Source of the DNA: Oceanispirochaeta sp.
Lineage (GTDB): Bacteria; Spirochaetota; Spirochaetia; DSM-2461
DNA length: 64,000 nt
Direction: 5' to 3'
Assembly: GCA_963663385.2 (NCBI GenBank)
Contig: CAXXXD010000002.1
Coordinates: forward strand, 160,001 to 224,000
In this document: positions 1-64,000 of the stretch, piece after piece
Numbering within the stretch: the stretch's first letter is position 1
Layout: every line of letters begins with the position of its first letter
Made by a program: the position numbers and the translations under genes
The notes under the pieces: model-generated
Told to the model about the DNA's origin: nothing
What the model saw: only the letters and a program-made list of their open reading frames with translations
The model's database searches: none

Positions 1-616
1 TCATTTCCTGCAGGTAGGTTTTATACCCGAGAATCCTCTGTTTGATCGTATAAACCGAATCCGAGTAACCGATAAATCCAATTCTGTCAGCCCCTTTTTC
101 ATGAAGGTGTTTTGCGCCTAAATAGCTGCTGTACAAGTTATTAATTCCAACGAAAAGGAAGTTGTGATTCTGATATTGTCTATCGATCAATACTACAGGA
201 ATTCCTATATCGTGGAGTTGTTCCGGCATATTTTTTGATTCGATAGGAGCAATAATCAAACCGCTTATGTTCCGTCCCATCAGCATCTTTATATTTCTTG
301 CTTCCTTTTCTGCATCATCCTCAGAGTCGCAGAAAATAATGGAAATTCCCATATCGGATGCGACTGTTTCAATAGCCTTCGTGATGGCTACATAGTAGTC
401 TTCCCGGATATCTGCAATTATTACACCTACTTTCTCTATTTTGTTAGCCTTCTTGGGTTTAATCCCCCTGTAGTTCAATTCTTCAAGAGTTCTGAGAACC
501 GCTTCCTTTGTATCCTTGTTTACATGCCTGGTTTTATTGATCACATGAGAAACCGTCGTTATGGATACACCGGCTTTTTCGGCTATGGTTTTTAAAGTAA
601 CACTTTTCTGTTTCAT
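1..616 (-). CDS. LacI-family transcriptional regulator (partial, runs off window start)
   Basis: Not in the ORF track. Manual translation from ATG at 616 gives MKQKSVTLKTIAEKAGVSITTVSHVINKTRHV, a classic LacI HTH. Divergent from the sugar operon. Confidence 0.9.
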   Translation of the reverse strand, partial: MKQKSVTLKTIAEKAGVSITTVSHVINKTRHVNKDTKEAVLRTLEELNYRGIKPKKANKIEKVGVIIADIREDYYVAITKAIETVASDMGISIIFCDSEDDAEKEARNIKMLMGRNISGLIIAPIESKNMPEQLHDIGIPVVLIDRQYQNHNFLFVGINNLYSSYLGAKHLHEKGADRIGFIGYSDSVYTIKQRILGYKTYLQEM

Positions 617-679
617 ACCCCTTATTAAACCATAGCTTTTGCAGGGACGCAACAACTCAATAAAAATTTATCGTAAAAA

Positions 680-725
680 TTGCGCAAAAATAAATATTGA
701 CGTGCGCAAAAAGTAATGTGATAAT
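680..725 (+). promoter_or_regulatory. sigma70 promoter with probable LacI operator repeats
   Basis: TTGACG (697-702), 17 bp spacer, TG-n-GATAAT (720-725). TGCGCAAAAA occurs twice (681-690 and 703-712), with palindrome TTGCGCAA at 680-687. Confidence 0.6.
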
Positions 726-756
726 GCAAATGAGTTTCGAAAGGAAGGTAATCAAA

Positions 757-1797
757 TTGCAAGCTGTTGTATTAGAGAAAAAAGGTAAAATAAGCCTGCG
801 TGATTTCGATATGGATGACCCGATAGGTGCTGACGATGTCAGAATTAAACCGTCTTGTGTCGGCATCTGCGGGAGCGATGTGCACTATTACAGAGAGGGA
901 AATATCGGAGATTTTGTTGTGAAAGAACCGATGATCCTGGGTCACGAGGCAAGCGGTATTGTTACAGAAGCAGGTGCCAATGTCAAAGAGTTGAAAGTTG
1001 GAGACAGGGTATGTATGGAACCGGGGATTCCCAATTTTAAAAGTTCCGAAACCCTTCACGGGATGTATAACCTGGATCCGGAAGTCGCATTCTGGGCGAC
1101 TCCCCCTATCCACGGCTGTTTAAGGGAATCCTTCGTGCATCCCGCCAGTCTGACATTCAAGCTGCCGGATAATGTTTCTTTTCATGAAGGCGCTCTGGTT
1201 GAACCTGTGGCAATCGGTATGCATTCGGCTAATAAAGCCGAAATTTCTTCCGGTGATGCTGCTCTGGTTCTGGGGGCCGGAACCATAGGAATCGTTACAG
1301 CCCTTGCTGCAGAATCCTCCGGTTGTTCCAGGGTTTTTATTGCAGATATTAAAAAAGAGAAGCTGGACTTTGTCAGGAAGAATTACAGTGATAAGGTTAC
1401 GGCCATTGATCTGAAATCTCAATCTGTAAAAGAAGTTATGGCGGAAGCCGGTGTGGATCTTGTGGATATCCTGTTTGAGGCGAGCGGAAGTGAGAAAGCT
1501 TTTGATCGGATAGCCGACTATGTAAAGCCGGGCGGGACAATCGTTCTGATCGGAATGCCCGGCAAACCGGTTCCCATCGATGTAGTCTCCCTGCAGGCAA
1601 AAGAGATTCAGGTGAAGACGATTTTCCGATATGTAAATATCTACCCCAGGGTTATCAGTTTAATCTCTTCGGGAAAACTGAATGTTAAACCCCTTGTTAC
1701 AAGCCGTTATGACTTTAAAGATGCCCTGAAAGCTTTTGAATATGCGGCGACTCTTCCGGATAACGAGATCAAAATAATGATTGATACGAATTTCTGA
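757..1797 (+). CDS. Zn-dependent polyol dehydrogenase (xylitol dehydrogenase / D-xylulose reductase type)
   Basis: [17 protein letters not shown] and Rossmann GAGTIG motifs. Lacks the 4-Cys structural Zn site. TTG start at 757 follows GGAAGG; xylulokinase is in the same operon. Confidence 0.8.
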
Positions 1798-1854
1798 TAT
1801 TTTTACTATTGCGAATCATGGCTTTGGCCATAGAATTAATAAGGAGAATTGATT

Positions 1855-2811
1855 ATGAAGAAGATTATGTTTTTGATGCTGGTAGTCTGTCTGGCTGCCA
1901 TCCCTGCCTTTGCGAATGGACAGGCTGAAGACGACGGTACCTACAAAGTAGCCTATATTGCACGGGCTCAGGCAGACTCTTTTGCCGCATGGCTGGCAAA
2001 TGCTGTTATGGAAGAAGCGGATAAGTATGATGACATCACTGTTAAGGTTTTTGACGGTCAGGCATCAGATGACAAAGTAAACTCTCTAATTGAAAATGCT
2101 ATTGTTAACAAGTTTGATGCAATCATAATTCAGCCCAACAATGGAGAGTCCCAGAGACCGTATGCTGAAAAAGTAGTTGAAGCCGGAATCATCTGTCTGA
2201 CGACAAATGCCCGTATTTCCGGTATTAAAGGAGCCTCTTCTGTTGATGCCGATCCCTATGAACAGGCTGCCGTTAATGCCCGCGCTGCTATTAAACAGAT
2301 TCCCCAGGGAGCCAATGTTGTCGTTCTGCAGGGTCCTCCCGGAAACTTCCATGCTGACGAAAGAAGAAAAAGCTGGCAGAAAGAGTTCTTTGACAAAAGA
2401 CCTGATGTAACAATCGTAGGTGAGCAGATTGCCAACTGGAACAAAGATGAAGCCATGAGTCTTATGGAAGACTGGGTTCAGGCTAACGACAAAATCGATG
2501 CCATCATTGCCATGAATGACAATATGTGTGCCGGAGCTCTGGAAATTGTTAAAGATAACAGCGCCTATTCCGATATCCTGGCTTATGGTGTAGACGGAAC
2601 AGCAGAAGCTGTACTGCTGATTGAAGAAGGGCTAATGACTTCTACCTGCCTGCAGAGCGCCTATGCTCTGGCTGAAAACCTGCTGGAAGTAAGCCACAAG
2701 CTGCTGACTGGTGAAGAAACCCAGATGGATGTTGATATCGATGCACCTCTCGTAACAAAAGATAATGTTAAGGAATACATTGAAATGCATAAAAGAGCCG
2801 GTGCTCTTTAA
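1855..2811 (+). CDS. Sugar ABC transporter substrate-binding protein (RbsB-like)
   Basis: Signal peptide ending AFANGQAE; AMNDNMCAGA and GVDG motifs; AAGGAG SD. Confidence 0.9.
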   Translation: MKKIMFLMLVVCLAAIPAFANGQAEDDGTYKVAYIARAQADSFAAWLANAVMEEADKYDDITVKVFDGQASDDKVNSLIENAIVNKFDAIIIQPNNGESQRPYAEKVVEAGIICLTTNARISGIKGASSVDADPYEQAAVNARAAIKQIPQGANVVVLQGPPGNFHADERRKSWQKEFFDKRPDVTIVGEQIANWNKDEAMSLMEDWVQANDKIDAIIAMNDNMCAGALEIVKDNSAYSDILAYGVDGTAEAVLLIEEGLMTSTCLQSAYALAENLLEVSHKLLTGEETQMDVDIDAPLVTKDNVKEYIEMHKRAGAL

Positions 2812-2833
2812 TTTCAGGATCTGCTGATCGTAT

Positions 2834-2867
2834 GGTTCCGGCGGGCATTTGCCGCCGGAGCTTTTTT
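2834..2867 (+). terminator. Stem-loop after the SBP gene (partial terminator or mRNA stabiliser)
   Basis: GTTCCGGCGG...CCGCCGGAGC followed by TTTTTT. Confidence 0.6.
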
Positions 2868-2889
2868 AAATCTTAGAATAGGATTAAAA

Positions 2890-4404
2890 ATGGAAGAAAT
2901 CAAGTTAAAGGTTTCCGGTATTGAAAAATCATTCCCTGGTGTAAAAGCTCTGGATAATATTAATTTTTCTGTGAGCAGAGGGACAGTCCATGTTCTCTGT
3001 GGAGAAAATGGTGCCGGAAAATCTACTCTGATGAAGATTATCAATGGTGTCTATAAGCCTGATGAGGGATCAATCACCATTGATGGTCAGGACGTCGAGA
3101 TTAAAAATCCGATTCAGGCGAGAGCACATGGTATTTCAATGATTTTCCAGGAATTGAATTATATCCCTGAAATGACAGTGGAGGAGAGTCTTTTTGTAGG
3201 TCGTCTGCCGGTAAACAAATTTCATAAAGTTGACTGGAAGGAAATCCGTATAAGAACTATGGAGCTGTTGGAGGCTGAAGGATTGCCTTACTCTCCAACA
3301 ACACAGCTTAAAGACCTTTCAGTTTCAGATATACAGATGCTGGAGATTCTGAAAGCAATTTCCTACCAGTCAGATATTATCATAATGGATGAACCCACTT
3401 CAGCCATTACCGATAAGGAAGTTGCTCTGCTGTTTGAAAAAATAGATAAACTGAAAAAGAATGGAGCCAGTATCATTTATATCTCCCATAAAATGGATGA
3501 GATTTTCCAGATAGCTGATGAAATAACTGTTCTGAGAGACGGAAGCGTAATTGAAACAAGAAATAAAGATGATATTACTATAGATGAAGTTATTTCCCTG
3601 ATGGTTGGAAGGGAGCTGTCAAGCGAATATCCCAAGGAAGATGTTCCTCTGGGCGATGAAATCTTTTCTGTCCGGAATCTGACGAGTCCGGGTAATTTTG
3701 AAAAGATCAGTTTTAACCTGAAAGACGGCGAGATTGTCGGTTTTGCCGGACTTATGGGTGCGGGACGTACCGAGATTATGAGAGCCGTCTTCGGTCTAGA
3801 CCCTTTTACCGATGGCGAAATCCGGAAGAGGGGGGAGTCTATAGACAACAGCACTGTTGAAAAAAGTATTAAGAATGGTATTGTTATGCTCTCTGAAGAC
3901 AGACGCCGTTTCGGTATTATTCCGGTTCGAGGTGTACGGGAAAACGTCTCTCTGGCAAACCTGAAAAAGTTTTTTTATAAAGGGCATCTGCATTCCAGGG
4001 ATGAAATTAATGAAATTCAGAATATCTGCCAGCAAATGAAAGTTAAAACTCCCACTCTTGAAACATCAATCAGTTCCCTGAGTGGCGGTAATCAACAAAA
4101 GGTCGTTCTGGCCAAATGGATGATTAATGACCCTGATGTGCTGATAATGGATGAACCGACCCGTGGTATAGACATCGGAGCCAAGTATGAGATTTATAAG
4201 TTGATGACCTCCTTTGTAAAGAAGAAAAAAGCAATCATCATGGTTTCGTCAGAGCTGCCGGAGTTAATCGGTATGTGTGATCGTATCTATGTCATGTCCA
4301 AAGGACATCTCATGGGCTGTCTCAACCGAGATGAATTTTCCCAGGAAACCATTATGAAAATGGCAACAGGCGTAATGAAAAAGGAGTCTGATAATGAAAT
4401 CTAA
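2890..4404 (+). CDS. Sugar ABC transporter ATP-binding protein (RbsA/MglA type, two NBDs)
   Basis: GENGAGKST, MDEPT, LSGGNQQK, DEPTRGID. Confidence 0.95.
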   Translation: MEEIKLKVSGIEKSFPGVKALDNINFSVSRGTVHVLCGENGAGKSTLMKIINGVYKPDEGSITIDGQDVEIKNPIQARAHGISMIFQELNYIPEMTVEESLFVGRLPVNKFHKVDWKEIRIRTMELLEAEGLPYSPTTQLKDLSVSDIQMLEILKAISYQSDIIIMDEPTSAITDKEVALLFEKIDKLKKNGASIIYISHKMDEIFQIADEITVLRDGSVIETRNKDDITIDEVISLMVGRELSSEYPKEDVPLGDEIFSVRNLTSPGNFEKISFNLKDGEIVGFAGLMGAGRTEIMRAVFGLDPFTDGEIRKRGESIDNSTVEKSIKNGIVMLSEDRRRFGIIPVRGVRENVSLANLKKFFYKGHLHSRDEINEIQNICQQMKVKTPTLETSISSLSGGNQQKVVLAKWMINDPDVLIMDEPTRGIDIGAKYEIYKLMTSFVKKKKAIIMVSSELPELIGMCDRIYVMSKGHLMGCLNRDEFSQETIMKMATGVMKKESDNEI

Positions 4405-5380
4405 AATTCTGAATTTCTGGGATACCGCAAAAAACAAATACAGTATCCTTCTTGTACTGATCGCCCTGACGATCGTATCTACTTTGATTAATCCAAACTT
4501 TCTGACTGGAGCCAACCTGTCAAATGTTTCCCGTCAGATTGCTGTTACTACCATTCTGGCATTTGGCGAAACCATTCTGATCATCTGTGGAATGCTCGAC
4601 CTTTCATCAGGATCTGTACTGGCTCTCTCGGGAGTGTTGTCCGTCTCTGTTTTTAAAATGACGGGGAGCTTGCCGGCTGCCTTTTTTGTCGCTGTTTTTG
4701 TCGCAGTATTCTGCAACCTGATTAATGCTTTGATGGTTACCAGGTTTAAAACGCCTCCCTTTATTGCCACTCTGGCCATGCTGGCAATGGCACGAGGCGC
4801 CGCACTGCTTTATACAAAAGGACAGAATATCTACCAGATTGGGGGTTATACGGTTTTCGGTCAGGGATTTATAGGGTTCATACCGACCCCGGTTGTTTTC
4901 CTGATTATCCTCTTTATAGCAACCTGGTATATTCTGAATCATACAAGGTTTGGGCGTTCTCTTTTTGCCATAGGGGGGAATGAAGAGGCGGCAAATGCCT
5001 CTGGTATCAATGTAAACAGGAATAAAGTATACGCCTTTATTGTAAATGGTGTTCTGGTGGGTATAGCCGGTGTTCTTTTTATGTCTCGTGTTAACTCGGG
5101 ACTTCCCAACGGTGCAATAGGTTATGAATTCGAAGCTTTGACATCTTCGGTTATCGGTGGAACCAGTTTTACCGGCGGTATCGGTACGGCAGGAGGTACT
5201 GTAGCCGGTGCATTTATTGTCGGGTTTCTGAATAACATTATGAATCTGACCAATGTAAACTCCTATCTGCAGCAGATTGTAAGAGGTGCCATTATCGCTC
5301 TGGCTGTAATGTATGATATCAATTCAAAGTCTAAGAAAAACAAAAAGAAGCTTGGAAATATTACAGAGAAAAAAGCATAA
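4394..5380 (+). CDS. Sugar ABC transporter permease (RbsC type)
   Basis: Hydrophobic; PPFIATLA, GRSLFAIGGNEEAA, VIGGTSFTGG. Confidence 0.95.
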   Translation: MKSKILNFWDTAKNKYSILLVLIALTIVSTLINPNFLTGANLSNVSRQIAVTTILAFGETILIICGMLDLSSGSVLALSGVLSVSVFKMTGSLPAAFFVAVFVAVFCNLINALMVTRFKTPPFIATLAMLAMARGAALLYTKGQNIYQIGGYTVFGQGFIGFIPTPVVFLIILFIATWYILNHTRFGRSLFAIGGNEEAANASGINVNRNKVYAFIVNGVLVGIAGVLFMSRVNSGLPNGAIGYEFEALTSSVIGGTSFTGGIGTAGGTVAGAFIVGFLNNIMNLTNVNSYLQQIVRGAIIALAVMYDINSKSKKNKKKLGNITEKKA

Positions 5381-5446
5381 TAATCCAATTGCATAAGAGG
5401 CGTAAGGAATAACCCTTGCGCCTTTATTAACTGGGAGTCGGAAACA

Positions 5447-6940
5447 ATGAAAACTGTAATCGGTATTGATAACGGTACACAGAGTACTAAAGTCATATTT
5501 TATGATTTTGAGAATAAGGAGATCGTCGCATCAGCGTCTGCTCCGCATGAGCTGATAAGTCTGGAGGATGGTACCAGGGAGCAGAAAGCTTCCTGGTGGA
5601 TCGATGCACTTCAGAGCTGTTTTGATCAAATTGATCCGGAAATCAAAAAAACAGCCATTGCGGCTGGTGTTTCAGGGCAGCAGCATGGCTTTGTTCCCCT
5701 TGATGTCGAAGGGAACGTTCTCAGGAATGTGAAACTCTGGTGTGATACATCTACTGCCGCAGAGTGCGCTGAACTGAGTGATGCATTTGGCGGCGATACG
5801 AAACTGCTGAATGAAGTAGGGAACCTGATACTGCCCGGTTATACTGCTTCCAAGATTCTCTGGTTCAGGAAGAATCATCCCGACGAATATGCCAGAATGG
5901 CCCATATCCTTCTGCCCCATGATTATCTGAACTATTACCTGACTGGTGAGTATGTTATGGAATTCGGTGATGCCTCCGGTACGGCTCTTCTGGATGTGAA
6001 GACCAGAACCTGGCATAACGACCTTGTGAAGGTCCTGGATCCGGAGAGGAGCCTGTTCGACTGTCTGCCGAAGCTTATCGAGTCACGGGAAGTGGCCGGC
6101 CATATTCTGGACGATGTCGCCGGAAAACTGGGAATTCCCGCCGGAATTCCCGTTTCCTCCGGAGGAGGTGACAATATGATGGGCGCTGTGGGCACGGGAA
6201 CGAACCGGGCCGGTGTTCTGACCATGAGTCTGGGGACCAGCGGAACCCTCTACGGCTATTCGGATTCTCCGGTGATTGATCCGGATGGTCACCTTGCTTC
6301 CTTCTGTTCCAGTACCGGGGGCTGGCTGCCTCTTCTCTGTACCATGAACTGTACAGTCGCTACTGAGCAGATGCGGCAGCTTTTCGAATATGGTGTAAAG
6401 GAATTTGATGAACTGGGGGCTTCCGCCCCTGCAGGGAGCGAAGGGATTTTGACTCTGCCTTTCTTTAATGGTGAACGGATTCCCAATTTCCCCAACGGGA
6501 AGGGTTGTATTATGGGAATGACAGCAGGCAACGTGAAGAAGGAGAATATCTTCCGTTCTGCTCTGGAATCGGCGATTCTGGGGATGAAACTGGGAGTGGA
6601 TTCCTTTCTGAAACTGGGGTTTAAGGCCCGGGAAGTCCGTTTGATCGGCGGCGGAGCCAACTCAGCAGTGTGGCGTCAGATTACAGCGGATATTCTGAAT
6701 CTGCCTGTTGTTGTTCCGGAAGCGTCAGAAGCGGCTGCCCTGGGAGGAGCCCTGCAGGCACTCTGGTGTTATAATTCTCTGCAGGGAGATGCGGGAAGTA
6801 TCAGTGCCCTGGTTGATGAGCATGTGGTGCTGGACGAAAGGAAAAGCTGTACCCCCAATCCGCAAAATGTTGAGGTCTATAAAAAGGTTTACGCTGATTA
6901 TACAGCCTATGTCGGTGCCCTGAGCGGTCTTTTCAGCTGA
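5447..6940 (+). CDS. xylB: Xylulokinase (FGGY family)
   Basis: GIDNGTQSTK, SGQQHG, KLWCDT, GGGDNMMGAVG, SLGTSG, FFNGER. Confidence 0.85.
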   Translation: MKTVIGIDNGTQSTKVIFYDFENKEIVASASAPHELISLEDGTREQKASWWIDALQSCFDQIDPEIKKTAIAAGVSGQQHGFVPLDVEGNVLRNVKLWCDTSTAAECAELSDAFGGDTKLLNEVGNLILPGYTASKILWFRKNHPDEYARMAHILLPHDYLNYYLTGEYVMEFGDASGTALLDVKTRTWHNDLVKVLDPERSLFDCLPKLIESREVAGHILDDVAGKLGIPAGIPVSSGGGDNMMGAVGTGTNRAGVLTMSLGTSGTLYGYSDSPVIDPDGHLASFCSSTGGWLPLLCTMNCTVATEQMRQLFEYGVKEFDELGASAPAGSEGILTLPFFNGERIPNFPNGKGCIMGMTAGNVKKENIFRSALESAILGMKLGVDSFLKLGFKAREVRLIGGGANSAVWRQITADILNLPVVVPEASEAAALGGALQALWCYNSLQGDAGSISALVDEHVVLDERKSCTPNPQNVEVYKKVYADYTAYVGALSGLFS

Positions 6941-6982
6941 TTCGCCTCCCCTCGCAGGATCCCCATAGATAATGGAACTACT

Positions 6983-7007
6983 GATCCCTGAGCGGAGTCG
7001 AGGGGTC
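6983..7007 (+). repeat. REP-like short palindromic repeat, copy 1
   Basis: GATCCCTGAGCGGAGTCGAGGGGTC is 23/25 identical to the reverse complement of 34864-34888. It sits between convergent genes. Confidence 0.65.
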
Positions 7008-8283
7008 AGTACTCGTATTTCATACGGATATAAAAATTATCATAATCGTATGAACGGACCAGGCTGTTGTCCGATGGTTCTCCCGTATTGATATCCGCCC
7101 CGGTTTCCAGTTTTAAACGGTCGGATAAGGCATAGGAGACCCGGGGGGCAAAGTAGATATTCGGGTGAAGGTATCCCGCATTCATTCCCAGGTAGAGTTT
7201 TTCCCTCAGAAAGCTTTTGTGCAGGTGAACGATAGCAAAGGCTATATGCTCCCGGGGCTGGATAAAGTAATCACTAAACTCATCTTTCAAAGTGTCGTAC
7301 AAGGCGCTGTCATAAACCTCATCCGTTTCATCATAGTTCAGAATATACTGGTAGATAATATTCACCTGGGCAAATGTTCCGTTCAGAATAGTACGGGTAA
7401 ACTGGGTGTCTGCTGTAATAAAGGAGTTTTTGACTCCCGGATCCTTTCCGTCCGGATCGTCTGTCATGGTAAACGCAAGATCTTCTGAAATTACCGTATT
7501 TCCGACGGTGGCGCTTATCCCGGCTCCAAACAGATTGTTTCGGCTGTAGTCTAAATCTGCTGTACCGATCAAATCCGTCGTGGTTTCTTCCAGATCCGAC
7601 AGGTCGAATCCGGGGGCCTGATCCGTATACCATCCATATACCAGCTGCAGATCGTAGCTGGGGGAAAAATGGTAGTAGCGCAAAAAGAGAGAATGGGGAT
7701 TTGCTGTTAAAAAGGGCTGATCTTCAAAATCAAGCGCAACGCTGCTGTCTGACATTTCTATGCATCCTCTGGGCTCATAATTCGGCCTGGGAAAGGGGAT
7801 GTAGATCAGTTCAAGGGTATCGTCGAAATTCGGGTAGTACTGGATCTGCAGCATCAGATCGGCTCTTTTGGCATCGTAGGGATCGTCCAGGCTGAACAGG
7901 ACGGGATTACTGCCGTTGATAACATTGAGGGGACTGAACACATCGGCAAAGCCGAAGGTCTCATATTTCTGGCCGAGGGAAAGATCAAAATCACCCAGTG
8001 GAAAGGAAAAAAAGGCTTCCCGCAGGATATTGGACGGGTCAACAAAGCCCTCCTCCCCTATTGGCTCATACCATACGTTGGCAGAGGCTGTAAAATCCAC
8101 CGCATAATTGAAAAGGGACGCCTGAAACTCCGGTTGGGCATAGTAGCGGTTCCTCAGATTGTCATAATCCTCTCCGTTTTCTATCCGGCCGTAGTAGTCA
8201 ATATAACTTAAAAACCGGAACTCTCCCGCCGACAGAATGGAGAGCGTCGCCGTCAGGAGTAATGCGCTAAGAAATTTCTTCAT
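7006..8283 (-). CDS. Putative outer-membrane beta-barrel protein (DUF1302-like)
   Basis: Signal peptide; LREAF...DLSLGQK; C-terminal aromatic motif YIRMKYEY; operonic with the LolA-like and MMPL genes. Confidence 0.6.
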   Translation of the reverse strand: MKKFLSALLLTATLSILSAGEFRFLSYIDYYGRIENGEDYDNLRNRYYAQPEFQASLFNYAVDFTASANVWYEPIGEEGFVDPSNILREAFFSFPLGDFDLSLGQKYETFGFADVFSPLNVINGSNPVLFSLDDPYDAKRADLMLQIQYYPNFDDTLELIYIPFPRPNYEPRGCIEMSDSSVALDFEDQPFLTANPHSLFLRYYHFSPSYDLQLVYGWYTDQAPGFDLSDLEETTTDLIGTADLDYSRNNLFGAGISATVGNTVISEDLAFTMTDDPDGKDPGVKNSFITADTQFTRTILNGTFAQVNIIYQYILNYDETDEVYDSALYDTLKDEFSDYFIQPREHIAFAIVHLHKSFLREKLYLGMNAGYLHPNIYFAPRVSYALSDRLKLETGADINTGEPSDNSLVRSYDYDNFYIRMKYEY

Positions 8284-9063
8284 CTATCTGTTTCTCAGGT
8301 AGCGTGTGGTAAAGATGTTTTCGGGGATCTCATCCATATTATAGTCAAAGAACTCCAGTACTGACTTGTGGTCCGACTGGACATTGTGCATGGTGATTCT
8401 GGTGGGATAGATGGATTCTCCCCTTTTCAGGATCTCTCCAACCCGGTAGGTCTTCAGAAGATTTTCCGAGAGGTCGTAGTAGTCTCTGCCGAAAAGGTAG
8501 TGATCCGACTGGCTGTAGTAATTGACCATATAGCTGTAGCCCATTTTCTGCCTCTGTTCCAGATCACTGGCCCAGTCTTTAATAACGTAACAGGGATGAC
8601 CGTCCAGAATCTCCTCTCCCAGGTATTCCCGCTGGTAATCCTCCTGGGTTTTCATAATGAAATCGGCGTACGTAAAGTCGCTGCCCATAAAATAGCCGCC
8701 TCCGGACTGTTCCAGAGCGATTCTTTTAATCCTTTTTACAGCGGGAAGGTAGATCCACATATTGCTGTCCTCCCCATTGAAATAGGTATGGAGGAGAAGG
8801 CCTGTGTCCCGCACAGTAGGGGGAAAATCAAAGAGAAAGAGTATATTCGTCTGGTCTTCATCAATAACTTTCTGGTAGGCCTTTGCTTCAATTTCCCGGA
8901 CATCCCCTTTTTTGGATATCATTTTTACTTTTAGGGAACCTGAAAGATTGGGAAAGCTGAGAGAATGTATAAAATCACTCATGATTTTATCGACTCTCGC
9001 ATCCGCTGCCGCTGCAGGCATAATCATTACAAACAGAAGAAACAGAAAAATTATCTTTTTCAT
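8284..9063 (-). CDS. Outer-membrane lipoprotein-sorting (LolA-like) protein
   Basis: WIYLPAVKRIKRI, FMGSDFTYAD, C-terminal IFTTRYL; signal peptide. Confidence 0.85.
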   Translation of the reverse strand: MKKIIFLFLLFVMIMPAAAADARVDKIMSDFIHSLSFPNLSGSLKVKMISKKGDVREIEAKAYQKVIDEDQTNILFLFDFPPTVRDTGLLLHTYFNGEDSNMWIYLPAVKRIKRIALEQSGGGYFMGSDFTYADFIMKTQEDYQREYLGEEILDGHPCYVIKDWASDLEQRQKMGYSYMVNYYSQSDHYLFGRDYYDLSENLLKTYRVGEILKRGESIYPTRITMHNVQSDHKSVLEFFDYNMDEIPENIFTTRYLRNR

Positions 9064-11262
9064 TTATTCCTTTACCTCTTGATTTTTTTTATGGGGAAGC
9101 GCCAGTAACGGCAGCAGGTACATACTTAAAAAATAGGAGATAAGAAGGGACGTTATCAGAAGCAGACCCAGATTCCGGGCTCCCCTGAAAGAGGAGAGAA
9201 AAAGGACAGAAAAGGAAAAGAGGGAAGTCAGGAAGCTGAGGAATATGGGAACCCCGCTGTAACTGACAATAAACTCATACCCTTCTTCCCGGTTATTATC
9301 TTTTTTCAAGGATTCAATGGCCGCCAGCGTATGGATGCTGTAGTCGATCACAAGTCCCGTAATAATGGCTACGAATATTATGGAGAAGGAATCAATACTC
9401 AGAGAGAGACTGGCAATAATCCCGAAGGAGAAAATCATACTGAAAATGGCTGGTATCAGGCTCAGGAGGGCCAGGCGGATATTCCTGTAGAATACAAGAA
9501 CTGTCAGAAAGATCAGGAAACTTCCCAGCAGAAACGAGAGAATCCAGTTATACTGAAGTTTTTTCTGTTCCTTTTCCAGGTTATCAATCATGCCGTGAAT
9601 AGACATACTCCACCCCGGGGGGAGGTTGTTTCCAATGCTTTCCGTAACCTCCCTGAAATCATTCAGATTTTCCACGTTCTTATAGTATACCATCCCTTTG
9701 ATGGAGAAGAAACGGTAGGAAGCGTCCAGAAGTGATTCGTATTCCAGGGGATCAACGGAAGAAGAGTAGTAAAGCAGGTACTGCTCTATCAGCATAGGGT
9801 AGATCCCCTCAAAGGCCGGATCTGTCAGCAGGGTCTCTTCCGAGCCCTGAAAGAAGTAGTTCATCCGTTTAAGAACCGTCAGCAGGGAGTAGGCATAGCC
9901 GACAGAGTTGTTTTCTTCCAGGCTGGAGTGGATCCTGTCCATGGCCAGAATGGAATCTTTGGTCATAATGCCGTTTTTCTCACCTGTGTCAATTTCGATA
10001 AAATAGGGCACTGTTCCGAAAAAAGTTTCATTTATCAGGGTATCCGCTTTTTTTACGGTAATGTTCCGGGGCAGCTGTTCGATCGGGTAGGGTTCAATTT
10101 TCAGATTCGGTATCTGGATCATACCCCAGATCCCGATGATTACAAGAAGGATAAAGATATAGAGTCTATGTCTGGTTATCCCCCTGAAAAAAGCTATCTG
10201 AAAGTTTTTAAACCGGGGCAGCAGCAGCTTTCCCGGTTTATTGAACTTCATGTAGGGAAACCAGAGGAATACGCCAAAAAAGGTCAGGACGATGCAGGCC
10301 GAAATCAGACTCCCCAGCTGGAGGTGCCCTGTCCCGTCCAGCACTACAAGAGACAGAAATCCGGTTAGTGTGGAAAGAACTGTCAGGGTGAGGGGAAACA
10401 GAAGGCGGCGGCGTACCGAATGCCCGTCTGTAACCGAAGGCTCATAAAACAGGTGATAGAAGTAGTGAATGATATAGTCGCTCAGAAGACCCATTCCGAA
10501 AACGGGAACCAGCAGGATCAGGGGGGAATTCTCTATCCCCAGAAAGTGGATAAAATTATAGGCGGACACCACCGATAGGAGGAGAAGCCCCCAGGAGAGG
10601 GTTATGGCTTTCCAGTTCCGGAAACTGAGAAACACGACCATAACCAGCAGTATCAGGATAGGGAAAAAGACCAGTATATCCTTGGTCAGAAGCTGTTCCG
10701 TCTTGGCCAGAATGGGAGCCCTTCCGGTATAATCAAAGGGAAGAGTATTGCTGTATTTCTGCTGGAGCCCTTTCAGCTGACTTTCTATATCTACAGTTGT
10801 GGTGTAGTTTCCAAAGTAGACGTAGAACAGGAGGGTATCCATGGCATTGTTTACATAGGGCTGCAGTTCCGGGTATCGGGGGATGGCCGATGGGAGGGAC
10901 CCGAGGAAATCCGGTGTTAACTCATCCCTGTTTTTCGGGATAATGCCGGCAACAATAATATCGTCCGCTTCTGATTTGATTACCTGGGCGCTTATCAGGG
11001 ACTCTACTTTACTGGTCCCGTTCAGCCTGGTAAAATCCTGTTCCAGATTCAGCAGCTTTTCAAAAGTGGCCGCATCAGTCAGCGACAGATTTCTGTCTTT
11101 CAGGTTTACGGTTACTACGACCACATTCTTCTGGGGAACCAGCAGGTTGGTTTCCATATCGGCATATACGGTTAATTCTTCCGTTTTTTTTTCCGGTGCG
11201 AATAGAATAAACAGTATGGTCAGCAGAATCGTTATGGCGAGAAAACCGTATTTCTTCAACAT
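9064..11262 (-). CDS. MMPL/RND-family transporter
   Basis: Two internal TM repeats with GLLSDYIIH and GLVIDYSIH motifs; 732 aa. Confidence 0.85.
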   Translation of the reverse strand: MLKKYGFLAITILLTILFILFAPEKKTEELTVYADMETNLLVPQKNVVVVTVNLKDRNLSLTDAATFEKLLNLEQDFTRLNGTSKVESLISAQVIKSEADDIIVAGIIPKNRDELTPDFLGSLPSAIPRYPELQPYVNNAMDTLLFYVYFGNYTTTVDIESQLKGLQQKYSNTLPFDYTGRAPILAKTEQLLTKDILVFFPILILLVMVVFLSFRNWKAITLSWGLLLLSVVSAYNFIHFLGIENSPLILLVPVFGMGLLSDYIIHYFYHLFYEPSVTDGHSVRRRLLFPLTLTVLSTLTGFLSLVVLDGTGHLQLGSLISACIVLTFFGVFLWFPYMKFNKPGKLLLPRFKNFQIAFFRGITRHRLYIFILLVIIGIWGMIQIPNLKIEPYPIEQLPRNITVKKADTLINETFFGTVPYFIEIDTGEKNGIMTKDSILAMDRIHSSLEENNSVGYAYSLLTVLKRMNYFFQGSEETLLTDPAFEGIYPMLIEQYLLYYSSSVDPLEYESLLDASYRFFSIKGMVYYKNVENLNDFREVTESIGNNLPPGWSMSIHGMIDNLEKEQKKLQYNWILSFLLGSFLIFLTVLVFYRNIRLALLSLIPAIFSMIFSFGIIASLSLSIDSFSIIFVAIITGLVIDYSIHTLAAIESLKKDNNREEGYEFIVSYSGVPIFLSFLTSLFSFSVLFLSSFRGARNLGLLLITSLLISYFLSMYLLPLLALPHKKNQEVKE

Positions 11263-11320
11263 TGATAATCCTTTTTTTCCGGTCTATTATTTTTGAAATT
11301 ACCCTTAATCCTCTGATTAT

Positions 11321-11349
11321 AGTATAGGAAAATGAACTGCCTTTCTCAA
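11321..11349 (-). promoter_or_regulatory. sigma70 promoter for the MMPL operon
   Basis: Minus strand TTGAGA-17 bp-TATACT. Confidence 0.5.
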
Positions 11350-11365
11350 GACTGGTCCCCGGGGT

Positions 11366-13540
11366 TTATAAAAGTGTAATTTTGTCGGTCAAAAGGATAT
11401 TCTGACTGCTGTTCCCCACAAGGATATAGAAATCCCCCGGTTCCAGGCGCCAGTCTCCCCTGTAGGGATCGTAGTACTGGAATGCTCTTTTATTTAATGA
11501 GAAACGGACCGTCTTCGATTCCCCCGGTTCCAGGAAAATCTTGCTGAAACCCTTCAGTTCCTTGGGCGGTCTTATAAGGGTGCTGTCATCATCACCCACA
11601 TAGATCTGAACAGTCTCTGCACCAGCGGTATTCCCGGTATTTTCTACAGAAAGCGAGCCCCTTACCATTGTTTCCTCCTCATTCAGAATCTCTGTTTTCA
11701 GCCCGGTAAAACTGAAATTCGTGTAGGATAAACCGAATCCGAATGGAAACAGGGGGGTAATGTTTTCTCTGTCGAAATGCCGGTATCCAATAAAGATACC
11801 TTCCTGGTAGTCCATGGGGTGTACCCTGCGGATCAGAGGATTCCCCTGTCCCAGGTAAATCCGGCCGGCATTGGTTTTCCCCGGATCCGATACATAATGT
11901 GCGGTTGATCCGAAATCCTCCCAATGTTCGGACATGGTAAAGGGCAGTTTCCCCGATGGATTTCTTGTTCCGAACAGTATATCCGCCAGGGCGTTTCCTG
12001 CGGTTTCTCCCAGATAAAAACTGTGGATAAAGCCTTTGACTTTATCGATCCATCCTGTTGTATTAACTCCGCCTCCTGCTGTAAGCACCACCAGTGTATT
12101 GGGGTTCAGTTCTGTTGTTTCCAGTATGCTGTCGGACTGGCCGTAGGGGAGGTCCCATGACCTGTCCCAGCATTCGCTTTCTTCCAGGTGGGAGTATCCG
12201 GCACAGTAAAGAACCGCATCGGCGGAACGTATGCGCTCCATTTCATTTGAAGACAGCTTCTCCGGGGACCAGGGAATATGATCAATAGTCTTTTCCCCGC
12301 AGGCATTCCTCAACCCGGTCAGAAAGTCCGTTGCATTTTCTGTTTGAACATAGCTGCTGCCGCCTCCTCCGGTTTCCGTTCTTTCCGCCATTCGGCCCAT
12401 TACAACGATAACTCCCGGTTCCCCGGGGGTAAAGGGGAGTATGTTTTCCTTGTTTTTCAGAAGGACAATCCCTTCGGAGGCGACTTCTCCGGCCAGGTCA
12501 ACATGCTCTTTGCAGTAGAAAGATGATTCAGGGTCTTTCTGGGGACGGTCATATATGCCGCATTTGAAGAGGGTCCCCATTAAATTCCGGACCATCCGGT
12601 CTATGTCTTCTATCCTGATCCGACCCTTCGCCAGCTCTTTCTGAATTTTTTTCTCCGTCAGCCATCTGGCATGGGGCATTTCGATATCCAGACCATTTCT
12701 AACGGGACCCGAAGTGGAATAGAGGCTGTTCCAGTCGCTCATAACCAGGCCGTCAAACTCCCACTCTTTTCTGAGTATTTCCGTTAAAAGGTGATGGTTC
12801 TCGCTGGAGTAGCTTCCATTTACCGGGTTGTAGGCGCTCATGACCCCCCTGGTTCCACCTTCTTTGACTGCCATTTCAAAGGCCGGAAGGTATATCTCCC
12901 TTAATGTCCTCTCACTGACAGTCGAGTCTGTTTTATGCCGGTCGTATTCGGAGTTGTTACAGGCGAAGTGTTTGACTGTAGTGATAACCCCGCTTGCCTG
13001 GGCTCCCCTTATATAAGCGGAAGCCATCTTTCCGGCCAGAAAGGGATCTTCCCCCATATATTCAAAATTTCTTCCACAGGTGGGAACCCTGTATATATTA
13101 ATGCCCGGCCCCAGGAGTATGGATACTCCTGTATGACGGAACTCTTCTCCGATGGCTGCCCCGGCTTTTTCAATCAGATCCTGATTCCAGGTGGCAGCCA
13201 TGGACAGGGGGGCGGGGAAGGCTGTTCCTCCCTTAAAGCAGCGAAGACCGGCTGTCGCGTCGCTGCACCAGATACTGGGAAGGCCGTATCGGGGCAGGGG
13301 GTGAATCCCCAGCTCCTTGTAGCCCCCGATGAAACGGATCTTTTCTTCCAGACTCATCTGATGGAGAATGGATTCCGTCCTTTCCTCCGGGGCGATATGG
13401 GAGTCATCCCTTCCCGGAAAATCGCAGTCTTCAACAGATTCCTTATGCATCCGCCGGCTTTCATCATTCATTTCCCGACTGCCGTCCATACGGGACGTAA
13501 TTTTCCTTTTGATTCCGATATTCTGTACCATATATCTCAC
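11366..13540 (-). CDS. Glycoside hydrolase family 3 (beta-glucosidase-like) with Fn3-like C-terminus
   Basis: GRNFEYMGEDP, VKHFACN, VMSDW nucleophile motif, PSGKLPFT, FPFGFGLSYT, ELKGF. No signal peptide; exact start uncertain. Confidence 0.92.
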   Translation of the reverse strand: MRYMVQNIGIKRKITSRMDGSREMNDESRRMHKESVEDCDFPGRDDSHIAPEERTESILHQMSLEEKIRFIGGYKELGIHPLPRYGLPSIWCSDATAGLRCFKGGTAFPAPLSMAATWNQDLIEKAGAAIGEEFRHTGVSILLGPGINIYRVPTCGRNFEYMGEDPFLAGKMASAYIRGAQASGVITTVKHFACNNSEYDRHKTDSTVSERTLREIYLPAFEMAVKEGGTRGVMSAYNPVNGSYSSENHHLLTEILRKEWEFDGLVMSDWNSLYSTSGPVRNGLDIEMPHARWLTEKKIQKELAKGRIRIEDIDRMVRNLMGTLFKCGIYDRPQKDPESSFYCKEHVDLAGEVASEGIVLLKNKENILPFTPGEPGVIVVMGRMAERTETGGGGSSYVQTENATDFLTGLRNACGEKTIDHIPWSPEKLSSNEMERIRSADAVLYCAGYSHLEESECWDRSWDLPYGQSDSILETTELNPNTLVVLTAGGGVNTTGWIDKVKGFIHSFYLGETAGNALADILFGTRNPSGKLPFTMSEHWEDFGSTAHYVSDPGKTNAGRIYLGQGNPLIRRVHPMDYQEGIFIGYRHFDRENITPLFPFGFGLSYTNFSFTGLKTEILNEEETMVRGSLSVENTGNTAGAETVQIYVGDDDSTLIRPPKELKGFSKIFLEPGESKTVRFSLNKRAFQYYDPYRGDWRLEPGDFYILVGNSSQNILLTDKITLL

Positions 13541-13695
13541 CCCTTAAGGATTCTCTACTATATAATTATCCTGATGAAACGGTTCGGGTCAAATATAATC
13601 TGACAGGATCTGAGTATAATGAAAAGAGAAAGGTTGGTCTTTTTTCCTCTTCTGTCCTATAATAAATAAACTATTCATATCTTAAAGGAGCGGGT

Positions 13696-14208
13696 ATGTA
13701 TTTTAGGCGCTTGAAGGTTTCTCTATTAACGATTGCTCTGCTGCTTACTGCGGTTTCATTGACAGCAGCTCTGGATACGGGAGACAGTCTCCCTCCTTTT
13801 TCCGTTGTCTCGGGTGACGGAAAAATCCTTATTGATATGGACCTGATAGGAAAGCATACTTTTCTTTTTTATGAAGACCGTTCTAAAATGGATATGAATG
13901 AAGGACTGAAGTCATTTCTTATGGCACAGGGATATAGCGATGAAGAGGTTCTTTTCATTGTTGTAGCTGACTGTTCAAAGGCAGGAGTATTCAAGCGGGT
14001 ATGGCAGACTCAATTGGAGGATGCTTCCCGAAAAAGCGGCAGCACGATCTACGGGGACTGGAACGGCCGTATGAAAGATTCTTTCCGCGCAGCAGATAAA
14101 ACATCTTCATTCTATATAATAGATCCCGCCGGTACGGTCAGATACTTCCGTGAGGGAGTCGTTCCGGAAAGCGAATTTCAGGAGATCAATGGCATCGTAT
14201 CACCTTAG
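13696..14208 (+). CDS. Exported thioredoxin-fold protein (YtfJ/redoxin-like, no CxxC)
   Basis: Signal peptide; GDSLPPFSV and FYIIDPAGTVRY redoxin-fold segments; AAAGGAG SD. Confidence 0.55.
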   Translation: MYFRRLKVSLLTIALLLTAVSLTAALDTGDSLPPFSVVSGDGKILIDMDLIGKHTFLFYEDRSKMDMNEGLKSFLMAQGYSDEEVLFIVVADCSKAGVFKRVWQTQLEDASRKSGSTIYGDWNGRMKDSFRAADKTSSFYIIDPAGTVRYFREGVVPESEFQEINGIVSP

Positions 14209-14233
14209 GGGATAAACGGTGTAATGGAATTCT

Positions 14234-15574
14234 ATGAAAAAATACAAATTCTCGGACAGGCAGCTTCTCTTCCTGTATTTTCTATCCCTTATCTCTTTGG
14301 GAGTACTCTTTTTATCTCTCCCCTTTTCCTATGTGAACGGGCATGCCGCACCCTGGATAGACCGGCTGTTTACGGCTGTCTCCGCAGTCTGCGTCACCGG
14401 ATTGTCCACTTTCCCCACCGGGGATCTCAGCCGTATGGGGCAGATATTCCTTCTTCTCCTGATCCAGGCCGGAGGGTTGGGCTATGTAACTTTTACAACA
14501 CTCTTTCTTTTCTTCCCCGGGTCCCGTTTCTCCTTAAGGGACTCCTCGATTATTCAGCAGTATTTCGGTGAGAATCAGATCATGCAGCCCCGGTATATAT
14601 TGCTGAATATCCTTGGATTGACATTCGGCCTGGAGTTGTTTGGGGCCCTGATACTCTACCCGGGGATGCTCAGGCAGAATGTGGGGTCACCCGCTTTCTC
14701 CTCCGTTTTTCACGGGATCTCCGCCTTCTGCAATGCGGGTTTTTCCCTGTACCCGGACAGCCTTACCCGTTTTTCCGGTAATTCTCTTGTATTGGGAGGC
14801 GTTTCCCTGATGATTGTTACGGGCGGGCTGGGATTTATGGTTTTATGGAACCTGGGAAAGAAACTGCGGAATGGCAGATCTGTAAGACTGATGTATCATA
14901 CCCGTTTGATGCTGGTTCTGACTCCTCTCTTTATCCTGGGAGGGTTTGTATTTTTCCTGATTCAGGAAAGAACCGGTTTGCTGAAGTCCTATTCCACGCT
15001 AGACGCTATGCAGGCGGCCCTCTTTCAATCCATTACAACAAGAACGGCAGGGTTTAATACGATTGATCAGGGACAGCTCTCTCAACCCTCCCTGATTGTC
15101 ACCCTTCTTTTAATGATTACAGGAGGCGGTTCCGGATCCACTGCAGGAGGACTGAAGGTTTCCACGGTTTTTCTTCTGGCCCTTATTCTGACAAAAGGAG
15201 TGGATGACTATGGAGAGGTCAGTTTTCTGAAACGGCGGATAAGCCGTGACCAGTTGAACCGGGCAGGGTTTTATCTTATGAAAGCCGTTATGATCCTTTT
15301 CTTTAGCGTGCTTCTGGTAGCTCTGGTGGAGGAATCCCGCTGGGGAAGCGGTTTTTCTTTGACACAGATCGTATTTGAATGCGTTTCTGCTCTGGGGACT
15401 GTCGGTCTGAGCATGGGGATAACAGCGAACCTGCATCTTCTGAGCAAGCTGGTTATTATCTTTACAATGTTTGCGGGGCGGGTCGCCCTGTTTGCCATAA
15501 TTATGCCTCAGGTATATGATACGAAAGTTCAGAGGTATATCCGCTATCCGAAAGGGGAGGTTTTAATAGGATGA
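14234..15574 (+). CDS. trkH: TrkH/KtrB-family potassium uptake membrane protein
   Basis: SAVCVTGL, SAFCNAGFS, TTRTAGF, SALGTVGLS pore loops. Confidence 0.92.
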   Translation: MKKYKFSDRQLLFLYFLSLISLGVLFLSLPFSYVNGHAAPWIDRLFTAVSAVCVTGLSTFPTGDLSRMGQIFLLLLIQAGGLGYVTFTTLFLFFPGSRFSLRDSSIIQQYFGENQIMQPRYILLNILGLTFGLELFGALILYPGMLRQNVGSPAFSSVFHGISAFCNAGFSLYPDSLTRFSGNSLVLGGVSLMIVTGGLGFMVLWNLGKKLRNGRSVRLMYHTRLMLVLTPLFILGGFVFFLIQERTGLLKSYSTLDAMQAALFQSITTRTAGFNTIDQGQLSQPSLIVTLLLMITGGGSGSTAGGLKVSTVFLLALILTKGVDDYGEVSFLKRRISRDQLNRAGFYLMKAVMILFFSVLLVALVEESRWGSGFSLTQIVFECVSALGTVGLSMGITANLHLLSKLVIIFTMFAGRVALFAIIMPQVYDTKVQRYIRYPKGEVLIG

Positions 15575-16284
15575 AACAGTTTGCACTTATAGGTCTGAGT
15601 TCTTTTGCAAGACGGATAATTGAAGAGCTGGAGAGCTTTCATTGTGATATTCTGCTTATCGATAAGGACCCTGAAGCAATTGAGTTGTATAAAGATCGTG
15701 TCGCCCGGGCTTTTATTGCGGATGTTCTTAATGAAGAGACGATCCAGCGGTTGATTCCCTCCAACATAGACGGTGTTGTACTGGATCCGGGGGATCGGAT
15801 TGAGGTTTCGATCCTTGTTACCAATTATCTGAAAAAAATGGGAGTGAAGAATATTTTTGTCCGGGCCGACACGGATGAACATGGTGAAATCCTCAATCTG
15901 GTTGGAGCGGATCTTGTTATCTATCCCAACAGGGAGGCGGCCAAACGGATTGCGCCCATGCTGCTGACTTCCCGTTTGTTTAACTACATGCCCATAAGCG
16001 ATGGTCTTGTGATTGCCGAGGTCAGAGCTCCGGATAATCTGATCGGGAAAAATCTGATTGAAGCCAATTTAAGAAAGAATCATAATCTGAATATTATAGC
16101 CATACGTAATGCCGAGGATAAAGTGGATTATCAGTTCCGTCCGGCCGAATACCATATCCGAAAGAGCGATATCCTCCTGCTGGCGGGAGCTGAAATCGAT
16201 ATTCACGGCTTTGCAGGTACCCAGAAACCGGTGAGCAGTACTTCCGGACTGAAAAGCCTGTATCAGAAACTGTTTAATTCCTGA
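15571..16284 (+). CDS. trkA: TrkA/KtrA-family K+ uptake regulatory subunit
   Basis: N-terminal RCK (FALIGLSSF) plus TrkA-C domain; overlaps trkH by 4 bp. Confidence 0.9.
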   Translation: MKQFALIGLSSFARRIIEELESFHCDILLIDKDPEAIELYKDRVARAFIADVLNEETIQRLIPSNIDGVVLDPGDRIEVSILVTNYLKKMGVKNIFVRADTDEHGEILNLVGADLVIYPNREAAKRIAPMLLTSRLFNYMPISDGLVIAEVRAPDNLIGKNLIEANLRKNHNLNIIAIRNAEDKVDYQFRPAEYHIRKSDILLLAGAEIDIHGFAGTQKPVSSTSGLKSLYQKLFNS

Positions 16285-16414
16285 AATTCCGAGACCAGTA
16301 TCTTCTAAATATTCCACTTTCAATCATTACTGCCTATAATCGGTTTCATGAAAATCGGGGACTGAGCTGAAGGATGAGAATTAATCCTTATGATTCAGTC
16401 CTTAAGGAGTTAAT

Positions 16415-17269
16415 GTGAAACGTATAATAACTGTTCTATATAGTCTTTTATTTGTCGTCAGCCTTTCTGCCGGAGGGCAGCAGGAGGTCGCTGATCAGGT
16501 AATCCGGATTGGTGTTCTGCCCGATGCCTGTACTCTGCCCCTTTTTCTTATGCCCGAAGTGGAAGTTGTTCCCTTTATGAGTGCAAAGGAGAGGGAAACC
16601 GCCCTTCAGTTGGGGGAGTTGGACGGAGTGACAACCGACCTTGTTTCTGTCGTGGCTAATCAGCAGAAGGGGATGCCCCAGAAGGTTCTGACTGTTACGG
16701 AGACCCGTTTTATACTCGTAGCCAATCCCGGGATGGATGACGATGCTCTCTGGTCTGTCGGTATCTCCGAGAATACGGTAATTGAGTTTCTGGTGGATTT
16801 TTTTGCTGACGGCCGGGAGATGGAAAAAGTGGCTATCCCTCAGGTGCCTGTCAGAATGGAGATGCTGCGGAACGGAAAAATCCCTATGGCCTGTCTGACC
16901 GATGCCCTGGCCTGGCCTCTTCTGGGCAGCGGATTCAAAATCCTGGCTGATCAGCAGGACAGCGGTCTGGAACCGGCTGTCCTTGCCTTTTCCGAAGAGT
17001 TTCTTGAAGTAAACCCGGCTGTCCCCGAAACCTTTACAGTGGGATGGAACAAGGCTGTTGAGGAGATTAACAGTGATCCCGAAAAGTACAGAACCCTGCT
17101 TCTGGAAAAGGTCCGTCTGCCCGATGATCCTGAATTCCCCTTTCCCGTACCCTTGTATCATCCGGTAAAACTTCCCAATGAAAAAACGGTTCAGGTCGTT
17201 CTGGACTGGTACGGGAACAAATACGGGTTTGAGAAACCCGTCTCCTATTTTGATCTTATTGTTCCCTGA
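16415..17269 (+). CDS. ABC transporter substrate-binding protein (NMT1/SsuA-like class II)
   Basis: Signal peptide SLSAGGQQE; IRIGVLPD, ALQLGELDG; GTG start after AAGGAG. Confidence 0.8.
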   Translation: MKRIITVLYSLLFVVSLSAGGQQEVADQVIRIGVLPDACTLPLFLMPEVEVVPFMSAKERETALQLGELDGVTTDLVSVVANQQKGMPQKVLTVTETRFILVANPGMDDDALWSVGISENTVIEFLVDFFADGREMEKVAIPQVPVRMEMLRNGKIPMACLTDALAWPLLGSGFKILADQQDSGLEPAVLAFSEEFLEVNPAVPETFTVGWNKAVEEINSDPEKYRTLLLEKVRLPDDPEFPFPVPLYHPVKLPNEKTVQVVLDWYGNKYGFEKPVSYFDLIVP

Positions 17270-17323
17270 TTCGGGGGCGGGCTTTGGTGGACGCCGGAGC
17301 TCCGCCGCACTATAATCTGGGGC

Positions 17324-18772
17324 ATGGCTTATAAAAATCTGCAAGACTTTATATCTTTTCTGGAAAAAAAAGGTGAACTGAGGCGGGTCAGTGCCGAAGT
17401 TGATTCCCATCTGGAAATTACGGAAATTACCGATAGAATCAGCAAAAAGAACGGGCCGGCTCTTCTTTTTGAAAATGTAAAGGGATCAGAATTCCCTGTT
17501 TTGATTAATGCATTCGGATCCTACGACAGGATGGCAATGGCCCTGGGGGCTTCCTCTCTGGATGAAAAGGCAAAGGAGCTGGAAGATCTGGTCGACTGGG
17601 GTTTTTCCCAGATGCGGCAGCTGGATGTGATGAGTTTCTTTCCCAAAATGAAATGGGCCCGCCTTTTTCTGCCCCACAAGGTCCTTTCCGCCCCCTGTCA
17701 GCAGGTGGTGGACCATGATCCCGACTTAAACACTCTGCCGGTTCTGACCTGCTGGCCCGGGGACGGCGGTCCTTTCTTTACACTCCCTCTTGTTATTACA
17801 AAGGACCCTGAAACGGGGGCCCAGAATATGGGGATGTACCGCCTTCAGGTATTTGATAAAAATACAACGGGCATGCACTGGCATATGCATAAGGACGGGG
17901 CCCATTATTATCAGAAATACAGGGAGCGGGGAGAGCGTATGCCTGTGGCTGTTGCTCTGGGCTGTGACCCGGCGGTTACCTATGCCGCTACAGCGCCCCT
18001 TCCCGAGGGAATCTCGGAGCTGTTTTTTGCGGGATACCTGCGGGGCAGACCTGTGGATACGGTTAAGTGTATCACCTCGGATCTGCAGGTGCCCGCACAG
18101 GCGGAATTTGTTCTGGAGGGCTATGTGGATCCCACGGAGCCCCTCAGAAGGGAAGGCCCTTTTGGTGACCATACGGGTTACTACTCCCTGGCCGATGACT
18201 ACCCGGTATTTCATATCACCTGTATTACTCGCCGGAAAAAACCTGTTTTCCCGGCTACCATTGTGGGACAGCCCCCCATGGAAGACTGCTATATGGCCAA
18301 GGCTACGGAACGGATTTTTCTTCCCCTTCTGAAAAAGATGAACCCCGAGATAATTGATATGAACCTTCCCCTGGAGGGGGTCTTTCATAACTGTGCCATT
18401 ATCTCCATCCGCAAACGTTATGCCGGTCAGGTCCATAAAGTCCTCTACAGCCTGTGGGGGCTCGGGCAGATGCAATATACCAAAATGATTATTGTGGTGG
18501 ACCATGATGTGGATGTTCAGAATCTGAGTGTGGTGATGTGGAAGGTTTTTAATAACATAGATGCCAGGCGGGACCTTATTCTGAGCGACGGTCCCCTGGA
18601 TGCTCTGGATCATGCCTCTCCCCGTTCCCGTTTCGGTACAAGACTGGGGATTGATGCGACACGGAAAGGCCCCCTGGACGGGCACGAGAGGGAGTGGCCG
18701 GAAGATATTATGATGAGTGATAAGATTAAAGAGCAGGTAGACCGCCGCTGGAAGGAGCTGGGGCTTGATTGA
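17324..18772 (+). CDS. ubiD: UbiD-family prFMN decarboxylase (menaquinone/futalosine MqnL type)
   Basis: GPALLFENV, NMGMYRLQV, EGPFGDHTGYY, GIDATRK. Confidence 0.92.
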   Translation: MAYKNLQDFISFLEKKGELRRVSAEVDSHLEITEITDRISKKNGPALLFENVKGSEFPVLINAFGSYDRMAMALGASSLDEKAKELEDLVDWGFSQMRQLDVMSFFPKMKWARLFLPHKVLSAPCQQVVDHDPDLNTLPVLTCWPGDGGPFFTLPLVITKDPETGAQNMGMYRLQVFDKNTTGMHWHMHKDGAHYYQKYRERGERMPVAVALGCDPAVTYAATAPLPEGISELFFAGYLRGRPVDTVKCITSDLQVPAQAEFVLEGYVDPTEPLRREGPFGDHTGYYSLADDYPVFHITCITRRKKPVFPATIVGQPPMEDCYMAKATERIFLPLLKKMNPEIIDMNLPLEGVFHNCAIISIRKRYAGQVHKVLYSLWGLGQMQYTKMIIVVDHDVDVQNLSVVMWKVFNNIDARRDLILSDGPLDALDHASPRSRFGTRLGIDATRKGPLDGHEREWPEDIMMSDKIKEQVDRRWKELGLD

Positions 18773-19658
18773 TCTTGTAAGGAAGGAGATAAAGCGCAGC
18801 ACAGGAATCAGCCGGGCTGTTATGATGGAACATACCCTCTTCTCTCTACCTCTGGCCCTTTGCGCGCTCCTGATGGAAAGCCGTGGAAAACCGCACGGAC
18901 GGGTTGTTCTCTGGATTCTTCTGGCGGTATTCGGCGCGAGAAACGCCGCCAATGCCCTGAACCGTTTAATTGACCGTAAAATCGATGCGGATAATCCGCG
19001 GACTGCGGAACGGGATCTCCCCTCAGGCAGGGTAAAGGCCCGTGATCTGTGGATTTTTACTGTTCTCTGCGGGGGACTTTTCCTGCTTGCCGCCTGGCAG
19101 CTTAATCCGCTATGTCTGTTTCTCGTTCCCGTAGCCGTCGTTCTGATAGGCGGTTACTCCTTTACCAAACGGTTTACCTGGCTCTGTCATTACTGGCTGG
19201 GGATTACCTGTTCCGCCGCGGTTATGGGGAGTTTTCTGGCTCTGAGCGGTCGGTTCGAACTCCGGTATTTCCCCCTTACCGCTGCAGCTGCTCTGTGGAT
19301 TGCCGGGTTTGATATTATCTATGCTCTGCAGGATCTGGAGCATGACAGGAGGGCGGGGATTCACTCGGTTCCGGCACGGTTCGGCAGAAAGGGAGCCCTT
19401 ATTCTGGCTGGTCTCAGTCATCTGGGGACCTTGTTCTTATTCATCATGAATATTTATTTCTTTCCCCTTGGTTTCTGGCATATTCTGGGAATCTCTGCTG
19501 CTGCCCTGCTGCTGGCGGCGGAGCATCTTCTGGCCTGGAAGGGGGGCGTCCGATGGATTCCTCTTGCTTCCTATCACCTGAATCAGATCCTCTCCCCCCT
19601 GTTCCTGTTTTTTACTCTATTGGATATCTATCTGCCGGGAGGTATGTATGGCAGCTGA
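18765..19658 (+). CDS. ubiA: UbiA-family aromatic prenyltransferase (MqnP type)
   Basis: EHTLFSLP, NRLIDRKIDADNPRTAERDLPSG, FDIIYALQDLEHD. Confidence 0.9.
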   Translation: MIDLVRKEIKRSTGISRAVMMEHTLFSLPLALCALLMESRGKPHGRVVLWILLAVFGARNAANALNRLIDRKIDADNPRTAERDLPSGRVKARDLWIFTVLCGGLFLLAAWQLNPLCLFLVPVAVVLIGGYSFTKRFTWLCHYWLGITCSAAVMGSFLALSGRFELRYFPLTAAAALWIAGFDIIYALQDLEHDRRAGIHSVPARFGRKGALILAGLSHLGTLFLFIMNIYFFPLGFWHILGISAAALLLAAEHLLAWKGGVRWIPLASYHLNQILSPLFLFFTLLDIYLPGGMYGS

Positions 19659-20250
19659 TAAGAACCCGTTGGTTCTGGCCGTCAGCGGGGCAAGCGGGGC
19701 AGCTTACGCCCTGTCCCTGGCCGGCAAGTTAGTCGATCTGGGTATCCCTCTTCATCTGCTGATCAGTCCTGTTGCAGAAAATATTATCCTTCAGGAAACC
19801 GGCCGCCGTTCTGCCGACTGGGTTCGGGATCTGTCCAAGGCCGGGGATGTCCTGCTGGAAGACACGCAGAATTTTGCCGCGTCCATATCCAGCGGATCCT
19901 ATAAAACCAGGGGAATGATTATCGCACCCTGCAGCATGGGAACTCTTGGACGCATTGCCGGAGGCATTTCCGCCAATCTGATTGACCGGGCGGCGGATGT
20001 CTGTCTGAAGGAACGGCGAAGGCTCCTGCTTCTTGCCAGGGAAACGCCTCTTTCAATTATTCATCTGGAAAATATGCTGAAACTCACCAGGGCGGGGGCT
20101 GTTGTAATGCCCCCTGTTCCGGCTCTGTATACTTCACCTTCTTCCATTCAGGAAATGATCGATCAGACTGCAGATCGTGTACTGGATCTGTTTGATCTCG
20201 CCCCTCCCGGAGCTTTCCGCTGGAGTGATGGAGCTGCCGGGGATGATTGA
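19648..20250 (+). CDS. ubiX: UbiX flavin prenyltransferase
   Basis: SGASGAAY, SSGS, APCSMGTL, RAADVCLKERR, RETPL. Confidence 0.95.
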   Translation: MAADKNPLVLAVSGASGAAYALSLAGKLVDLGIPLHLLISPVAENIILQETGRRSADWVRDLSKAGDVLLEDTQNFAASISSGSYKTRGMIIAPCSMGTLGRIAGGISANLIDRAADVCLKERRRLLLLARETPLSIIHLENMLKLTRAGAVVMPPVPALYTSPSSIQEMIDQTADRVLDLFDLAPPGAFRWSDGAAGDD

Positions 20251-20995
20251 GTTTCGGGATCTGAACTTTTCCTATAGGGAAGGCGAGCCCGTTATTCATG
20301 ACCTGGACGGTCATTGGGAAAAGGGTCGGGTTCATGCTCTGATAGGCCCTTCGGGCTGTGGAAAATCAACCCTTCTGTACCTGATGGCCGGACTGATCCA
20401 GCCGCTGAGCGGATCCATTTCCGTTAAAGGGAGTAATCCCCGGCCGGGACGGAAGGAGACTGCTGTTATTCTGCAGAACCACGGTCTCTTTCCCTGGAAG
20501 ACCGCGTCTGCCAATCTGGCTCTGGGATTGAATATCCGCCGTGAAAGTAAAAGTACCCTGCAGGAGAAGGTAGACCGGATGCTGAAGGAGATGGGGCTGG
20601 AGGGAAAAGCCTCCTCTTATCCGGGAGAGCTTTCCGGGGGCGAACGGCAGCGTCTGGCTATCGGACGAGCTCTGATTCTGGAGCCGGATCTGCTGCTGTT
20701 GGATGAACCTTTTTCGGCTCTGGATGCCATGACCCGGGAACAGCTGCAGGACCGGCTCTGGCAGCTGAAACATAAGGACGAATCTGCCTCGAACCTGACA
20801 GTGATTCTGGTGACACACAGCATTGAAGAAGCTGTATTTCTCAGTGACAGGATACACATTATGGACGTTGAGGGCAATGTTCAAACAATGAGCAGTAAGA
20901 GTTATGGACCTGGCTCCCGCTTGAGCAGGGAGTATTTTGATAATTGTGTCAATCTGCGGCGGATATTTGAAGAGCATGCGGGGAGGATTCTGTGA
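20243..20995 (+). CDS. ABC transporter ATP-binding protein (SsuB/TauB type)
   Basis: GPSGCGKST, LSGGERQR, LLDEPFSALD, VTHSIEEAV. ATG at 20243 overlaps the ubiX end. Confidence 0.92.
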   Translation: MIEFRDLNFSYREGEPVIHDLDGHWEKGRVHALIGPSGCGKSTLLYLMAGLIQPLSGSISVKGSNPRPGRKETAVILQNHGLFPWKTASANLALGLNIRRESKSTLQEKVDRMLKEMGLEGKASSYPGELSGGERQRLAIGRALILEPDLLLLDEPFSALDAMTREQLQDRLWQLKHKDESASNLTVILVTHSIEEAVFLSDRIHIMDVEGNVQTMSSKSYGPGSRLSREYFDNCVNLRRIFEEHAGRIL

Positions 20996-21717
20996 AAAAG
21001 ATGATTCCCCCTCTTGTTATTCTGACGTTTCTCTGGCGGGCTGCCTCACTTCTGCTGAAGGCCCCCTTCTTTCCCACACCCGAGAAGGTTTTCATCGAAA
21101 TGATCAGCCAGTTCCGTATGGGACTGCTGGGGCCTCATCTGGGTATCTCTCTGCTGCGTGTTCTGACAGCGCTGGCAGCTGCCTTTATTCCGGCTCTCCT
21201 TCTGGGAATCTGGGCCGGCCGCAATGACAGGGCAGACCGTTTGATCAGTCCGTCCGTCTATGTCCTGTTTCCCGTCCCGAAAGTAGCTCTGCTGCCGATT
21301 ATCCTGCTGTTTCTCGGCCTGGGGAATGCATCCAAAATCTTCTTTGTGGCTCTGATCGTTTTCTTTCAGTTCTATCTGAATATCCGGGATGAATGCAACC
21401 AGATCAGCTCCCGCTATTTTGACTCTCTCACCACCCTGGGCGGGGGGCGGATGGATCAGCTGAAGCATATTATTCTTCCCGCCCTGCTGCCGCGGATATT
21501 CTCCTCCCTGCGCATGACCCTGGGTACAGCCATTGCCGTACTGTTTCTGGCCGAAACTTTTGCCACCAGACAGGGTATCGGCTGGTATATTATGGACGCC
21601 TGGTCCCGCATTGCCTATGTGGAGATGTATGCCGGAATTACCGCCCTGAGCCTGTCGGGTCTTCTGCTTTTTTCCCTTCTGGATATTCTGGAAAAACAGT
21701 ACTGTCCCTGGCAGTAA
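20992..21717 (+). CDS. ABC transporter permease (SsuC/TauC type)
   Basis: PVPKVALLP, ILPALLP, AETF...GIGWYI. Confidence 0.9.
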   Translation: MKKMIPPLVILTFLWRAASLLLKAPFFPTPEKVFIEMISQFRMGLLGPHLGISLLRVLTALAAAFIPALLLGIWAGRNDRADRLISPSVYVLFPVPKVALLPIILLFLGLGNASKIFFVALIVFFQFYLNIRDECNQISSRYFDSLTTLGGGRMDQLKHIILPALLPRIFSSLRMTLGTAIAVLFLAETFATRQGIGWYIMDAWSRIAYVEMYAGITALSLSGLLLFSLLDILEKQYCPWQ

Positions 21718-21838
21718 TTTCCCAACCCTTATTATTAATGTCCCCTTTTTTTTAATACTGCATACTCGATATAAGTTGAGAGTTTTTATTGCTGTTATGA
21801 GGATGAGTACTGTTTTCCCGAGTGATCGTAATATGCAT

Positions 21839-21866
21839 AAAAAAAGCCCAGCCGAAGCTGAGCTTT
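21839..21866 (-). terminator. Rho-independent terminator of the PFOR gene
   Basis: Minus strand AAAGCTCAGC-TTCG-GCTGGGCTTTTTTT. Confidence 0.8.
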
Positions 21867-21969
21867 ATATATGTAACAGAAGAGCAGCCCGAAGGATACT
21901 CTTCCGGTTCTCTGTGTAATTCGAGCCGCCCGGACCAAAGTTCAGGAGGCCTGTACATCAGAGGATGGA

Positions 21970-24900
21970 TTACATAATTTCTCCCATTTTCTTGAAGAAT
22001 TCCCATCTGTGCTTTGCATCGGCTTCTGCTTCGGCATAGAGTGCTTCGGCTTCGTCCGGTGCCGTTTTCATCAGAGCGGTGTATCTTCTTTCACTGCGGA
22101 TGAAGTCCTGGTAGCTTTCAGTGGGTTCTTTGCAGTCCCAGCTGAACTTCTTGCCTTCTTCCATAGTGGGGTTGTATCGGTACAGAGGCCAGTAACCGCA
22201 GTCAACGGCTCTTTTCTGCTCAACCTGAGTTTTCATCATGTTGATACCGTGAGCGATACAGGGCGCGTAAGCGAAAATGATGGAAGGTCCATCGTATGCT
22301 TCAGCTTCCATAATAGCCTTCTGAGCGTGATTCCTGTTGGCACCGAGAGCAATGGAGGCAACATAGCAGTAACCGTAGCTCATGGCCATAAGGCTCATGT
22401 TCTTTTTGCCCAGTCTCATACCGGCATTGGCAAACTTGGCAACAGCGGCAATCGGAGTAGCCTTGGAAGCCTGTCCTCCGGTGTTGGAGTATACCTCGGT
22501 GTCCACTACCAGGATGTTTACGTTTTTACCGGCAGCCAGTACGTGGTCCACACCTCCGAAACCGATGTCGTAAGCCCATCCGTCACCACCGATGATCCAT
22601 ACGGACTTATCAACGAAGTAGTCCTGCAGCTCAATGACCTTGGCCATGGTTTCGTCGCCGGCCGCATCCTTGGGCAGAGCAGCCTTAACAGCATCCTGAG
22701 CGTCAATGGCTTTCTGGGATTTATCTTCCCACAGTTCAAGAGAAGCTTTCAGGGCTGAAGTCAACTCGGGAGTAGTTCCGGCGGCCAGCAGCTCATCCAC
22801 TTTCTTTTTAAGCAGGGTTCTGTTGGAATCAACAGCCAGTCTCATACCGAAACCGTACTCTGCATTGTCTTCGAACAGTGAGTTACCCCAGGCGGGTCCT
22901 CTTCCCTGTTCGTTTTTGGTGTAGGGAATTGTGGGGAATGTTCCGCCGTAAATGGAGGAACATCCGGTAGCGTTGGCTGCAACCATGTTATGACCGCAGA
23001 TCTGGCTGACCAGCTTCACGTAGGGAGTTTCACCACATCCCGCACAGGCGCCGGAGAACTCGAACAGGGGTCTTCTGAACTGCATACCCTTAACATTCTC
23101 TTCGGAAGATCCGTCCAGAGCACCGTAGGGGAGGGGTTCAAAGAATTTTTCATTCTCATGCTCACCGGCTGCTCTTTCTTTCTCAAGAGTAGACCATGTA
23201 AGGGCTTTATCTTTTGCGGGACAGGTTTCGATACAGACACCGCATCCCTGACAGTCATCGGTATATACCTGAATTTTGTATTTGAGATCTGCTTCTTTAT
23301 CCTTGGAAGCTTTCAGATCGACAACGTTGAAGGTGTCGGGAGCACCGGCCAGATCGGCGGGTCTGATCTGCTTGGCTCTGATGGCTGCGTGGGGACAGGA
23401 CTGTACACACTGGTTACACTGGATACAGTTATCGGAGTTCCATGCGGGAACTCTGGGAGCAACACCGCGTTTTTCCAGTTTGGTAGTTCCTGTGGGGAGC
23501 ACACCGTCAAAGCTCATATGGCTTACGGGGATGTCATCACCTTTCTGGTGCATTACCTTTTCGATAATATTCTTTGTGAAATCATCGGCATCGGCGGGGA
23601 TCAGTCTTTCTGGTACGTAAGACTTGGTGATGGAAGAGGGAACGTCAACCTTGATCAGAGCCTCTCCGGCCTTGTCAACGGCGTTCCAGTTCATCTTGAC
23701 GATGTCTTCACCCTTTCTGCTGAAGGTTTTCTTGATGTAGGTCTTCATCAGGTCGATGGCCTGTTCTTCGGGCAGTACGCCGGAGATCTTGAAGAAGGCA
23801 GCCTGCAGAACAGTGTTGGTTCTGTTTCCCAGCCCCACTTCCTCTGCAATCTTGTAGGCGTTCATGGCGTAGAACTTAATCTTGCGGTCGATGATGATCT
23901 GCTGTTCCTCTTTGGTCAGGCTGGCGAAAATCTCGTCGGCGGGAGCTTCGGTGTTCAGCAGGAATACTCCGCCCTCTTTCAGGGGACCGAGCATGTCATA
24001 ACGACCGATATAGGCGGGGTTGGAACAGGCTACGAAGTCTGCCGCAACGATCAGCCAGGGCATGTTAACGGAAGATTTACCAAATCTCAGGTGAGAAGTG
24101 GTTACACCGCCGGACTTTTTGGAGTCATAGTTGAAGTAAGCCTGAGCGTTCATGTCGGTGTTGTCACCGATGATCTTGATGGAGTTTTTGTTGGCGCCTA
24201 CTGTACCGTCGGAACCGAGACCCCAGAACATTCCGCTGAAGGTGTCTGCGGGAGCAACATTGATCTGCTCTTTAACTTCGATGGATTTATTGGATACATC
24301 GTCTTTGATTCCAACGGTGAATCCGTGAAAACAGGCGCCGTCCAGGTGATCAAAGATGGCTTTAACATCGGAAGGAGTGAACTCTTTGGAAGACAGGCCG
24401 TAGCGTCCGCCGATGATCGTAATATCCTTGCCCTGCATAACAGTTACAACATCTTTGTACAGGGGCTCACCCAGAGAACCGGGTTCTTTGGTTCTGTCCA
24501 TAACGGCGATCTTCCTGCAGCTTGCGGGAAGAGCGTCGATAAATGCTTTGGCGCTGAAAGGTCTGTACAGTCTTACCTTGATGGCACCGACTTTTTCACC
24601 TCTGGCAACAAGGTAGTTGATGGCATGTTCGGCTGTATCGCAACCGGATCCCATGATGATGATTACCTTTTCAGCATCGGGAGCACCTACGTAATCAAAC
24701 AGGTGGTACTGACGTCCGATCTTGGCAGCCAGTTTGTCCATGTATTCCTGAACAATTTCGGGAACTGAATCGTAGATGTTATTGGTGGTTTCACGACCCT
24801 GGAAGTATACATCGGGGTTCTGTGCGGCTACCTTGACGATGGGAGCTTCAGGTCTCATCGCTCTGGAGCGGAAACGTTCAATGTATTCGGGTTCAATCAG

Positions 24901-25485
24901 TTCCTTGATGGTATCGTAGGAAACTTCTTCAACTTTCTGAATCTCGTGAGAGGTTCTGAATCCGTCAAAGAAAGACAGGAAGGGAACCTGGGTCTTCAGG
25001 GTTGCCAGGTGAGCTACAATAGCCATGTCCATGGTTTCCTGAATTGAGGAGGCGGCAGTCATGGCGAAGCCGGTGTTCAAACAGGACATAACGTCAGAAT
25101 GATCTCCGAAGATGGAGAGAGACTGAGCGGCCAGTGAACGGGCTGAAACATGGAAAACAGTCGGAATCATTTCACCGGCGATTTTGTGCATGTTGGGGAT
25201 CATCAGAAGAAGACCCTGAGATGCGGTAAAAGTCGTGGTCAATGCACCGGCGGAAAGAGCACCGTGAACGGCACCGGCTGCACCGGCTTCAGACTGCATT
25301 TCCATGACATCGACTTTTTTGCCGAAGACGTTTTCTCTGCCCTGGCTGGCCCAGGAGTCAGAATACTCACCCATGGGTGATGAGGGAGTAATGGGGAAAA
25401 TTGCGGCTACTTCACTGAAGGCATACGCTACATGTGCTGCGGCGGCATTTCCGTCAATGGTAACCATTTTCTTTTCATTTGACAT
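21970..25485 (-). CDS. nifJ: Pyruvate:ferredoxin (flavodoxin) oxidoreductase, homodimeric type
   Basis: FPITPSSPM, QSEAGAAG, two ferredoxin motifs (CIQCNQC, CQGCGVC), GACAGCGE, GGDGWAYDIG, DTEVYSNTGGQ. Confidence 0.97.
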   Translation of the reverse strand: MSNEKKMVTIDGNAAAAHVAYAFSEVAAIFPITPSSPMGEYSDSWASQGRENVFGKKVDVMEMQSEAGAAGAVHGALSAGALTTTFTASQGLLLMIPNMHKIAGEMIPTVFHVSARSLAAQSLSIFGDHSDVMSCLNTGFAMTAASSIQETMDMAIVAHLATLKTQVPFLSFFDGFRTSHEIQKVEEVSYDTIKELIEPEYIERFRSRAMRPEAPIVKVAAQNPDVYFQGRETTNNIYDSVPEIVQEYMDKLAAKIGRQYHLFDYVGAPDAEKVIIIMGSGCDTAEHAINYLVARGEKVGAIKVRLYRPFSAKAFIDALPASCRKIAVMDRTKEPGSLGEPLYKDVVTVMQGKDITIIGGRYGLSSKEFTPSDVKAIFDHLDGACFHGFTVGIKDDVSNKSIEVKEQINVAPADTFSGMFWGLGSDGTVGANKNSIKIIGDNTDMNAQAYFNYDSKKSGGVTTSHLRFGKSSVNMPWLIVAADFVACSNPAYIGRYDMLGPLKEGGVFLLNTEAPADEIFASLTKEEQQIIIDRKIKFYAMNAYKIAEEVGLGNRTNTVLQAAFFKISGVLPEEQAIDLMKTYIKKTFSRKGEDIVKMNWNAVDKAGEALIKVDVPSSITKSYVPERLIPADADDFTKNIIEKVMHQKGDDIPVSHMSFDGVLPTGTTKLEKRGVAPRVPAWNSDNCIQCNQCVQSCPHAAIRAKQIRPADLAGAPDTFNVVDLKASKDKEADLKYKIQVYTDDCQGCGVCIETCPAKDKALTWSTLEKERAAGEHENEKFFEPLPYGALDGSSEENVKGMQFRRPLFEFSGACAGCGETPYVKLVSQICGHNMVAANATGCSSIYGGTFPTIPYTKNEQGRGPAWGNSLFEDNAEYGFGMRLAVDSNRTLLKKKVDELLAAGTTPELTSALKASLELWEDKSQKAIDAQDAVKAALPKDAAGDETMAKVIELQDYFVDKSVWIIGGDGWAYDIGFGGVDHVLAAGKNVNILVVDTEVYSNTGGQASKATPIAAVAKFANAGMRLGKKNMSLMAMSYGYCYVASIALGANRNHAQKAIMEAEAYDGPSIIFAYAPCIAHGINMMKTQVEQKRAVDCGYWPLYRYNPTMEEGKKFSWDCKEPTESYQDFIRSERRYTALMKTAPDEAEALYAEAEADAKHRWEFFKKMGEIM

Positions 25486-25696
25486 ATGAGAAATCCCTTA
25501 TAAATTAGAATAGTTTTGACCCCAATATAATATAAGGAATGGGAGATAGGGGCAAGGGCCGGTTCTTACCCCATTCGTAAAATGGGTAGAGAAATATCGA
25601 CTTATTCGCAATTCTATGATGCAAAAAATCCAACATTGGAAAAATCACGGGATTTTCCACTCTGTGATTTTCAGTTCAGATTTCCGACTATTCCCT

Positions 25697-27277
25697 TTAA
25701 CGGTATAGAAGGCGCATATATTCCAGTCTGGCAAAATCCTCTAACAGGGATCTATCTATCTGTTCCGACCGGAAATCCCTTACGGGGACGGAGGGAGTAT
25801 CAAACGATGAGAGAATAGATTCGAATGCTCTTCCGTAGGACTCCATCCCATAGTTTTCATATAGACAGGCTTTCTGCTGATCCGGGGAGGGTTGTGTGAT
25901 GGAGGACAGTTTTTCAAGCAGTTCCGTATTTATCAACCGGCACTCTTCCCTATAGGACGGATCGGAGGCTATCTGTTCAAGAAACCTGTATTGATCCTCC
26001 GGAGAAAGATAGGAGAAGTCTATTCCTTCAGAATCAAGGAGACTGTCCAACTGTTCTCTCAATCGATTCTGAAGCCGAGACGGCATTTCCGTACTGACCG
26101 ATGCAAAACGGCTGGTGTATTCCCGCCTTAACGCTTCCTTCAGCCCCCTGTCGCCGGGGATACGAACAGTCTGGTATAAGAGGCTGGGGTAATGACTGAG
26201 GAGGGGAATAAAACCGCCCATAATATCCAGATGCCGGGCTATAAGGGGTTTATTCCAGACAATGGCATTCAGATACATATAGCCGAACCCTTCCTGAACG
26301 GATGAGGAGAATATACAGTCCGCCCCCTGAATCATATCTCTGTAAGTGATTCCCGACTCTTCCGGCAGAAGGCCGGTTCCCCAGAATCCCGGGATAAGTC
26401 CTTCGGCAAAAGCCTTTTCACTAAGATCCGAGTAGGGTTTCTCCTGAGGGGATATCCCCGGGAGTGTCACCACAAGGTTTACAGGATTCTCCATCAAGGC
26501 TGTAATAAAACCGCCCTCCAGCACGTTTTTTCTCCTGATAGAGCGGACCGGGTAGAGCCAGATTTTTCCGTTTTCATGAAACAGTCCTTTTTCCGGAAGG
26601 TAGTGAATCAGTTCTTTCTTTATCCGGGAACTGTTTTTTCCGGATGTATCCTTTTCTGAAGTATCAGTTTCGGGGAGAGGGTTTTCCAGGAGAAACAGCC
26701 TGTCTGAAGGAAGGCCGGCGTTGTTTAACAGATCGAAATCCCTTTTATTTATAACGCAATAGCGGACAGAATCCGACAGGGAATAGAGGGATCCCTCAAT
26801 ATGTTCCCTGAGAATCTTCAAGTTGGCAAAGCGGCCGCACTCCGGAAAATCATGAATCTGGAATATCATCTTCTGCTTTTCCTCTTCCGCCAGAGCAAGC
26901 AGGGCTTTTGTAAACTTCCAGTTTTTTCCAAGATGATAGTTATGAATCAGCCAGACGGTCTGTTCACCCCCGAACAGCCTGAGCAGGAGTTCTTTCAAAC
27001 CGGTTTCGGTCTGATCCGGGTCTCTTCCGGTTGTCAGGTAATCCAGTTCGCACATTATCCGTATGGACAGGGCGGTTCTGCTATCCGGAAAGGAGGAGCG
27101 AAGCTCATTCAGGTAATTATTCAGAGGAGCGATATTTTCATCCCTGCCGCATACCAGGGTAATGGACTGAAAGGCCGTTTTCCGGTAGAACGACTGGAGG
27201 GAAAGCCGGATGACATCTGTAACTCCCCCGGGGAGCAGATGATAGTGAAAAATGATCAGGTCCTGAAGCTGTTTCAT
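25697..27277 (-). CDS. GT-B glycosyltransferase-like protein (GT4-related)
   Basis: HYHLLPGGVTDVI, YPVRSIRRKN, SSVQEGFG motif. Confidence 0.55.
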   Translation of the reverse strand: MKQLQDLIIFHYHLLPGGVTDVIRLSLQSFYRKTAFQSITLVCGRDENIAPLNNYLNELRSSFPDSRTALSIRIMCELDYLTTGRDPDQTETGLKELLLRLFGGEQTVWLIHNYHLGKNWKFTKALLALAEEEKQKMIFQIHDFPECGRFANLKILREHIEGSLYSLSDSVRYCVINKRDFDLLNNAGLPSDRLFLLENPLPETDTSEKDTSGKNSSRIKKELIHYLPEKGLFHENGKIWLYPVRSIRRKNVLEGGFITALMENPVNLVVTLPGISPQEKPYSDLSEKAFAEGLIPGFWGTGLLPEESGITYRDMIQGADCIFSSSVQEGFGYMYLNAIVWNKPLIARHLDIMGGFIPLLSHYPSLLYQTVRIPGDRGLKEALRREYTSRFASVSTEMPSRLQNRLREQLDSLLDSEGIDFSYLSPEDQYRFLEQIASDPSYREECRLINTELLEKLSSITQPSPDQQKACLYENYGMESYGRAFESILSSFDTPSVPVRDFRSEQIDRSLLEDFARLEYMRLLYR

Positions 27278-27439
27278 CCTGGGGATCCTCCTGATTTGAA
27301 TAGTAAAGGAATATTCCTGCTAAAAGCAAGCTCTGTTTTATGGGGGAATCAGGTGTTGACAATTGTAAATCGTATAAATATCCGCTAATATGAGAGTTAT
27401 AAAAACCTTCCGGGTTTCAAGTTTAAAATAAGAGGAAGA

Positions 27440-29917
27440 ATGATGAAGAAGCTTTTGATGCTGCTGATGATTCCGATGGTTCTATTATCCTGCGGTCCGA
27501 AAGAAATTGCTCCTGAAAGACCGGTTCAGGATGCAGCTGTTGAAACCGCAACAAAGGATGACGCTCCTGTTGTTGAAGAAACAGAAGCTGTTGCCATTGA
27601 GGCATTGAGTGAAGGTCTTGTTGTTTTTACCTCCGGCGATGTATTTGTAAACCGCGACGGAGCGGAAGAGTACCTGGAAATAGGAGATACCCTTGTTCAG
27701 GGGGATGTGGTGGAGACTGCTGAAGAGTCCTACTGCGAAATCCAACTGGGTGAAATTGCCATAGTGAGGATGGAACAGAACTCCATTGTGGCCATGAGTA
27801 CCCTTTTTACAAGTGAACAGGGGAGCAATATGTCCGTGGATCTGGAAGACGGACAGGTTTTGTGCAAAGTCAGAAAACTCCTGGAAGAGGACAGTTTTAA
27901 AGTTAAAGCCGGGACTGTTGTCTGTGGAGTCCGCGGTACCGAATTCGGTGTAAGCGCCAAAGGCAGTGCGGATGTTCTTCTGGCGGTAAAAGAGGGAGCC
28001 GTAGCGGTAACTCCTGCTTCCCTTGAGAAAATTGCTGAACTTGCTGCCGGAGAAGACGCCCTGGATGAGGTTGTCGACCTGATTAAAGAGGCCTCCCTCG
28101 TGGTAGGCGCTTCGGAAGAAATGGTTATTGAGAAAGAAGCCTTTAAAGAGCTGGAAGAGATTGCTCCGGCCATTGAAGAAGTTGTAAAGGTTCTGGAAAA
28201 AAAGAGCGAGTCCAAAGCTGCTGCTGATGAAACAGCCCTGACTGCGGTAACGGAAGAGGTGGTCAGACAGGCAGCCCTTCTGAAGGCCGTTCTTGAAGAG
28301 AAACCGGAAGTGGTGGCTCCCGTTGTTCTGAAAAAGGTTGAAATCTCCGAGGAATCCCTGGAGGAGCTGGCTTCCACCGATGAAATGGAACTGATCTCAT
28401 TTACACCGGTTGAAACAGAAGAGGGGAAAGAGGCCCCCGCACCGGTTCTGCCTACGCTGTATAAACTGAATATTACTGTTGAGCCTGCCGGGGCTTCCAT
28501 CCTGTCCGACGGAAAGGAAGTGGCCAGGGGCAGTTTAAAACGCCTGTATGCCGATGGGAAGGTGCTGAATTTCGAGTTCCGTCTGGAAGGGTATAAATCC
28601 CGAAGCCTCAACCTGGTAGTCGGCAGTGACATGCCCGGAGAACAGAGAATTGTTCTGGAACCGGAAGAAGACCTGAATGCTCTTCTCCCGGTGGAGGAAC
28701 CTGAAGAAGTTCCGGTCGTCAAAACACCGGAAACAGCCGGCCCGGTAGATGTAAAAATAAGCTGTGAACCCTCCGATGCGGTTCTTACGGTAAACGGCAG
28801 CACCGCAGAGGGAGCCTGGAGCGGACAGGTGGACGCGGGATCTTCCATCCGTGTCAAAGCCGAGAGAAACGGTTTTGCCTCTCAGGAACTGACTCTTACG
28901 GCAGCGGCCGGATTAAACAAGGTTATACGTCTGGAACCCCGTCCCATAGAAATCCGGAGCTCTCTGGGGAACGGAAATCTGGTAGGAGCACTCAGCGGCA
29001 GTATGGACAGGATGATCGGGGCGGATGCAACGGGTAAACTCACGGCATTTAATGCTTCGGGAGAAGTCCTGTGGCAGTATCAGTCCGGTAATTCCGATAA
29101 TGCAAACTCTTCTGCTGTAATAAACGGCAACCGGGTCTACTTTTCCGGCGGTACGGAACTGGTTGTCCTGAACAGCACAGACGGAAGTCTGGTCGCCCAA
29201 TATCCCCTTTCCGAAGAGCGTTCCCATATTTTCGGGCGGCAGGTTATGCCCCTGGGAGATTCCGTTCTCTTCCCGGCTAATCAGGAACTGGTTGTAATGG
29301 ATCGGGACGGTAAGGATCAGAGGACCTACGCCATACCGGAAACATCCAGTATGTCTTCCTCCCTGTGGAAAGACAAAATTGTCATAGCGGACAAGAAGGG
29401 AACCCTGCTGATTCTGGACTCTGCCGATGGAAGCACAATCTCTTCTATCCCAACCGGTTCTCTGCAGGCGGTCGCCCAGGCTCCGGCCATTATGGGGAAC
29501 CGGGCAGTCTTTGCCAGCCGGAAGGGGGTCGTTACCGCCGTTGATCTGGCCAGCGGGTCCGTTTTGTGGGAAAGAAAGCTGGATCGGACGGTTTTTGCCA
29601 ATATTATGGCTGAGGATGAAGGCTGTTATGTCTATACAACCAAGCGTGAGCTCTTTGCCCTCTCCTGGGATTCGGGAGACGATCTTTTTCCGGCTTTCAG
29701 CGATATTTCCGCCGTACCAGGTTACGATAAGGGGCGGCTCTATATGACCGACCGGTCCGGAATGATGAAGGTTATTAATGCGTCAAGCGGCAAAGTGGAA
29801 GGGTCTCTGGATCTGAAAGACTCCTTTACGGCCAAACCGATAATACGGAACGGTATCCTGATCGGTGTGGGAACAAACGGGAATTTCTTCCGGATAAATA
29901 CGGAGGGTATCCGGTAG
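27440..29917 (+). CDS. Lipoprotein with FecR-like domain, PEGA-like domains and C-terminal PQQ-type beta-propeller
   Basis: Lipobox VLLSC; GVRGTEF FecR motif; VEPAGASI and CEPSDAVL PEGA starts; GEVLWQY and GSVLWE propeller blades. Confidence 0.75.
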   Translation: MMKKLLMLLMIPMVLLSCGPKEIAPERPVQDAAVETATKDDAPVVEETEAVAIEALSEGLVVFTSGDVFVNRDGAEEYLEIGDTLVQGDVVETAEESYCEIQLGEIAIVRMEQNSIVAMSTLFTSEQGSNMSVDLEDGQVLCKVRKLLEEDSFKVKAGTVVCGVRGTEFGVSAKGSADVLLAVKEGAVAVTPASLEKIAELAAGEDALDEVVDLIKEASLVVGASEEMVIEKEAFKELEEIAPAIEEVVKVLEKKSESKAAADETALTAVTEEVVRQAALLKAVLEEKPEVVAPVVLKKVEISEESLEELASTDEMELISFTPVETEEGKEAPAPVLPTLYKLNITVEPAGASILSDGKEVARGSLKRLYADGKVLNFEFRLEGYKSRSLNLVVGSDMPGEQRIVLEPEEDLNALLPVEEPEEVPVVKTPETAGPVDVKISCEPSDAVLTVNGSTAEGAWSGQVDAGSSIRVKAERNGFASQELTLTAAAGLNKVIRLEPRPIEIRSSLGNGNLVGALSGSMDRMIGADATGKLTAFNASGEVLWQYQSGNSDNANSSAVINGNRVYFSGGTELVVLNSTDGSLVAQYPLSEERSHIFGRQVMPLGDSVLFPANQELVVMDRDGKDQRTYAIPETSSMSSSLWKDKIVIADKKGTLLILDSADGSTISSIPTGSLQAVAQAPAIMGNRAVFASRKGVVTAVDLASGSVLWERKLDRTVFANIMAEDEGCYVYTTKRELFALSWDSGDDLFPAFSDISAVPGYDKGRLYMTDRSGMMKVINASSGKVEGSLDLKDSFTAKPIIRNGILIGVGTNGNFFRINTEGIR

Positions 29918-29945
29918 GGGTATTACCGGAAAATAATCTTTTCTG

Positions 29946-29976
29946 ACCGGGGAGTGAGTATCCCCGGTTTTTTTTG
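29946..29976 (+). terminator. Rho-independent terminator
   Basis: ACCGGGGA...TCCCCGGT followed by a T run. Confidence 0.8.
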
Positions 29977-30088
29977 CATCAAAAAAAAACATATTTTCTT
30001 TATTGATTTATCCTTGTATAATTGGCACAATTGTTTACTAATTGATGGCCGGTATATCTCCGGCGATACTGCAAGAGGAGTTTCATTA

Positions 30089-31906
30089 ATGAAAAAAGAT
30101 GTTTTATTTATTCTGTTTTTTACTCTACTGTTGTTCACAGTAGGATGTAAAAATGTATCCTCACCCAATAGCGATGATTCGATAGAGGATGTGGACGATA
30201 CAACAGATAATCCTTTGAATGAGGATAGTTCTGCTCAGAACAGCAGCGGAGGAACAAATGTCAATGGTGTAATCACTATTCCCAACAGCCTGAACATTGT
30301 TTCATCAGGGGCGTCCAGGGCTGCGGTGGCCGATTTAACCGGGAATATTGTTATCCTTATTGGAGATGTCGAACTAACCATCCCCGCCGGTTCTCTTGAA
30401 ATCGACAGTGCTTATATCAGGGCGCCCTTCTCGCAGGACCTGGACTTTTCCGGATTGGTTGTCATAACGTATTTTTCAGAACTGGTTTATCAGGGGACTG
30501 CCATTGAAGCCGCCGGTACAGTTATGACTGTGGTAAATAACGGCGCAGATAACAATATTAATGATACCGATGGTGACGGGAGTGTTTCATCGGATGAAGA
30601 GACGGGAACTTTCAGTGACGTAAGCCTTACGGACACATCCCTGACAGGTGTTCCTGTCATAGATGCTTTCAGCGTTTCTTCTCATACGTCAGATTCTCCG
30701 GTTATTACGTTTTCAGCGTCCTTATCCAATATGAATATGGAGTTTGTAACTCTGAAGGTAAATGATTCCTACCGGATTATCGACCTTAATCTTGCGGGTG
30801 GAGCATGCAGTGTAAATGGGAAAGAGCTACCTCTTTCTCCCGGTGTGAACGAAGTGCAATTAATAGCGATAAACAGTAATGGTGTTACCAAATCGGGTAT
30901 TGAATCTGTTACATATAATTCCCAGGTTGAACCCGGATCTCAGGGGCTGCTGTTCACGCTGGACTGGGACACTCCTACAAGTGATATGGATCTGCATACG
31001 TATTATTATTCGGATACTTCACCCACAAGTTCTCTGGCACCTGCATGGCATAATTATTTTGGAAATATGACAGCTCCTTTAATGGATTCTGAGCTGTCAA
31101 GCCTGCCTGGAGATGTTAGCGCCATATCGACAATTGATGGAGCCGATACTAATATTTCATTTGATCATGCTTCAATAGATTTCGATTTTTACACTTCAGA
31201 ATTGGAAATCTCTTTATGGTCAGCCAGTGACAGGAATCAATTTATTGATATTGAAGTTGATTCCACTCTTTCCCAGCTGGGAGTTGGATCCTACGCTCTA
31301 AGCGGATCGGGTTCATTTAGGTGTTATAATAGATATTTCGATTTTACTTTAACATCCGGTTCAATCAATATAACAGCTATTGATTCGGATCAGTATTCCG
31401 GAACAATAACTATGAGCGGTTCTGCATCCGTTTCCGGGACCCCCCAGGGAACATTCTCAACAGCAATTTCATTTAACCACGCTTTTAATGCAGATTCCAA
31501 TTTGTATTCTATCGCAAATAAACTGGATGTAGATGATGTCTATGGGTATGGACCGGAGCATTTTACACTGAATGATGCTCCTGACGGATACTATGTTGTT
31601 GCAGTGAATTCCTATGACCTGGATTCAGATCCTGACACACGGTGTTTTGTTACGATTCAGACCTCAGAAGCAATGCAAGTTCTGGGTCCCTATCTTTTTA
31701 CGGAAAGCAATGGAATGGATTATCCCATAGAAGGTAGCGGCTCCTGGTACCGAGTTGCAGATATCAAGGTTGTTAACGGCAAAGCGACAATTCTTAATGC
31801 TAATACAGGGCTAAACAGTAATCTTGCTGCAGGGCTGGGACCGGTGGGAAGTTTCAGTCTCAATAGATCTATTCAAAATGAAGGAATTATTTCTTCCCGA
31901 AAATAG
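30089..31906 (+). CDS. Surface lipoprotein with EF-hand-like loop, Ig-like domain and split YfaP-like domain
   Basis: ATG at 30089 after GAGGAG; lipobox TVGC; DTDGDGSVSSDE; LDWDTPTSDMDLH ... LDVDDVYGYGPEHF. Lower GC than its flanks. Confidence 0.65.
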   Translation: MKKDVLFILFFTLLLFTVGCKNVSSPNSDDSIEDVDDTTDNPLNEDSSAQNSSGGTNVNGVITIPNSLNIVSSGASRAAVADLTGNIVILIGDVELTIPAGSLEIDSAYIRAPFSQDLDFSGLVVITYFSELVYQGTAIEAAGTVMTVVNNGADNNINDTDGDGSVSSDEETGTFSDVSLTDTSLTGVPVIDAFSVSSHTSDSPVITFSASLSNMNMEFVTLKVNDSYRIIDLNLAGGACSVNGKELPLSPGVNEVQLIAINSNGVTKSGIESVTYNSQVEPGSQGLLFTLDWDTPTSDMDLHTYYYSDTSPTSSLAPAWHNYFGNMTAPLMDSELSSLPGDVSAISTIDGADTNISFDHASIDFDFYTSELEISLWSASDRNQFIDIEVDSTLSQLGVGSYALSGSGSFRCYNRYFDFTLTSGSINITAIDSDQYSGTITMSGSASVSGTPQGTFSTAISFNHAFNADSNLYSIANKLDVDDVYGYGPEHFTLNDAPDGYYVVAVNSYDLDSDPDTRCFVTIQTSEAMQVLGPYLFTESNGMDYPIEGSGSWYRVADIKVVNGKATILNANTGLNSNLAAGLGPVGSFSLNRSIQNEGIISSRK

Positions 31907-31917
31907 ACCGATATACC

Positions 31918-31961
31918 CCCTCTCCGGATACCCACGCTTTCGCTCGGGTATCCGGAGAGGG
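31918..31961. terminator. Long hairpin between convergent genes (REP-like / bidirectional terminator)
   Basis: 16-bp stem CCCTCTCCGGATACCC / GGGTATCCGGAGAGGG; contains the TTCGCTCGGG core of the REP family. Confidence 0.6.
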
Positions 31962-31996
31962 ACAAAGGGCATATCATTATACCTCGCCCTTCTAAC

Positions 31997-32899
31997 CTAT
32001 TCGCCCGTCCCGGCATAGCGGTTCTTCATAATGTAATCGGTAGGTTTGTTATACACAACGCTGTCTTTGGGGATGGAAGAGGTAATCCACACATTACCGC
32101 CTATTACGGTGTTGGCCCCTATGGTCGTATTGCCTCCCAGTATGGTGGCTCCCGAATAGATGGTAACGTTATCTTCCAGGGTGGGGTGGCGTTTCTTGTT
32201 GGCATTTTCTTTTTTTACACTTAGAGCTCCCAGAGTCACCCCCTGGTAAATCTTTACATTTTTTCCGATTACCGTGGTCTCTCCGATAACAACCCCTGTG
32301 GCATGGTCAATAAAAAAGGATTCTCCTATCTCTGCACCGGGGTGAATATCCACGCCGGTTTTTCTGTGAATATGCTCATTCATCATCCGGGGGATCAGGG
32401 GAATGTCCATATTAAACAACTCGTGGGCCAGACGATGAACGGTTATGGCTTCCAGGCCGGGGTAGGAGAGGATAACCTCCTCTCTTGAGCGGGCGGCCGG
32501 GTCCCCGTCCATGGCGGCTCTTACATCCAGAAGAGTTTTTTCCCTGATTTCCGGCAATTTCTCCAGAAACTCGAAGGTTCGTTTTCTGGCTTCCTCGCCG
32601 CACTCTACCGGATTGAAGTCGTCATTTTCCCGGCAGCGGTATTCCAGGCTTTTCCGGATCTCCGCCATCAGACGGCTTCCGACACTTAAAAGTTTCTCCC
32701 CCAGGTTGAAGGCCAGGTTCTCTTCCTCCAGCTGTTCATTCTCCTGAAACCCCGGGAAAATAATCGATTCAAGGGTTGTAATAATACCTATTACGCTCTG
32801 GCGGGAGGGGAGATTCGGACCGTTCAGGTGATTGATTCCTTCCTTGATCCTGTAGGTTTTCATGATGCTTGTGGTGATGGTTTCGATACGGTTTATCAT
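31997..32899 (-). CDS. cysE: Serine O-acetyltransferase
   Basis: GDPAA, YPG, GVDIHPGA, FFIDHATGVVIGET, KRHPT. Confidence 0.93.
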   Translation of the reverse strand: MINRIETITTSIMKTYRIKEGINHLNGPNLPSRQSVIGIITTLESIIFPGFQENEQLEEENLAFNLGEKLLSVGSRLMAEIRKSLEYRCRENDDFNPVECGEEARKRTFEFLEKLPEIREKTLLDVRAAMDGDPAARSREEVILSYPGLEAITVHRLAHELFNMDIPLIPRMMNEHIHRKTGVDIHPGAEIGESFFIDHATGVVIGETTVIGKNVKIYQGVTLGALSVKKENANKKRHPTLEDNVTIYSGATILGGNTTIGANTVIGGNVWITSSIPKDSVVYNKPTDYIMKNRYAGTGE

Positions 32900-33762
32900 T
32901 TTTTTATGGTTCTCCTTAACCTTAAAGGGGTATGTATTGTTCTTCTGATTGATTTCAGATGTTTTTCCGCTATTTCTTCTCCTGCTTTGATAAGTCTGGA
33001 GCTGTCCTCAAAATCAAAACTGGTTGCCTGAAGGGCGCCCATATGAAGGGTAAGAGAGGCCCTGTCCTTTCTCGTTCTCCGCTGGGTCTGACAGGCTGTA
33101 GTAAAACTTCTCAGTATGACGGAAATCCCGTTTTCCAGATTCGCCGATGGAATCCTGCCGTAATATCCTGCATCCACGCCGATGACCCTCCGACGGCCGA
33201 ACTGTCTGGCAATCCATACGGGGTAGTTGTTCTGAACCGAACCATCGCATAACAGCTCTTCCGCCCGCTCCAGAGGGGCGAAAAAACCGGGGTAGGCCAT
33301 AGAGGCGTAGATACCGTCTCCCAGGGATCCGTCATTCATTATCATCTCATGCCCTGTAAGAAGATCGACAGAATTGCAGTAAAAGGGAATCCTTGTATCC
33401 TGAAAGGATTTATTCTGAAACAATTTGTTCAGGTATCCGCGGATTTTCAGTCCGTTATTAATACCCCGCTTCCCAAGCAGATTGCCGAAGGCTTCCTCAG
33501 CCTGGAGAAATTTTGTAATCAGATTGTCAAACGGGATTTTATAGGTAATGCCCTCCAGATAATCGGATATGTCAAAATCCCGGGCGATCTGTTCCATCTC
33601 TTCACTGCTGTATCCGAAGGCCCACAGACCGCCCACAATAGCGCCCATGGAAGTCCCGACGATCATGGAGGGTTTGAGGTTTTCCCGTTCCAGGACTTTA
33701 ATCACCCCCAGATGAGCCAGTCCCAGAGCCCCTCCGCCGGATAAAACCAGTGCCCATTTCAT
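32896..33762 (-). CDS. Patatin-like phospholipase
   Basis: LSGGGALGLAHLGV, GTSMGA nucleophile elbow, DGS catalytic Asp. Confidence 0.9.
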   Translation of the reverse strand: MKWALVLSGGGALGLAHLGVIKVLERENLKPSMIVGTSMGAIVGGLWAFGYSSEEMEQIARDFDISDYLEGITYKIPFDNLITKFLQAEEAFGNLLGKRGINNGLKIRGYLNKLFQNKSFQDTRIPFYCNSVDLLTGHEMIMNDGSLGDGIYASMAYPGFFAPLERAEELLCDGSVQNNYPVWIARQFGRRRVIGVDAGYYGRIPSANLENGISVILRSFTTACQTQRRTRKDRASLTLHMGALQATSFDFEDSSRLIKAGEEIAEKHLKSIRRTIHTPLRLRRTIKK

Positions 33763-33768
33763 GGCATA

Positions 33769-33797
33769 ACCATAGAATTCGGTTTATTAAAAGTCAA
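33769..33797 (-). promoter_or_regulatory. sigma70 promoter, probably leaderless, for patatin-cysE
   Basis: TTGACT-17 bp-TATGGT-6 nt-ATG; no SD. Confidence 0.55.
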
Positions 33798-33817
33798 GGT
33801 TTCAGTAAGATGGGGGC

Positions 33818-34927
33818 ATGGACGAATGGAAGGGATTAATGAAGGGAATCTGCCGCACTTCAGAAGGACTGGAGGGGCAGCTGGTTCTTGGAAAGCAGGA
33901 GAAGGCCTGGTTTGAAACGCAGAAGGAGGGGTTATCTTTTCTTATCAATCCCTACTTTCTGGAGCTGGCTAAAACATCCGAAGGAATCAGAAGGCAGTGT
34001 ATCCCCGATGAGGCCGAGTTCCTGCGAACTCCGGATGAGTCGGAGGACCCTCTGGCGGAAGCGCCCCATTCTCCTCTTCCCCGCATGGTCCACCGTTACA
34101 GAAACAGGGTAGCCGTACTGATTACAGATCAGTGCGCCATGCACTGCCGGCACTGTTTCCGCCGGTCTTTTACAGGACAGGATAATCATATCATTAAAAC
34201 TGATGAGATCCGGGCCATAACGGATTATCTGAAAGAACACAGTGAGGTAAAGGAAGTCCTTTTAACCGGGGGAGATCTTCTGACTCTGGATGATGGTCCT
34301 TTAATGGATATCCTCAGGCAATTCCGGGATGTCCGTCCGGATCTTCTGCTCCGCCTGGCGACCAGAATCCCTTCTGTCCTGCCTCAGCGGATTACATCTG
34401 CTTTGACCGAAGCCCTTAAAACGCTGGGGGGGCCTGTCTGGGTGATTACCCAGTTCAATCATCCCGATGAACTGACCGATGAAAGCAGGTTTGCCCTGAA
34501 ACGGCTGAGGGAAAGCGGTTTTCCCGTTATGAATCAGACCGTTCTGCTGAAAGGGATCAACGACCGGGAAGAGCTTCTGGCGGAGCTGTTTCAGAATCTG
34601 CTGGTGGAGGGGGTAAAACCCTACTACCTGTTTCAGGGAGACCTGGCTGTAGGAACCTCCCATTTCAGAACCAGCCTGGAAAGGGGCTGGGAGATTATGC
34701 GGAATCTGAGGCTTATGGTTTCCGGTCTGGCCATGCCTGTCTATGCGGTGGACCTCCCCGGGGGCGGCGGGAAAATCCCCTTAAGCGAACCTTTCCTGGT
34801 GGAAAAATCGGATAGGGGCTATACCTTCCGGAATCCGGAAGGGAAGTTGTATACCTACCCCTCGACCCCTCGACTTCGCTCGGGGATCTCGCAACCGGCC
34901 TCTCCCAGAGGGAGAGGGGAGAAATGA
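33818..34927 (+). CDS. KamA-family radical SAM protein (lysine 2,3-aminomutase / EpmB-like)
   Basis: HRYRNRV, CAMHCRHCFRR, LTGGD, NQTVLLKGIND, PGGGGKIP containing the PLP Lys. Confidence 0.9.
   Translation: MDEWKGLMKGICRTSEGLEGQLVLGKQEKAWFETQKEGLSFLINPYFLELAKTSEGIRRQCIPDEAEFLRTPDESEDPLAEAPHSPLPRMVHRYRNRVAVLITDQCAMHCRHCFRRSFTGQDNHIIKTDEIRAITDYLKEHSEVKEVLLTGGDLLTLDDGPLMDILRQFRDVRPDLLLRLATRIPSVLPQRITSALTEALKTLGGPVWVITQFNHPDELTDESRFALKRLRESGFPVMNQTVLLKGINDREELLAELFQNLLVEGVKPYYLFQGDLAVGTSHFRTSLERGWEIMRNLRLMVSGLAMPVYAVDLPGGGGKIPLSEPFLVEKSDRGYTFRNPEGKLYTYPSTPRLRSGISQPASPRGRGEK
34858..34920. repeat. Composite REP-like repeat in the 3' end of the kamA-family gene
   Basis: GACCCCTCGACTTCGCTCGGGGATC (34864-34888) followed by the hairpin CCTCTCCC-AGA-GGGAGAGG. 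Confidence 0.6.
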
Positions 34928-34954
34928 ATCTATAACGAGTTCCAAGGAGACAAT

Positions 34955-35536
34955 ATGAATCAAGATAAAGACGATACAGCTAAGATCCTCTGGAAGGAGA
35001 CCGGAAAACGGGAGACGGTCTGGAAGGGGCCCATCTTTGATGTGGACAGGGTAAACAGGGTCTCCCCGAACGGGGATGAACACCCCTTTGTGGTCTGCCG
35101 CAATCCGGACTGGGTAACGGTTGTACCCGAACTGAAAGAGGGGGGTACAGCAAACTTTCTGATGGTCCGGCAGTTCCGGCACGGGAGCGGCGCCCTGTCC
35201 ATGGAGTTTCCTGCGGGAGTTGTAGATCCCGGTGAAGAACCTTTGACTGCCGCTGTCCGGGAGCTTCGGGAAGAAACAGGTTATACCGCGGAAGAGATGA
35301 TTCTGATCGGACAGATCAATCCCAATCCCGCCATTATGTCCAATACATCCTGGACCTTCCTGGCCCGGGGATTGAAAAAAACAGAAGAGCTGGATCTTGA
35401 TCATAATGAGTATCTGAGCGGATACACAATCAGCAAAGAGGATATTGACCGGGAGATGGGCTTTGGCGAGTTCAACAGCGCCATTATGGTTCAGGTCTGG
35501 TACTGGTATAAGCGGTTTATAGAAAAAAACTCCTGA
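34955..35536 (+). CDS. NUDIX hydrolase (ADP-ribose pyrophosphatase-like)
   Basis: Nudix box GVVDPGEEPLTAAVRELREETGY; RQFRH. Confidence 0.92.
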   Translation: MNQDKDDTAKILWKETGKRETVWKGPIFDVDRVNRVSPNGDEHPFVVCRNPDWVTVVPELKEGGTANFLMVRQFRHGSGALSMEFPAGVVDPGEEPLTAAVRELREETGYTAEEMILIGQINPNPAIMSNTSWTFLARGLKKTEELDLDHNEYLSGYTISKEDIDREMGFGEFNSAIMVQVWYWYKRFIEKNS

Positions 35537-35636
35537 TTTTCGGTTTTTTTACAATTTTTTCCTCAGATTTTGCAGGCCTGATCAGAAAAATCAAAATATG
35601 ATTTAAATCCGCAGGTATTCCTGCACGAGGTTTCAA

Positions 35637-36938
35637 ATGTTACAAACTGAAAACAGCTGCGGAGAATTCCTTCGTGCCAGACAGTATATTCCCGGAGGGG
35701 TGAACTCTCCTGTCCGTTCCTTTAACAGTGTGGGAGGCAGTCCGCTCTATATAGCATCCGGTTCCGGTGCTTATGTGGATGATATAGACGGGAACCGTTA
35801 CCTGGATTTTCTCGGTTCCTGGGGCCCCCTTATACTGGGGCACTCCCATCCCGCTATTGTCCGGGCGGTTAAAGAGGCCTGTGAAAAAGGGATGAGCTTC
35901 GGAGCTCCCACGGTAATCGAAACAGAGCTGGCGGAAAAAATAGTATCCATGGTTCCTTCCGTCGAAATGGTTAGAATGGTTAATTCCGGTACGGAAGCGA
36001 CCATGAGTGCCGTCCGCCTGGCGAGAGGCTATACCGGACGGGATCTGATTATTAAATTCGAGGGCTGTTATCACGGCCATGGCGACAGTTTCCTCATTTC
36101 AGCAGGATCAGGTGCCGCGACCCTCGGCATTCCCGACAGCCCCGGAGTAACCGCCGGAACGGCTGCGGATACGCTGGTTGCCCGCTATAACGACCTTTCT
36201 TCCGTCCGGGAGCTGTTCAGGAAGCATGAAGGGCGGATTGCCGCGGTGATTGTCGAACCTGTGGCCGGTAATATGGGAGTCGTTCCTCCCTGTGAGGGTT
36301 TTCTGGAGGGGCTGAGAGCGATTACTTCAGAAGAGGGGGCGCTGTTTATTCTGGATGAAGTCATGACCGGTTTCAGAGTCGCCCGGGGAGGCGCCCAGGA
36401 ATATTTCGGCATTACTCCCGATCTGACAACATTCGGTAAAATTATCGGAGGAGGGCTTCCTGTAGGGGCTTACGGCGGCAGGAAAGAAATTATGATGCAG
36501 ATAGCGCCGGCCGGCCCTGTGTATCAGGCGGGGACTCTTTCCGGAAATCCTCTGGCCTGTGCTGCAGGACTTGCTGCTCTCAGCGTTATAGACAGTGACA
36601 GCACCTTTTACGAAAAACTGGAGAAACGGTCTGCTCAGCTGGCCGATGGGATGAGGGATAACTGCCGCAGACTGGGTGTCCGCGGGGTACTCAACCGGGT
36701 CGGTTCCATGATGACTTTCTTTTTTACACCCTTAAGCCGTGTTTCCAATTACTATGAAGCGGCTCAGAATCAGGCCGATCTGTACGGAAGATTTTTTCAT
36801 CTGGCTCTGGAAGAGGGGGTGTATTTTGCGCCTTCCGCTTTTGAAGCGGCATTTGTTTCCGGTGTTCACACGGAGGATCATATACAGAAGGCTGTCAGGG
36901 CCCATTACAATGCTTTGAAAAGACTCTCCGTCTTATGA
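35637..36938 (+). CDS. hemL: Glutamate-1-semialdehyde 2,1-aminomutase
   Basis: PGGVNSPVRSF, SGTEATM, FEGCYHGH, DEVMTGFR, FGKIIGGG, YQAGTLSGNP. Confidence 0.97.
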   Translation: MLQTENSCGEFLRARQYIPGGVNSPVRSFNSVGGSPLYIASGSGAYVDDIDGNRYLDFLGSWGPLILGHSHPAIVRAVKEACEKGMSFGAPTVIETELAEKIVSMVPSVEMVRMVNSGTEATMSAVRLARGYTGRDLIIKFEGCYHGHGDSFLISAGSGAATLGIPDSPGVTAGTAADTLVARYNDLSSVRELFRKHEGRIAAVIVEPVAGNMGVVPPCEGFLEGLRAITSEEGALFILDEVMTGFRVARGGAQEYFGITPDLTTFGKIIGGGLPVGAYGGRKEIMMQIAPAGPVYQAGTLSGNPLACAAGLAALSVIDSDSTFYEKLEKRSAQLADGMRDNCRRLGVRGVLNRVGSMMTFFFTPLSRVSNYYEAAQNQADLYGRFFHLALEEGVYFAPSAFEAAFVSGVHTEDHIQKAVRAHYNALKRLSVL

Positions 36939-38434
36939 GATATGTTCCTGTTGTTAAAAATACCTTTCCTGTCAGCCTGATCCTTGAGGGGAAGTCCTGC
37001 CTGGTCGTAGGAGGGGGAAAGGCTGCCGTCTGGAAAATTGAAAATCTCCTTACCGCCGGAGCCGCCGTTACGGTTATCAGTCCGGAACTGGGCGAACAGG
37101 CCGCCGCATTACATCTGGAGAGCAGATTTACCTGGATTAAGCGATTCTACAGTGAGACCGATCTGGAGGGCTTTTCCCTCGTTTACTGCGCCACCCCCGA
37201 TGCAGACTTGAATCGGTCGATCCTGGAGCAGTGCCGTCAGAAACGGATTCTCTGCTGCCCTGTCGACCGGAACTGGCCTGAAGGGGATTTTATGACTCCC
37301 GCCACCTTCCGCAAGGATGAACTGGCTATTTCCATCTCAACAGGCGGCGCTTCCTGCCGGCGATCCCGGCTGATCAAACAAAGCCTCTCCCGGCATGTGG
37401 ATCTGATTGATTCGGCGGATCTTATACTGATCGGGACCAGCCACAGTTATCTGCCTCTGAAAAAGAGAGAACCCTTCCATCTGGCAGGAAAAAAGCTGGA
37501 TTCTACAGGAAACATGCTGCATCACGTCTGGGGTGTTCATGAATTCCTGATCCTGAATACATGCAACAGGGTTGAGATCCTGGCGGTTGTCTCCAATGAT
37601 TCAAATGTTTACGCTCTGGTTCAGCGGATTTTGGGGTTTGATACTCTGGATAGGGACGAATACTACATCCACCGGGGATGGGATGCTTTTTCCCACTCCT
37701 GCACTTTGATGGCAGGTCTGTTTTCCCAGACGCCCGGCGAAAATCACATTGTTGCCCAGGTCAAAGAAGCTCTGCATATGGCAGTACAGTCATCCTGGGC
37801 CGGCGTGGTTCTGGAAGACTGGATCAGCCGTGCTCTGGGTGTTTCCAAAAAAATCCGCCGGGAATCATCGCCTCTGCTGAAAAACATCGAAATAGAAGAT
37901 GTGGCCGTTGAGTATATTTACCGGACACTCGAAAAAAAACAGGGTTTACGTAAGGCTATGGTTATCGGTACGGGAATTATAGGGACGGGTGTGCTGGAGA
38001 AATTCCTGATACGGAATATCCCTGTCCTCTGGTGCTACCACCGCTATATCCCCGGGATGACTGCTTCCATGAAAGAAAAGGTGGAGCTCTTTTCTCTTGC
38101 GGATCTGAATAAACGGATAGCCGAGTGCGACTGTGCTGTTACGGCTACCGGCAGCTCTGAGTATCTGCTTGATGAAGAACACCTGGAATATTTTCCGGAG
38201 GATAAACAGACCCTCCTGGTAGATCTGTCTCTTCCGCGGAATATTTCTCCCGAACTGAACCGGCCGGAGCAGGGTGTGGAGGTTTTTGATCTGGATGATT
38301 TAAAACACTGGTTCCGCCGGGAAATTGCGGATATGGATCATATTATGGAAGTGAGTCGGAAAATTATTGAGGAGAACAAAGACAGTTATGAAAGAATCTC
38401 AGGCAGCCTTCAAAGCCGGCACCCGCGGCAGTAA
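36935..38434 (+). CDS. hemA: Fusion: precorrin-2 dehydrogenase (SirC/CysG-B N-terminus) + glutamyl-tRNA reductase
   Basis: N-terminal VVGGGKAA...DFMTPA...ISTGGAS; C-terminal LNTCNRVE, GENHIVAQVK, GTGIIG, DLSLPRNI. Confidence 0.85.
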   Translation: MRYVPVVKNTFPVSLILEGKSCLVVGGGKAAVWKIENLLTAGAAVTVISPELGEQAAALHLESRFTWIKRFYSETDLEGFSLVYCATPDADLNRSILEQCRQKRILCCPVDRNWPEGDFMTPATFRKDELAISISTGGASCRRSRLIKQSLSRHVDLIDSADLILIGTSHSYLPLKKREPFHLAGKKLDSTGNMLHHVWGVHEFLILNTCNRVEILAVVSNDSNVYALVQRILGFDTLDRDEYYIHRGWDAFSHSCTLMAGLFSQTPGENHIVAQVKEALHMAVQSSWAGVVLEDWISRALGVSKKIRRESSPLLKNIEIEDVAVEYIYRTLEKKQGLRKAMVIGTGIIGTGVLEKFLIRNIPVLWCYHRYIPGMTASMKEKVELFSLADLNKRIAECDCAVTATGSSEYLLDEEHLEYFPEDKQTLLVDLSLPRNISPELNRPEQGVEVFDLDDLKHWFRREIADMDHIMEVSRKIIEENKDSYERISGSLQSRHPRQ

Positions 38435-40499
38435 TCTGGCGCTGGTACAGTCCGGAGACGCTCTGGACCGCCTTTCCAATCTGTTTCCCTTTCTGGCCTG
38501 GGAGCAGGTTCCCTTTTCCAGCCCGGGCGACCGGGACCGGAGGATGGATCTGAAAGTCAGTCCGGGCGACTTTTTCTCCCGCGATCTGGATGAAGCCGTT
38601 ATGGAAGCAGCGCTGGACTGCGCCATCCACAGTGCAAAGGACCTTTCCTATCCGCTCCGGGAGGAGCTGGACTGGTTCTGGCTGCCCTGGTCCGAAGATC
38701 CGGAGGATGCTCTTGTCTGCCGGAAGGGAGAGACCCCGGAGGATCTGCCTTCGGATGCCCTGATCGGTGTTTCCAGCGACCGGCGGGAGGAGTACTGCCG
38801 TTCCTTTTTTCCCTCTTTGGGAACCTCTCCCGTCCGGGGAAATATCGAACAGCGCCTGGAGCAGCTGGATGCGGGGCGTTACGATATGCTTATTATGGCA
38901 GCCGCGGCTCTGAACAGACTGGATCTGGAAGACCGGATTACTCAAGTGATCCCCTTAAAGGATCTGCCCGTTCCCGAAGGGCAGGGGATCCTGGCGCTTT
39001 CCTATCGAAGGGGGGATGCCCGATTTAACAGAATCCGGTCCTATTTTGTCAAACCCGTTCAATTTGTCGGTTCCGGGCCCGGCAGCGCGGCTCTCTGTAC
39101 GGTAAAAGGTGTGGAAGCTCTTCAGAACTGTGATATCTGTCTTTATGACTCCCTGGTTGATCCGGCCCTTCTCACACATGTAAAGGGGCGTTCCATTTAT
39201 ACCGGCAAGCGCAGCGGCCGGCACAGTTTCAAACAGGAAACCATTACCGGGATGATCAGTGAATATGCCCGTCAGGGGAAGCGGGTCGTTCGTCTGAAAG
39301 GGGGCGACCCCGGTATTTTCGGACGTCTGGCCGAGGAGGCGGAAGAGCTGGAATCTCTGGGACTGCCCTATGAAGTTATACCGGGAGTGAGCAGCTTGAA
39401 TGCCGCTACCACAGGGACGGGGATGCTCCTCACACGGCGGGAAATCTCCCGGGGGTACACGGTCATCAGCTCCAGAATAAAAGACGGCGGTATTGCCGAT
39501 ACCGAACAGAGTGTCCGCTCGAAACTGCCTATCGTTTTTTTTATGTCCCTGAAAGCTTCCGGTACCGTACTGGCCTCTCTGGTTGAAGAAGGGAGGAGTC
39601 CCGATGAACCGGCGGCTGTCGTATATAACGCCGGGAATCCGGAAGAGGAGGTTGTCCGGGGGACCATAGGGACCCTGGCCGATAAAATAGCCTGTTCGGG
39701 GAATCCCGGCCCCGGCCTGCTGATTGCCGGTGCCGTCACATCCTATGGGTTTGATGGTAATCAGGGGGCCCTGGAAGGAACGCGTGTCCTTCTTACCTGC
39801 AGTGAGAACCTGATGGACCAGGCGGTCCGCCAGGTGGTTCAGCAGGGGGGAAAGCCTGTCAGACGGAGCCTTGTCCGTCTGGAGAGAACCCTGTATCAGT
39901 TGGATCCGGAGCGGTATGACTGGCTGGTTCTGACCTCTCCCTCAGCGGTTCACTTCTGTATGGAGATTCTGAAGGAACAACGGAGTGATCTCAGAAGGCT
40001 CCCGAAGATTATGGTTTGCGGAAAGGCTTCCGGAAAAACCCTGGAGGAGTATGGCCTCTATGCAGACCTCTGCCCTGTTTCCGCTTATGGGGCGGATCAG
40101 TTGATAGCCGCTGCAACTGGCGTTATTAAAACCGGCGACAGGGTTCTGCGGCTTCGTTCCGAAAAAGCTTCCGGAAAAATTACGGAGGCTTTGAAATCCT
40201 GCGGCGCAGAGGTGACCGACCGAATCCTTTATGCCAGCAAAGCGGTTTCCGCAGGAGCTCTGCCCGAGGTGGAGACTGTCTTTTTTGCCAGCACATCTGC
40301 TGTCGAGGCTTATGCTGAACAGTGGGGGCTTCACTCGCTGAAGGGGAAAACCGTTCTTGCCATCGGGGAGCCTACTTTCGAATCTCTGGAAAGCCGGGGG
40401 GTGTCGCCTATCCTTAAAGCCCATGAGGCCACCATACCCGGAGCTATCCGTACTCTGGCCCTTTATCAGATAAAAAACCGATTGGAGGCGCTGATATGA
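38388..40499 (+). CDS. Triple fusion: truncated porphobilinogen deaminase + uroporphyrinogen-III C-methyltransferase + uroporphyrinogen-III synthase (HemC-CobA-HemD)
   Basis: GTRGSNLAL, HSAKD, SSDRR, RGNIEQRL; then FVGSGPG, VVRLKGGDPGIFGR, IPGVSS; then LVLTSPSAV, FASTSAV, AIGEPT. Confidence 0.85.
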   Translation: MKESQAAFKAGTRGSNLALVQSGDALDRLSNLFPFLAWEQVPFSSPGDRDRRMDLKVSPGDFFSRDLDEAVMEAALDCAIHSAKDLSYPLREELDWFWLPWSEDPEDALVCRKGETPEDLPSDALIGVSSDRREEYCRSFFPSLGTSPVRGNIEQRLEQLDAGRYDMLIMAAAALNRLDLEDRITQVIPLKDLPVPEGQGILALSYRRGDARFNRIRSYFVKPVQFVGSGPGSAALCTVKGVEALQNCDICLYDSLVDPALLTHVKGRSIYTGKRSGRHSFKQETITGMISEYARQGKRVVRLKGGDPGIFGRLAEEAEELESLGLPYEVIPGVSSLNAATTGTGMLLTRREISRGYTVISSRIKDGGIADTEQSVRSKLPIVFFMSLKASGTVLASLVEEGRSPDEPAAVVYNAGNPEEEVVRGTIGTLADKIACSGNPGPGLLIAGAVTSYGFDGNQGALEGTRVLLTCSENLMDQAVRQVVQQGGKPVRRSLVRLERTLYQLDPERYDWLVLTSPSAVHFCMEILKEQRSDLRRLPKIMVCGKASGKTLEEYGLYADLCPVSAYGADQLIAAATGVIKTGDRVLRLRSEKASGKITEALKSCGAEVTDRILYASKAVSAGALPEVETVFFASTSAVEAYAEQWGLHSLKGKTVLAIGEPTFESLESRGVSPILKAHEATIPGAIRTLALYQIKNRLEALI

Positions 40500-41518
40500 A
40501 CCGATACCCTGATGTCAGACTGAGACGACTGAGAAAAACTCCATCAGTCAGAAGACTTTTTGACAGTCCCCTGCCGGGACCCGAGAAGTTTATCTGGCCC
40601 CTTTTTGTTGCGGAGGGAACCGGGAAAAGGGAGGCCATTGATGCCATGCCCGGTCAGTTCCGGCTCAGTACGGATAAAATATGCCGGGAAGTGGAAGCTT
40701 CTGTGAATCAGGGGCTCGGCGGTGTTCTCCTTTTCGGTTTAACAGAACAGGAGAATAAGGACCCCGTCGGAACCGGAGCCTGTGATGATCACGGAGCTGT
40801 TCAGGATGCTGTAAGAGTTCTGAAAAAAGAGTTTCCCCATCTGGTGGTTATGACGGATGTCTGCCTCTGTGCCTATACCTCTCATGGACATTGCGGTCCT
40901 TTAAATCCGGAAGGGGATGTGGACAATGATCTGACCCTGCCCCGGCTGGCGCAAACCGCCTTGTCCCATGTACGGGCCGGGGCGGACGGCGTGGCTCCCA
41001 GCGCCATGATGGACGGACAGGTACAGGCTATCCGCAGAGCACTGGATGAAGGCGGGTATCAGGATACCCTACTGATGAGCTATTCCACAAAATTCGCCTC
41101 TTCCCTGTACGGCCCTTTTCGCGAAGCGGAGCAGTCCGCTCCGGGAAAGGGCGACCGTCAGGGGTATCAGCAGTCCTATCGGGACCCCAGGCAGGCTATC
41201 CGGGAATCCCTGTTTGATGAAGACGAAGGCGCGGATATCCTGATGGTGAAGCCGGCTCTCTTTTACCTGGACATTCTTTCGAAACTGCGGGAGCAGACCG
41301 ACCTGCCTCTGGCCGCCTACAATGTCAGCGGGGAGTATTCCATGATTCATGCCGCTGCGGACAGGGGCTGGGGCGACTTGAGGGCCATGGCCCGGGAGTC
41401 GATTTGTGCCATATCAAGGGCGGGAGCGGATCTGATTATATCCTACTGGGCAAACCGGTATAAAGATTTGTTTCTGGACTCTTCATTTCATCCTTATGAA
41501 CTGATCAATTGTATATAA
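40496..41518 (+). CDS. hemB: Porphobilinogen synthase (ALA dehydratase)
   Basis: RLRRLR, DVCLCAYTSHGHCG Zn site, PSAMMDG, MVKPA, YNVSGEY. Confidence 0.97.
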   Translation: MNRYPDVRLRRLRKTPSVRRLFDSPLPGPEKFIWPLFVAEGTGKREAIDAMPGQFRLSTDKICREVEASVNQGLGGVLLFGLTEQENKDPVGTGACDDHGAVQDAVRVLKKEFPHLVVMTDVCLCAYTSHGHCGPLNPEGDVDNDLTLPRLAQTALSHVRAGADGVAPSAMMDGQVQAIRRALDEGGYQDTLLMSYSTKFASSLYGPFREAEQSAPGKGDRQGYQQSYRDPRQAIRESLFDEDEGADILMVKPALFYLDILSKLREQTDLPLAAYNVSGEYSMIHAAADRGWGDLRAMARESICAISRAGADLIISYWANRYKDLFLDSSFHPYELINCI

Positions 41519-42563
41519 CCACTTTGTTCCGGCCGCTGTTTTTTGCTTCATAGAGAGCAATATCAGCTTTTGACATCATCTCATTAAAGGTCCGGAAATT
41601 TTCGGAAAACCGGATAACCCCTAAACTGACTGTAATATTGAATTTCTTCTTATCTGCTTTGAAAGAGATTTCACTGACTGTCATTCTTATCATTTCAGCT
41701 ATATCGCCGGCTGTCTCTAATGTCGTATTTCTAAGGATAAGACCGAATTCTTCCCCACCATGTCTTCCGAAGATATCCTCTGCTCGAATTTTTTTTCTGA
41801 TAGTGTCTGAAAAATCAATCAGGACTGTATCCCCGACATCATGGCCGTGTGTATCGTTTATGATTTTAAAGTGGTCAATATCCATGACTATTAAGCTGAA
41901 ACTGTAGCCGTATTTTCGGGCTAATTCAAACTCGAGTTCTCCCTGGTAGAAAAAACTCCGTCTGTTTGCTGACTGAGTCAGGGGATCTGTATTTGCCAAA
42001 TATTCTAGTTCATTGCTTTTTTTCGCAAGTGCGAGTGAAGAAATAAAGAATATAAAAAATGTAGTACCAATACTCGTTATTACCGAGAAAGCCGATAGTA
42101 TATTTACAGCAGTCGCATTAATCTCAAATATGTAAAAATTAATCTTAAAGTAGCTGCTGATCACATACAGGATTTGACAGGCAACTGTTATTATTAACGA
42201 AAAGTGTCGTTCCGACTTGTTTAGAAGATCCATTATGGTAAATGAAGTAATTGGTATTATGAAATAAAACAGGTCATATTTTGTATCAGGGGGAAACCAG
42301 AAGAAAGCTGCCAATGTAAGTTGTATGAAAAATGTAATGACTATTCCGTATTTTACAAACCTGTATCTTTTTGCTTTAACCAGTGGAAAAAGGAGCAGGT
42401 GAAATATAATATACAGGATATGAACGATAATGGCCGGTAGGAATCTTGCCCAGATAATATAGATGCAGAGGAAGATAAATGCAGAAATCGTAACAGCGGT
42501 GATAATGATATTCAGCAGTAATTCTGTATGATCAGGTTCATTAAATAAGGCAAGTTTCTTCAT
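41505..42563 (-). CDS. Membrane-bound diguanylate cyclase (GGDEF domain)
   Basis: About six TM helices, then TDPLT, DIDHFK, GRHGGEEF, AKNSGRN. AT-rich. Confidence 0.92.
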   Translation of the reverse strand: MKKLALFNEPDHTELLLNIIITAVTISAFIFLCIYIIWARFLPAIIVHILYIIFHLLLFPLVKAKRYRFVKYGIVITFFIQLTLAAFFWFPPDTKYDLFYFIIPITSFTIMDLLNKSERHFSLIITVACQILYVISSYFKINFYIFEINATAVNILSAFSVITSIGTTFFIFFISSLALAKKSNELEYLANTDPLTQSANRRSFFYQGELEFELARKYGYSFSLIVMDIDHFKIINDTHGHDVGDTVLIDFSDTIRKKIRAEDIFGRHGGEEFGLILRNTTLETAGDIAEMIRMTVSEISFKADKKKFNITVSLGVIRFSENFRTFNEMMSKADIALYEAKNSGRNKVVIYN

Positions 42564-42845
42564 GCCGTGTTTCCTTTCACAGTGCTATCCCCCCCAGAAC
42601 CCGGAATTTCTCCCTGTCTACATAAACAGTAATCTCATATGGTGTTTCCCGCACCTGTATTATTCACTCTACTATTCAGTATATGTTAATATTTTGTAAA
42701 GTTCATCCGGGATGTAAAACTGAACCCCGGATTAAAGAGGACTATAAAGCCTTCCAATGCAGATGCGGACAATTAAACAATTAATTACAAATATTTCATA
42801 AAATAGTTCTACGTTATTATAGTCCAAAGAGACTACTATAATTAC

Positions 42846-44240
42846 ATGCAAAAATCTCTCAACCAAGGCATTGTTATAGGCGGCACCCACTCGGGCTGCG
42901 GCAAAACCACCATTACCATGGGGCTTAACCGGGCTCTGAAAAACCGGGGCGTTGATGTGCAGCCCTGGAAGGCCGGCCCGGACTATATCGATCCCGGCTT
43001 TCACTCCATTGCCGCCGGCCGTATCTGCCGGAACCTGGACACCATGATTCTGGGGGATGAAGTTGTCCGTGAGATCTACAGCCGTCAGAACTGTGAACTC
43101 TCTGTTGTGGAAGGGGTGATGGGTCTCTTTGACGGAGCCGGCGGACGGGATGAAAGGGGCAGCGCCGCCCATCTTTCCAAACTGCTGAAACTCCCCGTTA
43201 TTCTGGTGATTGATGCCCGGTCCATGGCCCGCAGCGCCGGCGCCATAGCCCTGGGATATGACCGTTTTGACCCGGATGTGAATGTAGCCGGGTTTATTCT
43301 GAACAGGGTCGGGTCGACCCGGCACTATGCAATGGTAAAAGAGGCCGTGGAAGATGCCACGGGAAAGCCCGTACTGGGAGCTATCCCCCGGGACAATACG
43401 ATTGAAATGCCCGAAAGACACCTCGGTCTGGTTCCGGTCTGGGAAAAGGAAGAGGAATTCAGCAAATCCCTGGATTATCTGGCTTCTCTGATGGAAGAAC
43501 ATATCGATATGGATCTTTTATTGACTATAGCCTCCCAGGCGGAGGCGCTGCCCGAACCGGTGCATAGCGTTTTCAATCCTGCCCTGGCCGCTGCTCCGTC
43601 GGTCCGGATAGCCGTGGCAAAGGATGCGGCCTTTCATTTCTACTATGAGGATAACCTGGATCTCTTCCGGCACTGCGGAGCCGAAGTCGTTTACTTCAGC
43701 CCCCTTGCGGATGCTTCTCTCCCCGAAGGAACCGATGCGGTCTATATAGGCGGGGGATACCCCGAGCTGCATCCCCGGACCCTGTCTGAAAACAGGTCCC
43801 TTATTGAGGAGATCCGGTCCTGCTGTAACAGCGGGATGCCTCTTTTTGCCGAATGCGGCGGATTTATGTATCTGACGGAAGGGATTGCGGATGAGAAGGA
43901 TCGGTTTTACAGACTCCTCTCTCTCCTGCCCGGACAGACCAGGCTGGGGAATAAGGTCCGTGCCCTGGGATACTGCGAGGCCGTTTTCAGAAAAGACACC
44001 GTTCTGGGATCAAAAGGGGAGACCGCCAGAGGCCATGTTTTTCACTGGGCCGGTCTGGAAGCTGTGCCGGAAGAGGCGGAAAAGGCCCTTGATGTCAGAA
44101 AGGGAGATGATACAATCCGGGAAGGATTTACCTGGAAAAATGTTCTGGGCAGCTGGGTGCATCTGCATTTTGCCTCCAACCCGCCCATGGCCGCCGCCTT
44201 CATTGCCTCCGCGGCCCGATACAGGAGAAATTGTGTATGA
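42846..44240 (+). CDS. cbiA: Cobyrinate a,c-diamide synthase
   Basis: SGCGKTT, KAGPDYIDP, EGVMGLFDG, ERHLGLV, GGGYPE, AECGGFMYL, HLHF. Confidence 0.95.
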   Translation: MQKSLNQGIVIGGTHSGCGKTTITMGLNRALKNRGVDVQPWKAGPDYIDPGFHSIAAGRICRNLDTMILGDEVVREIYSRQNCELSVVEGVMGLFDGAGGRDERGSAAHLSKLLKLPVILVIDARSMARSAGAIALGYDRFDPDVNVAGFILNRVGSTRHYAMVKEAVEDATGKPVLGAIPRDNTIEMPERHLGLVPVWEKEEEFSKSLDYLASLMEEHIDMDLLLTIASQAEALPEPVHSVFNPALAAAPSVRIAVAKDAAFHFYYEDNLDLFRHCGAEVVYFSPLADASLPEGTDAVYIGGGYPELHPRTLSENRSLIEEIRSCCNSGMPLFAECGGFMYLTEGIADEKDRFYRLLSLLPGQTRLGNKVRALGYCEAVFRKDTVLGSKGETARGHVFHWAGLEAVPEEAEKALDVRKGDDTIREGFTWKNVLGSWVHLHFASNPPMAAAFIASAARYRRNCV

Positions 44241-44869
44241 AAAAAGAGAGACAGTATCTGGAACCGGCGGAAATCTACCGCCGCAGTTTTTCCCTGATCA
44301 GTGAAGAGTTCGGGGACTATAAAGTGGCGGAGGACGAGATGCTCGTCCGGACCCGCATCGCCCATACCACGGCGGATGTGGAGTTTGCCAAAACCTTCCT
44401 TTTTCATCCCCGGGCCATTGAAGCCGGCGTACAGGCCCTGAAGGCGGGGAAAAAGATCTTTACGGATGTGTCCATGGTCTCTTCCGGGATCAGCCCCCGT
44501 GTGAAAAACCGGGATAATGAGCTGGTCTGCTACCTCTACGATGAGGATGTGGCGGAAGAGGCCAAACGGCGGGAAACTACCAAATCCGCCGCCGCCATTA
44601 CCAAGGGAATCGATCAGTATAAAGACGGAATTGTGGCCATAGGGAATGCTCCCACCGCCCTTTTCGAGCTGATTGATCTGATCAAGGAGGGGAAAGCCTC
44701 TCCCGCCCTGATCGTGGGGGTGCCTGTCGGGTTTGTGGGAGCCAGGGAGTCCAAAGTGGAACTGGCCGAACTGGATGTGCCCTTTATTACCAACCTGGAC
44801 CGCCGGGGGGGCAGCCCTATTGCCGCGGCTATTGTAAATGGTTTAATTGCTCTTGCGGAGAAATCTTGA
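44237..44869 (+). CDS. cbiC: Cobalt-precorrin-8 methylmutase
   Basis: RIAHTTAD, IGNAPTAL, GVPVGFVGA, RGGSPIAAA. Confidence 0.95.
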   Translation: MKKERQYLEPAEIYRRSFSLISEEFGDYKVAEDEMLVRTRIAHTTADVEFAKTFLFHPRAIEAGVQALKAGKKIFTDVSMVSSGISPRVKNRDNELVCYLYDEDVAEEAKRRETTKSAAAITKGIDQYKDGIVAIGNAPTALFELIDLIKEGKASPALIVGVPVGFVGARESKVELAELDVPFITNLDRRGGSPIAAAIVNGLIALAEKS

Positions 44870-45990
44870 GCCTATCCTATCGTGAGGTCCTTGGTAAGGT
44901 GGAAGGGCTTCAGAGGGGATTTACATCGGGGACCTGCGCTCAGGCGGTTTCCCGGGGGGCGGCGGAGATGCTCCTGTCCGGAGAGGTCTGCCCGGTTATC
45001 ACTGTCACTCTGAAGGGGGGGCTGGAACTGACTCTGCCCCTCGTGCATCAGGATATCCGTGAGAACAGCGCTTTCTGCGGGATAATCAAGGACAGCGGGG
45101 ATGATACGGACATTACAAACGGAAAGGAGTTCTGCGCGGAAGTTTCCTGGTCCGACTGTCCCGGTGTGGAAATCCTGGGCGGTAAAGGGGTCGGCCGTGT
45201 GACAAGGGAAGGGCTGCCCGTTCCCGTCGGAGAGGCGGCTATTAACCCCAATCCCAGAAAAATGATACGGAACGCTCTTGAACCTCTGCTGGAAGACCCT
45301 GCCGCCGGGGGACGGGGATTCCGGGTGGTTCTGTCCATCCCGGAGGGGGAAGAGCTGGCCCGTGAGACCTGGAACCCCCGGATCGGAATAGAGGGGGGCA
45401 TCAGTATTATCGGGACCTCCGGAATTGTCGAGCCGAAATCCTCCAAGGCCTTCAAGGCATCCATTGTCCTGCTGTTGAAGATGGCGGCAAGGAAAGACCC
45501 CTCCCGGGTCTATATAACACTCGGTTATGTAGGGGAAGCCTATCTGACCGGGCACCGGGGCGTGCAGAAAGAGGATATGATCGAAGTAGGGGATCATGTC
45601 GGGTTCGCTCTGGAGTCGGCCGCATCGAAAGGGTTCGGAGAAATTGTCTTTGCGGGACATATCGGAAAGATGGCCAAGGTCGCCTCCGGTCTTTTTAACA
45701 CCCACTGCAAGTACGGAGACGCCCGGCTTGAAACCGTTGCCGCCTGTGCGGCTGCCGCCGGCGCCTCAAGGGAGGATGTAGAGGCTCTTCTGGATATGAA
45801 AATGGCCGAAGCGGCGGTTTCCTATCTGCAGGAACGGCATCTGGAGGAGACCTTCCATATTATGAACAGGCGGCTGGTGGAACGCTGCCTGCTGCTGATT
45901 AAAAAAGAAATCCCCTTTACTTCGGTGATTCTGGATTTAAAGGGTAATCCCCTGTCCATCTGGAAGAGACCGCAGGAAAAATTGGAATAA
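44866..45990 (+). CDS. cbiD: Cobalt-precorrin-5B C1-methyltransferase
   Basis: RGFTSGTCA, KDSGDDTDIT, GVGRVTREGL, NPRIGIEGGISIIGTSGIV, GHIGKMAK. Confidence 0.95.
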   Translation: MSLSYREVLGKVEGLQRGFTSGTCAQAVSRGAAEMLLSGEVCPVITVTLKGGLELTLPLVHQDIRENSAFCGIIKDSGDDTDITNGKEFCAEVSWSDCPGVEILGGKGVGRVTREGLPVPVGEAAINPNPRKMIRNALEPLLEDPAAGGRGFRVVLSIPEGEELARETWNPRIGIEGGISIIGTSGIVEPKSSKAFKASIVLLLKMAARKDPSRVYITLGYVGEAYLTGHRGVQKEDMIEVGDHVGFALESAASKGFGEIVFAGHIGKMAKVASGLFNTHCKYGDARLETVAACAAAAGASREDVEALLDMKMAEAAVSYLQERHLEETFHIMNRRLVERCLLLIKKEIPFTSVILDLKGNPLSIWKRPQEKLE

Positions 45991-46000
45991 AGGAAATCAT

Positions 46001-46735
46001 ATGTCGAACCAAACGGTCCGGAAAGGGACCCTCTACGCTATAGGTCTGGGTCCGGGAGACCCGGATCTGCTGACGGTTAAAGCTGTCAAAATACTGAAAA
46101 AAGCGGATGCCATCATAGTCCCGAAGGCCAGGATAAAAGCCGACTCTGTTGCCAGGGACATTGTGAGCCGGGCTCTCGGAACGGACCTGCCCTTTGTGGA
46201 GCAGGTCTTTCCCATGAGCCGGGACCGGGGAGATCTGGAGCGCCACTGGAAGGAGGCCGCCTGCACGGTGCTGGACCGCCTGAAAGATGGTGAGGATGTT
46301 GCCTTTGTTACACTGGGAGATGTTTCCCTGTACAGCACTTTTTCCTATATGGAAAGCGCTCTGAAAGAGATGGATCCTTCGGTTAAACCCGTACTGGTTC
46401 CGGGAATCTCCAGCATACAGCTGGCGGCGGTCCGTTTTGAACACCCCCTTGCCCTGGGGGACGAATCCTACGGGGTGTATCCTCTGCCGGAAAATCTGGA
46501 GGATCTGGACAGTGCTCTGAGCGAGCACGATACGGTGATGCTGATGAAAATCGGCCAGCGTCTGGAGGAGGTAAAGGAATATCTGGCAGGGAAGGATCTT
46601 CTGGGCCGCACGGGATTTGTCCGCCGGGCGGGATTCCCTGACGAGTTCCTGGCTCCGTCTCTAAATGATCTGAATCCGGATGAGACCGGGTATCTGTCTA
46701 TCCTGATGGTGAGAACGGGAAGAACTCAGGCATGA
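46001..46735 (+). CDS. cbiL: Cobalt-precorrin-2 C20-methyltransferase
   Basis: GLGPGDPDLLTVKA, FPM, TLGDVSLYST, VPGISS. Confidence 0.92.
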   Translation: MSNQTVRKGTLYAIGLGPGDPDLLTVKAVKILKKADAIIVPKARIKADSVARDIVSRALGTDLPFVEQVFPMSRDRGDLERHWKEAACTVLDRLKDGEDVAFVTLGDVSLYSTFSYMESALKEMDPSVKPVLVPGISSIQLAAVRFEHPLALGDESYGVYPLPENLEDLDSALSEHDTVMLMKIGQRLEEVKEYLAGKDLLGRTGFVRRAGFPDEFLAPSLNDLNPDETGYLSILMVRTGRTQA

Positions 46736-47487
46736 AAATCTACTTTATAGGGGCCGGACCGGGAGACCCCGAACTGATTACAGTCAAAGGACAGGAGCTT
46801 CTGAAAAAAGCGGATATTGTTATTTATGCGGGTTCTCTGGTTTCTCCGGAAGTCCTGAAAGTCTGCCGGAAGGAGGCGGAGATCCTGGATTCCGCTTCCA
46901 TGAACCTGGATGAAGTGGCAGCGGTCTACCGTAAAATGAAAGACCGGGAAGGGATTATTGTCCGCCTCCATACGGGCGACCCTTCGGTTTACGGGGCCAT
47001 ACAGGAACAGATGGATCTTCTGAAGGAGTGGGGCGTCCCCTATGAAGTCATCCCGGGGGTATCCTCCTTTCAGGCTTCTTCCGCCGCCCTGCAGCAGCAG
47101 CTGACCCTGCCGGGGGTGAGTCAGTCTGTCATCCTGACCCGAATATCGGGACGGACAAAAACGCCTGCCCTGGAGGATCTTTCCCTGCTGGCCCGGGCTC
47201 ATGCCACAATGGTCCTGTTTCTGAGTGTGGATCAGACGGAAAAAGTGCAGGCGAAACTCCTGCCCGAGTATGGCCCCGGTACCCCGGTTGCGGTTGTTTA
47301 CCGGGCTTCCTGGCCGGATGAGAAAATTGTCAGGGGAACACTGGGCGGCCTGCATAAAATGGTAACGGAGGCAGGAATTACAAGGCAGGCCCTAATCTTT
47401 GTGGGCAATGTGCTGGACTCGGAGTATGAAAAATCCAGACTCTACGATGCGGCCTTTACCCACGGGTTCCGGGAGGGATCGGAGTGA
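46732..47487 (+). CDS. cbiF: Cobalt-precorrin-4 C11-methyltransferase
   Basis: GAGPGDPELITVKG, YAGSLV, RLHTGDPSVYGAIQEQ, SRLY. Confidence 0.95.
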   Translation: MKIYFIGAGPGDPELITVKGQELLKKADIVIYAGSLVSPEVLKVCRKEAEILDSASMNLDEVAAVYRKMKDREGIIVRLHTGDPSVYGAIQEQMDLLKEWGVPYEVIPGVSSFQASSAALQQQLTLPGVSQSVILTRISGRTKTPALEDLSLLARAHATMVLFLSVDQTEKVQAKLLPEYGPGTPVAVVYRASWPDEKIVRGTLGGLHKMVTEAGITRQALIFVGNVLDSEYEKSRLYDAAFTHGFREGSE

Positions 47488-48230
47488 AAGTCGCTATTAC
47501 GGCCATTACGGAGAATGGTCTGGCTTCGGCAAGGGAACTTTCCGCGGGGCTTCCGGATTCCGAGGTTTTCAATCTCAAGGGAAAGGGAAAGCTCAAGAGT
47601 TGGGTGGAGGATAACTTCCATCGATACGAAGGGCATGTCTTTATTATGTCCATGGGGATTGTCTACAGGCTTATCGCCCCCGGGATTACGGATAAGTACC
47701 ATGATCCTGCGGTGGTTGTGGTGGATGATGCCGGGCGTTATGCCATCGCCGCTCTTTCGGGTCACGAAGGCGGGGCGAATGCCCTGACATTCAAGGTCGC
47801 CCGGATCCTGAATGCCCAGCCTGTGGTAACAACCGCTTCCGATACAAACCGGAGGGTCATTATAGGAATCGGCTGTCGGAAGGGAACCGGACAGGATGAG
47901 ATTAAACGGGCTGTCGCACAGGCTCTGAATGAGAAGGAAATCAGAGCGGATGAGGTCCGTCTGGCTGTTTCGGTGGATATCAAGAAAGAGGAGGAGGGGA
48001 TGATCGAAGCCTTTGACGGGTTGGGTATCCCTCTCCTGTTCATCTCCTCCGATGCCATACGGAATTTTACAGGCTATAAGAATGTTTCCGAAGCGGCGCA
48101 GCGGCAGCTGGGACTCCCCGGCGTGTCGGAACCCTGTGCCCTGCTGGGAGGAAGAGATACCGTTCTGATTCAGGAGCGGATGAAAATCGGGCCGGTTACC
48201 ATTGCTCTGGCCCGGGAGGATGCACAATGA
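47484..48230 (+). CDS. cbiG: Cobalt-precorrin-5A hydrolase (short form)
   Basis: DKYHDPAVVVVD, LSGHEGGAN, TTASD, GIGCRKG, GVSEPCAL. Confidence 0.92.
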   Translation: MKVAITAITENGLASARELSAGLPDSEVFNLKGKGKLKSWVEDNFHRYEGHVFIMSMGIVYRLIAPGITDKYHDPAVVVVDDAGRYAIAALSGHEGGANALTFKVARILNAQPVVTTASDTNRRVIIGIGCRKGTGQDEIKRAVAQALNEKEIRADEVRLAVSVDIKKEEEGMIEAFDGLGIPLLFISSDAIRNFTGYKNVSEAAQRQLGLPGVSEPCALLGGRDTVLIQERMKIGPVTIALAREDAQ

Positions 48231-48964
48231 AAGGACAGTTGACCGTGGTCAGCACGGGGCCCGGCAAACGGGACTATATTATTCCCGCGGCGGAGCAGGC
48301 ATTGAAGGAAGCGGATGCCGTAGCCGGATATAAAACCTATCTGGAGCTGGTGGCGGATCTGATTGAAGGGAAAAAGATTATCTCCAACGGGATGCGTCAG
48401 GAGGTGGAGCGCTGTGAGGCCGCCATCAAAGAGGCCCGCTCAGGAAGCCGGGTCTGTATCATTTCCGGCGGGGATGCCGGGGTCTACGGTCTGGCGGGGC
48501 TTGTTCTGGAACTTCTGGAGCCGGAAGAGCAGTCCGGCGTGCGGGTTATCCCCGGGGTGACATCCGCTACAGCCTGTGCGTCCCTGCTGGGGGCTCCCCT
48601 GATTCACGATTTTGCCGTCATTTCTCTGAGTAATCTGCTGACTGAAAGCGATCTGATCCGGAAAAGGCTCCGTCTGGCAGCTGAGGGAGACTTTGTAACG
48701 GTAATCTATAATCCCAGGAGTACCAAAAGAACGGAACTGTTCTACGAAACAGGAGATATCTTTTTAAAGCACCGCTCTCCCGAAACGCCTGTGGGGATAG
48801 TCAAAGACGCCTACAGGGATTCCCAAACCATCCGGACCGTTGCGCTTTCGGAACTGAAGGAGCAGGAGTGGGTGGATATGCGGACAACCCTGGTTATAGG
48901 GAATTCCCAGACCGGAATTTCCGGGGGGCGGATGGTGACCCCCCGGGGGTACAGGATCGGTTAA
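48227..48964 (+). CDS. cbiH: Cobalt-factor III / precorrin-3B C17-methyltransferase
   Basis: GYKTY, SGGDAGVYGLAG, GAPLIHDFAVISLS, YNPRS, VDMRT, TPRGY. Confidence 0.95.
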   Translation: MKGQLTVVSTGPGKRDYIIPAAEQALKEADAVAGYKTYLELVADLIEGKKIISNGMRQEVERCEAAIKEARSGSRVCIISGGDAGVYGLAGLVLELLEPEEQSGVRVIPGVTSATACASLLGAPLIHDFAVISLSNLLTESDLIRKRLRLAAEGDFVTVIYNPRSTKRTELFYETGDIFLKHRSPETPVGIVKDAYRDSQTIRTVALSELKEQEWVDMRTTLVIGNSQTGISGGRMVTPRGYRIG

Positions 48965-48973
48965 ATAGAAATC

Positions 48974-50758
48974 TTACCGCAATTCAACAATTGAAGCCGG
49001 GGGAACCGGGAGCGTTTCAATTGTATTCCGGATTTTCCCCGATGCTACTTCCCTGCCGCAGCAGTCTATAACTGCGTATTCCCGTGGGGCTGCCTTCTCG
49101 GGTGATTTTATAATAACTTCTTTCTCCCAGGCCGCATTGATCAGGTATACGGACCTGTCCTTATCCGGTTCTGCCACAATCCTGTTGTAACAGACGATAA
49201 TCTGTTCATTCCCCTCTCTGAAGGTTACCTGATCATAGAGCCCCGAGGGACAGCTCGGTTCGATGGATCCATCTATCAGGGTTTTTCTGTGGGAATTGTA
49301 AAAACTCAGCCAGTGACGAACCATCTCCCTGTGTTCATCGGAAAGGGGCGCCAGCAGAACGGATACCTGGGGAACTGAAAAGAGAGTATGGGTAAACTGC
49401 ATGGAGGCACTTTCTGCAGACTCTTCTCTGTTCCACATAAGAGGGTCCGCATGGGTGGCAGTTCTGCCGCAGAGAAGCCGGATATCCAGCAGGCTTACCC
49501 GGTTGGTCAGAGAACTGTTGGGGCAGTCGTTGGAACGGAACACATTTCCGTACTTCCGGCTGAGGGGGCCTATATAGGCCTGGCGGCATTCCAGGATAAT
49601 CTCCGGTTTCCGGGCTTTCAGGCGGGCCGCCAGATCTGTCAGCAGGGTGTCAACCGCATCAGGGACGGCGGGTATATCCATTCCCGGACCGGGAGGGTTC
49701 TTTTCGGCGGAAGCGCGGGAAAAGCGGTCAATAAAATCCAGTTTGAATCCGTCCAGGTCCCACTCTTCCAGGGCTTTTTCATAGGTCCGGATAATATGCT
49801 CTCTCACTTCGGGAAAACGGGGATCCAGAACATGCCATTCCGGGTAGGGGGGATCGATTTCCAGTGTCCTGTTTTTCCATTTTTTGAATTCTTGTGTTCT
49901 TTCCCCTATATAGGGCAGGGCATACCAGAGCATGCAGGTCATATCCATATTATGTATTTTGTCCACCAGCTTCCTCATATCGGGAATCTTGGATGCTGCC
50001 GGTTTCCACTCACCGCAATAGGCATATGTTCTGCCAATGTCTTCGGTCTGCCATCCGTCATCAATTATAATCCCTCCGAATCCAAGCTCCTTTCCCCTTA
50101 TGCACTCTTCAAGTATGATTTTTTCGTTAAGATCAAGGTGAAAGCTGTACCAGGTGGAGAGGAGGGGACGTTTTGCTTTGTCGGGAGTGATCAGCGGAGG
50201 ATAGAGCCCTTCCCACCAGGATGCCGTTTCCTTCAGGCATTTGTGATAGGGGAGGGCTCTTTCATCCAGTCTGATTTTCAGAGCAAGGGTTTTTCTGCCG
50301 CTTCCGTCAGAAGGGATGCGGATAACGCATTTGAACCGGGCGGTTTCTTCATTGACCCCGCTGTCCAGATACAGGGTTCTCCGGGCATCATCCAGAGCCA
50401 GGGTCAGAGCATTCCTGCCATCGTAACGGTACAGGCTGATAACCGGCGCCCAGGAAACCGCCTGTGACCGGAAGCCTTTGATCCAGTCCGCACTAAATCC
50501 CTTATTGAACCCGAGGGAGGGATTCCATAGGGCATGGAACTCTTTCAAGGGAGTCCACAGGATCAGTTCAAGATCAGGAAGGGCTTCTTCCGATACCCAT
50601 TTTATATTTATATACCGGATACCCTCTTCCGCTCCGGAATCCTTTGCAGCCTCCACGTGATATGTTTCAGAGTTTCCCGCTTCCATCTGTACCGATCCGA
50701 GTTCGATTGTACCGGCAATTTCCCTTTTCTCATTCATTTGCTTTTTATCCTTTATCAT
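48974..50758 (-). CDS. Glycoside hydrolase family 36 (alpha-galactosidase-like)
   Basis: STWYSFH, IIDDGWQ, DGFKLDF, FRSNDCP clan GH-D motifs. Confidence 0.85.
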   Translation of the reverse strand: MIKDKKQMNEKREIAGTIELGSVQMEAGNSETYHVEAAKDSGAEEGIRYINIKWVSEEALPDLELILWTPLKEFHALWNPSLGFNKGFSADWIKGFRSQAVSWAPVISLYRYDGRNALTLALDDARRTLYLDSGVNEETARFKCVIRIPSDGSGRKTLALKIRLDERALPYHKCLKETASWWEGLYPPLITPDKAKRPLLSTWYSFHLDLNEKIILEECIRGKELGFGGIIIDDGWQTEDIGRTYAYCGEWKPAASKIPDMRKLVDKIHNMDMTCMLWYALPYIGERTQEFKKWKNRTLEIDPPYPEWHVLDPRFPEVREHIIRTYEKALEEWDLDGFKLDFIDRFSRASAEKNPPGPGMDIPAVPDAVDTLLTDLAARLKARKPEIILECRQAYIGPLSRKYGNVFRSNDCPNSSLTNRVSLLDIRLLCGRTATHADPLMWNREESAESASMQFTHTLFSVPQVSVLLAPLSDEHREMVRHWLSFYNSHRKTLIDGSIEPSCPSGLYDQVTFREGNEQIIVCYNRIVAEPDKDRSVYLINAAWEKEVIIKSPEKAAPREYAVIDCCGREVASGKIRNTIETLPVPPASIVELR

Positions 50759-50863
50759 ATTGGAATATCACTAATTCATCATAGTTTGGTTTTTTAAGGC
50801 TGTTATATACGATATAAGGGATAAAGCTTATGAAATACGCTCATTTGTATGTTATGATACTCT

Positions 50864-51778
50864 ATGCAGTATGACTCTTTTTCAAAGAATACCCCGGCTC
50901 AGAACAGCCGCCTATTTCTCCGACGACCCGTAGAAGGGGGGCTGAGGGAATTCCCGCTTTCAATAGAGAAGGCAGGCTATGCGCGCTGGTACAAAGGAAC
51001 CGCTTACCGGAGGAGCCGGGAGCACCGGGAGCTGACGGTGGAACTCGTTATACGGGGCAGCTGCCTGGTTACCCTCGATGATTGGAATTTTACGGTTTCC
51101 CGGGGGGGCGGGTACATTCTGCCTCCCGGGCGGCCCCATTCCTACACCACCGGTCCGGAGGGTATCCTTCATAAAAGGTTTCTTACGTTCTGCGCGACCG
51201 AACCGGGAATCCTTTCCTCTCTGATAGAAATGGCCGGGCCGATCTGCCCTGCAGATTTCACACTGTTAAGAAAGCTGTTTAAAGCTGTAACCGCGGAAAT
51301 TTCCGGACAATCCGACGGGATTGTTTTAAGCTCTCTGGCATACAGGATTATTCTGGAGCTGCAGAGGGGCATAGCGGGGCATTATCCCCGTCCCGTTGAA
51401 TCTGCTCTGAATTATTTTCATCACAACCTGAACCGGAATATAACTGCCGGGGAACTGGCAGCCCATACGGGTACCAGTATCTCTCATCTCAACCGGTTGT
51501 TCGCCGCTTCCCTGAACAGTTCCCCCCTGAGGATTTTCCATGATCTGAAGATGAAATGGGCCGCCGACCTGATTGAAAATACGGAGTTTTCCATTAAGGA
51601 GATCGCCTATAAGACAGGCTTCGATACACCGGCTTATTTCTCCTCCCGGTTTAAGGCCTGTTACGGAATCAGCCCGAGGCAGCTCCGCCGCCTGGAAAAA
51701 AAATCCGGTCTCCCTTCAGATCGACATAAAAATACCCCTAGAGACCATTCACTTGTCTCCAGGGAATTTCCACTGTGA
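50864..51778 (+). CDS. AraC-family transcriptional regulator
   Basis: Cupin N-terminus; SIKEIAYKTGFDTPAYFSSRFKACYGISP HTH. Divergent from the GH36 gene. Confidence 0.92.
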   Translation: MQYDSFSKNTPAQNSRLFLRRPVEGGLREFPLSIEKAGYARWYKGTAYRRSREHRELTVELVIRGSCLVTLDDWNFTVSRGGGYILPPGRPHSYTTGPEGILHKRFLTFCATEPGILSSLIEMAGPICPADFTLLRKLFKAVTAEISGQSDGIVLSSLAYRIILELQRGIAGHYPRPVESALNYFHHNLNRNITAGELAAHTGTSISHLNRLFAASLNSSPLRIFHDLKMKWAADLIENTEFSIKEIAYKTGFDTPAYFSSRFKACYGISPRQLRRLEKKSGLPSDRHKNTPRDHSLVSREFPL

Positions 51779-51798
51779 TTTTGAGATATTATTCCTGA

Positions 51799-52437
51799 TC
51801 AGTCAATCATGGATTTCAGCCGCTCCCGGGTCCGCCAGTGATGATCCATCATCCTCTGCTGGGCCAGCTCGGGGTTTTTCTGGCGGATAGCCTCTATAAT
51901 GGCTCTGTGTTCCGGAAGAGTTTCTTCCGGGTTTCTGATCAGTCCCTTCTGATAACACCGCAGGATAAATTCGAAATTCCGGATAAAGTCCAGGATGATT
52001 CTGTTGTCGGACTGCTTCAGAATGGCGGCATGAAACTCCTGGTCTTTTTTCTGATAGGTCTTATACTGCTTTTCCGTAATCGGCTCGGTAAACCCGTCAA
52101 AGAGGGAGAGAATCTTTTCCCATTGGGCATCATCCAGTTTTTCCATACAGATATGGATAGCCGTCCCTTCCAGCCCGGCCCGGACGGCAAACAGTTCCAT
52201 AAGATCCTTATTGGTAAATACACGGACGAACAGTTCCCGTTTTTCCTTCTGTTCAATAATCCCCTCCTGAACAAGTCGCGAAAGGGCTTCGCTTACAGGG
52301 GTCATACTGACTCCAAGCAGATCAGCCAGCTCTTTTTTCTGTATCCTCTGGCCTGCCTGAAGATCATTGTTCAGAAGCATTTTGACAATCTGGTCGTACA
52401 CTAGATCTCCCAAAGCAGCTTTGGCGATACGGCTCAT
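51799..52437 (-). CDS. GntR-family (FCD) transcriptional regulator
   Basis: LGVSMTPVSEAL HTH; DQEFH and EHRAII FCD motifs. Confidence 0.92.
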   Translation of the reverse strand: MSRIAKAALGDLVYDQIVKMLLNNDLQAGQRIQKKELADLLGVSMTPVSEALSRLVQEGIIEQKEKRELFVRVFTNKDLMELFAVRAGLEGTAIHICMEKLDDAQWEKILSLFDGFTEPITEKQYKTYQKKDQEFHAAILKQSDNRIILDFIRNFEFILRCYQKGLIRNPEETLPEHRAIIEAIRQKNPELAQQRMMDHHWRTRERLKSMID

Positions 52438-53078
52438 CTTTCATACTCCCTGATTCTGTTCTGTCCGGTACGGATATGGAGTTCCATCGTCCGTTCAGCC
52501 TGATCGGGGTTGCCTTCTGCAATGGCTTTTGCTATTTTCAGATGATCTTTCAGGCTGGCATTAAAATTGATACCCGATTCATCCTGGTTGCTCAGGCTGA
52601 TTATATTGTAGGAAGATATCATCATTTTCAGCATTGTATTACGGCTCATGGACATGATCTTTTCATGAAAATCAAAATCATGGCTGTTGAAGAGGGTAAA
52701 ACCGTCCTCTCCGTTAAAATCCGGTGCATTTTCCACCAGTTCAAGGAGTCCCTTTTTCTCGGAAGCGGATCCATTTTCTGCCGCGCGTCTTGCTCCCAGA
52801 GGCTCCAGTCTCTGACGTATATCAAAAAGATTGAGTTTATCTTCCATGCTGAGCTCTTTTATATAGAATCCCCGTCTGGGTCTGCTTTCAACAAGACTCT
52901 CTTTTTCCAGTTTGGAAAAAGCAGCCAGTAGAGGCGTTCTGGATACACCCAGATTTTTCGCCATTTCTTCCTGGATCAGTTTCTGCCCCGGGATAAGCTC
53001 CCTTTTAAGGATCATCTCTTTGATGCTGGAGTATACTTTTTCCACTAAATCCGTTGTTTCGATTTTGTAAGAGGTCAT
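52434..53078 (-). CDS. GntR-family (FCD) transcriptional regulator
   Basis: LGVSRTP HTH; DFDFH and DHLKIA. Likely start ATG at 53078; overlaps the next GntR by 4 bp. Confidence 0.92.
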   Translation of the reverse strand: MTSYKIETTDLVEKVYSSIKEMILKRELIPGQKLIQEEMAKNLGVSRTPLLAAFSKLEKESLVESRPRRGFYIKELSMEDKLNLFDIRQRLEPLGARRAAENGSASEKKGLLELVENAPDFNGEDGFTLFNSHDFDFHEKIMSMSRNTMLKMMISSYNIISLSNQDESGINFNASLKDHLKIAKAIAEGNPDQAERTMELHIRTGQNRIREYER

Positions 53079-53111
53079 AGTTCCTATATTATGCACAGTT
53101 TCCAGTAAAAA

Positions 53112-53205
53112 GGTCAACGTTTTTTTGTATTCAAAATAATTAACACAAAATTGAAATATCGGTTGACAGCTCAAAATTAGTGTGTATAAAATAATGTATA
53201 CAAAA
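53112..53205. promoter_or_regulatory. Divergent sigma70 promoters with palindromic GntR-type operators
   Basis: Minus TTGACC at 53117-53112; plus TTGACA at 53163. Operators TTTTGTATTCAAAA (53123-53136) and TAATGTATACAAAA (53192-53205). Confidence 0.55.
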
Positions 53206-53223
53206 TATATCAAGGAGTATGAG

Positions 53224-54036
53224 TTGATCGGTGTATCCCCGGCATTTTACCTGTCAAAGTATGGAACCCATTTCAAGCTGTCTCATCTGCTTGAAAGTAT
53301 GACCCTTATTAAAGAGCAGGGTTTTGAAAATCTGCAGCTGGAAATCTTTCATCCGGAACAGCTGGAAGAGTGGACCGATGAAAGCTGCCGTAAGCTGAAA
53401 GAACACTCCAGGGAAAGCGGGATTGGTTTCAGTCAGTTCTGCGCGCATTTCCTTCTCGCTTCTTTTAATTCCCCAGAGTCTCTTCGTACTGACTGGGGAT
53501 ATAAAGAAGCTGATTTTCTGGGAGAAAGACTTGCTGAGTTCGGTCTGACAAAAACCGTAACCATTCCTGTAGCGGCATTTTCCGGGAATCCAGGGGATTC
53601 TGAAATGCAGGATCTGTTTCATAAAAAAATAGAGGTTTACCGGGATATCTTTACAATGAGGGACATCTCGCTGGCCCTTGAACCTCAACCGGGAAGCCTT
53701 TGCGCCGATCTTTCCTTTCTGGAACGGCATTCCGGTGTAGGGTTGAATCTGGATCCCGGTCACCTGCTCTGCAGCGGTATCGATCCGTTCTCTCTGGATT
53801 GTTCTGTTCTTTCCAGAGTCATCTCGACGCATCTGTGTGAAAATGACGGGAAGGAAAATCTTTCCTCAGCTCCGGGTACTCATGATTATCCCTGGGAAAA
53901 GCTGATGGGAAATCTTCAATCCTGCGGGTATCCGGGGTCTTATGACCTGGAAATTATCTGTCCTTCCGAAAGTGTCGGGGAGATTTACGGGGAAGCAAAA
54001 TTTTTTTTAAAACAATATTGTATGCAAAATAAATGA
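53224..54036 (+). CDS. Sugar-phosphate isomerase/epimerase-family TIM barrel (AP_endonuc_2 / xylose isomerase-like)
   Basis: LALEPQPG, LNLDPGH, THLCEN, YDLE metal-ligand pattern. TTG start 6 nt after AAGGAG. Confidence 0.75.
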   Translation: MIGVSPAFYLSKYGTHFKLSHLLESMTLIKEQGFENLQLEIFHPEQLEEWTDESCRKLKEHSRESGIGFSQFCAHFLLASFNSPESLRTDWGYKEADFLGERLAEFGLTKTVTIPVAAFSGNPGDSEMQDLFHKKIEVYRDIFTMRDISLALEPQPGSLCADLSFLERHSGVGLNLDPGHLLCSGIDPFSLDCSVLSRVISTHLCENDGKENLSSAPGTHDYPWEKLMGNLQSCGYPGSYDLEIICPSESVGEIYGEAKFFLKQYCMQNK

Positions 54037-54090
54037 TTTTAAAGCTGTTGGCTGCTGACAGGCAGTCAGGGTTTAAGGAGAAAGTGAAAA

Positions 54091-55065
54091 ATGAGCAGTA
54101 AACTGAGATACGGAGTCATTACAGGCTGGCTGAGCCAGAGCCAGGACCGTTTCAGAAAATACAATGCCCCTCTGACCCTTGAAGAGAAGTTTCAGATGAT
54201 GAATTCTCTTGAAAATGTAGACGGTGTCGAGCTGGTTTATCCCTATGAAGTGAATGAGCCTTCCAAGGTTAAAGAGCTTCTGAAAAAGTACGATCTGAAA
54301 ATGGCTGCGGTAAACGTCAACATCAAGTCTGAAGATGATTTCATTCACGGCAGCATCTCCCATCCCGATCCTGCGATAAGGGAAAAAGCGGTACGCTTTA
54401 TAAAGGAAGCCAAGGACTTCGCCGAAGCCGTGGGCTCCGACAAGGTCCAGTGCTGTCCTCTGGGAGACGGATACGAGTACAGCTTCCAGACCGACTATCT
54501 GGAGAGCTGGAAAAGAATCGTGCAGTGCATCAGTGAGGCTGGTGCCTACAAGCCGGAGATCCCTCTCTTCCTGGAATACAAGCCCAACGAAGTCAGGGGC
54601 AACTGCTTTCTGGAAAGCTGCGCCAAAACCCTGAGTCTTCTGTACGAAATCGGCAACAGAAGCATAGGCGTGACCCTGGATTTCGGACACTCAAAATACG
54701 GAGGGGAAACCCCCGCCGAAGCTCTGTGTCTCGTTGAGAACAGTCCGTTCCCCTACTACATCCACATTAACGACAACGACGGACGATGGGACTGGGACTA
54801 TATGTGCGGAACCAGCAACTTTCAGCTCTATGTTGAATTTATCTATTATCTTAAGCGTTTCGGCTACAGCGACTACCTGACCTCCGATACCTCTCCCACC
54901 AGAGTGGACATAAAGGAGTGTTTCGAGGCCAACGCCCGCTGGACCGATAAAATATGGCAGATTCTGGACTCCCTGGACGAAGAAGAGCTGAAAAGGCTTC
55001 TCAACCAGACGGATTTCACCAGAAACTGGAAGTTCCTGGAAAATGAGGTGTTTTTCAGAAACTAG
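54091..55065 (+). CDS. Xylose-isomerase-like aldose-ketose isomerase
   Basis: LEYKPNE, TLDFGH, HINDNDGRWDWD two-metal pattern. Confidence 0.8.
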   Translation: MSSKLRYGVITGWLSQSQDRFRKYNAPLTLEEKFQMMNSLENVDGVELVYPYEVNEPSKVKELLKKYDLKMAAVNVNIKSEDDFIHGSISHPDPAIREKAVRFIKEAKDFAEAVGSDKVQCCPLGDGYEYSFQTDYLESWKRIVQCISEAGAYKPEIPLFLEYKPNEVRGNCFLESCAKTLSLLYEIGNRSIGVTLDFGHSKYGGETPAEALCLVENSPFPYYIHINDNDGRWDWDYMCGTSNFQLYVEFIYYLKRFGYSDYLTSDTSPTRVDIKECFEANARWTDKIWQILDSLDEEELKRLLNQTDFTRNWKFLENEVFFRN

Positions 55066-55157
55066 GGAGAGGGTATCCGGATTGGCATGACCGGAATCCT
55101 GAAAATATGGATTACGCAGATTCGTATGGGTCTGTTAAAATATGAAAGGAGTTTTAT

Positions 55158-56162
55158 ATGAAGAAACTGTTTGTACTTGTTTTATGTCTGACTGCACTTT
55201 CCGGGATGGTATTTGCGGAAGGTCAGGGTGAATATCCCGAAAGAGATATTACAAATGTCCTCGTATGGGGCGCCGGCGGCGGTACTGATACCTGTAACCG
55301 TGTGGTTATGGCCGAAATGGCAAAAGAGCTTGGTGTAAATATCAATGTTGTAAATAAGCCCGGTGGAGTGGCCGGTTCCGTAGGTATGAGCGATGCTTTC
55401 GCCAAAGAGTCTGACGGATACACTATCTGCGGTCTTTCCGAGTCCTGTGTTACTTCTGCTGTAATGGGCGGATTCCCCGAAAGAATGAACGTATGGGATT
55501 TCTTTATCATCGGCGGTTCTCCCGATATCGTTTCTGTAACACCCGATGCTCCCTATAATACAATCAAAGACCTGGTTGAAGCTGCCAAGGCAGCTCCCGG
55601 TACCATCCGGGCCGGAGCCGGAGGAGCCGGTTCTATCCATCATCTGAACCTTCTGGCTCTTATGAACGGAACAGGCGCTGAATTCAACTTCATTCCCTAT
55701 GACGGTTCCGCTCCCTCTCAGACTGCCGCCATGACCGGGGAAATCACAGTTGTTGTAACTTCTGCTGCAGAGCAGGCTCAGCTGATCCGCGGCGGAAAGC
55801 TGAAACCCCTGGGAATGCTCGTACCCGATGCGTTTGACCTCAGCGGAACTGAAGTTCCCTCTGCTTTTTCTGCCTACCCCGAGCTGAGCCAATACCTTCC
55901 CATCTCTCAGGCTATCGGCTTCGCCATCAAAAAAGATGCAGACGAAGCTATCAAGGAAAAACTGAGAAATGCCTTCACCGTATCGATGAGCTCCAAAGCT
56001 GTAACTGACTTCGGTAGGGAAAATTTCTACATCCTGTCCGGTGCCTACGGCGACAAAGCCAACAAGGTATTCGACAGCCTGGAAGCCAACTTTGCCTGGA
56101 CCCTTCAGGATCTGGGGGCTGCCAAGGTTGATCCCGCTTCTCTGGGAATCCCCAAACTGTAA
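55158..56162 (+). CDS. tctC: Tripartite tricarboxylate transporter substrate-binding protein
   Basis: VWGAGGGTD, VVNKPGG, DGYT, IPYDG; signal peptide. Confidence 0.92.
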   Translation: MKKLFVLVLCLTALSGMVFAEGQGEYPERDITNVLVWGAGGGTDTCNRVVMAEMAKELGVNINVVNKPGGVAGSVGMSDAFAKESDGYTICGLSESCVTSAVMGGFPERMNVWDFFIIGGSPDIVSVTPDAPYNTIKDLVEAAKAAPGTIRAGAGGAGSIHHLNLLALMNGTGAEFNFIPYDGSAPSQTAAMTGEITVVVTSAAEQAQLIRGGKLKPLGMLVPDAFDLSGTEVPSAFSAYPELSQYLPISQAIGFAIKKDADEAIKEKLRNAFTVSMSSKAVTDFGRENFYILSGAYGDKANKVFDSLEANFAWTLQDLGAAKVDPASLGIPKL

Positions 56163-56200
56163 GACAGCTTCCGATAATCGAGGGGGGGGGGCTTTCCGCT

Positions 56201-56234
56201 CCCTCACTCTTTCCTCTCCCAGCCGGGAGAGGGG
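56201..56234. repeat. REP-like hairpin (CCTCTCCC-n-GGGAGAGG family)
   Basis: CCCTCACTCTTTCCTCTCCC-AGCC-GGGAGAGGGG; same stem as 34899-34918. Confidence 0.5.
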
Positions 56235-56268
56235 CTAAGATTGTCAATTTTAAAAAGGAAATGTGATA

Positions 56269-57015
56269 ATGGAAGAAAACAAGCTTCGTCAATATGACTT
56301 TGTTACAAGCATCGGTCTGTTACTGTTCGGGCTGTGGGAGCTGACGGAAGCTTTCAAAATGCCAATGAAAGACTCCTATGGCGGTGTACAGAGCGTCTGG
56401 TATGTATCCCCGGCTCTAATGCCTCTTTTTATCGGAGGCGGAATCATTCTGCTGGGTATTACTTTGCTGATTCACTCAATTCGAACCGGAGGCGCAGCCT
56501 CTTTTATTACTGCTGTTAAAGGATCCTCTCATTTAAAACTGACTGAAGAAACAAGACGGATCTTTTCGGTTGTTCTTGGACTGGCAACGTTAATTTATCT
56601 TTATATCCCCCATGTCGATTTTTATTTAAGTCTTGCTCTGTTTCTGCTCTTTGTCTGCTCTGCATTCTATGCGGACAATGAAGCATTCAGAATGAAATTC
56701 ACAAGGCACTTCCTTGCAGGAAGCCTTATATTTACACTCCTGGTTACTACAGGGCTGGATGACCTTCTCAAGGGTATTCTGAAATATAACGTGGATATTC
56801 TGGCTCTGCTGTTTATTATTTATCTGAATAGGACAGCCCGGTTTATTGGGAAGAAACTGGAAATCCCTGCAAAGGTGTTCCGGACCGTAACATGGGTTTC
56901 TCTTATGGTTCCCCTGATTCTGTGTCCTGTTTTCCGTTACTTTCTGCTTGTTCCCCTTCCTGTGGAGGGAGGAATCATTAAACTGATGAACCTGGTCTAT
57001 TACGCCATTCGATAA
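56269..57015 (+). CDS. TctB-like small membrane subunit (extended, about 7 TM)
   Basis: Lies between tctC and tctA; SPALMP and C-terminal FLLVPLP motifs. Confidence 0.7.
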   Translation: MEENKLRQYDFVTSIGLLLFGLWELTEAFKMPMKDSYGGVQSVWYVSPALMPLFIGGGIILLGITLLIHSIRTGGAASFITAVKGSSHLKLTEETRRIFSVVLGLATLIYLYIPHVDFYLSLALFLLFVCSAFYADNEAFRMKFTRHFLAGSLIFTLLVTTGLDDLLKGILKYNVDILALLFIIYLNRTARFIGKKLEIPAKVFRTVTWVSLMVPLILCPVFRYFLLVPLPVEGGIIKLMNLVYYAIR

Positions 57016-57027
57016 ACGGAGGAAATT

Positions 57028-58566
57028 ATGGGTTTTCTGGAACCTTTACAGATATTCTTTACCAACATGGGAGCCATGCTGCTGAGTCCGGTTACCATGC
57101 TGATCCTCTTCGGATCTGTTATTATGGGTATTATTTTCGGTGCCACGCCAGGCCTGACAGCTACCCTTGGTGTTGCCCTTCTGACAACACTGACCTACGG
57201 AATGGATCATTCAATGGCTATGGTGGCCTTGATGGGAATCTATGTAGGCGGTGTTTACGGCGGCAGCTACACAGCTATCCTTGTCAATATTCCCGGTACG
57301 GCTGCTTCCGCCGCAACGGCTCTGGACGGTTATCCCCTGGCTAAAAAAGGTCAGGCCGGGAGAGCTCTGGGACTGACAACAACGGCATCGGCTATCGGGA
57401 CATTCATCGGGATGATGTTTGTTGTACTTCTTTCGCCGGTAATATCCGCCCTGGCCCTTGAGTTTACTTCTTTCGAATTCTTTCTGCTGGCCCTGTTCGG
57501 AATTATCATCAGCGGTACCCTGACCAGTCATGACCTGGTATACAAAGGCTGGATAGCCGGATTTATAGGTCTCTTTATGGCTACTATCGGGCGTGATACC
57601 CTTCAGTTCTTTCCCCGTTATACAATGGGTATGAGCGAACTGGAAGGCGGACTGGATCTGGTTCCGGTCCTGATCGGTGCTTTCGGCATTCCCCAGATTA
57701 TCCAGACCATCAGGGATAATCTCAAGATTGGAAAGACCCAGGCTTTCAGGAAAATACTGCCGGACTTCAAAACCATCGGAAGAAACGTTCCCTCAATCAT
57801 CCGTTCGTCCCTGATCGGCGTGGGGATCGGTGCAGTTCCCGGTATCGGTGAAGACATTGCCGGCTGGGTTTCTTATGGTGCGGCTAAAAAAGCCAGTAGA
57901 CATCCCGAAGAATTCGGTAACGGGTCTGTTGAGGCTGTTATCTCTACCGAAACGGCCAACAACTCCTGTATCGGCGGAGCTATGATTCCTCTGCTGAACC
58001 TGGGAATCCCCGGCAGTCCTCCCGCAGCCATGCTTCTCGGAGCCCTGATGCTGCACGGAATACAGCCCGGACCTATGCTGAGTATAGATCATCCGACCTT
58101 TATTCTGGATATTACAGCTATTCTGCTGCTGGCATCCGTGGCCATGTGGGTGTGCGGTATTCTTCTGGCCAAGCAGGTTGTCAAGGTGCTTCAGATTCCT
58201 ACGGCTCTGTTTATGCCGGTTATCGCGGTACTGTGTATTATCGGTTCCTATGCTTTGGGTACCAGGGTCTTTAACCTCTATCTGATGCTGCCGATCGGTA
58301 TTCTGGCCTATTTCCTGTCGGAGATGAAGTACCCTATTGCGCCGCTGATTATCGGTGTCATTCTGGGAGATATGTGTGATTCAAACCTGAGACGGGCTTT
58401 GATGGTATCAAAGGGAAGCTTTGCTCCTGTATTTACCAGACCCGTATCGCTGGTTCTCTTTCTGATTATTCTGCTTCTGATACTTGGACAGATTCCGGCT
58501 TTTCAGAGATTTCAGGCCAAAATGAAGGAACAGTTTTTATCACTGGTAAAAAAAAAGGTAATGTAG
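57028..58566 (+). CDS. tctA: Tripartite tricarboxylate transporter large permease
   Basis: GATPGLTA, YGGSYTAILVNIPG, LDGYP, ETANN, LGIPG, HGIQPGP. Confidence 0.95.
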   Translation: MGFLEPLQIFFTNMGAMLLSPVTMLILFGSVIMGIIFGATPGLTATLGVALLTTLTYGMDHSMAMVALMGIYVGGVYGGSYTAILVNIPGTAASAATALDGYPLAKKGQAGRALGLTTTASAIGTFIGMMFVVLLSPVISALALEFTSFEFFLLALFGIIISGTLTSHDLVYKGWIAGFIGLFMATIGRDTLQFFPRYTMGMSELEGGLDLVPVLIGAFGIPQIIQTIRDNLKIGKTQAFRKILPDFKTIGRNVPSIIRSSLIGVGIGAVPGIGEDIAGWVSYGAAKKASRHPEEFGNGSVEAVISTETANNSCIGGAMIPLLNLGIPGSPPAAMLLGALMLHGIQPGPMLSIDHPTFILDITAILLLASVAMWVCGILLAKQVVKVLQIPTALFMPVIAVLCIIGSYALGTRVFNLYLMLPIGILAYFLSEMKYPIAPLIIGVILGDMCDSNLRRALMVSKGSFAPVFTRPVSLVLFLIILLLILGQIPAFQRFQAKMKEQFLSLVKKKVM

Positions 58567-58699
58567 AAGCTTAGGGCTTTAAATTGCAGGATTTTCTGCC
58601 CTGATATACAGGGCGGATATGTAATAATAAACAATAGTAAACTAAAAGATTGCTAAAAACAAGGAAATCCTCTAAAAAAGGGGTGCTCAGGAGTAGCAA

Positions 58700-59536
58700 A
58701 TGAACAAACAGGAAAAAGTGACCTACCTTAAAGGTAAGGCTCAGGAGCTGAGAAAAACAGCATTAACCATGATTCACGCAGCCCGGTCGGGACACCCGGG
58801 TGGTTCCCTCTCTGCGGCAGATTATATGGCAGCCCTCTATTTTGATGAGCTGAATATCAAAGCGGATGACCCCAGGTGGGCCGACCGTGACCGTTTCGTC
58901 CTTTCCAAAGGACATGTCTGCCCCATCCTTTACTCATCACTGGCCCTGCGGAACTTCTTCCCCTGGGATACCATCTATACCCTGCGTAAACAGGGTTCCA
59001 TTCTTCAGGGACATCCCGATATGAAAGTCTGTCCCGGTGTGGATATTTCAACCGGATCTCTGGGGCAGGGACTGTCTACAGCCGTTGGTATGGCCATAGC
59101 CGGAAAACGGGACAAGAAAAACTACAGGGTTTTCTGTGTAGTTGGTGATGGTGAGTGTAACGAAGGTCAGATATGGGAAGCCACCATGACAGCCGTTAAG
59201 TATGAACTGGATAACCTGGTTATCTTTGTGGATAACAACAACCTGCAGAATGATAATACCTGTGATGTGGTTATGCCTACGGGAGACCTCCGGGGTAAAT
59301 TCGAAGTATTCGGCTGTGAAGCCCACGGTATCAACGGACATGAAATGGAAGAGATTGTAGATGTTCTGGATACAGTCAGAGAGAGCAAAAACGGCAAACC
59401 CAAAGTAATCGTCGGCAAAACGGTGAAGGGCAAGGGTGTTTCCTTTATGGAAAATGTGGTTATGTGGCATGGGGTAGCTCCCAATGATGAACAGTTTGAA
59501 CAGGCTGTGAAAGAAGTTGAGGGGGTAACAGTATAA
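58700..59536 (+). CDS. Transketolase N-terminal (ThDP-binding) subunit
   Basis: SGHPGGSLS, DRFVLSKGH, LQGHP, GSLGQG, GDGECNEG, TVKGKG. Confidence 0.95.
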   Translation: MNKQEKVTYLKGKAQELRKTALTMIHAARSGHPGGSLSAADYMAALYFDELNIKADDPRWADRDRFVLSKGHVCPILYSSLALRNFFPWDTIYTLRKQGSILQGHPDMKVCPGVDISTGSLGQGLSTAVGMAIAGKRDKKNYRVFCVVGDGECNEGQIWEATMTAVKYELDNLVIFVDNNNLQNDNTCDVVMPTGDLRGKFEVFGCEAHGINGHEMEEIVDVLDTVRESKNGKPKVIVGKTVKGKGVSFMENVVMWHGVAPNDEQFEQAVKEVEGVTV

Positions 59537-60465
59537 TGGAAGGCAGAGCAACAAGAGACGCTTACGGAGAAGAGATCCTTGCCCTGGGTAAGGAAAACTC
59601 CAATATCTATATAGTTGATGCGGATATCGGAAAGTCCTGCAAAACAGTACCTTTTTTTGAGCAGCTCCCTGATCAGCATGTGAATGTGGGAATCTCCGAA
59701 CAGGATGCAGCCGGTGTGGGTGCCGGTCTGGCCACCTGCGGCAAGATCCCCTTTGTAACAACCTATGCCGTATTCGGTTCCATGAGAATGAGTGAGCAGA
59801 TCCGTCAGGAAATCTGCTACCCCAAACTGAATGTCAAGATTGCCTGTTCCCACGGCGGATTTACCCCCGCCAATGATGGAGCCAGTCACCAATGTATCGA
59901 AGATATGGGAATTCTCCGGACCATCCCCAATATGACCGTAATTATGCCGGCTGATTATTATGCAGCTAAAAAACTGGTACGGGAAGCGGCTTATTTCGAC
60001 GGTCCGGTATACCTCCGTTTCACCCGCGACCCGATTCCCTTCATCTACGATGAAAACGCCAAATTTGAAATTGGTAAGGCCTATCCCCTGAAAGAGGGGA
60101 AGGATGTGGCCATTATCGCCAACGGAGATATCATGTCCCGCGCCGTAAAAGCGGCGGAAGAGCTGGAAGCCCAGGGCGTATCCGTTCGTCTGCTGGATAT
60201 GCACACCATTAAGCCCCTGGACAAGGAAGCCGTTGCCAAATGTATTGATGAGATTGGAAAAATCATCACCGTGGAAGATCACAATATTCTGAACGGCCTG
60301 GGAAGCGCCGTCTGTGAAATGGTTGCCGAAAAGGGAACCGGTATCGTTAAACGGATCGGAATCCAGGACAACTTCGGAGAGTCCGCCCCTTACGAGTTCC
60401 TGCTGGATAAAAACGGCATTACTGTAGATAATATTGTAGCTTCAGCAAAAGAGATGCTGAAATAA
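59536..60465 (+). CDS. Transketolase C-terminal subunit
   Basis: VGISEQ, DGASHQCIED, GPVYLR, TIKPLD, EDHNILNGLG. Confidence 0.95.
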   Translation: MEGRATRDAYGEEILALGKENSNIYIVDADIGKSCKTVPFFEQLPDQHVNVGISEQDAAGVGAGLATCGKIPFVTTYAVFGSMRMSEQIRQEICYPKLNVKIACSHGGFTPANDGASHQCIEDMGILRTIPNMTVIMPADYYAAKKLVREAAYFDGPVYLRFTRDPIPFIYDENAKFEIGKAYPLKEGKDVAIIANGDIMSRAVKAAEELEAQGVSVRLLDMHTIKPLDKEAVAKCIDEIGKIITVEDHNILNGLGSAVCEMVAEKGTGIVKRIGIQDNFGESAPYEFLLDKNGITVDNIVASAKEMLK

Positions 60466-60493
60466 ACGAGACAGATTTTCAACTGTCTCCGGG

Positions 60494-60637
60494 CCCCTCT
60501 TTTCCGGACCCCTCTCTGTCTCCCCTCAGGGGAGATGTAATTCAAATATATTCTTTTCCTTTGAAGGAGCAGAAAGTGGTACTGGATATGTGAATTCACA
60601 CCCCTCTTGAGGAGGGGCCGGGGGAGGTCCGGGGGGC
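60494..60637. repeat. Inverted pair of GC-rich REP-like hairpins (REPIN-like)
   Basis: Left CCGGACCCCTCTCTGTCTCCCCTCAGGGGAGA; right CCCCTCTTGAGGAGGGGCCGGGGGAGGTCCGG, with imperfect outer complementarity. Confidence 0.4.
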
Positions 60638-60666
60638 AGTGATATCTGGTTATATAAGGAATAAAA

Positions 60667-61623
60667 ATGAAAATTGTTGTATTAGACGGTTACACCCTCA
60701 ACCCCGGTGATCTGAACTGGGAGGGGATGAAAGCCCTTGGGGATTTTACCTGTTATGATCGGACTGAAAACAGTGAAATAGTGAACCGGATAGGTGATGC
60801 GGAAGCTGTTATCATTAATAAAACACCCCTGACGAAAGAGACTCTGGATGCCTGTCCCGGTATTAAATACATAGGCGTCCTGGCTACCGGGTACAATGTG
60901 GTGGATGTGGAAGCCGCTGCGGCAAAAGGAATTCCCGTGTGCAATATTCCCACCTATGGAACAACCGCTGTATCCCAGTTTGCCTTTGCCCTGCTGCTGA
61001 ATATCTGTCATCACGTGCAGGAGCATTCCGATACGGTACATGCCGGAGACTGGACAAAATGTCAGGACTTCTGTTACTGGAACTTTCCCCTGACAGAACT
61101 GGCCGGCAAAACACTCGGCATTATCGGGTATGGACGGATCGGGCAGGCAACAGCCAAAATCGCCCGGGGATTCAGTATGAAGGTTCTGGCATACGATGAG
61201 TATCAGAACAAGGACCTGGAGAACGAGGATATGTCCTATGCTCCCCTGGATGATGTTCTGGCCAAGTCGGATATGATCTCCCTGCACTGTCCTCTCTTCC
61301 CTTCTACCGAAGGGATCATCAACAGGGACAATATTGCCAGGATGAAAGACGGGGTCATTATTATAAATACTTCCAGAGGTCCCCTGATTGTGGAACAGGA
61401 TCTGGCGGATGCTCTGAACAGCGGAAAGGTGAGGGCTGCCGGTCTGGATGTTGTTTCAACCGAACCTATCAAGGCGGACAATGTGCTTCTGAAGGCAAAG
61501 AACTGTATTCTCACGCCCCATATTGCCTGGGCTCCCCAGGAGTCAAGGGCACGGTTAATGAGTATTGCCGTGGATAACCTGAAGGGTTTTCTGAATGGCA
61601 AAGTGATTAATCAGGTGAATTAA
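60667..61623 (+). CDS. D-2-hydroxyacid dehydrogenase (glycerate dehydrogenase / hydroxypyruvate-glyoxylate reductase type)
   Basis: VLDGYTLNPGD, ATGYN, GYGRIG, SLHCP, INTSRG, LDV...EP, TPHIAW. Confidence 0.9.
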   Translation: MKIVVLDGYTLNPGDLNWEGMKALGDFTCYDRTENSEIVNRIGDAEAVIINKTPLTKETLDACPGIKYIGVLATGYNVVDVEAAAAKGIPVCNIPTYGTTAVSQFAFALLLNICHHVQEHSDTVHAGDWTKCQDFCYWNFPLTELAGKTLGIIGYGRIGQATAKIARGFSMKVLAYDEYQNKDLENEDMSYAPLDDVLAKSDMISLHCPLFPSTEGIINRDNIARMKDGVIIINTSRGPLIVEQDLADALNSGKVRAAGLDVVSTEPIKADNVLLKAKNCILTPHIAWAPQESRARLMSIAVDNLKGFLNGKVINQVN

Positions 61624-61655
61624 GCTTCCCTTTTCTCTATATAAATATTGATTTC

Positions 61656-61700
61656 GGACCGGAAGTGTATCTCCTCCGTTAGGCTTCCGGTCCTTTTTTA
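61656..61700 (+). terminator. Rho-independent terminator
   Basis: GGACCGGAAG...CTTCCGGTCC followed by TTTTTT. Confidence 0.65.
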
Positions 61701-62570
61701 TTATATATCTACTCCTATAAAATGCTTGATCAGTATCCCGATCAGAAAGGATAGTCCTGCTATTCCCAGGGAAATCCCGGCCATTTCAAAAAAGCGTTTT
61801 TTGAATTCGAATCCCCTGGCAACGGATATATAGAAGTTAAAGGCGAAAATAATGGCGATAGCCATCAGAAGGGTCACTCCCAGACAAACGAAGGGATTGC
61901 TGAAAAGGGCAAAGGGCAGTACCAGAAAAACCACGGTGAATACATAAGCTATCCCCGTATAGAGAGAGGATTTCCCCGCGTCTTCACCGCCCTCATGTTT
62001 GGTGGAGAGGTATTCGCTGGCTGCCATGGAGAAGGAGGCGCTGATTCCCGTAATCAAACCGGTCAGCCCGATCAGCTTGGTATCCTGAAAGGCAATGGTG
62101 TACCCCGCCAGAGCTCCGGTCAGTTCGACCAGAGCATCATTCAGCCCCAGAACAACGGACCCCACGTATTTCAGCCGCTCTTCGTCCAGCATATCGATCA
62201 GCTCCTGCTCATGCCGCTCTTCATCTTCGACAATTTCATCCAGATACTGAAGGGCCTCGTCATCTTCGCCGTAACAGCTTATGGCTTTGCTTTCCGCCCG
62301 TTCCAGCATCTTTATCCCGAAGGTCAGGCCGAAGATCCGGACAAAAAGGTAGTTGAGGAATATGATGAATCTCTGAGGTTTAACTTCTTTATTCGTTAAG
62401 CCTTTCAGGCGGAGAAAGTGCTTCAGTTCATCCCGGGAAATGTGCTCCAGGGTTTCTCTGTTGTGTCTGTCTTTTGTGATGCCGGCTACTTTTCTGTACA
62501 GGTGGTGAGCGTTAATCTCATCCTGCTGTTCCCGGATCATCTTTTTTCTTTGTGCTGCTGTCAGTTCCAT
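61701..62570 (-). CDS. Rubrerythrin/ferritin-like + VIT1/CCC1 membrane protein (MbfA-like iron exporter)
   Basis: DEINAHHLY, DELKH, DEERHE diiron motifs; VLGLNDALVE and SMAASEYLS VIT1 motifs. Confidence 0.85.
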   Translation of the reverse strand: MELTAAQRKKMIREQQDEINAHHLYRKVAGITKDRHNRETLEHISRDELKHFLRLKGLTNKEVKPQRFIIFLNYLFVRIFGLTFGIKMLERAESKAISCYGEDDEALQYLDEIVEDEERHEQELIDMLDEERLKYVGSVVLGLNDALVELTGALAGYTIAFQDTKLIGLTGLITGISASFSMAASEYLSTKHEGGEDAGKSSLYTGIAYVFTVVFLVLPFALFSNPFVCLGVTLLMAIAIIFAFNFYISVARGFEFKKRFFEMAGISLGIAGLSFLIGILIKHFIGVDI

Positions 62571-62648
62571 AGAGGGGGTCCTTTTACTATTGTGTAGTTC
62601 GTCGATATCAGTCGTGTTTCTCTGTGGGGAACACGGCTTTGTGTTCCT

Positions 62649-62843
62649 TTATTTCAGGATCTCCTGAACCCGGCCGACCTGGCCGTCTGTCAGTCTGACT
62701 TTGATGCCATGGGGGTGAAAGGAGGAGTTGGTCAGGAGGTCCTGGACTACACCTTCCGTCAGTTTTCCGCTTCTCTGGTCCTTTTTAAGGACGATGGCCA
62801 CTTTAAGGCCCGGTTTAATATCTGCTCTGTTCTGTCCGTTCAT
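62649..62843 (-). CDS. ywbE: YwbE family protein
   Basis: MNGQNRADIKPG...KKDQRSGKLTEG...HPHGIKVRLTDGQVGRVQ; start at ATG 62843. Confidence 0.85.
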   Translation of the reverse strand: MNGQNRADIKPGLKVAIVLKKDQRSGKLTEGVVQDLLTNSSFHPHGIKVRLTDGQVGRVQEILK

Positions 62844-62958
62844 AGGGGTATTGTAACAAACAACGGCTTGATCTGCCCAGATGATAGAAGGGGATTCCTC
62901 CCTGTTCTGTTGATACTTCTTCCGCCTGCAGGTAATATAGTAAAAAATCTCACTATTC

Positions 62959-63045
62959 AGGCAAAGAAAAAACACAGCCCCGCAGGTAGTCCGGGCGGTC
63001 GTCTATTACGGCTCAGTAACCATCGCAAGATGTCCGTCTTTGTCT
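62959..63045 (+). ncRNA. yjdF (azaaromatic-sensing) riboswitch
   Basis: Hallmark segments AAAAACAC...GGTAGTCCGG...TCAGTAACC...GATGTCCGTC; closing stem AGGCAAAGA/TCTTTGTCT; directly upstream of a yjdF gene. Confidence 0.8.
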
Positions 63046-63072
63046 CCAGGAAAGGAATATCCGGAGGCAAAT

Positions 63073-63456
63073 ATGGAAGAAGTCATTTCTACAATCTACT
63101 ACAATGGCCAGTTTTGGGTCGCCCTTATCGAAAAGATCGGGGATGACGGTTCTCTCAAAGTCGGGAAATATACATTCGGTCCCGAACCGACCAACACGGA
63201 TCTGATCCACTTTTATCAGAATATTTATCCCTATCTCAGCTTTTATGAAACAGGGGAACGTTTTCGTATAAAGGAGAAGCGTTCCATTGATGAACAATCC
63301 CGCTGTACGAAGAAATCGCTTGTTCTCTACAGTGCCTGCCGCGGGGCAGACAGAGAACTCCGCAGGAAAGAAAGGGGTAAGGTCCGTCATCAGGAACAGG
63401 ATGAGAAATACAGGAAAAAAGCTGCCCGGAAAAAGGAAAAGAAACGGGGCCATTAA
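63073..63456 (+). CDS. yjdF: YjdF family protein (DUF2992)
   Basis: YYNGQFWVALIE, TFGPEP, basic C-terminus KKEKKRGH; GGAGG SD. Confidence 0.85.
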   Translation: MEEVISTIYYNGQFWVALIEKIGDDGSLKVGKYTFGPEPTNTDLIHFYQNIYPYLSFYETGERFRIKEKRSIDEQSRCTKKSLVLYSACRGADRELRRKERGKVRHQEQDEKYRKKAARKKEKKRGH

Positions 63457-63497
63457 AGGCCTGCTATTTGTATGAACAGGGCAGACAAGAATAAAAA

Positions 63498-63983
63498 CTA
63501 CCCTGTATCCGTGTCCTTTATTATGGAGTGAAACAGGAAAAGAGACTCGTTGGCATCCAGAAGAAGGTCTCCCAGATAGATGGAAAAGTCATGAAAGATC
63601 TTCTCTTCTTCGACTTCGTTATTATGGATATAATCGCAGTAGCGTTTTATGACATGAGGAACCAGAGCCGTGTTTATCGTGCTCCCGTCGAACAGGAGCA
63701 ATGTCAGCTTTTCCCTGCTGTTTACATTCAGCGGCTTCAAAACGGAAACCAGGAAGGGGCCTTTGCCCTGAAGTTTTTTCTTAATTCCGCTGTGATCTGT
63801 TCCGGCAGACAGGTAACCCATGATCTGCTTTGCGTGATCATCATTATAGCCATTGATCACAAAGGGGAGTCTTTCTTCTTTGGCCAATAGGCTGTACCGG
63901 CTGCGGAAAAGGCGGGCGTCCTGTCCTACGGGGAGGGCGAAAAGGTTATACTGTTCTCTGCGGGGTGTGTTTTCCCCGGCCAT
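63498..63983 (-). CDS. Hypothetical protein (may extend beyond the window end)
   Basis: 161-aa ORF with no in-frame stop between 63983 and the window edge; no recognised motif. Confidence 0.5.
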   Translation of the reverse strand: MAGENTPRREQYNLFALPVGQDARLFRSRYSLLAKEERLPFVINGYNDDHAKQIMGYLSAGTDHSGIKKKLQGKGPFLVSVLKPLNVNSREKLTLLLFDGSTINTALVPHVIKRYCDYIHNNEVEEEKIFHDFSIYLGDLLLDANESLFLFHSIIKDTDTG

Positions 63984-64000
63984 GCCTTCGGCCTGGCAGA

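Follow-up and report, generated by a model that had tools for sequence, protein, structure and literature searches.

An ABC importer operon enclosing MqnL/MqnP/MqnM-like genes is a candidate system for menaquinone-precursor uptake in Oceanispirochaeta sp.

The window analysed here, a stretch of 64,000 nucleotides from Oceanispirochaeta sp., contains at positions 16415-21717 (+) six genes that form one operon, as evidenced by a scan of open reading frames and protein families. It opens with an exported substrate-binding protein (SBP) of 284 amino acids, of the NitT/TauT importer type (16415..17269), and continues after a 54-nt gap with a UbiD-family, prFMN-dependent decarboxylase of the MqnL type (17324..18772), a UbiA-family, MqnP-like polyprenyltransferase (18765..19658, 8-nt overlap), a UbiX-family, MqnM-like flavin prenyltransferase (19648..20250, 11-nt overlap), an ABC ATPase (20228..20995) and an ABC permease of the TauC/SsuC/NtrB type (20992..21717), the last two genes sharing the 4 nt GTGA. 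The UbiA gene has the start codon TTG and the Shine-Dalgarno sequence GGAAGGAG. For the ATPase, the longest reading frame spans 20177-20995, NCBIfam models align to it from residue 23 or later, and the likely start is the ATG at 20228 or 20243; the overlap with the UbiX gene is 23 or 8 nt with these starts and 74 nt with the longest frame. The overlapping junctions imply co-translation. Coordinates and junctions bear out the gene order and the overlaps from ubiD through the permease that the initial annotation had described, and its statement that mqn, men and ubiC genes are missing from the window held for all 53 reading frames scanned. A consensus scan placed a terminator-like hairpin at 17223-17241 (+), within the 3' end of the SBP gene, and the region's best promoter-like match at 17288-17316 (+), in the gap before ubiD; it is possible that the two set the ratio of SBP to enzymes. 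A T-run lies 3' of the permease stop codon, and an Rfam scan of positions 14000-23000 (E<=0.1) found no RNA element or riboswitch.

The decarboxylase has three UbiD Pfam domains and belongs to TIGR03701, the MqnL equivalog model (SCO4490), with 640.6 bits against a cut-off of 495.9; on the proteobacterial model NF008175 for UbiD, the 4-hydroxy-3-polyprenylbenzoate decarboxylase, it reaches 450.8 bits against a cut-off of 788. The UbiX homologue likewise falls within its families, NF004685 (202.3 bits, cut-off 188) and TIGR00421 (195.5 bits, cut-off 108.9), and is predicted to make the prFMN for the decarboxylase. The prenyltransferase matches PF01040 (187 bits), passes the model TIGR01475, 'UbiA-like, other' (257.3 bits, cut-off 180.8), and scores 122 bits on the proteobacterial UbiA model; it remains below all three NCBIfam cut-offs for MqnP (262 vs 430, 204 vs 375 and 203 vs 420 bits).

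The SBP has an N-terminal signal peptide with no lipobox cysteine. It matched nothing in Pfam even at E<=10 and nothing in NCBIfam, lies outside the NMT1, NMT1_2 and SsuA sequence models, and yielded no significant hit in a profile search against the PDB (best E 0.067, unrelated). Its AF2 model has a pLDDT of 90.4, and the top Foldseek matches were SsuA, TauA, Thi5, ThiY and PqqT, with a probability of 1.00 and a TM-score of about 0.7 for SsuA, TauA, Thi5 and PqqT; note that these fold matches do not tell ligands apart. By its modelled SsuA/TauA/NMT1 fold and its signal peptide, the SBP is an exported type-II periplasmic binding protein. It falls into a narrow, mostly spirochaetal clade, and 63 homologues, annotated at source as NitT/TauT SBPs, were found. 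The idea that it is a secreted relative of MqnA/MqnD was set aside: the chain 2nxo (SCO4506), which we take to be MqnA, ranks 44 and 7an5-8/7ywc rank 37-49 in Foldseek, below SsuA, Thi5 and PqqT, so that this likeness is not discriminating. The SBP phylogeny was likewise set aside as a read-out of substrate: gene contexts cluster in the tree, but Mqn-linked and MenA-linked rows interleave, the former in at least four places, so that gene context yields no tidy clades by specificity.

The ATPase matches PF00005 (ABC_tran, 109 bits), and its best NCBIfam models are the ATPases of phosphonate, taurine, sulfate and nitrate importers, all below cut-offs. The permease matches PF00528 (BPD_transp_1, 67 bits) and falls below the cut-offs for SaoP (104 bits), TauC (93 bits) and SsuC (88 bits). 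With Tau, Ssu and Ntr subunits as their nearest relatives both proteins belong to the NitT/TauT group, and as they miss every equivalog cut-off no substrate can be assigned from them.

The initial annotation had proposed a genome-wide search for the remaining pathway genes, and in the genome, which is 98.13% complete on 4 contigs, none of the families searched (MqnA/D, MqnC, MqnE, MenA, MenB, MenD, MenG/UbiE and UbiC) was found above cut-off. There is no match to PF02621 (MqnA/D), to the MenA and MenB models or to UbiC, and MenA has no tblastn match either; the best scores are 45 bits for MqnC (cut-off 428), 41 for MqnE (cut-off 435), 76 for MenD (cut-off 244) and 77 for UbiE/MenG (cut-off 158). 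A long U32 homologue is also missing from the genome. The missing methyltransferase had not been part of the initial annotation; MenG at E<=1e-30 is likewise found in 0 of 24 Mqn-linked genomes. Without MenG/UbiE the product is probably demethylmenaquinone, although the absence would also fit a different product. The late futalosine genes mqnL-mqnP-mqnM (SCO4490-4492 type) were predicted by Ravcheev and Thiele in 2016, and the roles of MqnP, MqnL and MqnM are comparative-genomic predictions (PMC4746308). As in their trio, the same three families lie here in one cluster and the decarboxylase passes the SCO4490 model. In the part of their study cited here, however, the trio occurs only in genomes that also have the Mqn pathway (PMC4746308), whereas in Oceanispirochaeta the expectation that MqnL raises of mqnA, C, D and E in the same genome is not borne out, the methyltransferase is missing as well, and the trio is embedded in an operon with genes of an ABC importer on either side.

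This linkage is conserved. Among named public loci, the SBP gene is directly followed by UbiD in 11 of 12 spirochaete loci, and in all five Firmicutes loci UbiD-UbiA-UbiX lie upstream of SBP-ATPase-permease on the same strand. A check suggested at the outset, whether the SBP clade accompanies ubiD/A/X where mqnA/C/D are missing, came out positive in 12 of 12 linked genomes: these 12, which lie outside the class sample described below, contain no PF02621 protein and no MqnC or MenB above cut-off. In a class sample of 401 Spirochaetia genomes, in which SBP and MqnL positions were compared by hand, MqnL exceeds its cut-off in 41, and a match to the SBP model lies within 2 kb of it in 36 of these, at 5.5-19 kb in four and on another contig in one, counts that come from related genomes and not from independent samples. 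The best PF02621 score in this sample is 48.6 bits, compared with 262-265 for true genes, and three such weak matches that were examined as hidden MqnA/D proved to be SBPs in SBP-permease-ATPase operons that also match NMT1. At least three different gene orders in Spirochaetota and Bacillota preserve the linkage, and in Actinomycetota the transporter is linked to MenA. Neither a complete de novo pathway elsewhere nor a loss of conserved linkage, the combination that the initial annotation had named as incompatible with its proposal, was thus encountered. Some related clusters also carry a long U32 protein and a class-III aminotransferase, which hints at extra chemistry; the spirochaete operons contain no recurrent candidate biosynthetic genes.

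A further observation, beyond the initial annotation, concerns sister transporters beside MenA and MenG. In genomes lacking MqnL, six of them have a bona fide MenA no more than 3.5 kb away, with MenG also present in the four annotated MenA-linked loci, and 13 adjoin MenA-like genes below cut-off. MenB exceeds its cut-off in 0 of 8 such genomes. The boundary of the SBP family is fuzzy, and 40 of the 59 genomes with a lower-scoring SBP match and no MqnL carry no gene of the MenA family on the contig with the SBP.

The reading that we favour, with a probability of roughly 60%, is that the NitT/TauT-type system imports a dihydroxynaphthoate as head-group precursor, which is then prenylated and decarboxylated to demethylmenaquinone. 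The periplasmic SBP would capture a soluble precursor released by other microbes, most likely 1,4-dihydroxy-6-naphthoate, with which the soluble part of the futalosine pathway ends, and ATPase and permease would bring it in. The MqnP-like prenyltransferase would then add the polyprenyl tail, and the MqnL-like decarboxylase would remove the carboxyl group with prFMN supplied by the UbiX homologue, probably yielding demethylmenaquinone. Ligand, direction and order of the reactions, as well as the users of the quinone, are inferred. Precedents come from the PQQ-binding PqqT, which shares the fold class of the SBP according to Foldseek, and from Lactiplantibacillus plantarum, a fermenter auxotrophic for quinones, which makes use of exogenous DHNA (PMC10746273).

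The same logic might apply to another ligand, such as 4-hydroxybenzoate, 1,4-dihydroxy-2-naphthoate or a different aromatic acid, an alternative that the initial annotation had named and that still stands, leading to another prenylated aromatic and possibly a new quinone. We consider this unlikely yet deserving of attention: the prenyltransferase passes only the broad TIGR01475 and no MqnP-specific cut-off, no methyltransferase is present, SBP clades switch between Mqn and MenA contexts, and U32 proteins, a family that includes oxygen-independent quinone hydroxylases, occur in some related clusters. Against it stand the 640 bits of the decarboxylase on the MqnL model versus 451 (cut-off 788) on that for 4-hydroxy-3-polyprenylbenzoate decarboxylase, and the 262 bits of the prenyltransferase on an MqnP model versus 122 on proteobacterial UbiA. 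Moreover, as the genome has neither a long U32 homologue nor UbiE, a 4-hydroxybenzoate route would stop at a non-redox prenylphenol, and MenA, the partner of the sister transporters, acts on a dihydroxynaphthoate. That the ring is made within the cell by an undescribed pathway, with the ABC system importing another factor required by the module or acting in regulation, seems improbable to us. The late steps are present in 41 of the 401 sampled class members and true MqnA/D in none, a pattern that might equally reflect such an endogenous route, and it asks a great deal that so many lineages should rely on neighbours; nevertheless, the naphthoate head group is the only element common to the Mqn-linked and the MenA/MenG-linked contexts, MenA needs no prFMN, the spirochaete operons offer no recurring biosynthetic candidates, and auxotrophy for quinone precursors is documented in other fermenters (PMC10746273, PMC4746308). 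It is highly improbable that the transporter simply imports a sulfonate, nitrate or a thiamine precursor and lies among the ubi genes by chance. The fold class is indeed that of SsuA/TauA/NMT1, and ATPase and permease have their highest scores on models for importers of taurine, sulfonate, nitrate and phosphonate; but these scores lie far under the family cut-offs, the overlapping junctions imply co-translation, and the linkage, with the SBP within 2 kb of 36 of the 41 MqnL genes, persists through different gene orders and phyla.

The favoured import of a dihydroxynaphthoate precursor would set this system apart from known NitT/TauT importers. It shares the SBP fold, the permease and ATPase families and the three-component make-up with SsuABC, TauABC, the ThiY system for HMP precursor and PqqT, but its SBP matches no Pfam or NCBIfam model, ATPase and permease reach no equivalog cut-off, the transporter genes are split by biosynthetic enzymes, and the presumed ligand class is a quinone head-group precursor. 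We found no published transporter for dihydroxynaphthoates or quinone head-group precursors in open-access papers and preprints, and we propose such importers from gene context as a candidate class for which no family has been described. Exchange of quinone precursors is believed to influence anaerobic communities in the gut, in sediments and in fermentations, and the ABC pump is a strong candidate for a carrier that takes up vitamin K2 building blocks exchanged among microbes. The operon and its relatives provide a concrete test protein, the SBP being small and soluble. A biological parallel, L. plantarum, is a quinone auxotroph that retains only MenA/DmkA and salvages DHNA, and a 2023 mBio study of a quinone auxotroph describes the uptake pathways as 'yet to be identified' (PMC10746273). 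Like L. plantarum (PMC10746273), Oceanispirochaeta is mainly fermentative, lacks head-group synthesis, keeps a prenylation step and has an Ndh2-type dehydrogenase, although the operon described here uses MqnP/L/M instead of MenA and carries a dedicated candidate importer.

The broader proposal is an even bet in our view: a whole NitT/TauT-type importer family dedicated to dihydroxynaphthoate head groups and paired with MqnP/L/M or MenA/MenG in Spirochaetota, Bacillota and Actinomycetota, these lineages being obligate precursor scavengers, with the ring converted to demethylmenaquinone that drives a chain from Ndh2 to periplasmic flavoproteins in fermentative spirochaetes. If true, this broader proposal would give the first transporter identified for menaquinone precursors and the first evidence of a futalosine-pathway intermediate as a traded public good. 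The operon and its relatives would also explain why many 'fermentative' spirochaetes have half a menaquinone pathway, and would tie these remaining steps to flavoprotein reductases of the periplasm. Cytochrome bd, Ccm, multihaem cytochromes and GlpBC were not found as quinone users in the Oceanispirochaeta genome. On another contig than the operon it has a cluster with an Ndh2-like protein with a membrane C-terminus, a polyprenyl synthase gene directly after it, a lipoprotein in which an FMN_bind domain (motif DAVSGAS) is fused to an FAD reductase, and ApbE, and the quinone most likely joins the NADH dehydrogenase to the periplasmic, ApbE-flavinylated FAD reductases. A comparable arrangement is reportedly found in the Listeria locus for flavin-based extracellular electron transfer (Ndh2, DmkA, DmkB, PplA, EetA/B, FmnB) of Light et al. 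2018. The Ndh2-like protein beside a polyprenyl synthase, the flavinylatable lipoprotein reductase and ApbE recall that locus, whereas the MenA model and tblastn detect no MenA/DmkA homologue, the reductases are periplasmic in a diderm, and the cluster is separate from the operon. The main text of a 2021 eLife paper on flavinylation, in the part cited here, mentions no EetB, DmkA, Ndh2 or spirochaetes (PMC8238504). The Ndh2-like gene is present in 38 of the 41 MqnL-positive genomes as opposed to 102 of the other 360, the query thus also matching many genomes that lack MqnL, in some cases by its N-terminal domain only, and in 13 genomes the gene lies within about 10 kb of the transporter/quinone cluster.

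The six consecutive open reading frames on the plus strand between positions 16415 and 21717 of the window encode a substrate-binding protein (SBP), the decarboxylase UbiD/MqnL, the prenyltransferase UbiA/MqnP, UbiX/MqnM, and the ATPase and the permease of an ABC importer. Successive junctions from ubiD through the permease overlap by 8, 11, 8–23 and 4 nt, and a gap of 54 nt separates the SBP gene from ubiD; ORF calls and junction lengths thus bear out the gene order and overlaps described in the initial annotation. The operon is flanked by trkH/trkA upstream and a convergent pyruvate:ferredoxin oxidoreductase gene downstream. UbiD passes the SCO4490/MqnL equivalog model (640.6 bits, cut-off 495.9), and UbiA, for which the broad TIGR01475 is the sole cut-off passed, scores higher on the MqnP models (262 bits) than on that for proteobacterial UbiA (122 bits). 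The ATPase and the TauC/SsuC-like permease remain under every equivalog cut-off. The SBP (16415–17269, plus strand, 284 aa with an N-terminal signal peptide) matched no NCBIfam or Pfam family, the latter searched at a relaxed E≤10, and a sequence-level search of the PDB found no relative. Its predicted fold (pLDDT 90.4, pTM 0.83, with an alignment of 36 homologues as input) has SsuA, TauA, Thi5/NMT1, ThiY and the PQQ-binding PqqT as Foldseek neighbours, with a probability of 1.00 and a TM-score of about 0.7. Going by source names, the closest homologues belong to Oceanispirochaeta and its relatives, and cultured taxa with a homologue include Oceanispirochaeta, Marispirochaeta, Spirochaeta isovalerica and S. 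cellobiosiphila. Note that consensus scans placed a terminator-like hairpin about 30 nt ahead of the SBP stop codon (within 17223–17316); of the sigma-70-like matches in this region, the strongest (10/12) ends 8 nt 5' of the ubiD ATG. By motif, these could provide a high SBP-to-enzyme ratio, or an internal promoter.

A pattern scan with the SBP alignment, taking one genome per species, led to 23 loci, which were then scored with the six operon proteins as tblastn queries. UbiD directly follows the SBP in 11 of 12 spirochaete loci; seven of these continue via UbiA, with or without UbiX, to ATPase and permease, and four are cut short by the end of their contig. In the twelfth (L015) a U32 protein and a class-III aminotransferase precede the SBP, and an SBF transporter comes after it. 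In all five Firmicutes loci UbiD-UbiA-UbiX lies 5' of SBP-ATPase-permease on the same strand, the two blocks being contiguous in two and separated by a U32 protein and an aminotransferase in three. The single Actinomycetes locus has the transporter followed by MenA, and two Bacillota loci carry UbiX directly 5' of SBP-ATPase (L032) or, on a contig of 4 kb, SBP-ATPase only (L033). Linkage was also conserved in a class-wide sample of 401 Spirochaetia genomes, many of them incomplete and the source genome of the window included. The SBP model matched 102 of these at E≤1e-20, with 19 in an upper tier (411–488 bits) and the remainder in a lower one (83–187 bits), and MqnL exceeded its cut-off in 41. 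When coordinates were compared by hand, an SBP match lay within 2 kb of MqnL on the same contig in 36 of the 41 and at 5.5–19 kb in four (G108, G311, G083 and G056), while in G228 the two are on different contigs. Six linked loci of the lower tier were fetched and all contain SBP, UbiD and UbiA, in varying arrangement: UbiX is absent from L052 and L053, SBP or ABC genes stand apart from the cluster or on the opposite strand in L049–L052, and only L048 has the complete contiguous order UbiD-UbiA-UbiX-SBP-ATPase-permease. In L049/L059 (G088:C1:4380000–4396000) the UbiD end of the cluster is separated from a divergent ATPase-ATPase-permease set by a Crp-family regulator and a second NMT1-like SBP of 337 aa.

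Sister transporters were found beside MenA. Of the 59 sampled genomes with a lower-tier SBP match and no MqnL, six (G384, G210, G145, G100, G343 and G346) have a bona fide MenA (193–224 bits, cut-off 102) no more than 3.5 kb from the SBP, 13 have a MenA-like gene under the cut-off directly adjoining it, and 40 have no MenA-family gene on the contig of the SBP. The order SBP-ATPase-permease-MenG-MenA is seen in four annotated loci, whose MenA proteins pass NF004751 (299–338 bits, cut-off 264); MenG passed TIGR01934 in both loci tested (233 and 240 bits, cut-off 158) and matched Pfam Ubie_methyltran in all four. GlpABC-like genes occur in two MenA-linked neighbourhoods and an Ndh2-like protein, an FMN_bind protein or a FAD_binding_2 reductase in others, and MenB was above cut-off in none of eight such genomes tested. 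As a dihydroxynaphthoate substrate is the sole thing common to the Mqn-type and Men-type contexts, this double association is our chief reason for proposing a ligand of this class. We propose, at a probability of roughly 0.6, that the importer encoded here carries a quinone precursor of the dihydroxynaphthoate type and is co-translated with the enzymes that act on it: the ABC system would take up the precursor, and UbiA and UbiD would prenylate and decarboxylate it. That the ligand is specifically 1,4-dihydroxy-6-naphthoate, as suggested initially, is a tentative assignment. In a tree of 44 SBP rows, those longer than 300 aa trimmed beforehand to their final 300 residues, the clade of the window (13 rows, support 100/100), a spirochaete MenA-linked clade (6 rows, 100/100) and a DmkA-like/Ndh2-linked clade (7 rows, 98/95) are recovered; Mqn-linked rows fall in at least four places, mixed among MenA-linked ones, with no clean split by specificity. 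Such a tree would also accommodate import of another aromatic acid, which, set against the substrate shared by both contexts, we consider unlikely.

The source genome (5.3 Mb in four contigs, 98.13% complete, the window being G000:C2:160001–224000) was searched for further quinone genes, with control genomes giving the expected matches in every family search. PF02621 (MqnA/MqnD), MenA, MenB and UbiC had no match, and top scores stayed under the cut-offs for MqnC (45 of 428 bits), MqnE (41 of 435), MenD (76 of 244) and UbiE/MenG (77 of 158). The operon thus holds the sole recognisable quinone-biosynthesis genes, all of them late ones, and no early mqn or men gene rose above cut-off among the families searched. 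A ring made by an endogenous pathway not yet described would fit these empty searches as well; we regard it as improbable. The 12 linked-form genomes likewise gave no PF02621 match and neither MqnC nor MenB above cut-off, so that the SBP clade accompanies ubiD/A/X in genomes devoid of mqnA/C/D in all 12. The interpretation of the initial annotation therefore withstood both computational tests it had proposed, the own-genome gene search and linkage. Given the conserved linkage, a transporter unrelated to the quinone module is very improbable. Three Coriobacteriia loci carry the transporter genes without the ubi trio, and all three genomes possess a cluster of MqnE-like, PF02621 and MqnC genes at 262–489 bits. 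Descriptions of the futalosine route usually name two PF02621 members, MqnA and MqnD; the Coriobacteriia genomes (G013–G015, loci L028–L030) show a single PF02621 match between MqnC and the MqnE-like gene, matches not being copy numbers, and keep SBP-ATPase-permease alone, in L030 adjoining a multihaem cytochrome. In the class sample PF02621 exceeded Pfam's 26-bit cut-off in 39 genomes, with partial matches and a top score of 48.6 bits. Three of these were checked as candidates for true MqnA/D (48.6, 41.1 and 34.5 bits) and rejected, being SBPs in SBP-permease-ATPase operons that NMT1 models also matched. On these grounds we read the Spirochaetia genomes searched as lacking true MqnA/D.

MenG/UbiE was found at E≤1e-30 in none of 24 Mqn-linked genomes tested. 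Its absence from these and from the source genome, together with its presence in MenA-linked operons, suggests from gene content that the product of the operon is likely demethylmenaquinone. As to its users, cytochrome bd was not found in the source genome, and tblastn gave no homologues of Ccm, multihaem cytochrome, GlpB/C, MenA or MenG there. Outside the window, contig C3 carries a cluster (L054, G000:C3:183000–201000) reminiscent of flavin-based electron transfer systems. In it, the gene for a 672-aa Pyr_redox_2 (Ndh2-like) protein with a DoxX-like membrane C-terminus is directly followed by one for a polyprenyl synthase. Also encoded are a member of the heptaprenyl-synthase-component-I family, a two-component system made up of a response regulator and a histidine kinase, and two FAD_binding_2 reductases, of which one (L054 10309–12030) is a lipoprotein bearing an FMN_bind domain as well as the flavinylation-type motif DAVSGAS; ApbE is encoded in the genome. 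This set resembles, at the level of genes, the logic of flavin-based electron transfer in Listeria and Lactiplantibacillus. The Ndh2-like protein matched in 140 of the 401 genomes at E≤1e-80, some matches covering the N-terminal domain only, and was present in 38 of 41 MqnL-positive versus 102 of 360 other genomes, related genomes not being independent samples. In 13 genomes, no more than about 10 kb separates its gene from the transporter or quinone cluster; in G168, G192 and G244 the two are directly divergent. In the Bacillota locus L025 (3351–16052), a multihaem cytochrome c gene stands 5' of UbiD-UbiA-UbiX-SBP-ATPase-permease and CcmE, CcmF, CcmA, CcmB and CcmC follow 3', neighbours that tie the module to respiratory cytochrome maturation.

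The operon combines two known kinds of system, a NitT/TauT importer and late futalosine steps. MqnP/L/M were named from comparative genomics by Ravcheev and Thiele (2016), who found them only alongside the Mqn pathway; according to these authors, no importer of soluble menaquinone precursors was known (PMC4746308). According to a 2023 study, the quinone auxotroph L. plantarum uses exogenous DHNA by uptake pathways yet to be identified, and Listeria/Lactiplantibacillus-type electron transfer gene names occur in the same text (PMC10746273). No described importer of menaquinone precursors was found in the full text of open-access papers and preprints, and the operon offers a directly testable candidate.

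Several minor features were noted. A long U32-family protein (639–687 aa) and a class-III aminotransferase lie directly 5' of the SBP in one spirochaete (L015, 600–4622) and two annotated Firmicutes loci (L023, 3524–9918; L027, 3943–9897), with, in L015, a 4-nt overlap between the aminotransferase gene and the start of the SBP; these genes may serve additional head-group chemistry, and tblastn found no long U32 homologue in the source genome. In L023 and L027 UbiX is fused with a PF04392 'ABC_sub_bind' domain. Within the window, three large ORFs match no Pfam family (7006–8283, minus strand, 425 aa; 25697–27277, minus, 526 aa; 29954–31906, plus, 650 aa). A tetrapyrrole block unlinked to the operon (35637–48964, plus strand) comprises a HemL-like aminotransferase, a GlutR fusion, a HemC-methylase-HemD fusion, ALAD, CobB/CbiA, CbiC, CbiD and three further TP_methylases.

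Follow-up and report, generated by a model that had tools for sequence, protein, structure and literature searches.

The 64,000-nucleotide stretch of Oceanispirochaeta sp. DNA that we analysed (the window) carries a block of ten genes that, in our tentative reading, forms one operon importing a small sugar acid and cleaving it by its own transketolase without phosphorylation. If true, this would be transketolase cleavage of an unphosphorylated sugar acid, a route that we did not find in print, our literature search having returned no matching published route. Gene identities were assigned from ORF calls and Pfam/NCBIfam scans, and the features are the following:

51799..52437, minus strand: GntR1, GntR/FCD regulator of 212 aa (PF00392 and PF07729)
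52434..53213, minus strand: ORF of GntR2, GntR/FCD regulator (PF00392 and PF07729); probable start ATG 53078 (214 aa), hence 52434..53078
53088..53117, minus strand: promoter-like site of the regulator genes, TTGACC-18-CATAAT (consensus scan, 10/12 matches; a consensus match only)
53123..53136, strandless: putative operator copy 1, TTTTGTATTCAAAA, differing from the palindrome TTTTGTATACAAAA at one position
53163..53192, plus strand: promoter-like site of the catabolic operon, TTGACA-18-TAAAAT (consensus scan, 11/12 matches, best in the region)
53192..53205, strandless: putative operator copy 2, TAATGTATACAAAA, beginning at the final base of the plus-strand -10 hexamer
53182..54036, plus strand: ORF of Iso1, PF01261 TIM barrel (E 3.5e-13); the database gene call is 270 aa, which sets the extent of Iso1 at 53224..54036
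54091..55065, plus strand: Iso2, PF01261 TIM barrel of xylose-isomerase type
55158..56162, plus strand: TctC, periplasmic binding protein (PF03401)
56263..57015, plus strand: TctB, small membrane subunit of 250 aa (PF07331, E 2.3e-7)
57028..58566, plus strand: TctA, large membrane subunit (PF01970, E 1.8e-135)
58700..59536, plus strand: TKN, ThDP-binding (N) subunit of transketolase (PF00456, E 2.6e-50)
59536..60465, plus strand: TKC, pyrimidine/C-terminal subunit of transketolase (PF02779 and PF02780)
60667..61623, plus strand: D-2-hydroxyacid dehydrogenase (HADH) of the GHRC kind (PF02826 and PF00389)

The two regulator genes follow one another on the minus strand and are transcribed away from the other eight, all on the plus strand. 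The gene block is thus as the preliminary description had it (GntR pair, two isomerases, TctCBA, split transketolase and reductase), and the reported lack of kinase, aldolase and dehydratase was borne out, as no match to these families was present among the ten proteins in the Pfam/NCBIfam scan.

We found the ten-gene set in 7 other spirochaete genomes, rearranged in two, and all ten genes in six of the seven Iso2 loci of genome_contigs. The order in L005 is GntR, GntR, Iso1, TKN, TKC, Iso2, HADH, TctCBA, and a further genome, G230, has the set with insertions. The arrangement is more than chance. Across L001-L004 and L006, GntR1 orthologues are 63-75% and TctC orthologues 75-86% identical; GntR2 orthologues are 211-227 aa long, and GntR2 itself is 28% identical to GntR1. 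TctB is unusually long; its orthologues mostly measure 248-253 aa (229 aa in L004 by crude ORF calls). The sequence of the plus-strand promoter-like site is kept in L001-L006, and the matching divergent region of L001-L004 and L006 holds two copies of the palindrome TTTTGTATACAAAA, while that of L005 holds TTTTGCATGCAAAA twice, a symmetric compensatory variant in which the symmetry of the palindrome is kept. FCD regulators, TTT or TRAP importers (either occurs in related loci) and a conserved operator appear to be carboxylate signals and would favour the proposed route, consistent with the earlier view of a single co-conserved carboxylate unit under GntR control.

We infer the reactions, the substrate and the direction of the dehydrogenase as follows. 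The GntR/FCD regulators would repress the operon at the TTTTGTATACAAAA operator pair and TctCBA would import the small sugar acid. Iso2 would then move the carbonyl of a C4-C5 oxo-acid sugar to give a keto-acid that ends in a free ketol group (HOCH2-CO-), from which the split transketolase would pass a C2 unit to glyceraldehyde 3-phosphate, yielding xylulose 5-phosphate, with the donor carboxylate standing where the phosphate sits in normal transketolase donors. The leftover oxo-acid would be reduced by the 2-hydroxyacid dehydrogenase. The donor would most likely be a C5 keto-acid, leaving hydroxypyruvate or tartronate semialdehyde and ending in D-glycerate, with hydroxypyruvate to glycerate as the most likely reduction; a glycerate kinase, encoded elsewhere in the source genome (C3:388855) but within or next to the cluster in related genomes, would send D-glycerate to glycolysis. 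Iso1 may be an optional epimerase-like helper, setting the stereochemistry beside the keto group or broadening the substrate range, and the dehydrogenase may also carry out the first oxidation of an aldonate. Two points against this route are that no C5 keto- or aldehydo-acid readily suggests itself as a natural substrate, and that minimal clusters, composed of an importer, Iso2, transketolase and one dehydrogenase, lack a further dehydrogenase for a first step.

Iso2 is closest to PDB 3ktc (E 6.9e-37) and to xylose isomerases (E 1e-12), and its E162, K164, D197, H200, D234 and D236 align with six positions of the Arthrobacter xylose isomerase that we take to be the metal ligands and the lysine. 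It is probably an isomerase of the xylose isomerase type that has the residues to bind two metals. Membership of the OtnI or Hyi family was ruled out, as Iso2 scored 28-30 bits against cut-offs of 325-353 (28 bits for the OtnI model, cut-off 325). Iso1 belongs to a narrow family, with only 29 related protein clusters found, in which E153, D177, H203 and E243 are invariant. Its AF2 model (pLDDT 94.7) has UlaE and tagatose/ribulose/allulose 3-epimerases as best folds (TM about 0.75), suggesting a ketose-3-epimerase-like fold.

The system is also common in sediment metagenomes, where we sampled the best 80 of at least 528 Iso2 relatives (Iso2 57-63% identical); many of these loci are short contigs, annotated by tblastn and crude ORF calls only. 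Transketolase lies beside Iso2 in 41 of the 80 loci; in 31 it comes immediately after Iso2, and at least 5 others have it immediately in front (TK-TK-Iso2-HADH). Iso1 was seen in 7 of these 41, most of which have one isomerase, and is probably an optional accessory enzyme. The remaining loci carry a DUF1537 acid-sugar kinase with a PanB-like enzyme, or an erythrulose-type module made of DhaK/DhaL, a PF01261 epimerase-like protein and an RpiB/DerI-like protein (137 bits to the D-erythrulose-4-P isomerase model); transketolase and this module occurred together in none of the 80. In the tight Iso2 tree, orthologues from the three kinds of loci are interleaved. Transketolase seems to be an alternative to the kinase or erythrulose-type modules and not a helper, Iso2 seems to be the constant core of the system, and the interleaved modules would point to C4-C5 3-oxo acids. 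The claim that the set is conserved without a kinase stood only in part: it holds for the 8 spirochaete loci, in which no acid-sugar kinase was found, and for the source genome (98% complete), in which tblastn and an OiaK profile, whose control detects E. coli, found no DUF1537 gene, but 8 of the 41 transketolase-type metagenome loci also have a DUF1537 kinase, so phosphorylation is possible in relatives. The glycerate kinase would act at the end of the route.

Part of these data would suit a C4 tetronate route, which we consider unlikely. Here L-threonate or D-erythronate (both 2R) would be oxidised by the 2-hydroxyacid dehydrogenase to 2-oxo-tetronate, which Iso2, as a non-orthologous OtnI, would convert to 3-oxo-tetronate, with Iso1 interconverting C2 epimers; transketolase would replace OtnK and OtnC, giving xylulose 5-P and glyoxylate, and the same dehydrogenase would make glycolate for excretion. 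In 16 of the 80 loci, Iso2 is followed by a DUF1537 kinase that weakly resembles OtnK/DtnK. BKACE genes are common near Iso2, and as the BKACE mechanism calls for a beta-keto acid that is linear and carries an alpha hydrogen, they suggest such an acid, which C4 3-oxo-tetronate fits at least as well; this counts against the proposed route. The module DhaK/DhaL could take dihydroxyacetone, to which 3-oxo-tetronate is reported to decay by CO2 loss (PMC13753588, in excerpt), and the whole is redox-neutral and uses only known chemistry as far as the excerpts of PMC13753588 and PMC12994016 describe it. Glyoxylate is a substrate of the dehydrogenase families concerned. Malate synthase was not found in the source genome, and 3 of the 8 spirochaete loci encode AEC-family membrane proteins, possible product exporters. 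On the other side, this route would lose half of the substrate carbon, faces the low OtnI score of Iso2, and puts first a dehydrogenase whose occurrence tracks transketolase and not Iso2, which is odd. Nor does it account for several linked genes: the glycerate kinases, which belong to two families and occur in 5 loci, RpiB and the epimerase in the erythrulose-type module, and, in related loci, the PanB-like enzyme and the OiaK-like kinase (416 bits, cut-off 700).

The mutually exclusive substitution of the erythrulose-type module for transketolase after Iso2 could also speak for a very unlikely route in which the dehydrogenase acts first, oxidising C2 of a pentonate, Iso2 makes a 3-oxo-pentonate that loses CO2 to erythrulose, Iso1 turns D- into L-erythrulose and transketolase yields xylulose 5-P and glycolaldehyde. 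L-erythrulose is a classical transketolase donor, the Iso1 fold appears 3-epimerase-like, and the scheme mirrors the D-ribonate route cited in the available part of PMC13753588. Nevertheless, an enzyme for glycolaldehyde is absent from the spirochaete clusters, most transketolase loci have no Iso1, the glycerate kinase is left unexplained, and the dehydrogenase, whose one link is with transketolase, looks like the glyoxylate/hydroxypyruvate reductases, which act on small substrates.

TKC matches the split transketolase PDB 6yaj (E 3.7e-91). Besides the block, the source genome has one full-length transketolase and two other split pairs, to each of which TKN is 44% identical; therefore, the block pair is an extra, dedicated copy, a point in support of the preliminary description. 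It is quite unlikely that the pair is an ordinary transketolase balancing pentose phosphate flux on phosphorylated sugars while unlinked genes phosphorylate and cleave the acid. Such a role would be consistent with subunits 70-85% identical to many spirochaete split transketolases and 72% to one from a Lachnospiraceae MAG (Suipraeoptans sp.), with their matches to generic NCBIfam transketolase models, and with an RpiB-DhaK-DhaL module elsewhere in the genome. All four substrate-phosphate-binding residues of human transketolase are also kept, as would be expected under either reading, giving no positive support to the proposed route. Against an ordinary role, the genome already has the other copies and no DUF1537 kinase, minimal clusters have no other C-C cleaving enzyme, and in none of the 80 loci does the pair occur together with the module producing erythrose-4-P, to which it would be of use.

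The dehydrogenase matches PDB 5tx7 (E 1.9e-97), which the excerpt of PMC6303947 gives as representative of GHRC (glyoxylate/hydroxypyruvate reductase C), and keeps N51-K52, W288, R237, E266 and H285, with F at position 135. This agrees with the reductase type described earlier. The enzyme is also tied to transketolase: of 23 transketolase loci with room for it, 14 have it, against none of 39 loci that lack transketolase; its absence from the other 9 of the 23 counts against the proposed route. Three lineages have supplied the enzyme, and in each the closest matches are glyoxylate/hydroxypyruvate reductases (5tx7/GHRC, 1.9e-97; 6bii, 3.9e-98 in G230; 2dbq, 2e-50 in L023), the L005 enzyme being 64% identical to that of G230. 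This would represent the same activity from different lineages and favour the proposed route. Glycerate kinases of two unrelated families are linked to the cluster in 5 loci: PF02595 kinases adjoin it in L002 and L003, a MOFRL kinase overlaps the dehydrogenase gene at its end in G230, and MOFRL kinases stand at its head in L069 and L085. The source genome has one glycerate kinase and, as said, no malate synthase was found in it, which also favours the proposed route. That the link covers only 5 loci, with L002 and L003, which group together, being of one ancestry, is a point against the route.

The preliminary description had favoured a carboxylate copy of the sulfo-TK pathway, in which isomerisation of a hexuronate gives a keto-uronate, transfer of C2 by transketolase leaves a tetruronate, and glyoxylate, freed by the second isomerase and another round of transketolase, is reduced to glycolate. 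Iso2 is of the aldose-ketose isomerase type, spirochaete clusters hold two isomerases, and a second TTT-transketolase cluster of the source genome includes an IolO-like 5-keto-L-gluconate epimerase (265 bits, cut-off 300), so keto-uronates may be transketolase donors in this organism. However, two canonical UxaC genes lie elsewhere in the genome, Iso1 is dispensable in most transketolase loci, and the alternative kinase and erythrulose modules, with the recurring glycerate kinases, point to C4-C5 acids, making this scheme highly improbable. Its stated alternative, a C5 acid going through tartronate semialdehyde or hydroxypyruvate to glycerate, fits better, and the earlier interpretation as a whole is partly supported.

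Among known systems, sulfo-TK degrades sulfoquinovose with SqvD, SqwGH, SqwI and SqwF (PMC9594981, in excerpt). The proposed likeness lies in a split transketolase moving C2 units from an unphosphorylated anionic ketose to GAP, isomerase(s) upstream in the route, reduction of the leftover aldehyde and no kinase. The block differs, as far as that excerpt goes, in its PF01261 TIM-barrel isomerases (FucI-family or RpiB-family in sulfo-TK), its 2-hydroxyacid dehydrogenase in place of Fe-ADH, its TTT importer, and its lack of sulfoquinovosidase and sulfonate exporter; its anion is presumably a carboxylate. The D-apiose transketolase route of Carter et al. 2018, reportedly isomerase, apulose kinase and AptAB, is by description also a specialised catabolic cluster with a dedicated split transketolase. 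If the donor were 3-oxo-isoapionate, the reaction would be AptAB-like, with carboxylate for CH2-O-phosphate and hydroxypyruvate for DHAP. Unlike that route, the block has no kinase, has an acid importer instead of a neutral-sugar ABC system, and adds a hydroxypyruvate-type reductase.

The 3-oxo-acid routes excerpted from PMC13753588 and PMC12994016 (Ltn2D/Den2D-OtnI-OtnK-OtnC for tetronates, Rib2D-OrnI for D-ribonate) resemble the block in having an importer for carboxylates, control by a GntR-type protein and a PF01261 isomerase that forms a 3-oxo acid, the last putative for the block, whose metagenome relatives have DUF1537 kinases, DhaK-type kinases and LerI/DerI-like genes. The block has transketolase and reductase for their kinase and decarboxylase, and Iso2 falls outside OtnI/Hyi. 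With the oxidative D-apionate routes (ApnO, of KARI-like fold, OiaK, OiaC/OiaT, LerK, EryH and EryI; PMC13753588, in part), related loci share an OiaK-like kinase, an erythrulose-type module and a PanB-like enzyme of branched-chain 2-oxo acids. No ApnO-like protein was seen among the cluster proteins scanned, with models that did not include ApnO, and no apionate transketolase step was found in the literature, both words occurring together only in the ApnO paper. The HprA hydroxypyruvate reductase of the serine cycle, as excerpted from PMC6303947, is of the same GHRC subfamily and is likewise followed by a glycerate kinase; that cycle serves C1 assimilation, whereas the block would be a catabolic operon with importer, isomerase and transketolase. 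A PF13204 apiosidase was not found in the source genome. An apiosidase-like gene adjoins L006, the only locus with TauE beside it.

The host spirochaete genome is 5.3 Mb long and 98% complete. ORF listing together with Pfam and NCBIfam scans confirmed the gene list that the preliminary description had proposed for the ten-gene block, in which the regulators are divergent from the eight plus-strand genes:

51799-52437 and 52434-53078/53213, minus strand, two tandem GntR/FCD regulators (ORFs, Pfam/NCBIfam)
53224-54036, plus strand, Iso1, a PF01261 TIM barrel (ORF, Pfam)
54091-55065, plus strand, Iso2, a PF01261 TIM barrel (ORF, Pfam)
between Iso2 and the transketolase genes, plus strand, TctC, TctB and TctA (PF03401, PF07331 and PF01970, each above cut-off)
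58700-59536 and 59536-60465, plus strand, the halves TKN and TKC of a split transketolase (PF00456; PF02779/PF02780)
60667-61623, plus strand, a D-2-hydroxyacid dehydrogenase (PF02826/PF00389)

The claim that the block lacks a kinase, an aldolase and a dehydratase was also borne out, as Pfam and NCBIfam gave no such family match among the ten proteins. TctC, TctB and TctA together form a complete tripartite tricarboxylate transporter (TTT) set; comparison of TctC with solved TTT binding proteins returned only distant matches and no hint of a ligand. The nearest named homologues come from Oceanispirochaeta and Spirochaeta isovalerica. TctB (window 56263-57015) has 250 aa for a Pfam profile of 137 positions, and its orthologues mostly have 248-253 aa.

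The divergent region of 145 bp contains the region's two best promoter-like sites, judged by consensus matches, and two copies of the 14-bp palindrome TTTTGTATACAAAA, a putative operator. The palindrome positions are kept in related loci, with a symmetric change to TTTTGCATGCAAAA in one of them (L005). In a genome-wide scan, the other near-perfect copies were intragenic, save those in a second TTT-transketolase cluster (L008), whose intergenic regions carry TTGTATAC-type sites, also putative operators, resembling those of the window. The same scan found no near-perfect site near the glycerate kinase gene and no further regulon members.

A search of genome contigs with Iso2 gave seven loci, six of which hold all ten genes and belong to spirochaete MAGs, while the seventh, from Cohnella (33% identity), has an unrelated context. 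The order in L005 is GntR, GntR, Iso1, TKN, TKC, Iso2, HADH (the dehydrogenase) and TctCBA. Among 401 sampled genomes of the phylum, Iso1 was present in 3, and close Iso2 orthologues (>520 bits) in 5 of the 12 matching at E <=1e-60. In one of these, G230, the order is TctCBA, GntR, Iso1, Iso2, two ORFs, a chemoreceptor, TKN, TKC, HADH and, overlapping the HADH end, a MOFRL glycerate-2-kinase-like gene. The G230 insert (L016 2645-7035) consists of a dCache chemoreceptor and two ORFs that Pfam does not match, one of 157 aa and one of 484 aa that begins like a lipoprotein; three chemoreceptor genes also flank L001. No acid-sugar kinase was found in any of the eight spirochaete loci, which are the block of this genome and its seven relatives. 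In G022, Iso2 lies in a variant without transketolase, made of importer, AKR, BKACE (beta-keto-acid cleavage enzyme) and TIM barrel, and the Iso2 contigs of G175 and G127 are too short. A distant Iso1 relative, 35% identical, sits in L015 (G371:C29:268000-287999, 6355-12274), a cluster of GntR, cupin, TIM barrel, TRAP and TIM barrel without transketolase.

The nearest structure to Iso2 is an uncharacterised "xylose isomerase", 3ktc (6.9e-37), followed by class I xylose isomerases. Iso2 reached 47.7 bits with the xylose isomerase model TIGR02631 (cut-off 447), and its scores fall far short of what the XylA, OtnI, Hyi and IolO models require. Assignment to the OtnI-family 2-oxo-tetronate isomerases was rejected (NF043033, 28.1 bits, cut-off 325). 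Residues E162, K164, D197, H200, D234 and D236 align with E180, K182, E216, H219, D254 and D256 of Arthrobacter xylose isomerase, the ligands of its two metal sites and its catalytic lysine, and H225 stands in place of D244; these counterparts are all invariant in the Iso2 alignment. Iso2 therefore retains equivalents of both metal sites and of the catalytic lysine. Iso1 had no NCBIfam match and belongs to a very small family, for which 29 protein clusters were found. Its model (pLDDT 94.7) gave 3-epimerases as best Foldseek matches (TM 0.70-0.78, 13-18% identity), most alike being the L-xylulose-5-P, tagatose, ribulose and allulose 3-epimerases (TM about 0.75), with other PF01261 folds nearly as good. 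Its E153, D177, H203 and E243 form an invariant Glu-Asp-His-Glu set, and a metal tetrad of these residue types is a mark of the ketose 3-epimerases (UlaE, DTE, LRE).

The genome encodes one full-length transketolase and three split pairs, all of the latter in catabolic clusters, and the window pair is only 41-44% identical to the two others. In TKC, R7, S34, H106 and R164 align with R318, S345, H416 and R474 of human transketolase, its substrate-phosphate-binding residues. This kept site is uninformative on the type of donor, since it also has to serve the co-substrate GAP. A transketolase tree of 11 rows placed the six close loci together (support 80/84) and paired L005 with G230 (100/99), and did not settle the branching relative to the two in-genome paralogues; orthology of the two cluster types cannot be claimed. 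The second TTT-transketolase cluster, L008 (G000:C3:491000-510000, locus 5522-16542), has no kinase and holds GntR/FCD and TctC/A/B genes divergent from a PdxA-like dehydrogenase, an IolO-like epimerase, a split transketolase, an Fe-ADH and a LarA-like protein; the epimerase scores 265 bits as 5-keto-L-gluconate epimerase (cut-off 300). The third split pair belongs to L009 (G000:C4:220000-238000, locus 2000-12321). Its neighbours there are a DeoR regulator, a DUF2291 protein, a sugar ABC transporter, a FucI-family isomerase weakly like the sulfoquinovose isomerase SftI, and an FGGY kinase assigned by its score to glycerol kinase (620 bits, above cut-off).

In the simplest account, in which all functions are predicted, the imported acid sugar would first become an oxo-acid, which Iso2 would turn into a keto-acid whose terminal ketol is free; the transketolase would cleave that keto-acid with no phosphorylation, and a glyoxylate/hydroxypyruvate-type reductase would reduce the acid remainder. 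For this last step, the window HADH matches 5tx7 over its full length (E 1.9e-97), with the catalytic Arg-Glu-His (R237, E266 and H285) conserved. In excerpts from PMC6303947, 5tx7 is the structure chosen to represent the GHRC glyoxylate/hydroxypyruvate reductases, a subfamily with a tight pocket that contains the tryptophans Trp135 and Trp288, and with Lys52 in an Asn-Lys motif. The window protein has N51-K52 and W288, with F at position 135; this position is also F in L002-L004 and is W in L001 and L006. The HADH of L005 and G230 is of a different lineage, 35-38% identical to that of the window, and in G230 is closest to Pyrococcus glyoxylate reductases (3.9e-98).

Glycerate kinases recur around the cluster. 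A PF02595 glycerate kinase directly adjoins it in L002 and L003, and a MOFRL kinase lies at the operon end in G230 and at the cluster head in the metagenome loci L069 and L085; the own genome has a single PF02595 gene, away from the block, and the additional Iso2-carrying genomes G022, G175 and G127 gave no new evidence on this kinase. These recurrent kinases point to a C3 remainder and therefore to a C5 donor. The donor would then be C5 and the remainder hydroxypyruvate or tartronate semialdehyde, which was the alternative scheme of the preliminary description. The main rival is a tetronate version, in which 3-oxo-tetronate would give glyoxylate and then glycolate; it would use only chemistry known from the OtnI/OtnK work, as far as excerpts of PMC13753588 and PMC12994016 describe it. 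The OtnI/OtnK/OtnC pathway has a DUF1537 kinase, whereas none was found in the window, the eight spirochaete loci or the whole genome. Malate synthase was not found in the own genome, which carries two canonical uronate isomerases.

A scan of metagenome contigs with the Iso2 alignment returned at least 528 relatives, many on sediment-labelled contigs. Tblastn and Pfam were used to map the best 80 of these at least 528 loci, in which Iso2 is 57-63% identical; the sample is ranked by similarity and made up of short contigs with crude ORF calls, and loci related to each other do not count as independent. The gene directly 3' of Iso2 in these best 80 was a transketolase in 31, a DUF1537 acid-sugar kinase (PF07005 and PF17042) in 16, often followed by a PanB-like enzyme above the PanB cut-offs, and in 14 a PF01261 epimerase-like protein that opens an erythrulose-type module continuing with RpiB and DhaK/DhaL; in 5 it was HADH, in the order TK-TK-Iso2-HADH, and in 14 another gene or the contig end. 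Overall, 41 of the best 80 contained a transketolase. The check set by the preliminary description, whether the gene set is conserved without a kinase, came out positive for the eight spirochaete loci and, as to the DUF1537 kinase, for 33 of these 41, and negative for the other 8, which carry that kinase. This kinase was present in 23 of the 80; besides the transketolase loci, it stood alone in 13, the erythrulose-type module stood alone in 11, and 2 had the two together; no locus in this sample combined transketolase and erythrulose-type module. Of 23 transketolase loci with enough sequence to show HADH, 14 have it, and all 39 loci that lack transketolase also lack HADH; the HADH of the main metagenome clade forms a third lineage, also nearest to glyoxylate reductases (2e-50). 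Of the 41 transketolase loci among the best 80, only 7 show Iso1, and TctA abuts Iso2 in most. Importers of the metagenome loci are TTT or TRAP, and frequent accessories in the best 80 are BKACE, AKR, an SDR-type dehydrogenase and AEC-family proteins.

In a FastTree phylogeny of Iso2 (79 of the 80 loci, 8 genome loci and one paralogue), the transketolase, kinase and erythrulose types are interleaved on short branches. This suggests that Iso2 probably does one job, and that its product would have alternative fates.

A fixed pair of DUF1537 kinase and PanB-like enzyme follows Iso2 in L025, L027, L037, L067, L071, L073, L084, L086, L087 and L089. The kinase is divergent, with only 41-52 bits to the OtnK/DtnK models, and its partner passes the PanB cut-offs; importers are TTT or TRAP, and a dehydrogenase is absent from the longest loci. 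The pair is an uncharacterised acid-sugar module. In L029, L033, L038, L047, L091, L093, L094, L096, L097, L099 and L101, Iso2 is followed by the PF01261 epimerase-like protein, a DerI-like RpiB and DhaK/DhaL, and L099 and L101 additionally hold an AKR, BKACE and an OiaK-like kinase. The own genome has, at G000:C3:361743-363944 and with no Iso2 neighbour, an RpiB-DhaK-DhaL module that shares 39-51% identity with the metagenome one.

A more specific version, which we consider unlikely, is that the operon encodes a fourth route, one relying on transketolase, for D-apionate, a branched sugar acid of plants, with unphosphorylated 3-oxo-isoapionate as donor. The dehydrogenase and the two-metal, xylose-isomerase-type Iso2 would jointly replace the oxidoisomerase ApnO, Iso2 performing a hydroxymethyl shift instead of a hydride shift; the transketolase would split 3-oxo-isoapionate into xylulose 5-P and hydroxypyruvate, a carboxylate counterpart of the AptAB reaction, and reductase and glycerate kinase would complete the route. 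The DUF1537/OiaK-like kinase and erythrulose modules that follow Iso2 in other carriers would then be already known fates of the same intermediate. Such a route would account together for the glycerate kinase, the erythrulose module, the OiaK-like kinase (416 bits), an apiosidase-like gene neighbouring the L006 cluster, and the PanB-like enzyme, as PanB-family enzymes act on branched 2-oxo acids. However, it requires an unprecedented hydroxymethyl shift by Iso2, and both the BKACE genes and the absence of an apiosidase from the own genome (no PF13204 match) speak against it.

Transketolases are usually regarded as enzymes of phosphorylated sugars, and to our knowledge dedicated catabolic transketolases for cleavage are limited to the sulfo-TK pathway and the apiose route. 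The block apparently shares with sulfo-TK a split transketolase (PF00456 and PF02779/PF02780) without acid-sugar kinase, none being found in the eight spirochaete loci. Sulfo-TK employs the FucI-family SqvD and the RpiB-family SqwI, whereas both isomerases of the block are PF01261 and no PF02952 or PF02502 protein is present; moreover, its Fe-ADH sulfoacetaldehyde reductase SqwF or sulfoacetaldehyde dehydrogenase differs from the sole redox enzyme of the block, PF02826/PF00389. The AptAB route for D-apiose has an apulose kinase in its cluster, whereas no kinase family matched among the ten proteins. The window transketolase subunits match only generic transketolase models in NCBIfam, and full-text literature searches found no described pathway with this gene set. 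We rate the block as a graft of catabolism by transketolase, of the sulfo-TK and AptAB kind, on the 3-oxo-acid logic of acid-sugar pathways. If true, carboxylate sugars would be a new substrate class for transketolase, and acid sugars would gain an ATP-free way into the pentose phosphate pathway. In addition, the Iso2-centred system, abundant (at least 528 metagenome relatives) and modular, provides a map for assigning together several acid-sugar enzymes, namely Iso2, the divergent DUF1537 kinase, the PanB-like enzyme, BKACE and Iso1.

AEC-family (PF03547) proteins flank the cluster in 3 of the 8 spirochaete loci and in several metagenome loci, and could be product exporters or second importers. 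The spirochaete orthologues (L002 15505-16461, L003 17985-18947 and L005 4942-5913) are 43-64% identical; tblastn of the own genome gave no match at E <=1e-8.

Just upstream of the block, window 48974-51778 encodes an AraC-type regulator and a protein of 594 aa that matches GH36/melibiase weakly (E 1.9e-8), neither of which is kept next to the cluster in the other loci compared. Window 35637-48964 is a long run of tetrapyrrole/cobalamin biosynthesis genes, including fusions of glutamyl-tRNA reductase with a siroheme-synthase-like domain and of HemC, a methylase and HemD, as well as HemB, CbiA-like, CbiC, CbiD, CbiG and several methylases. The window also holds a trio of UbiD, UbiA and UbiX-type flavoprotein (17324-20250) and a large pyruvate:ferredoxin oxidoreductase (21970-25485).
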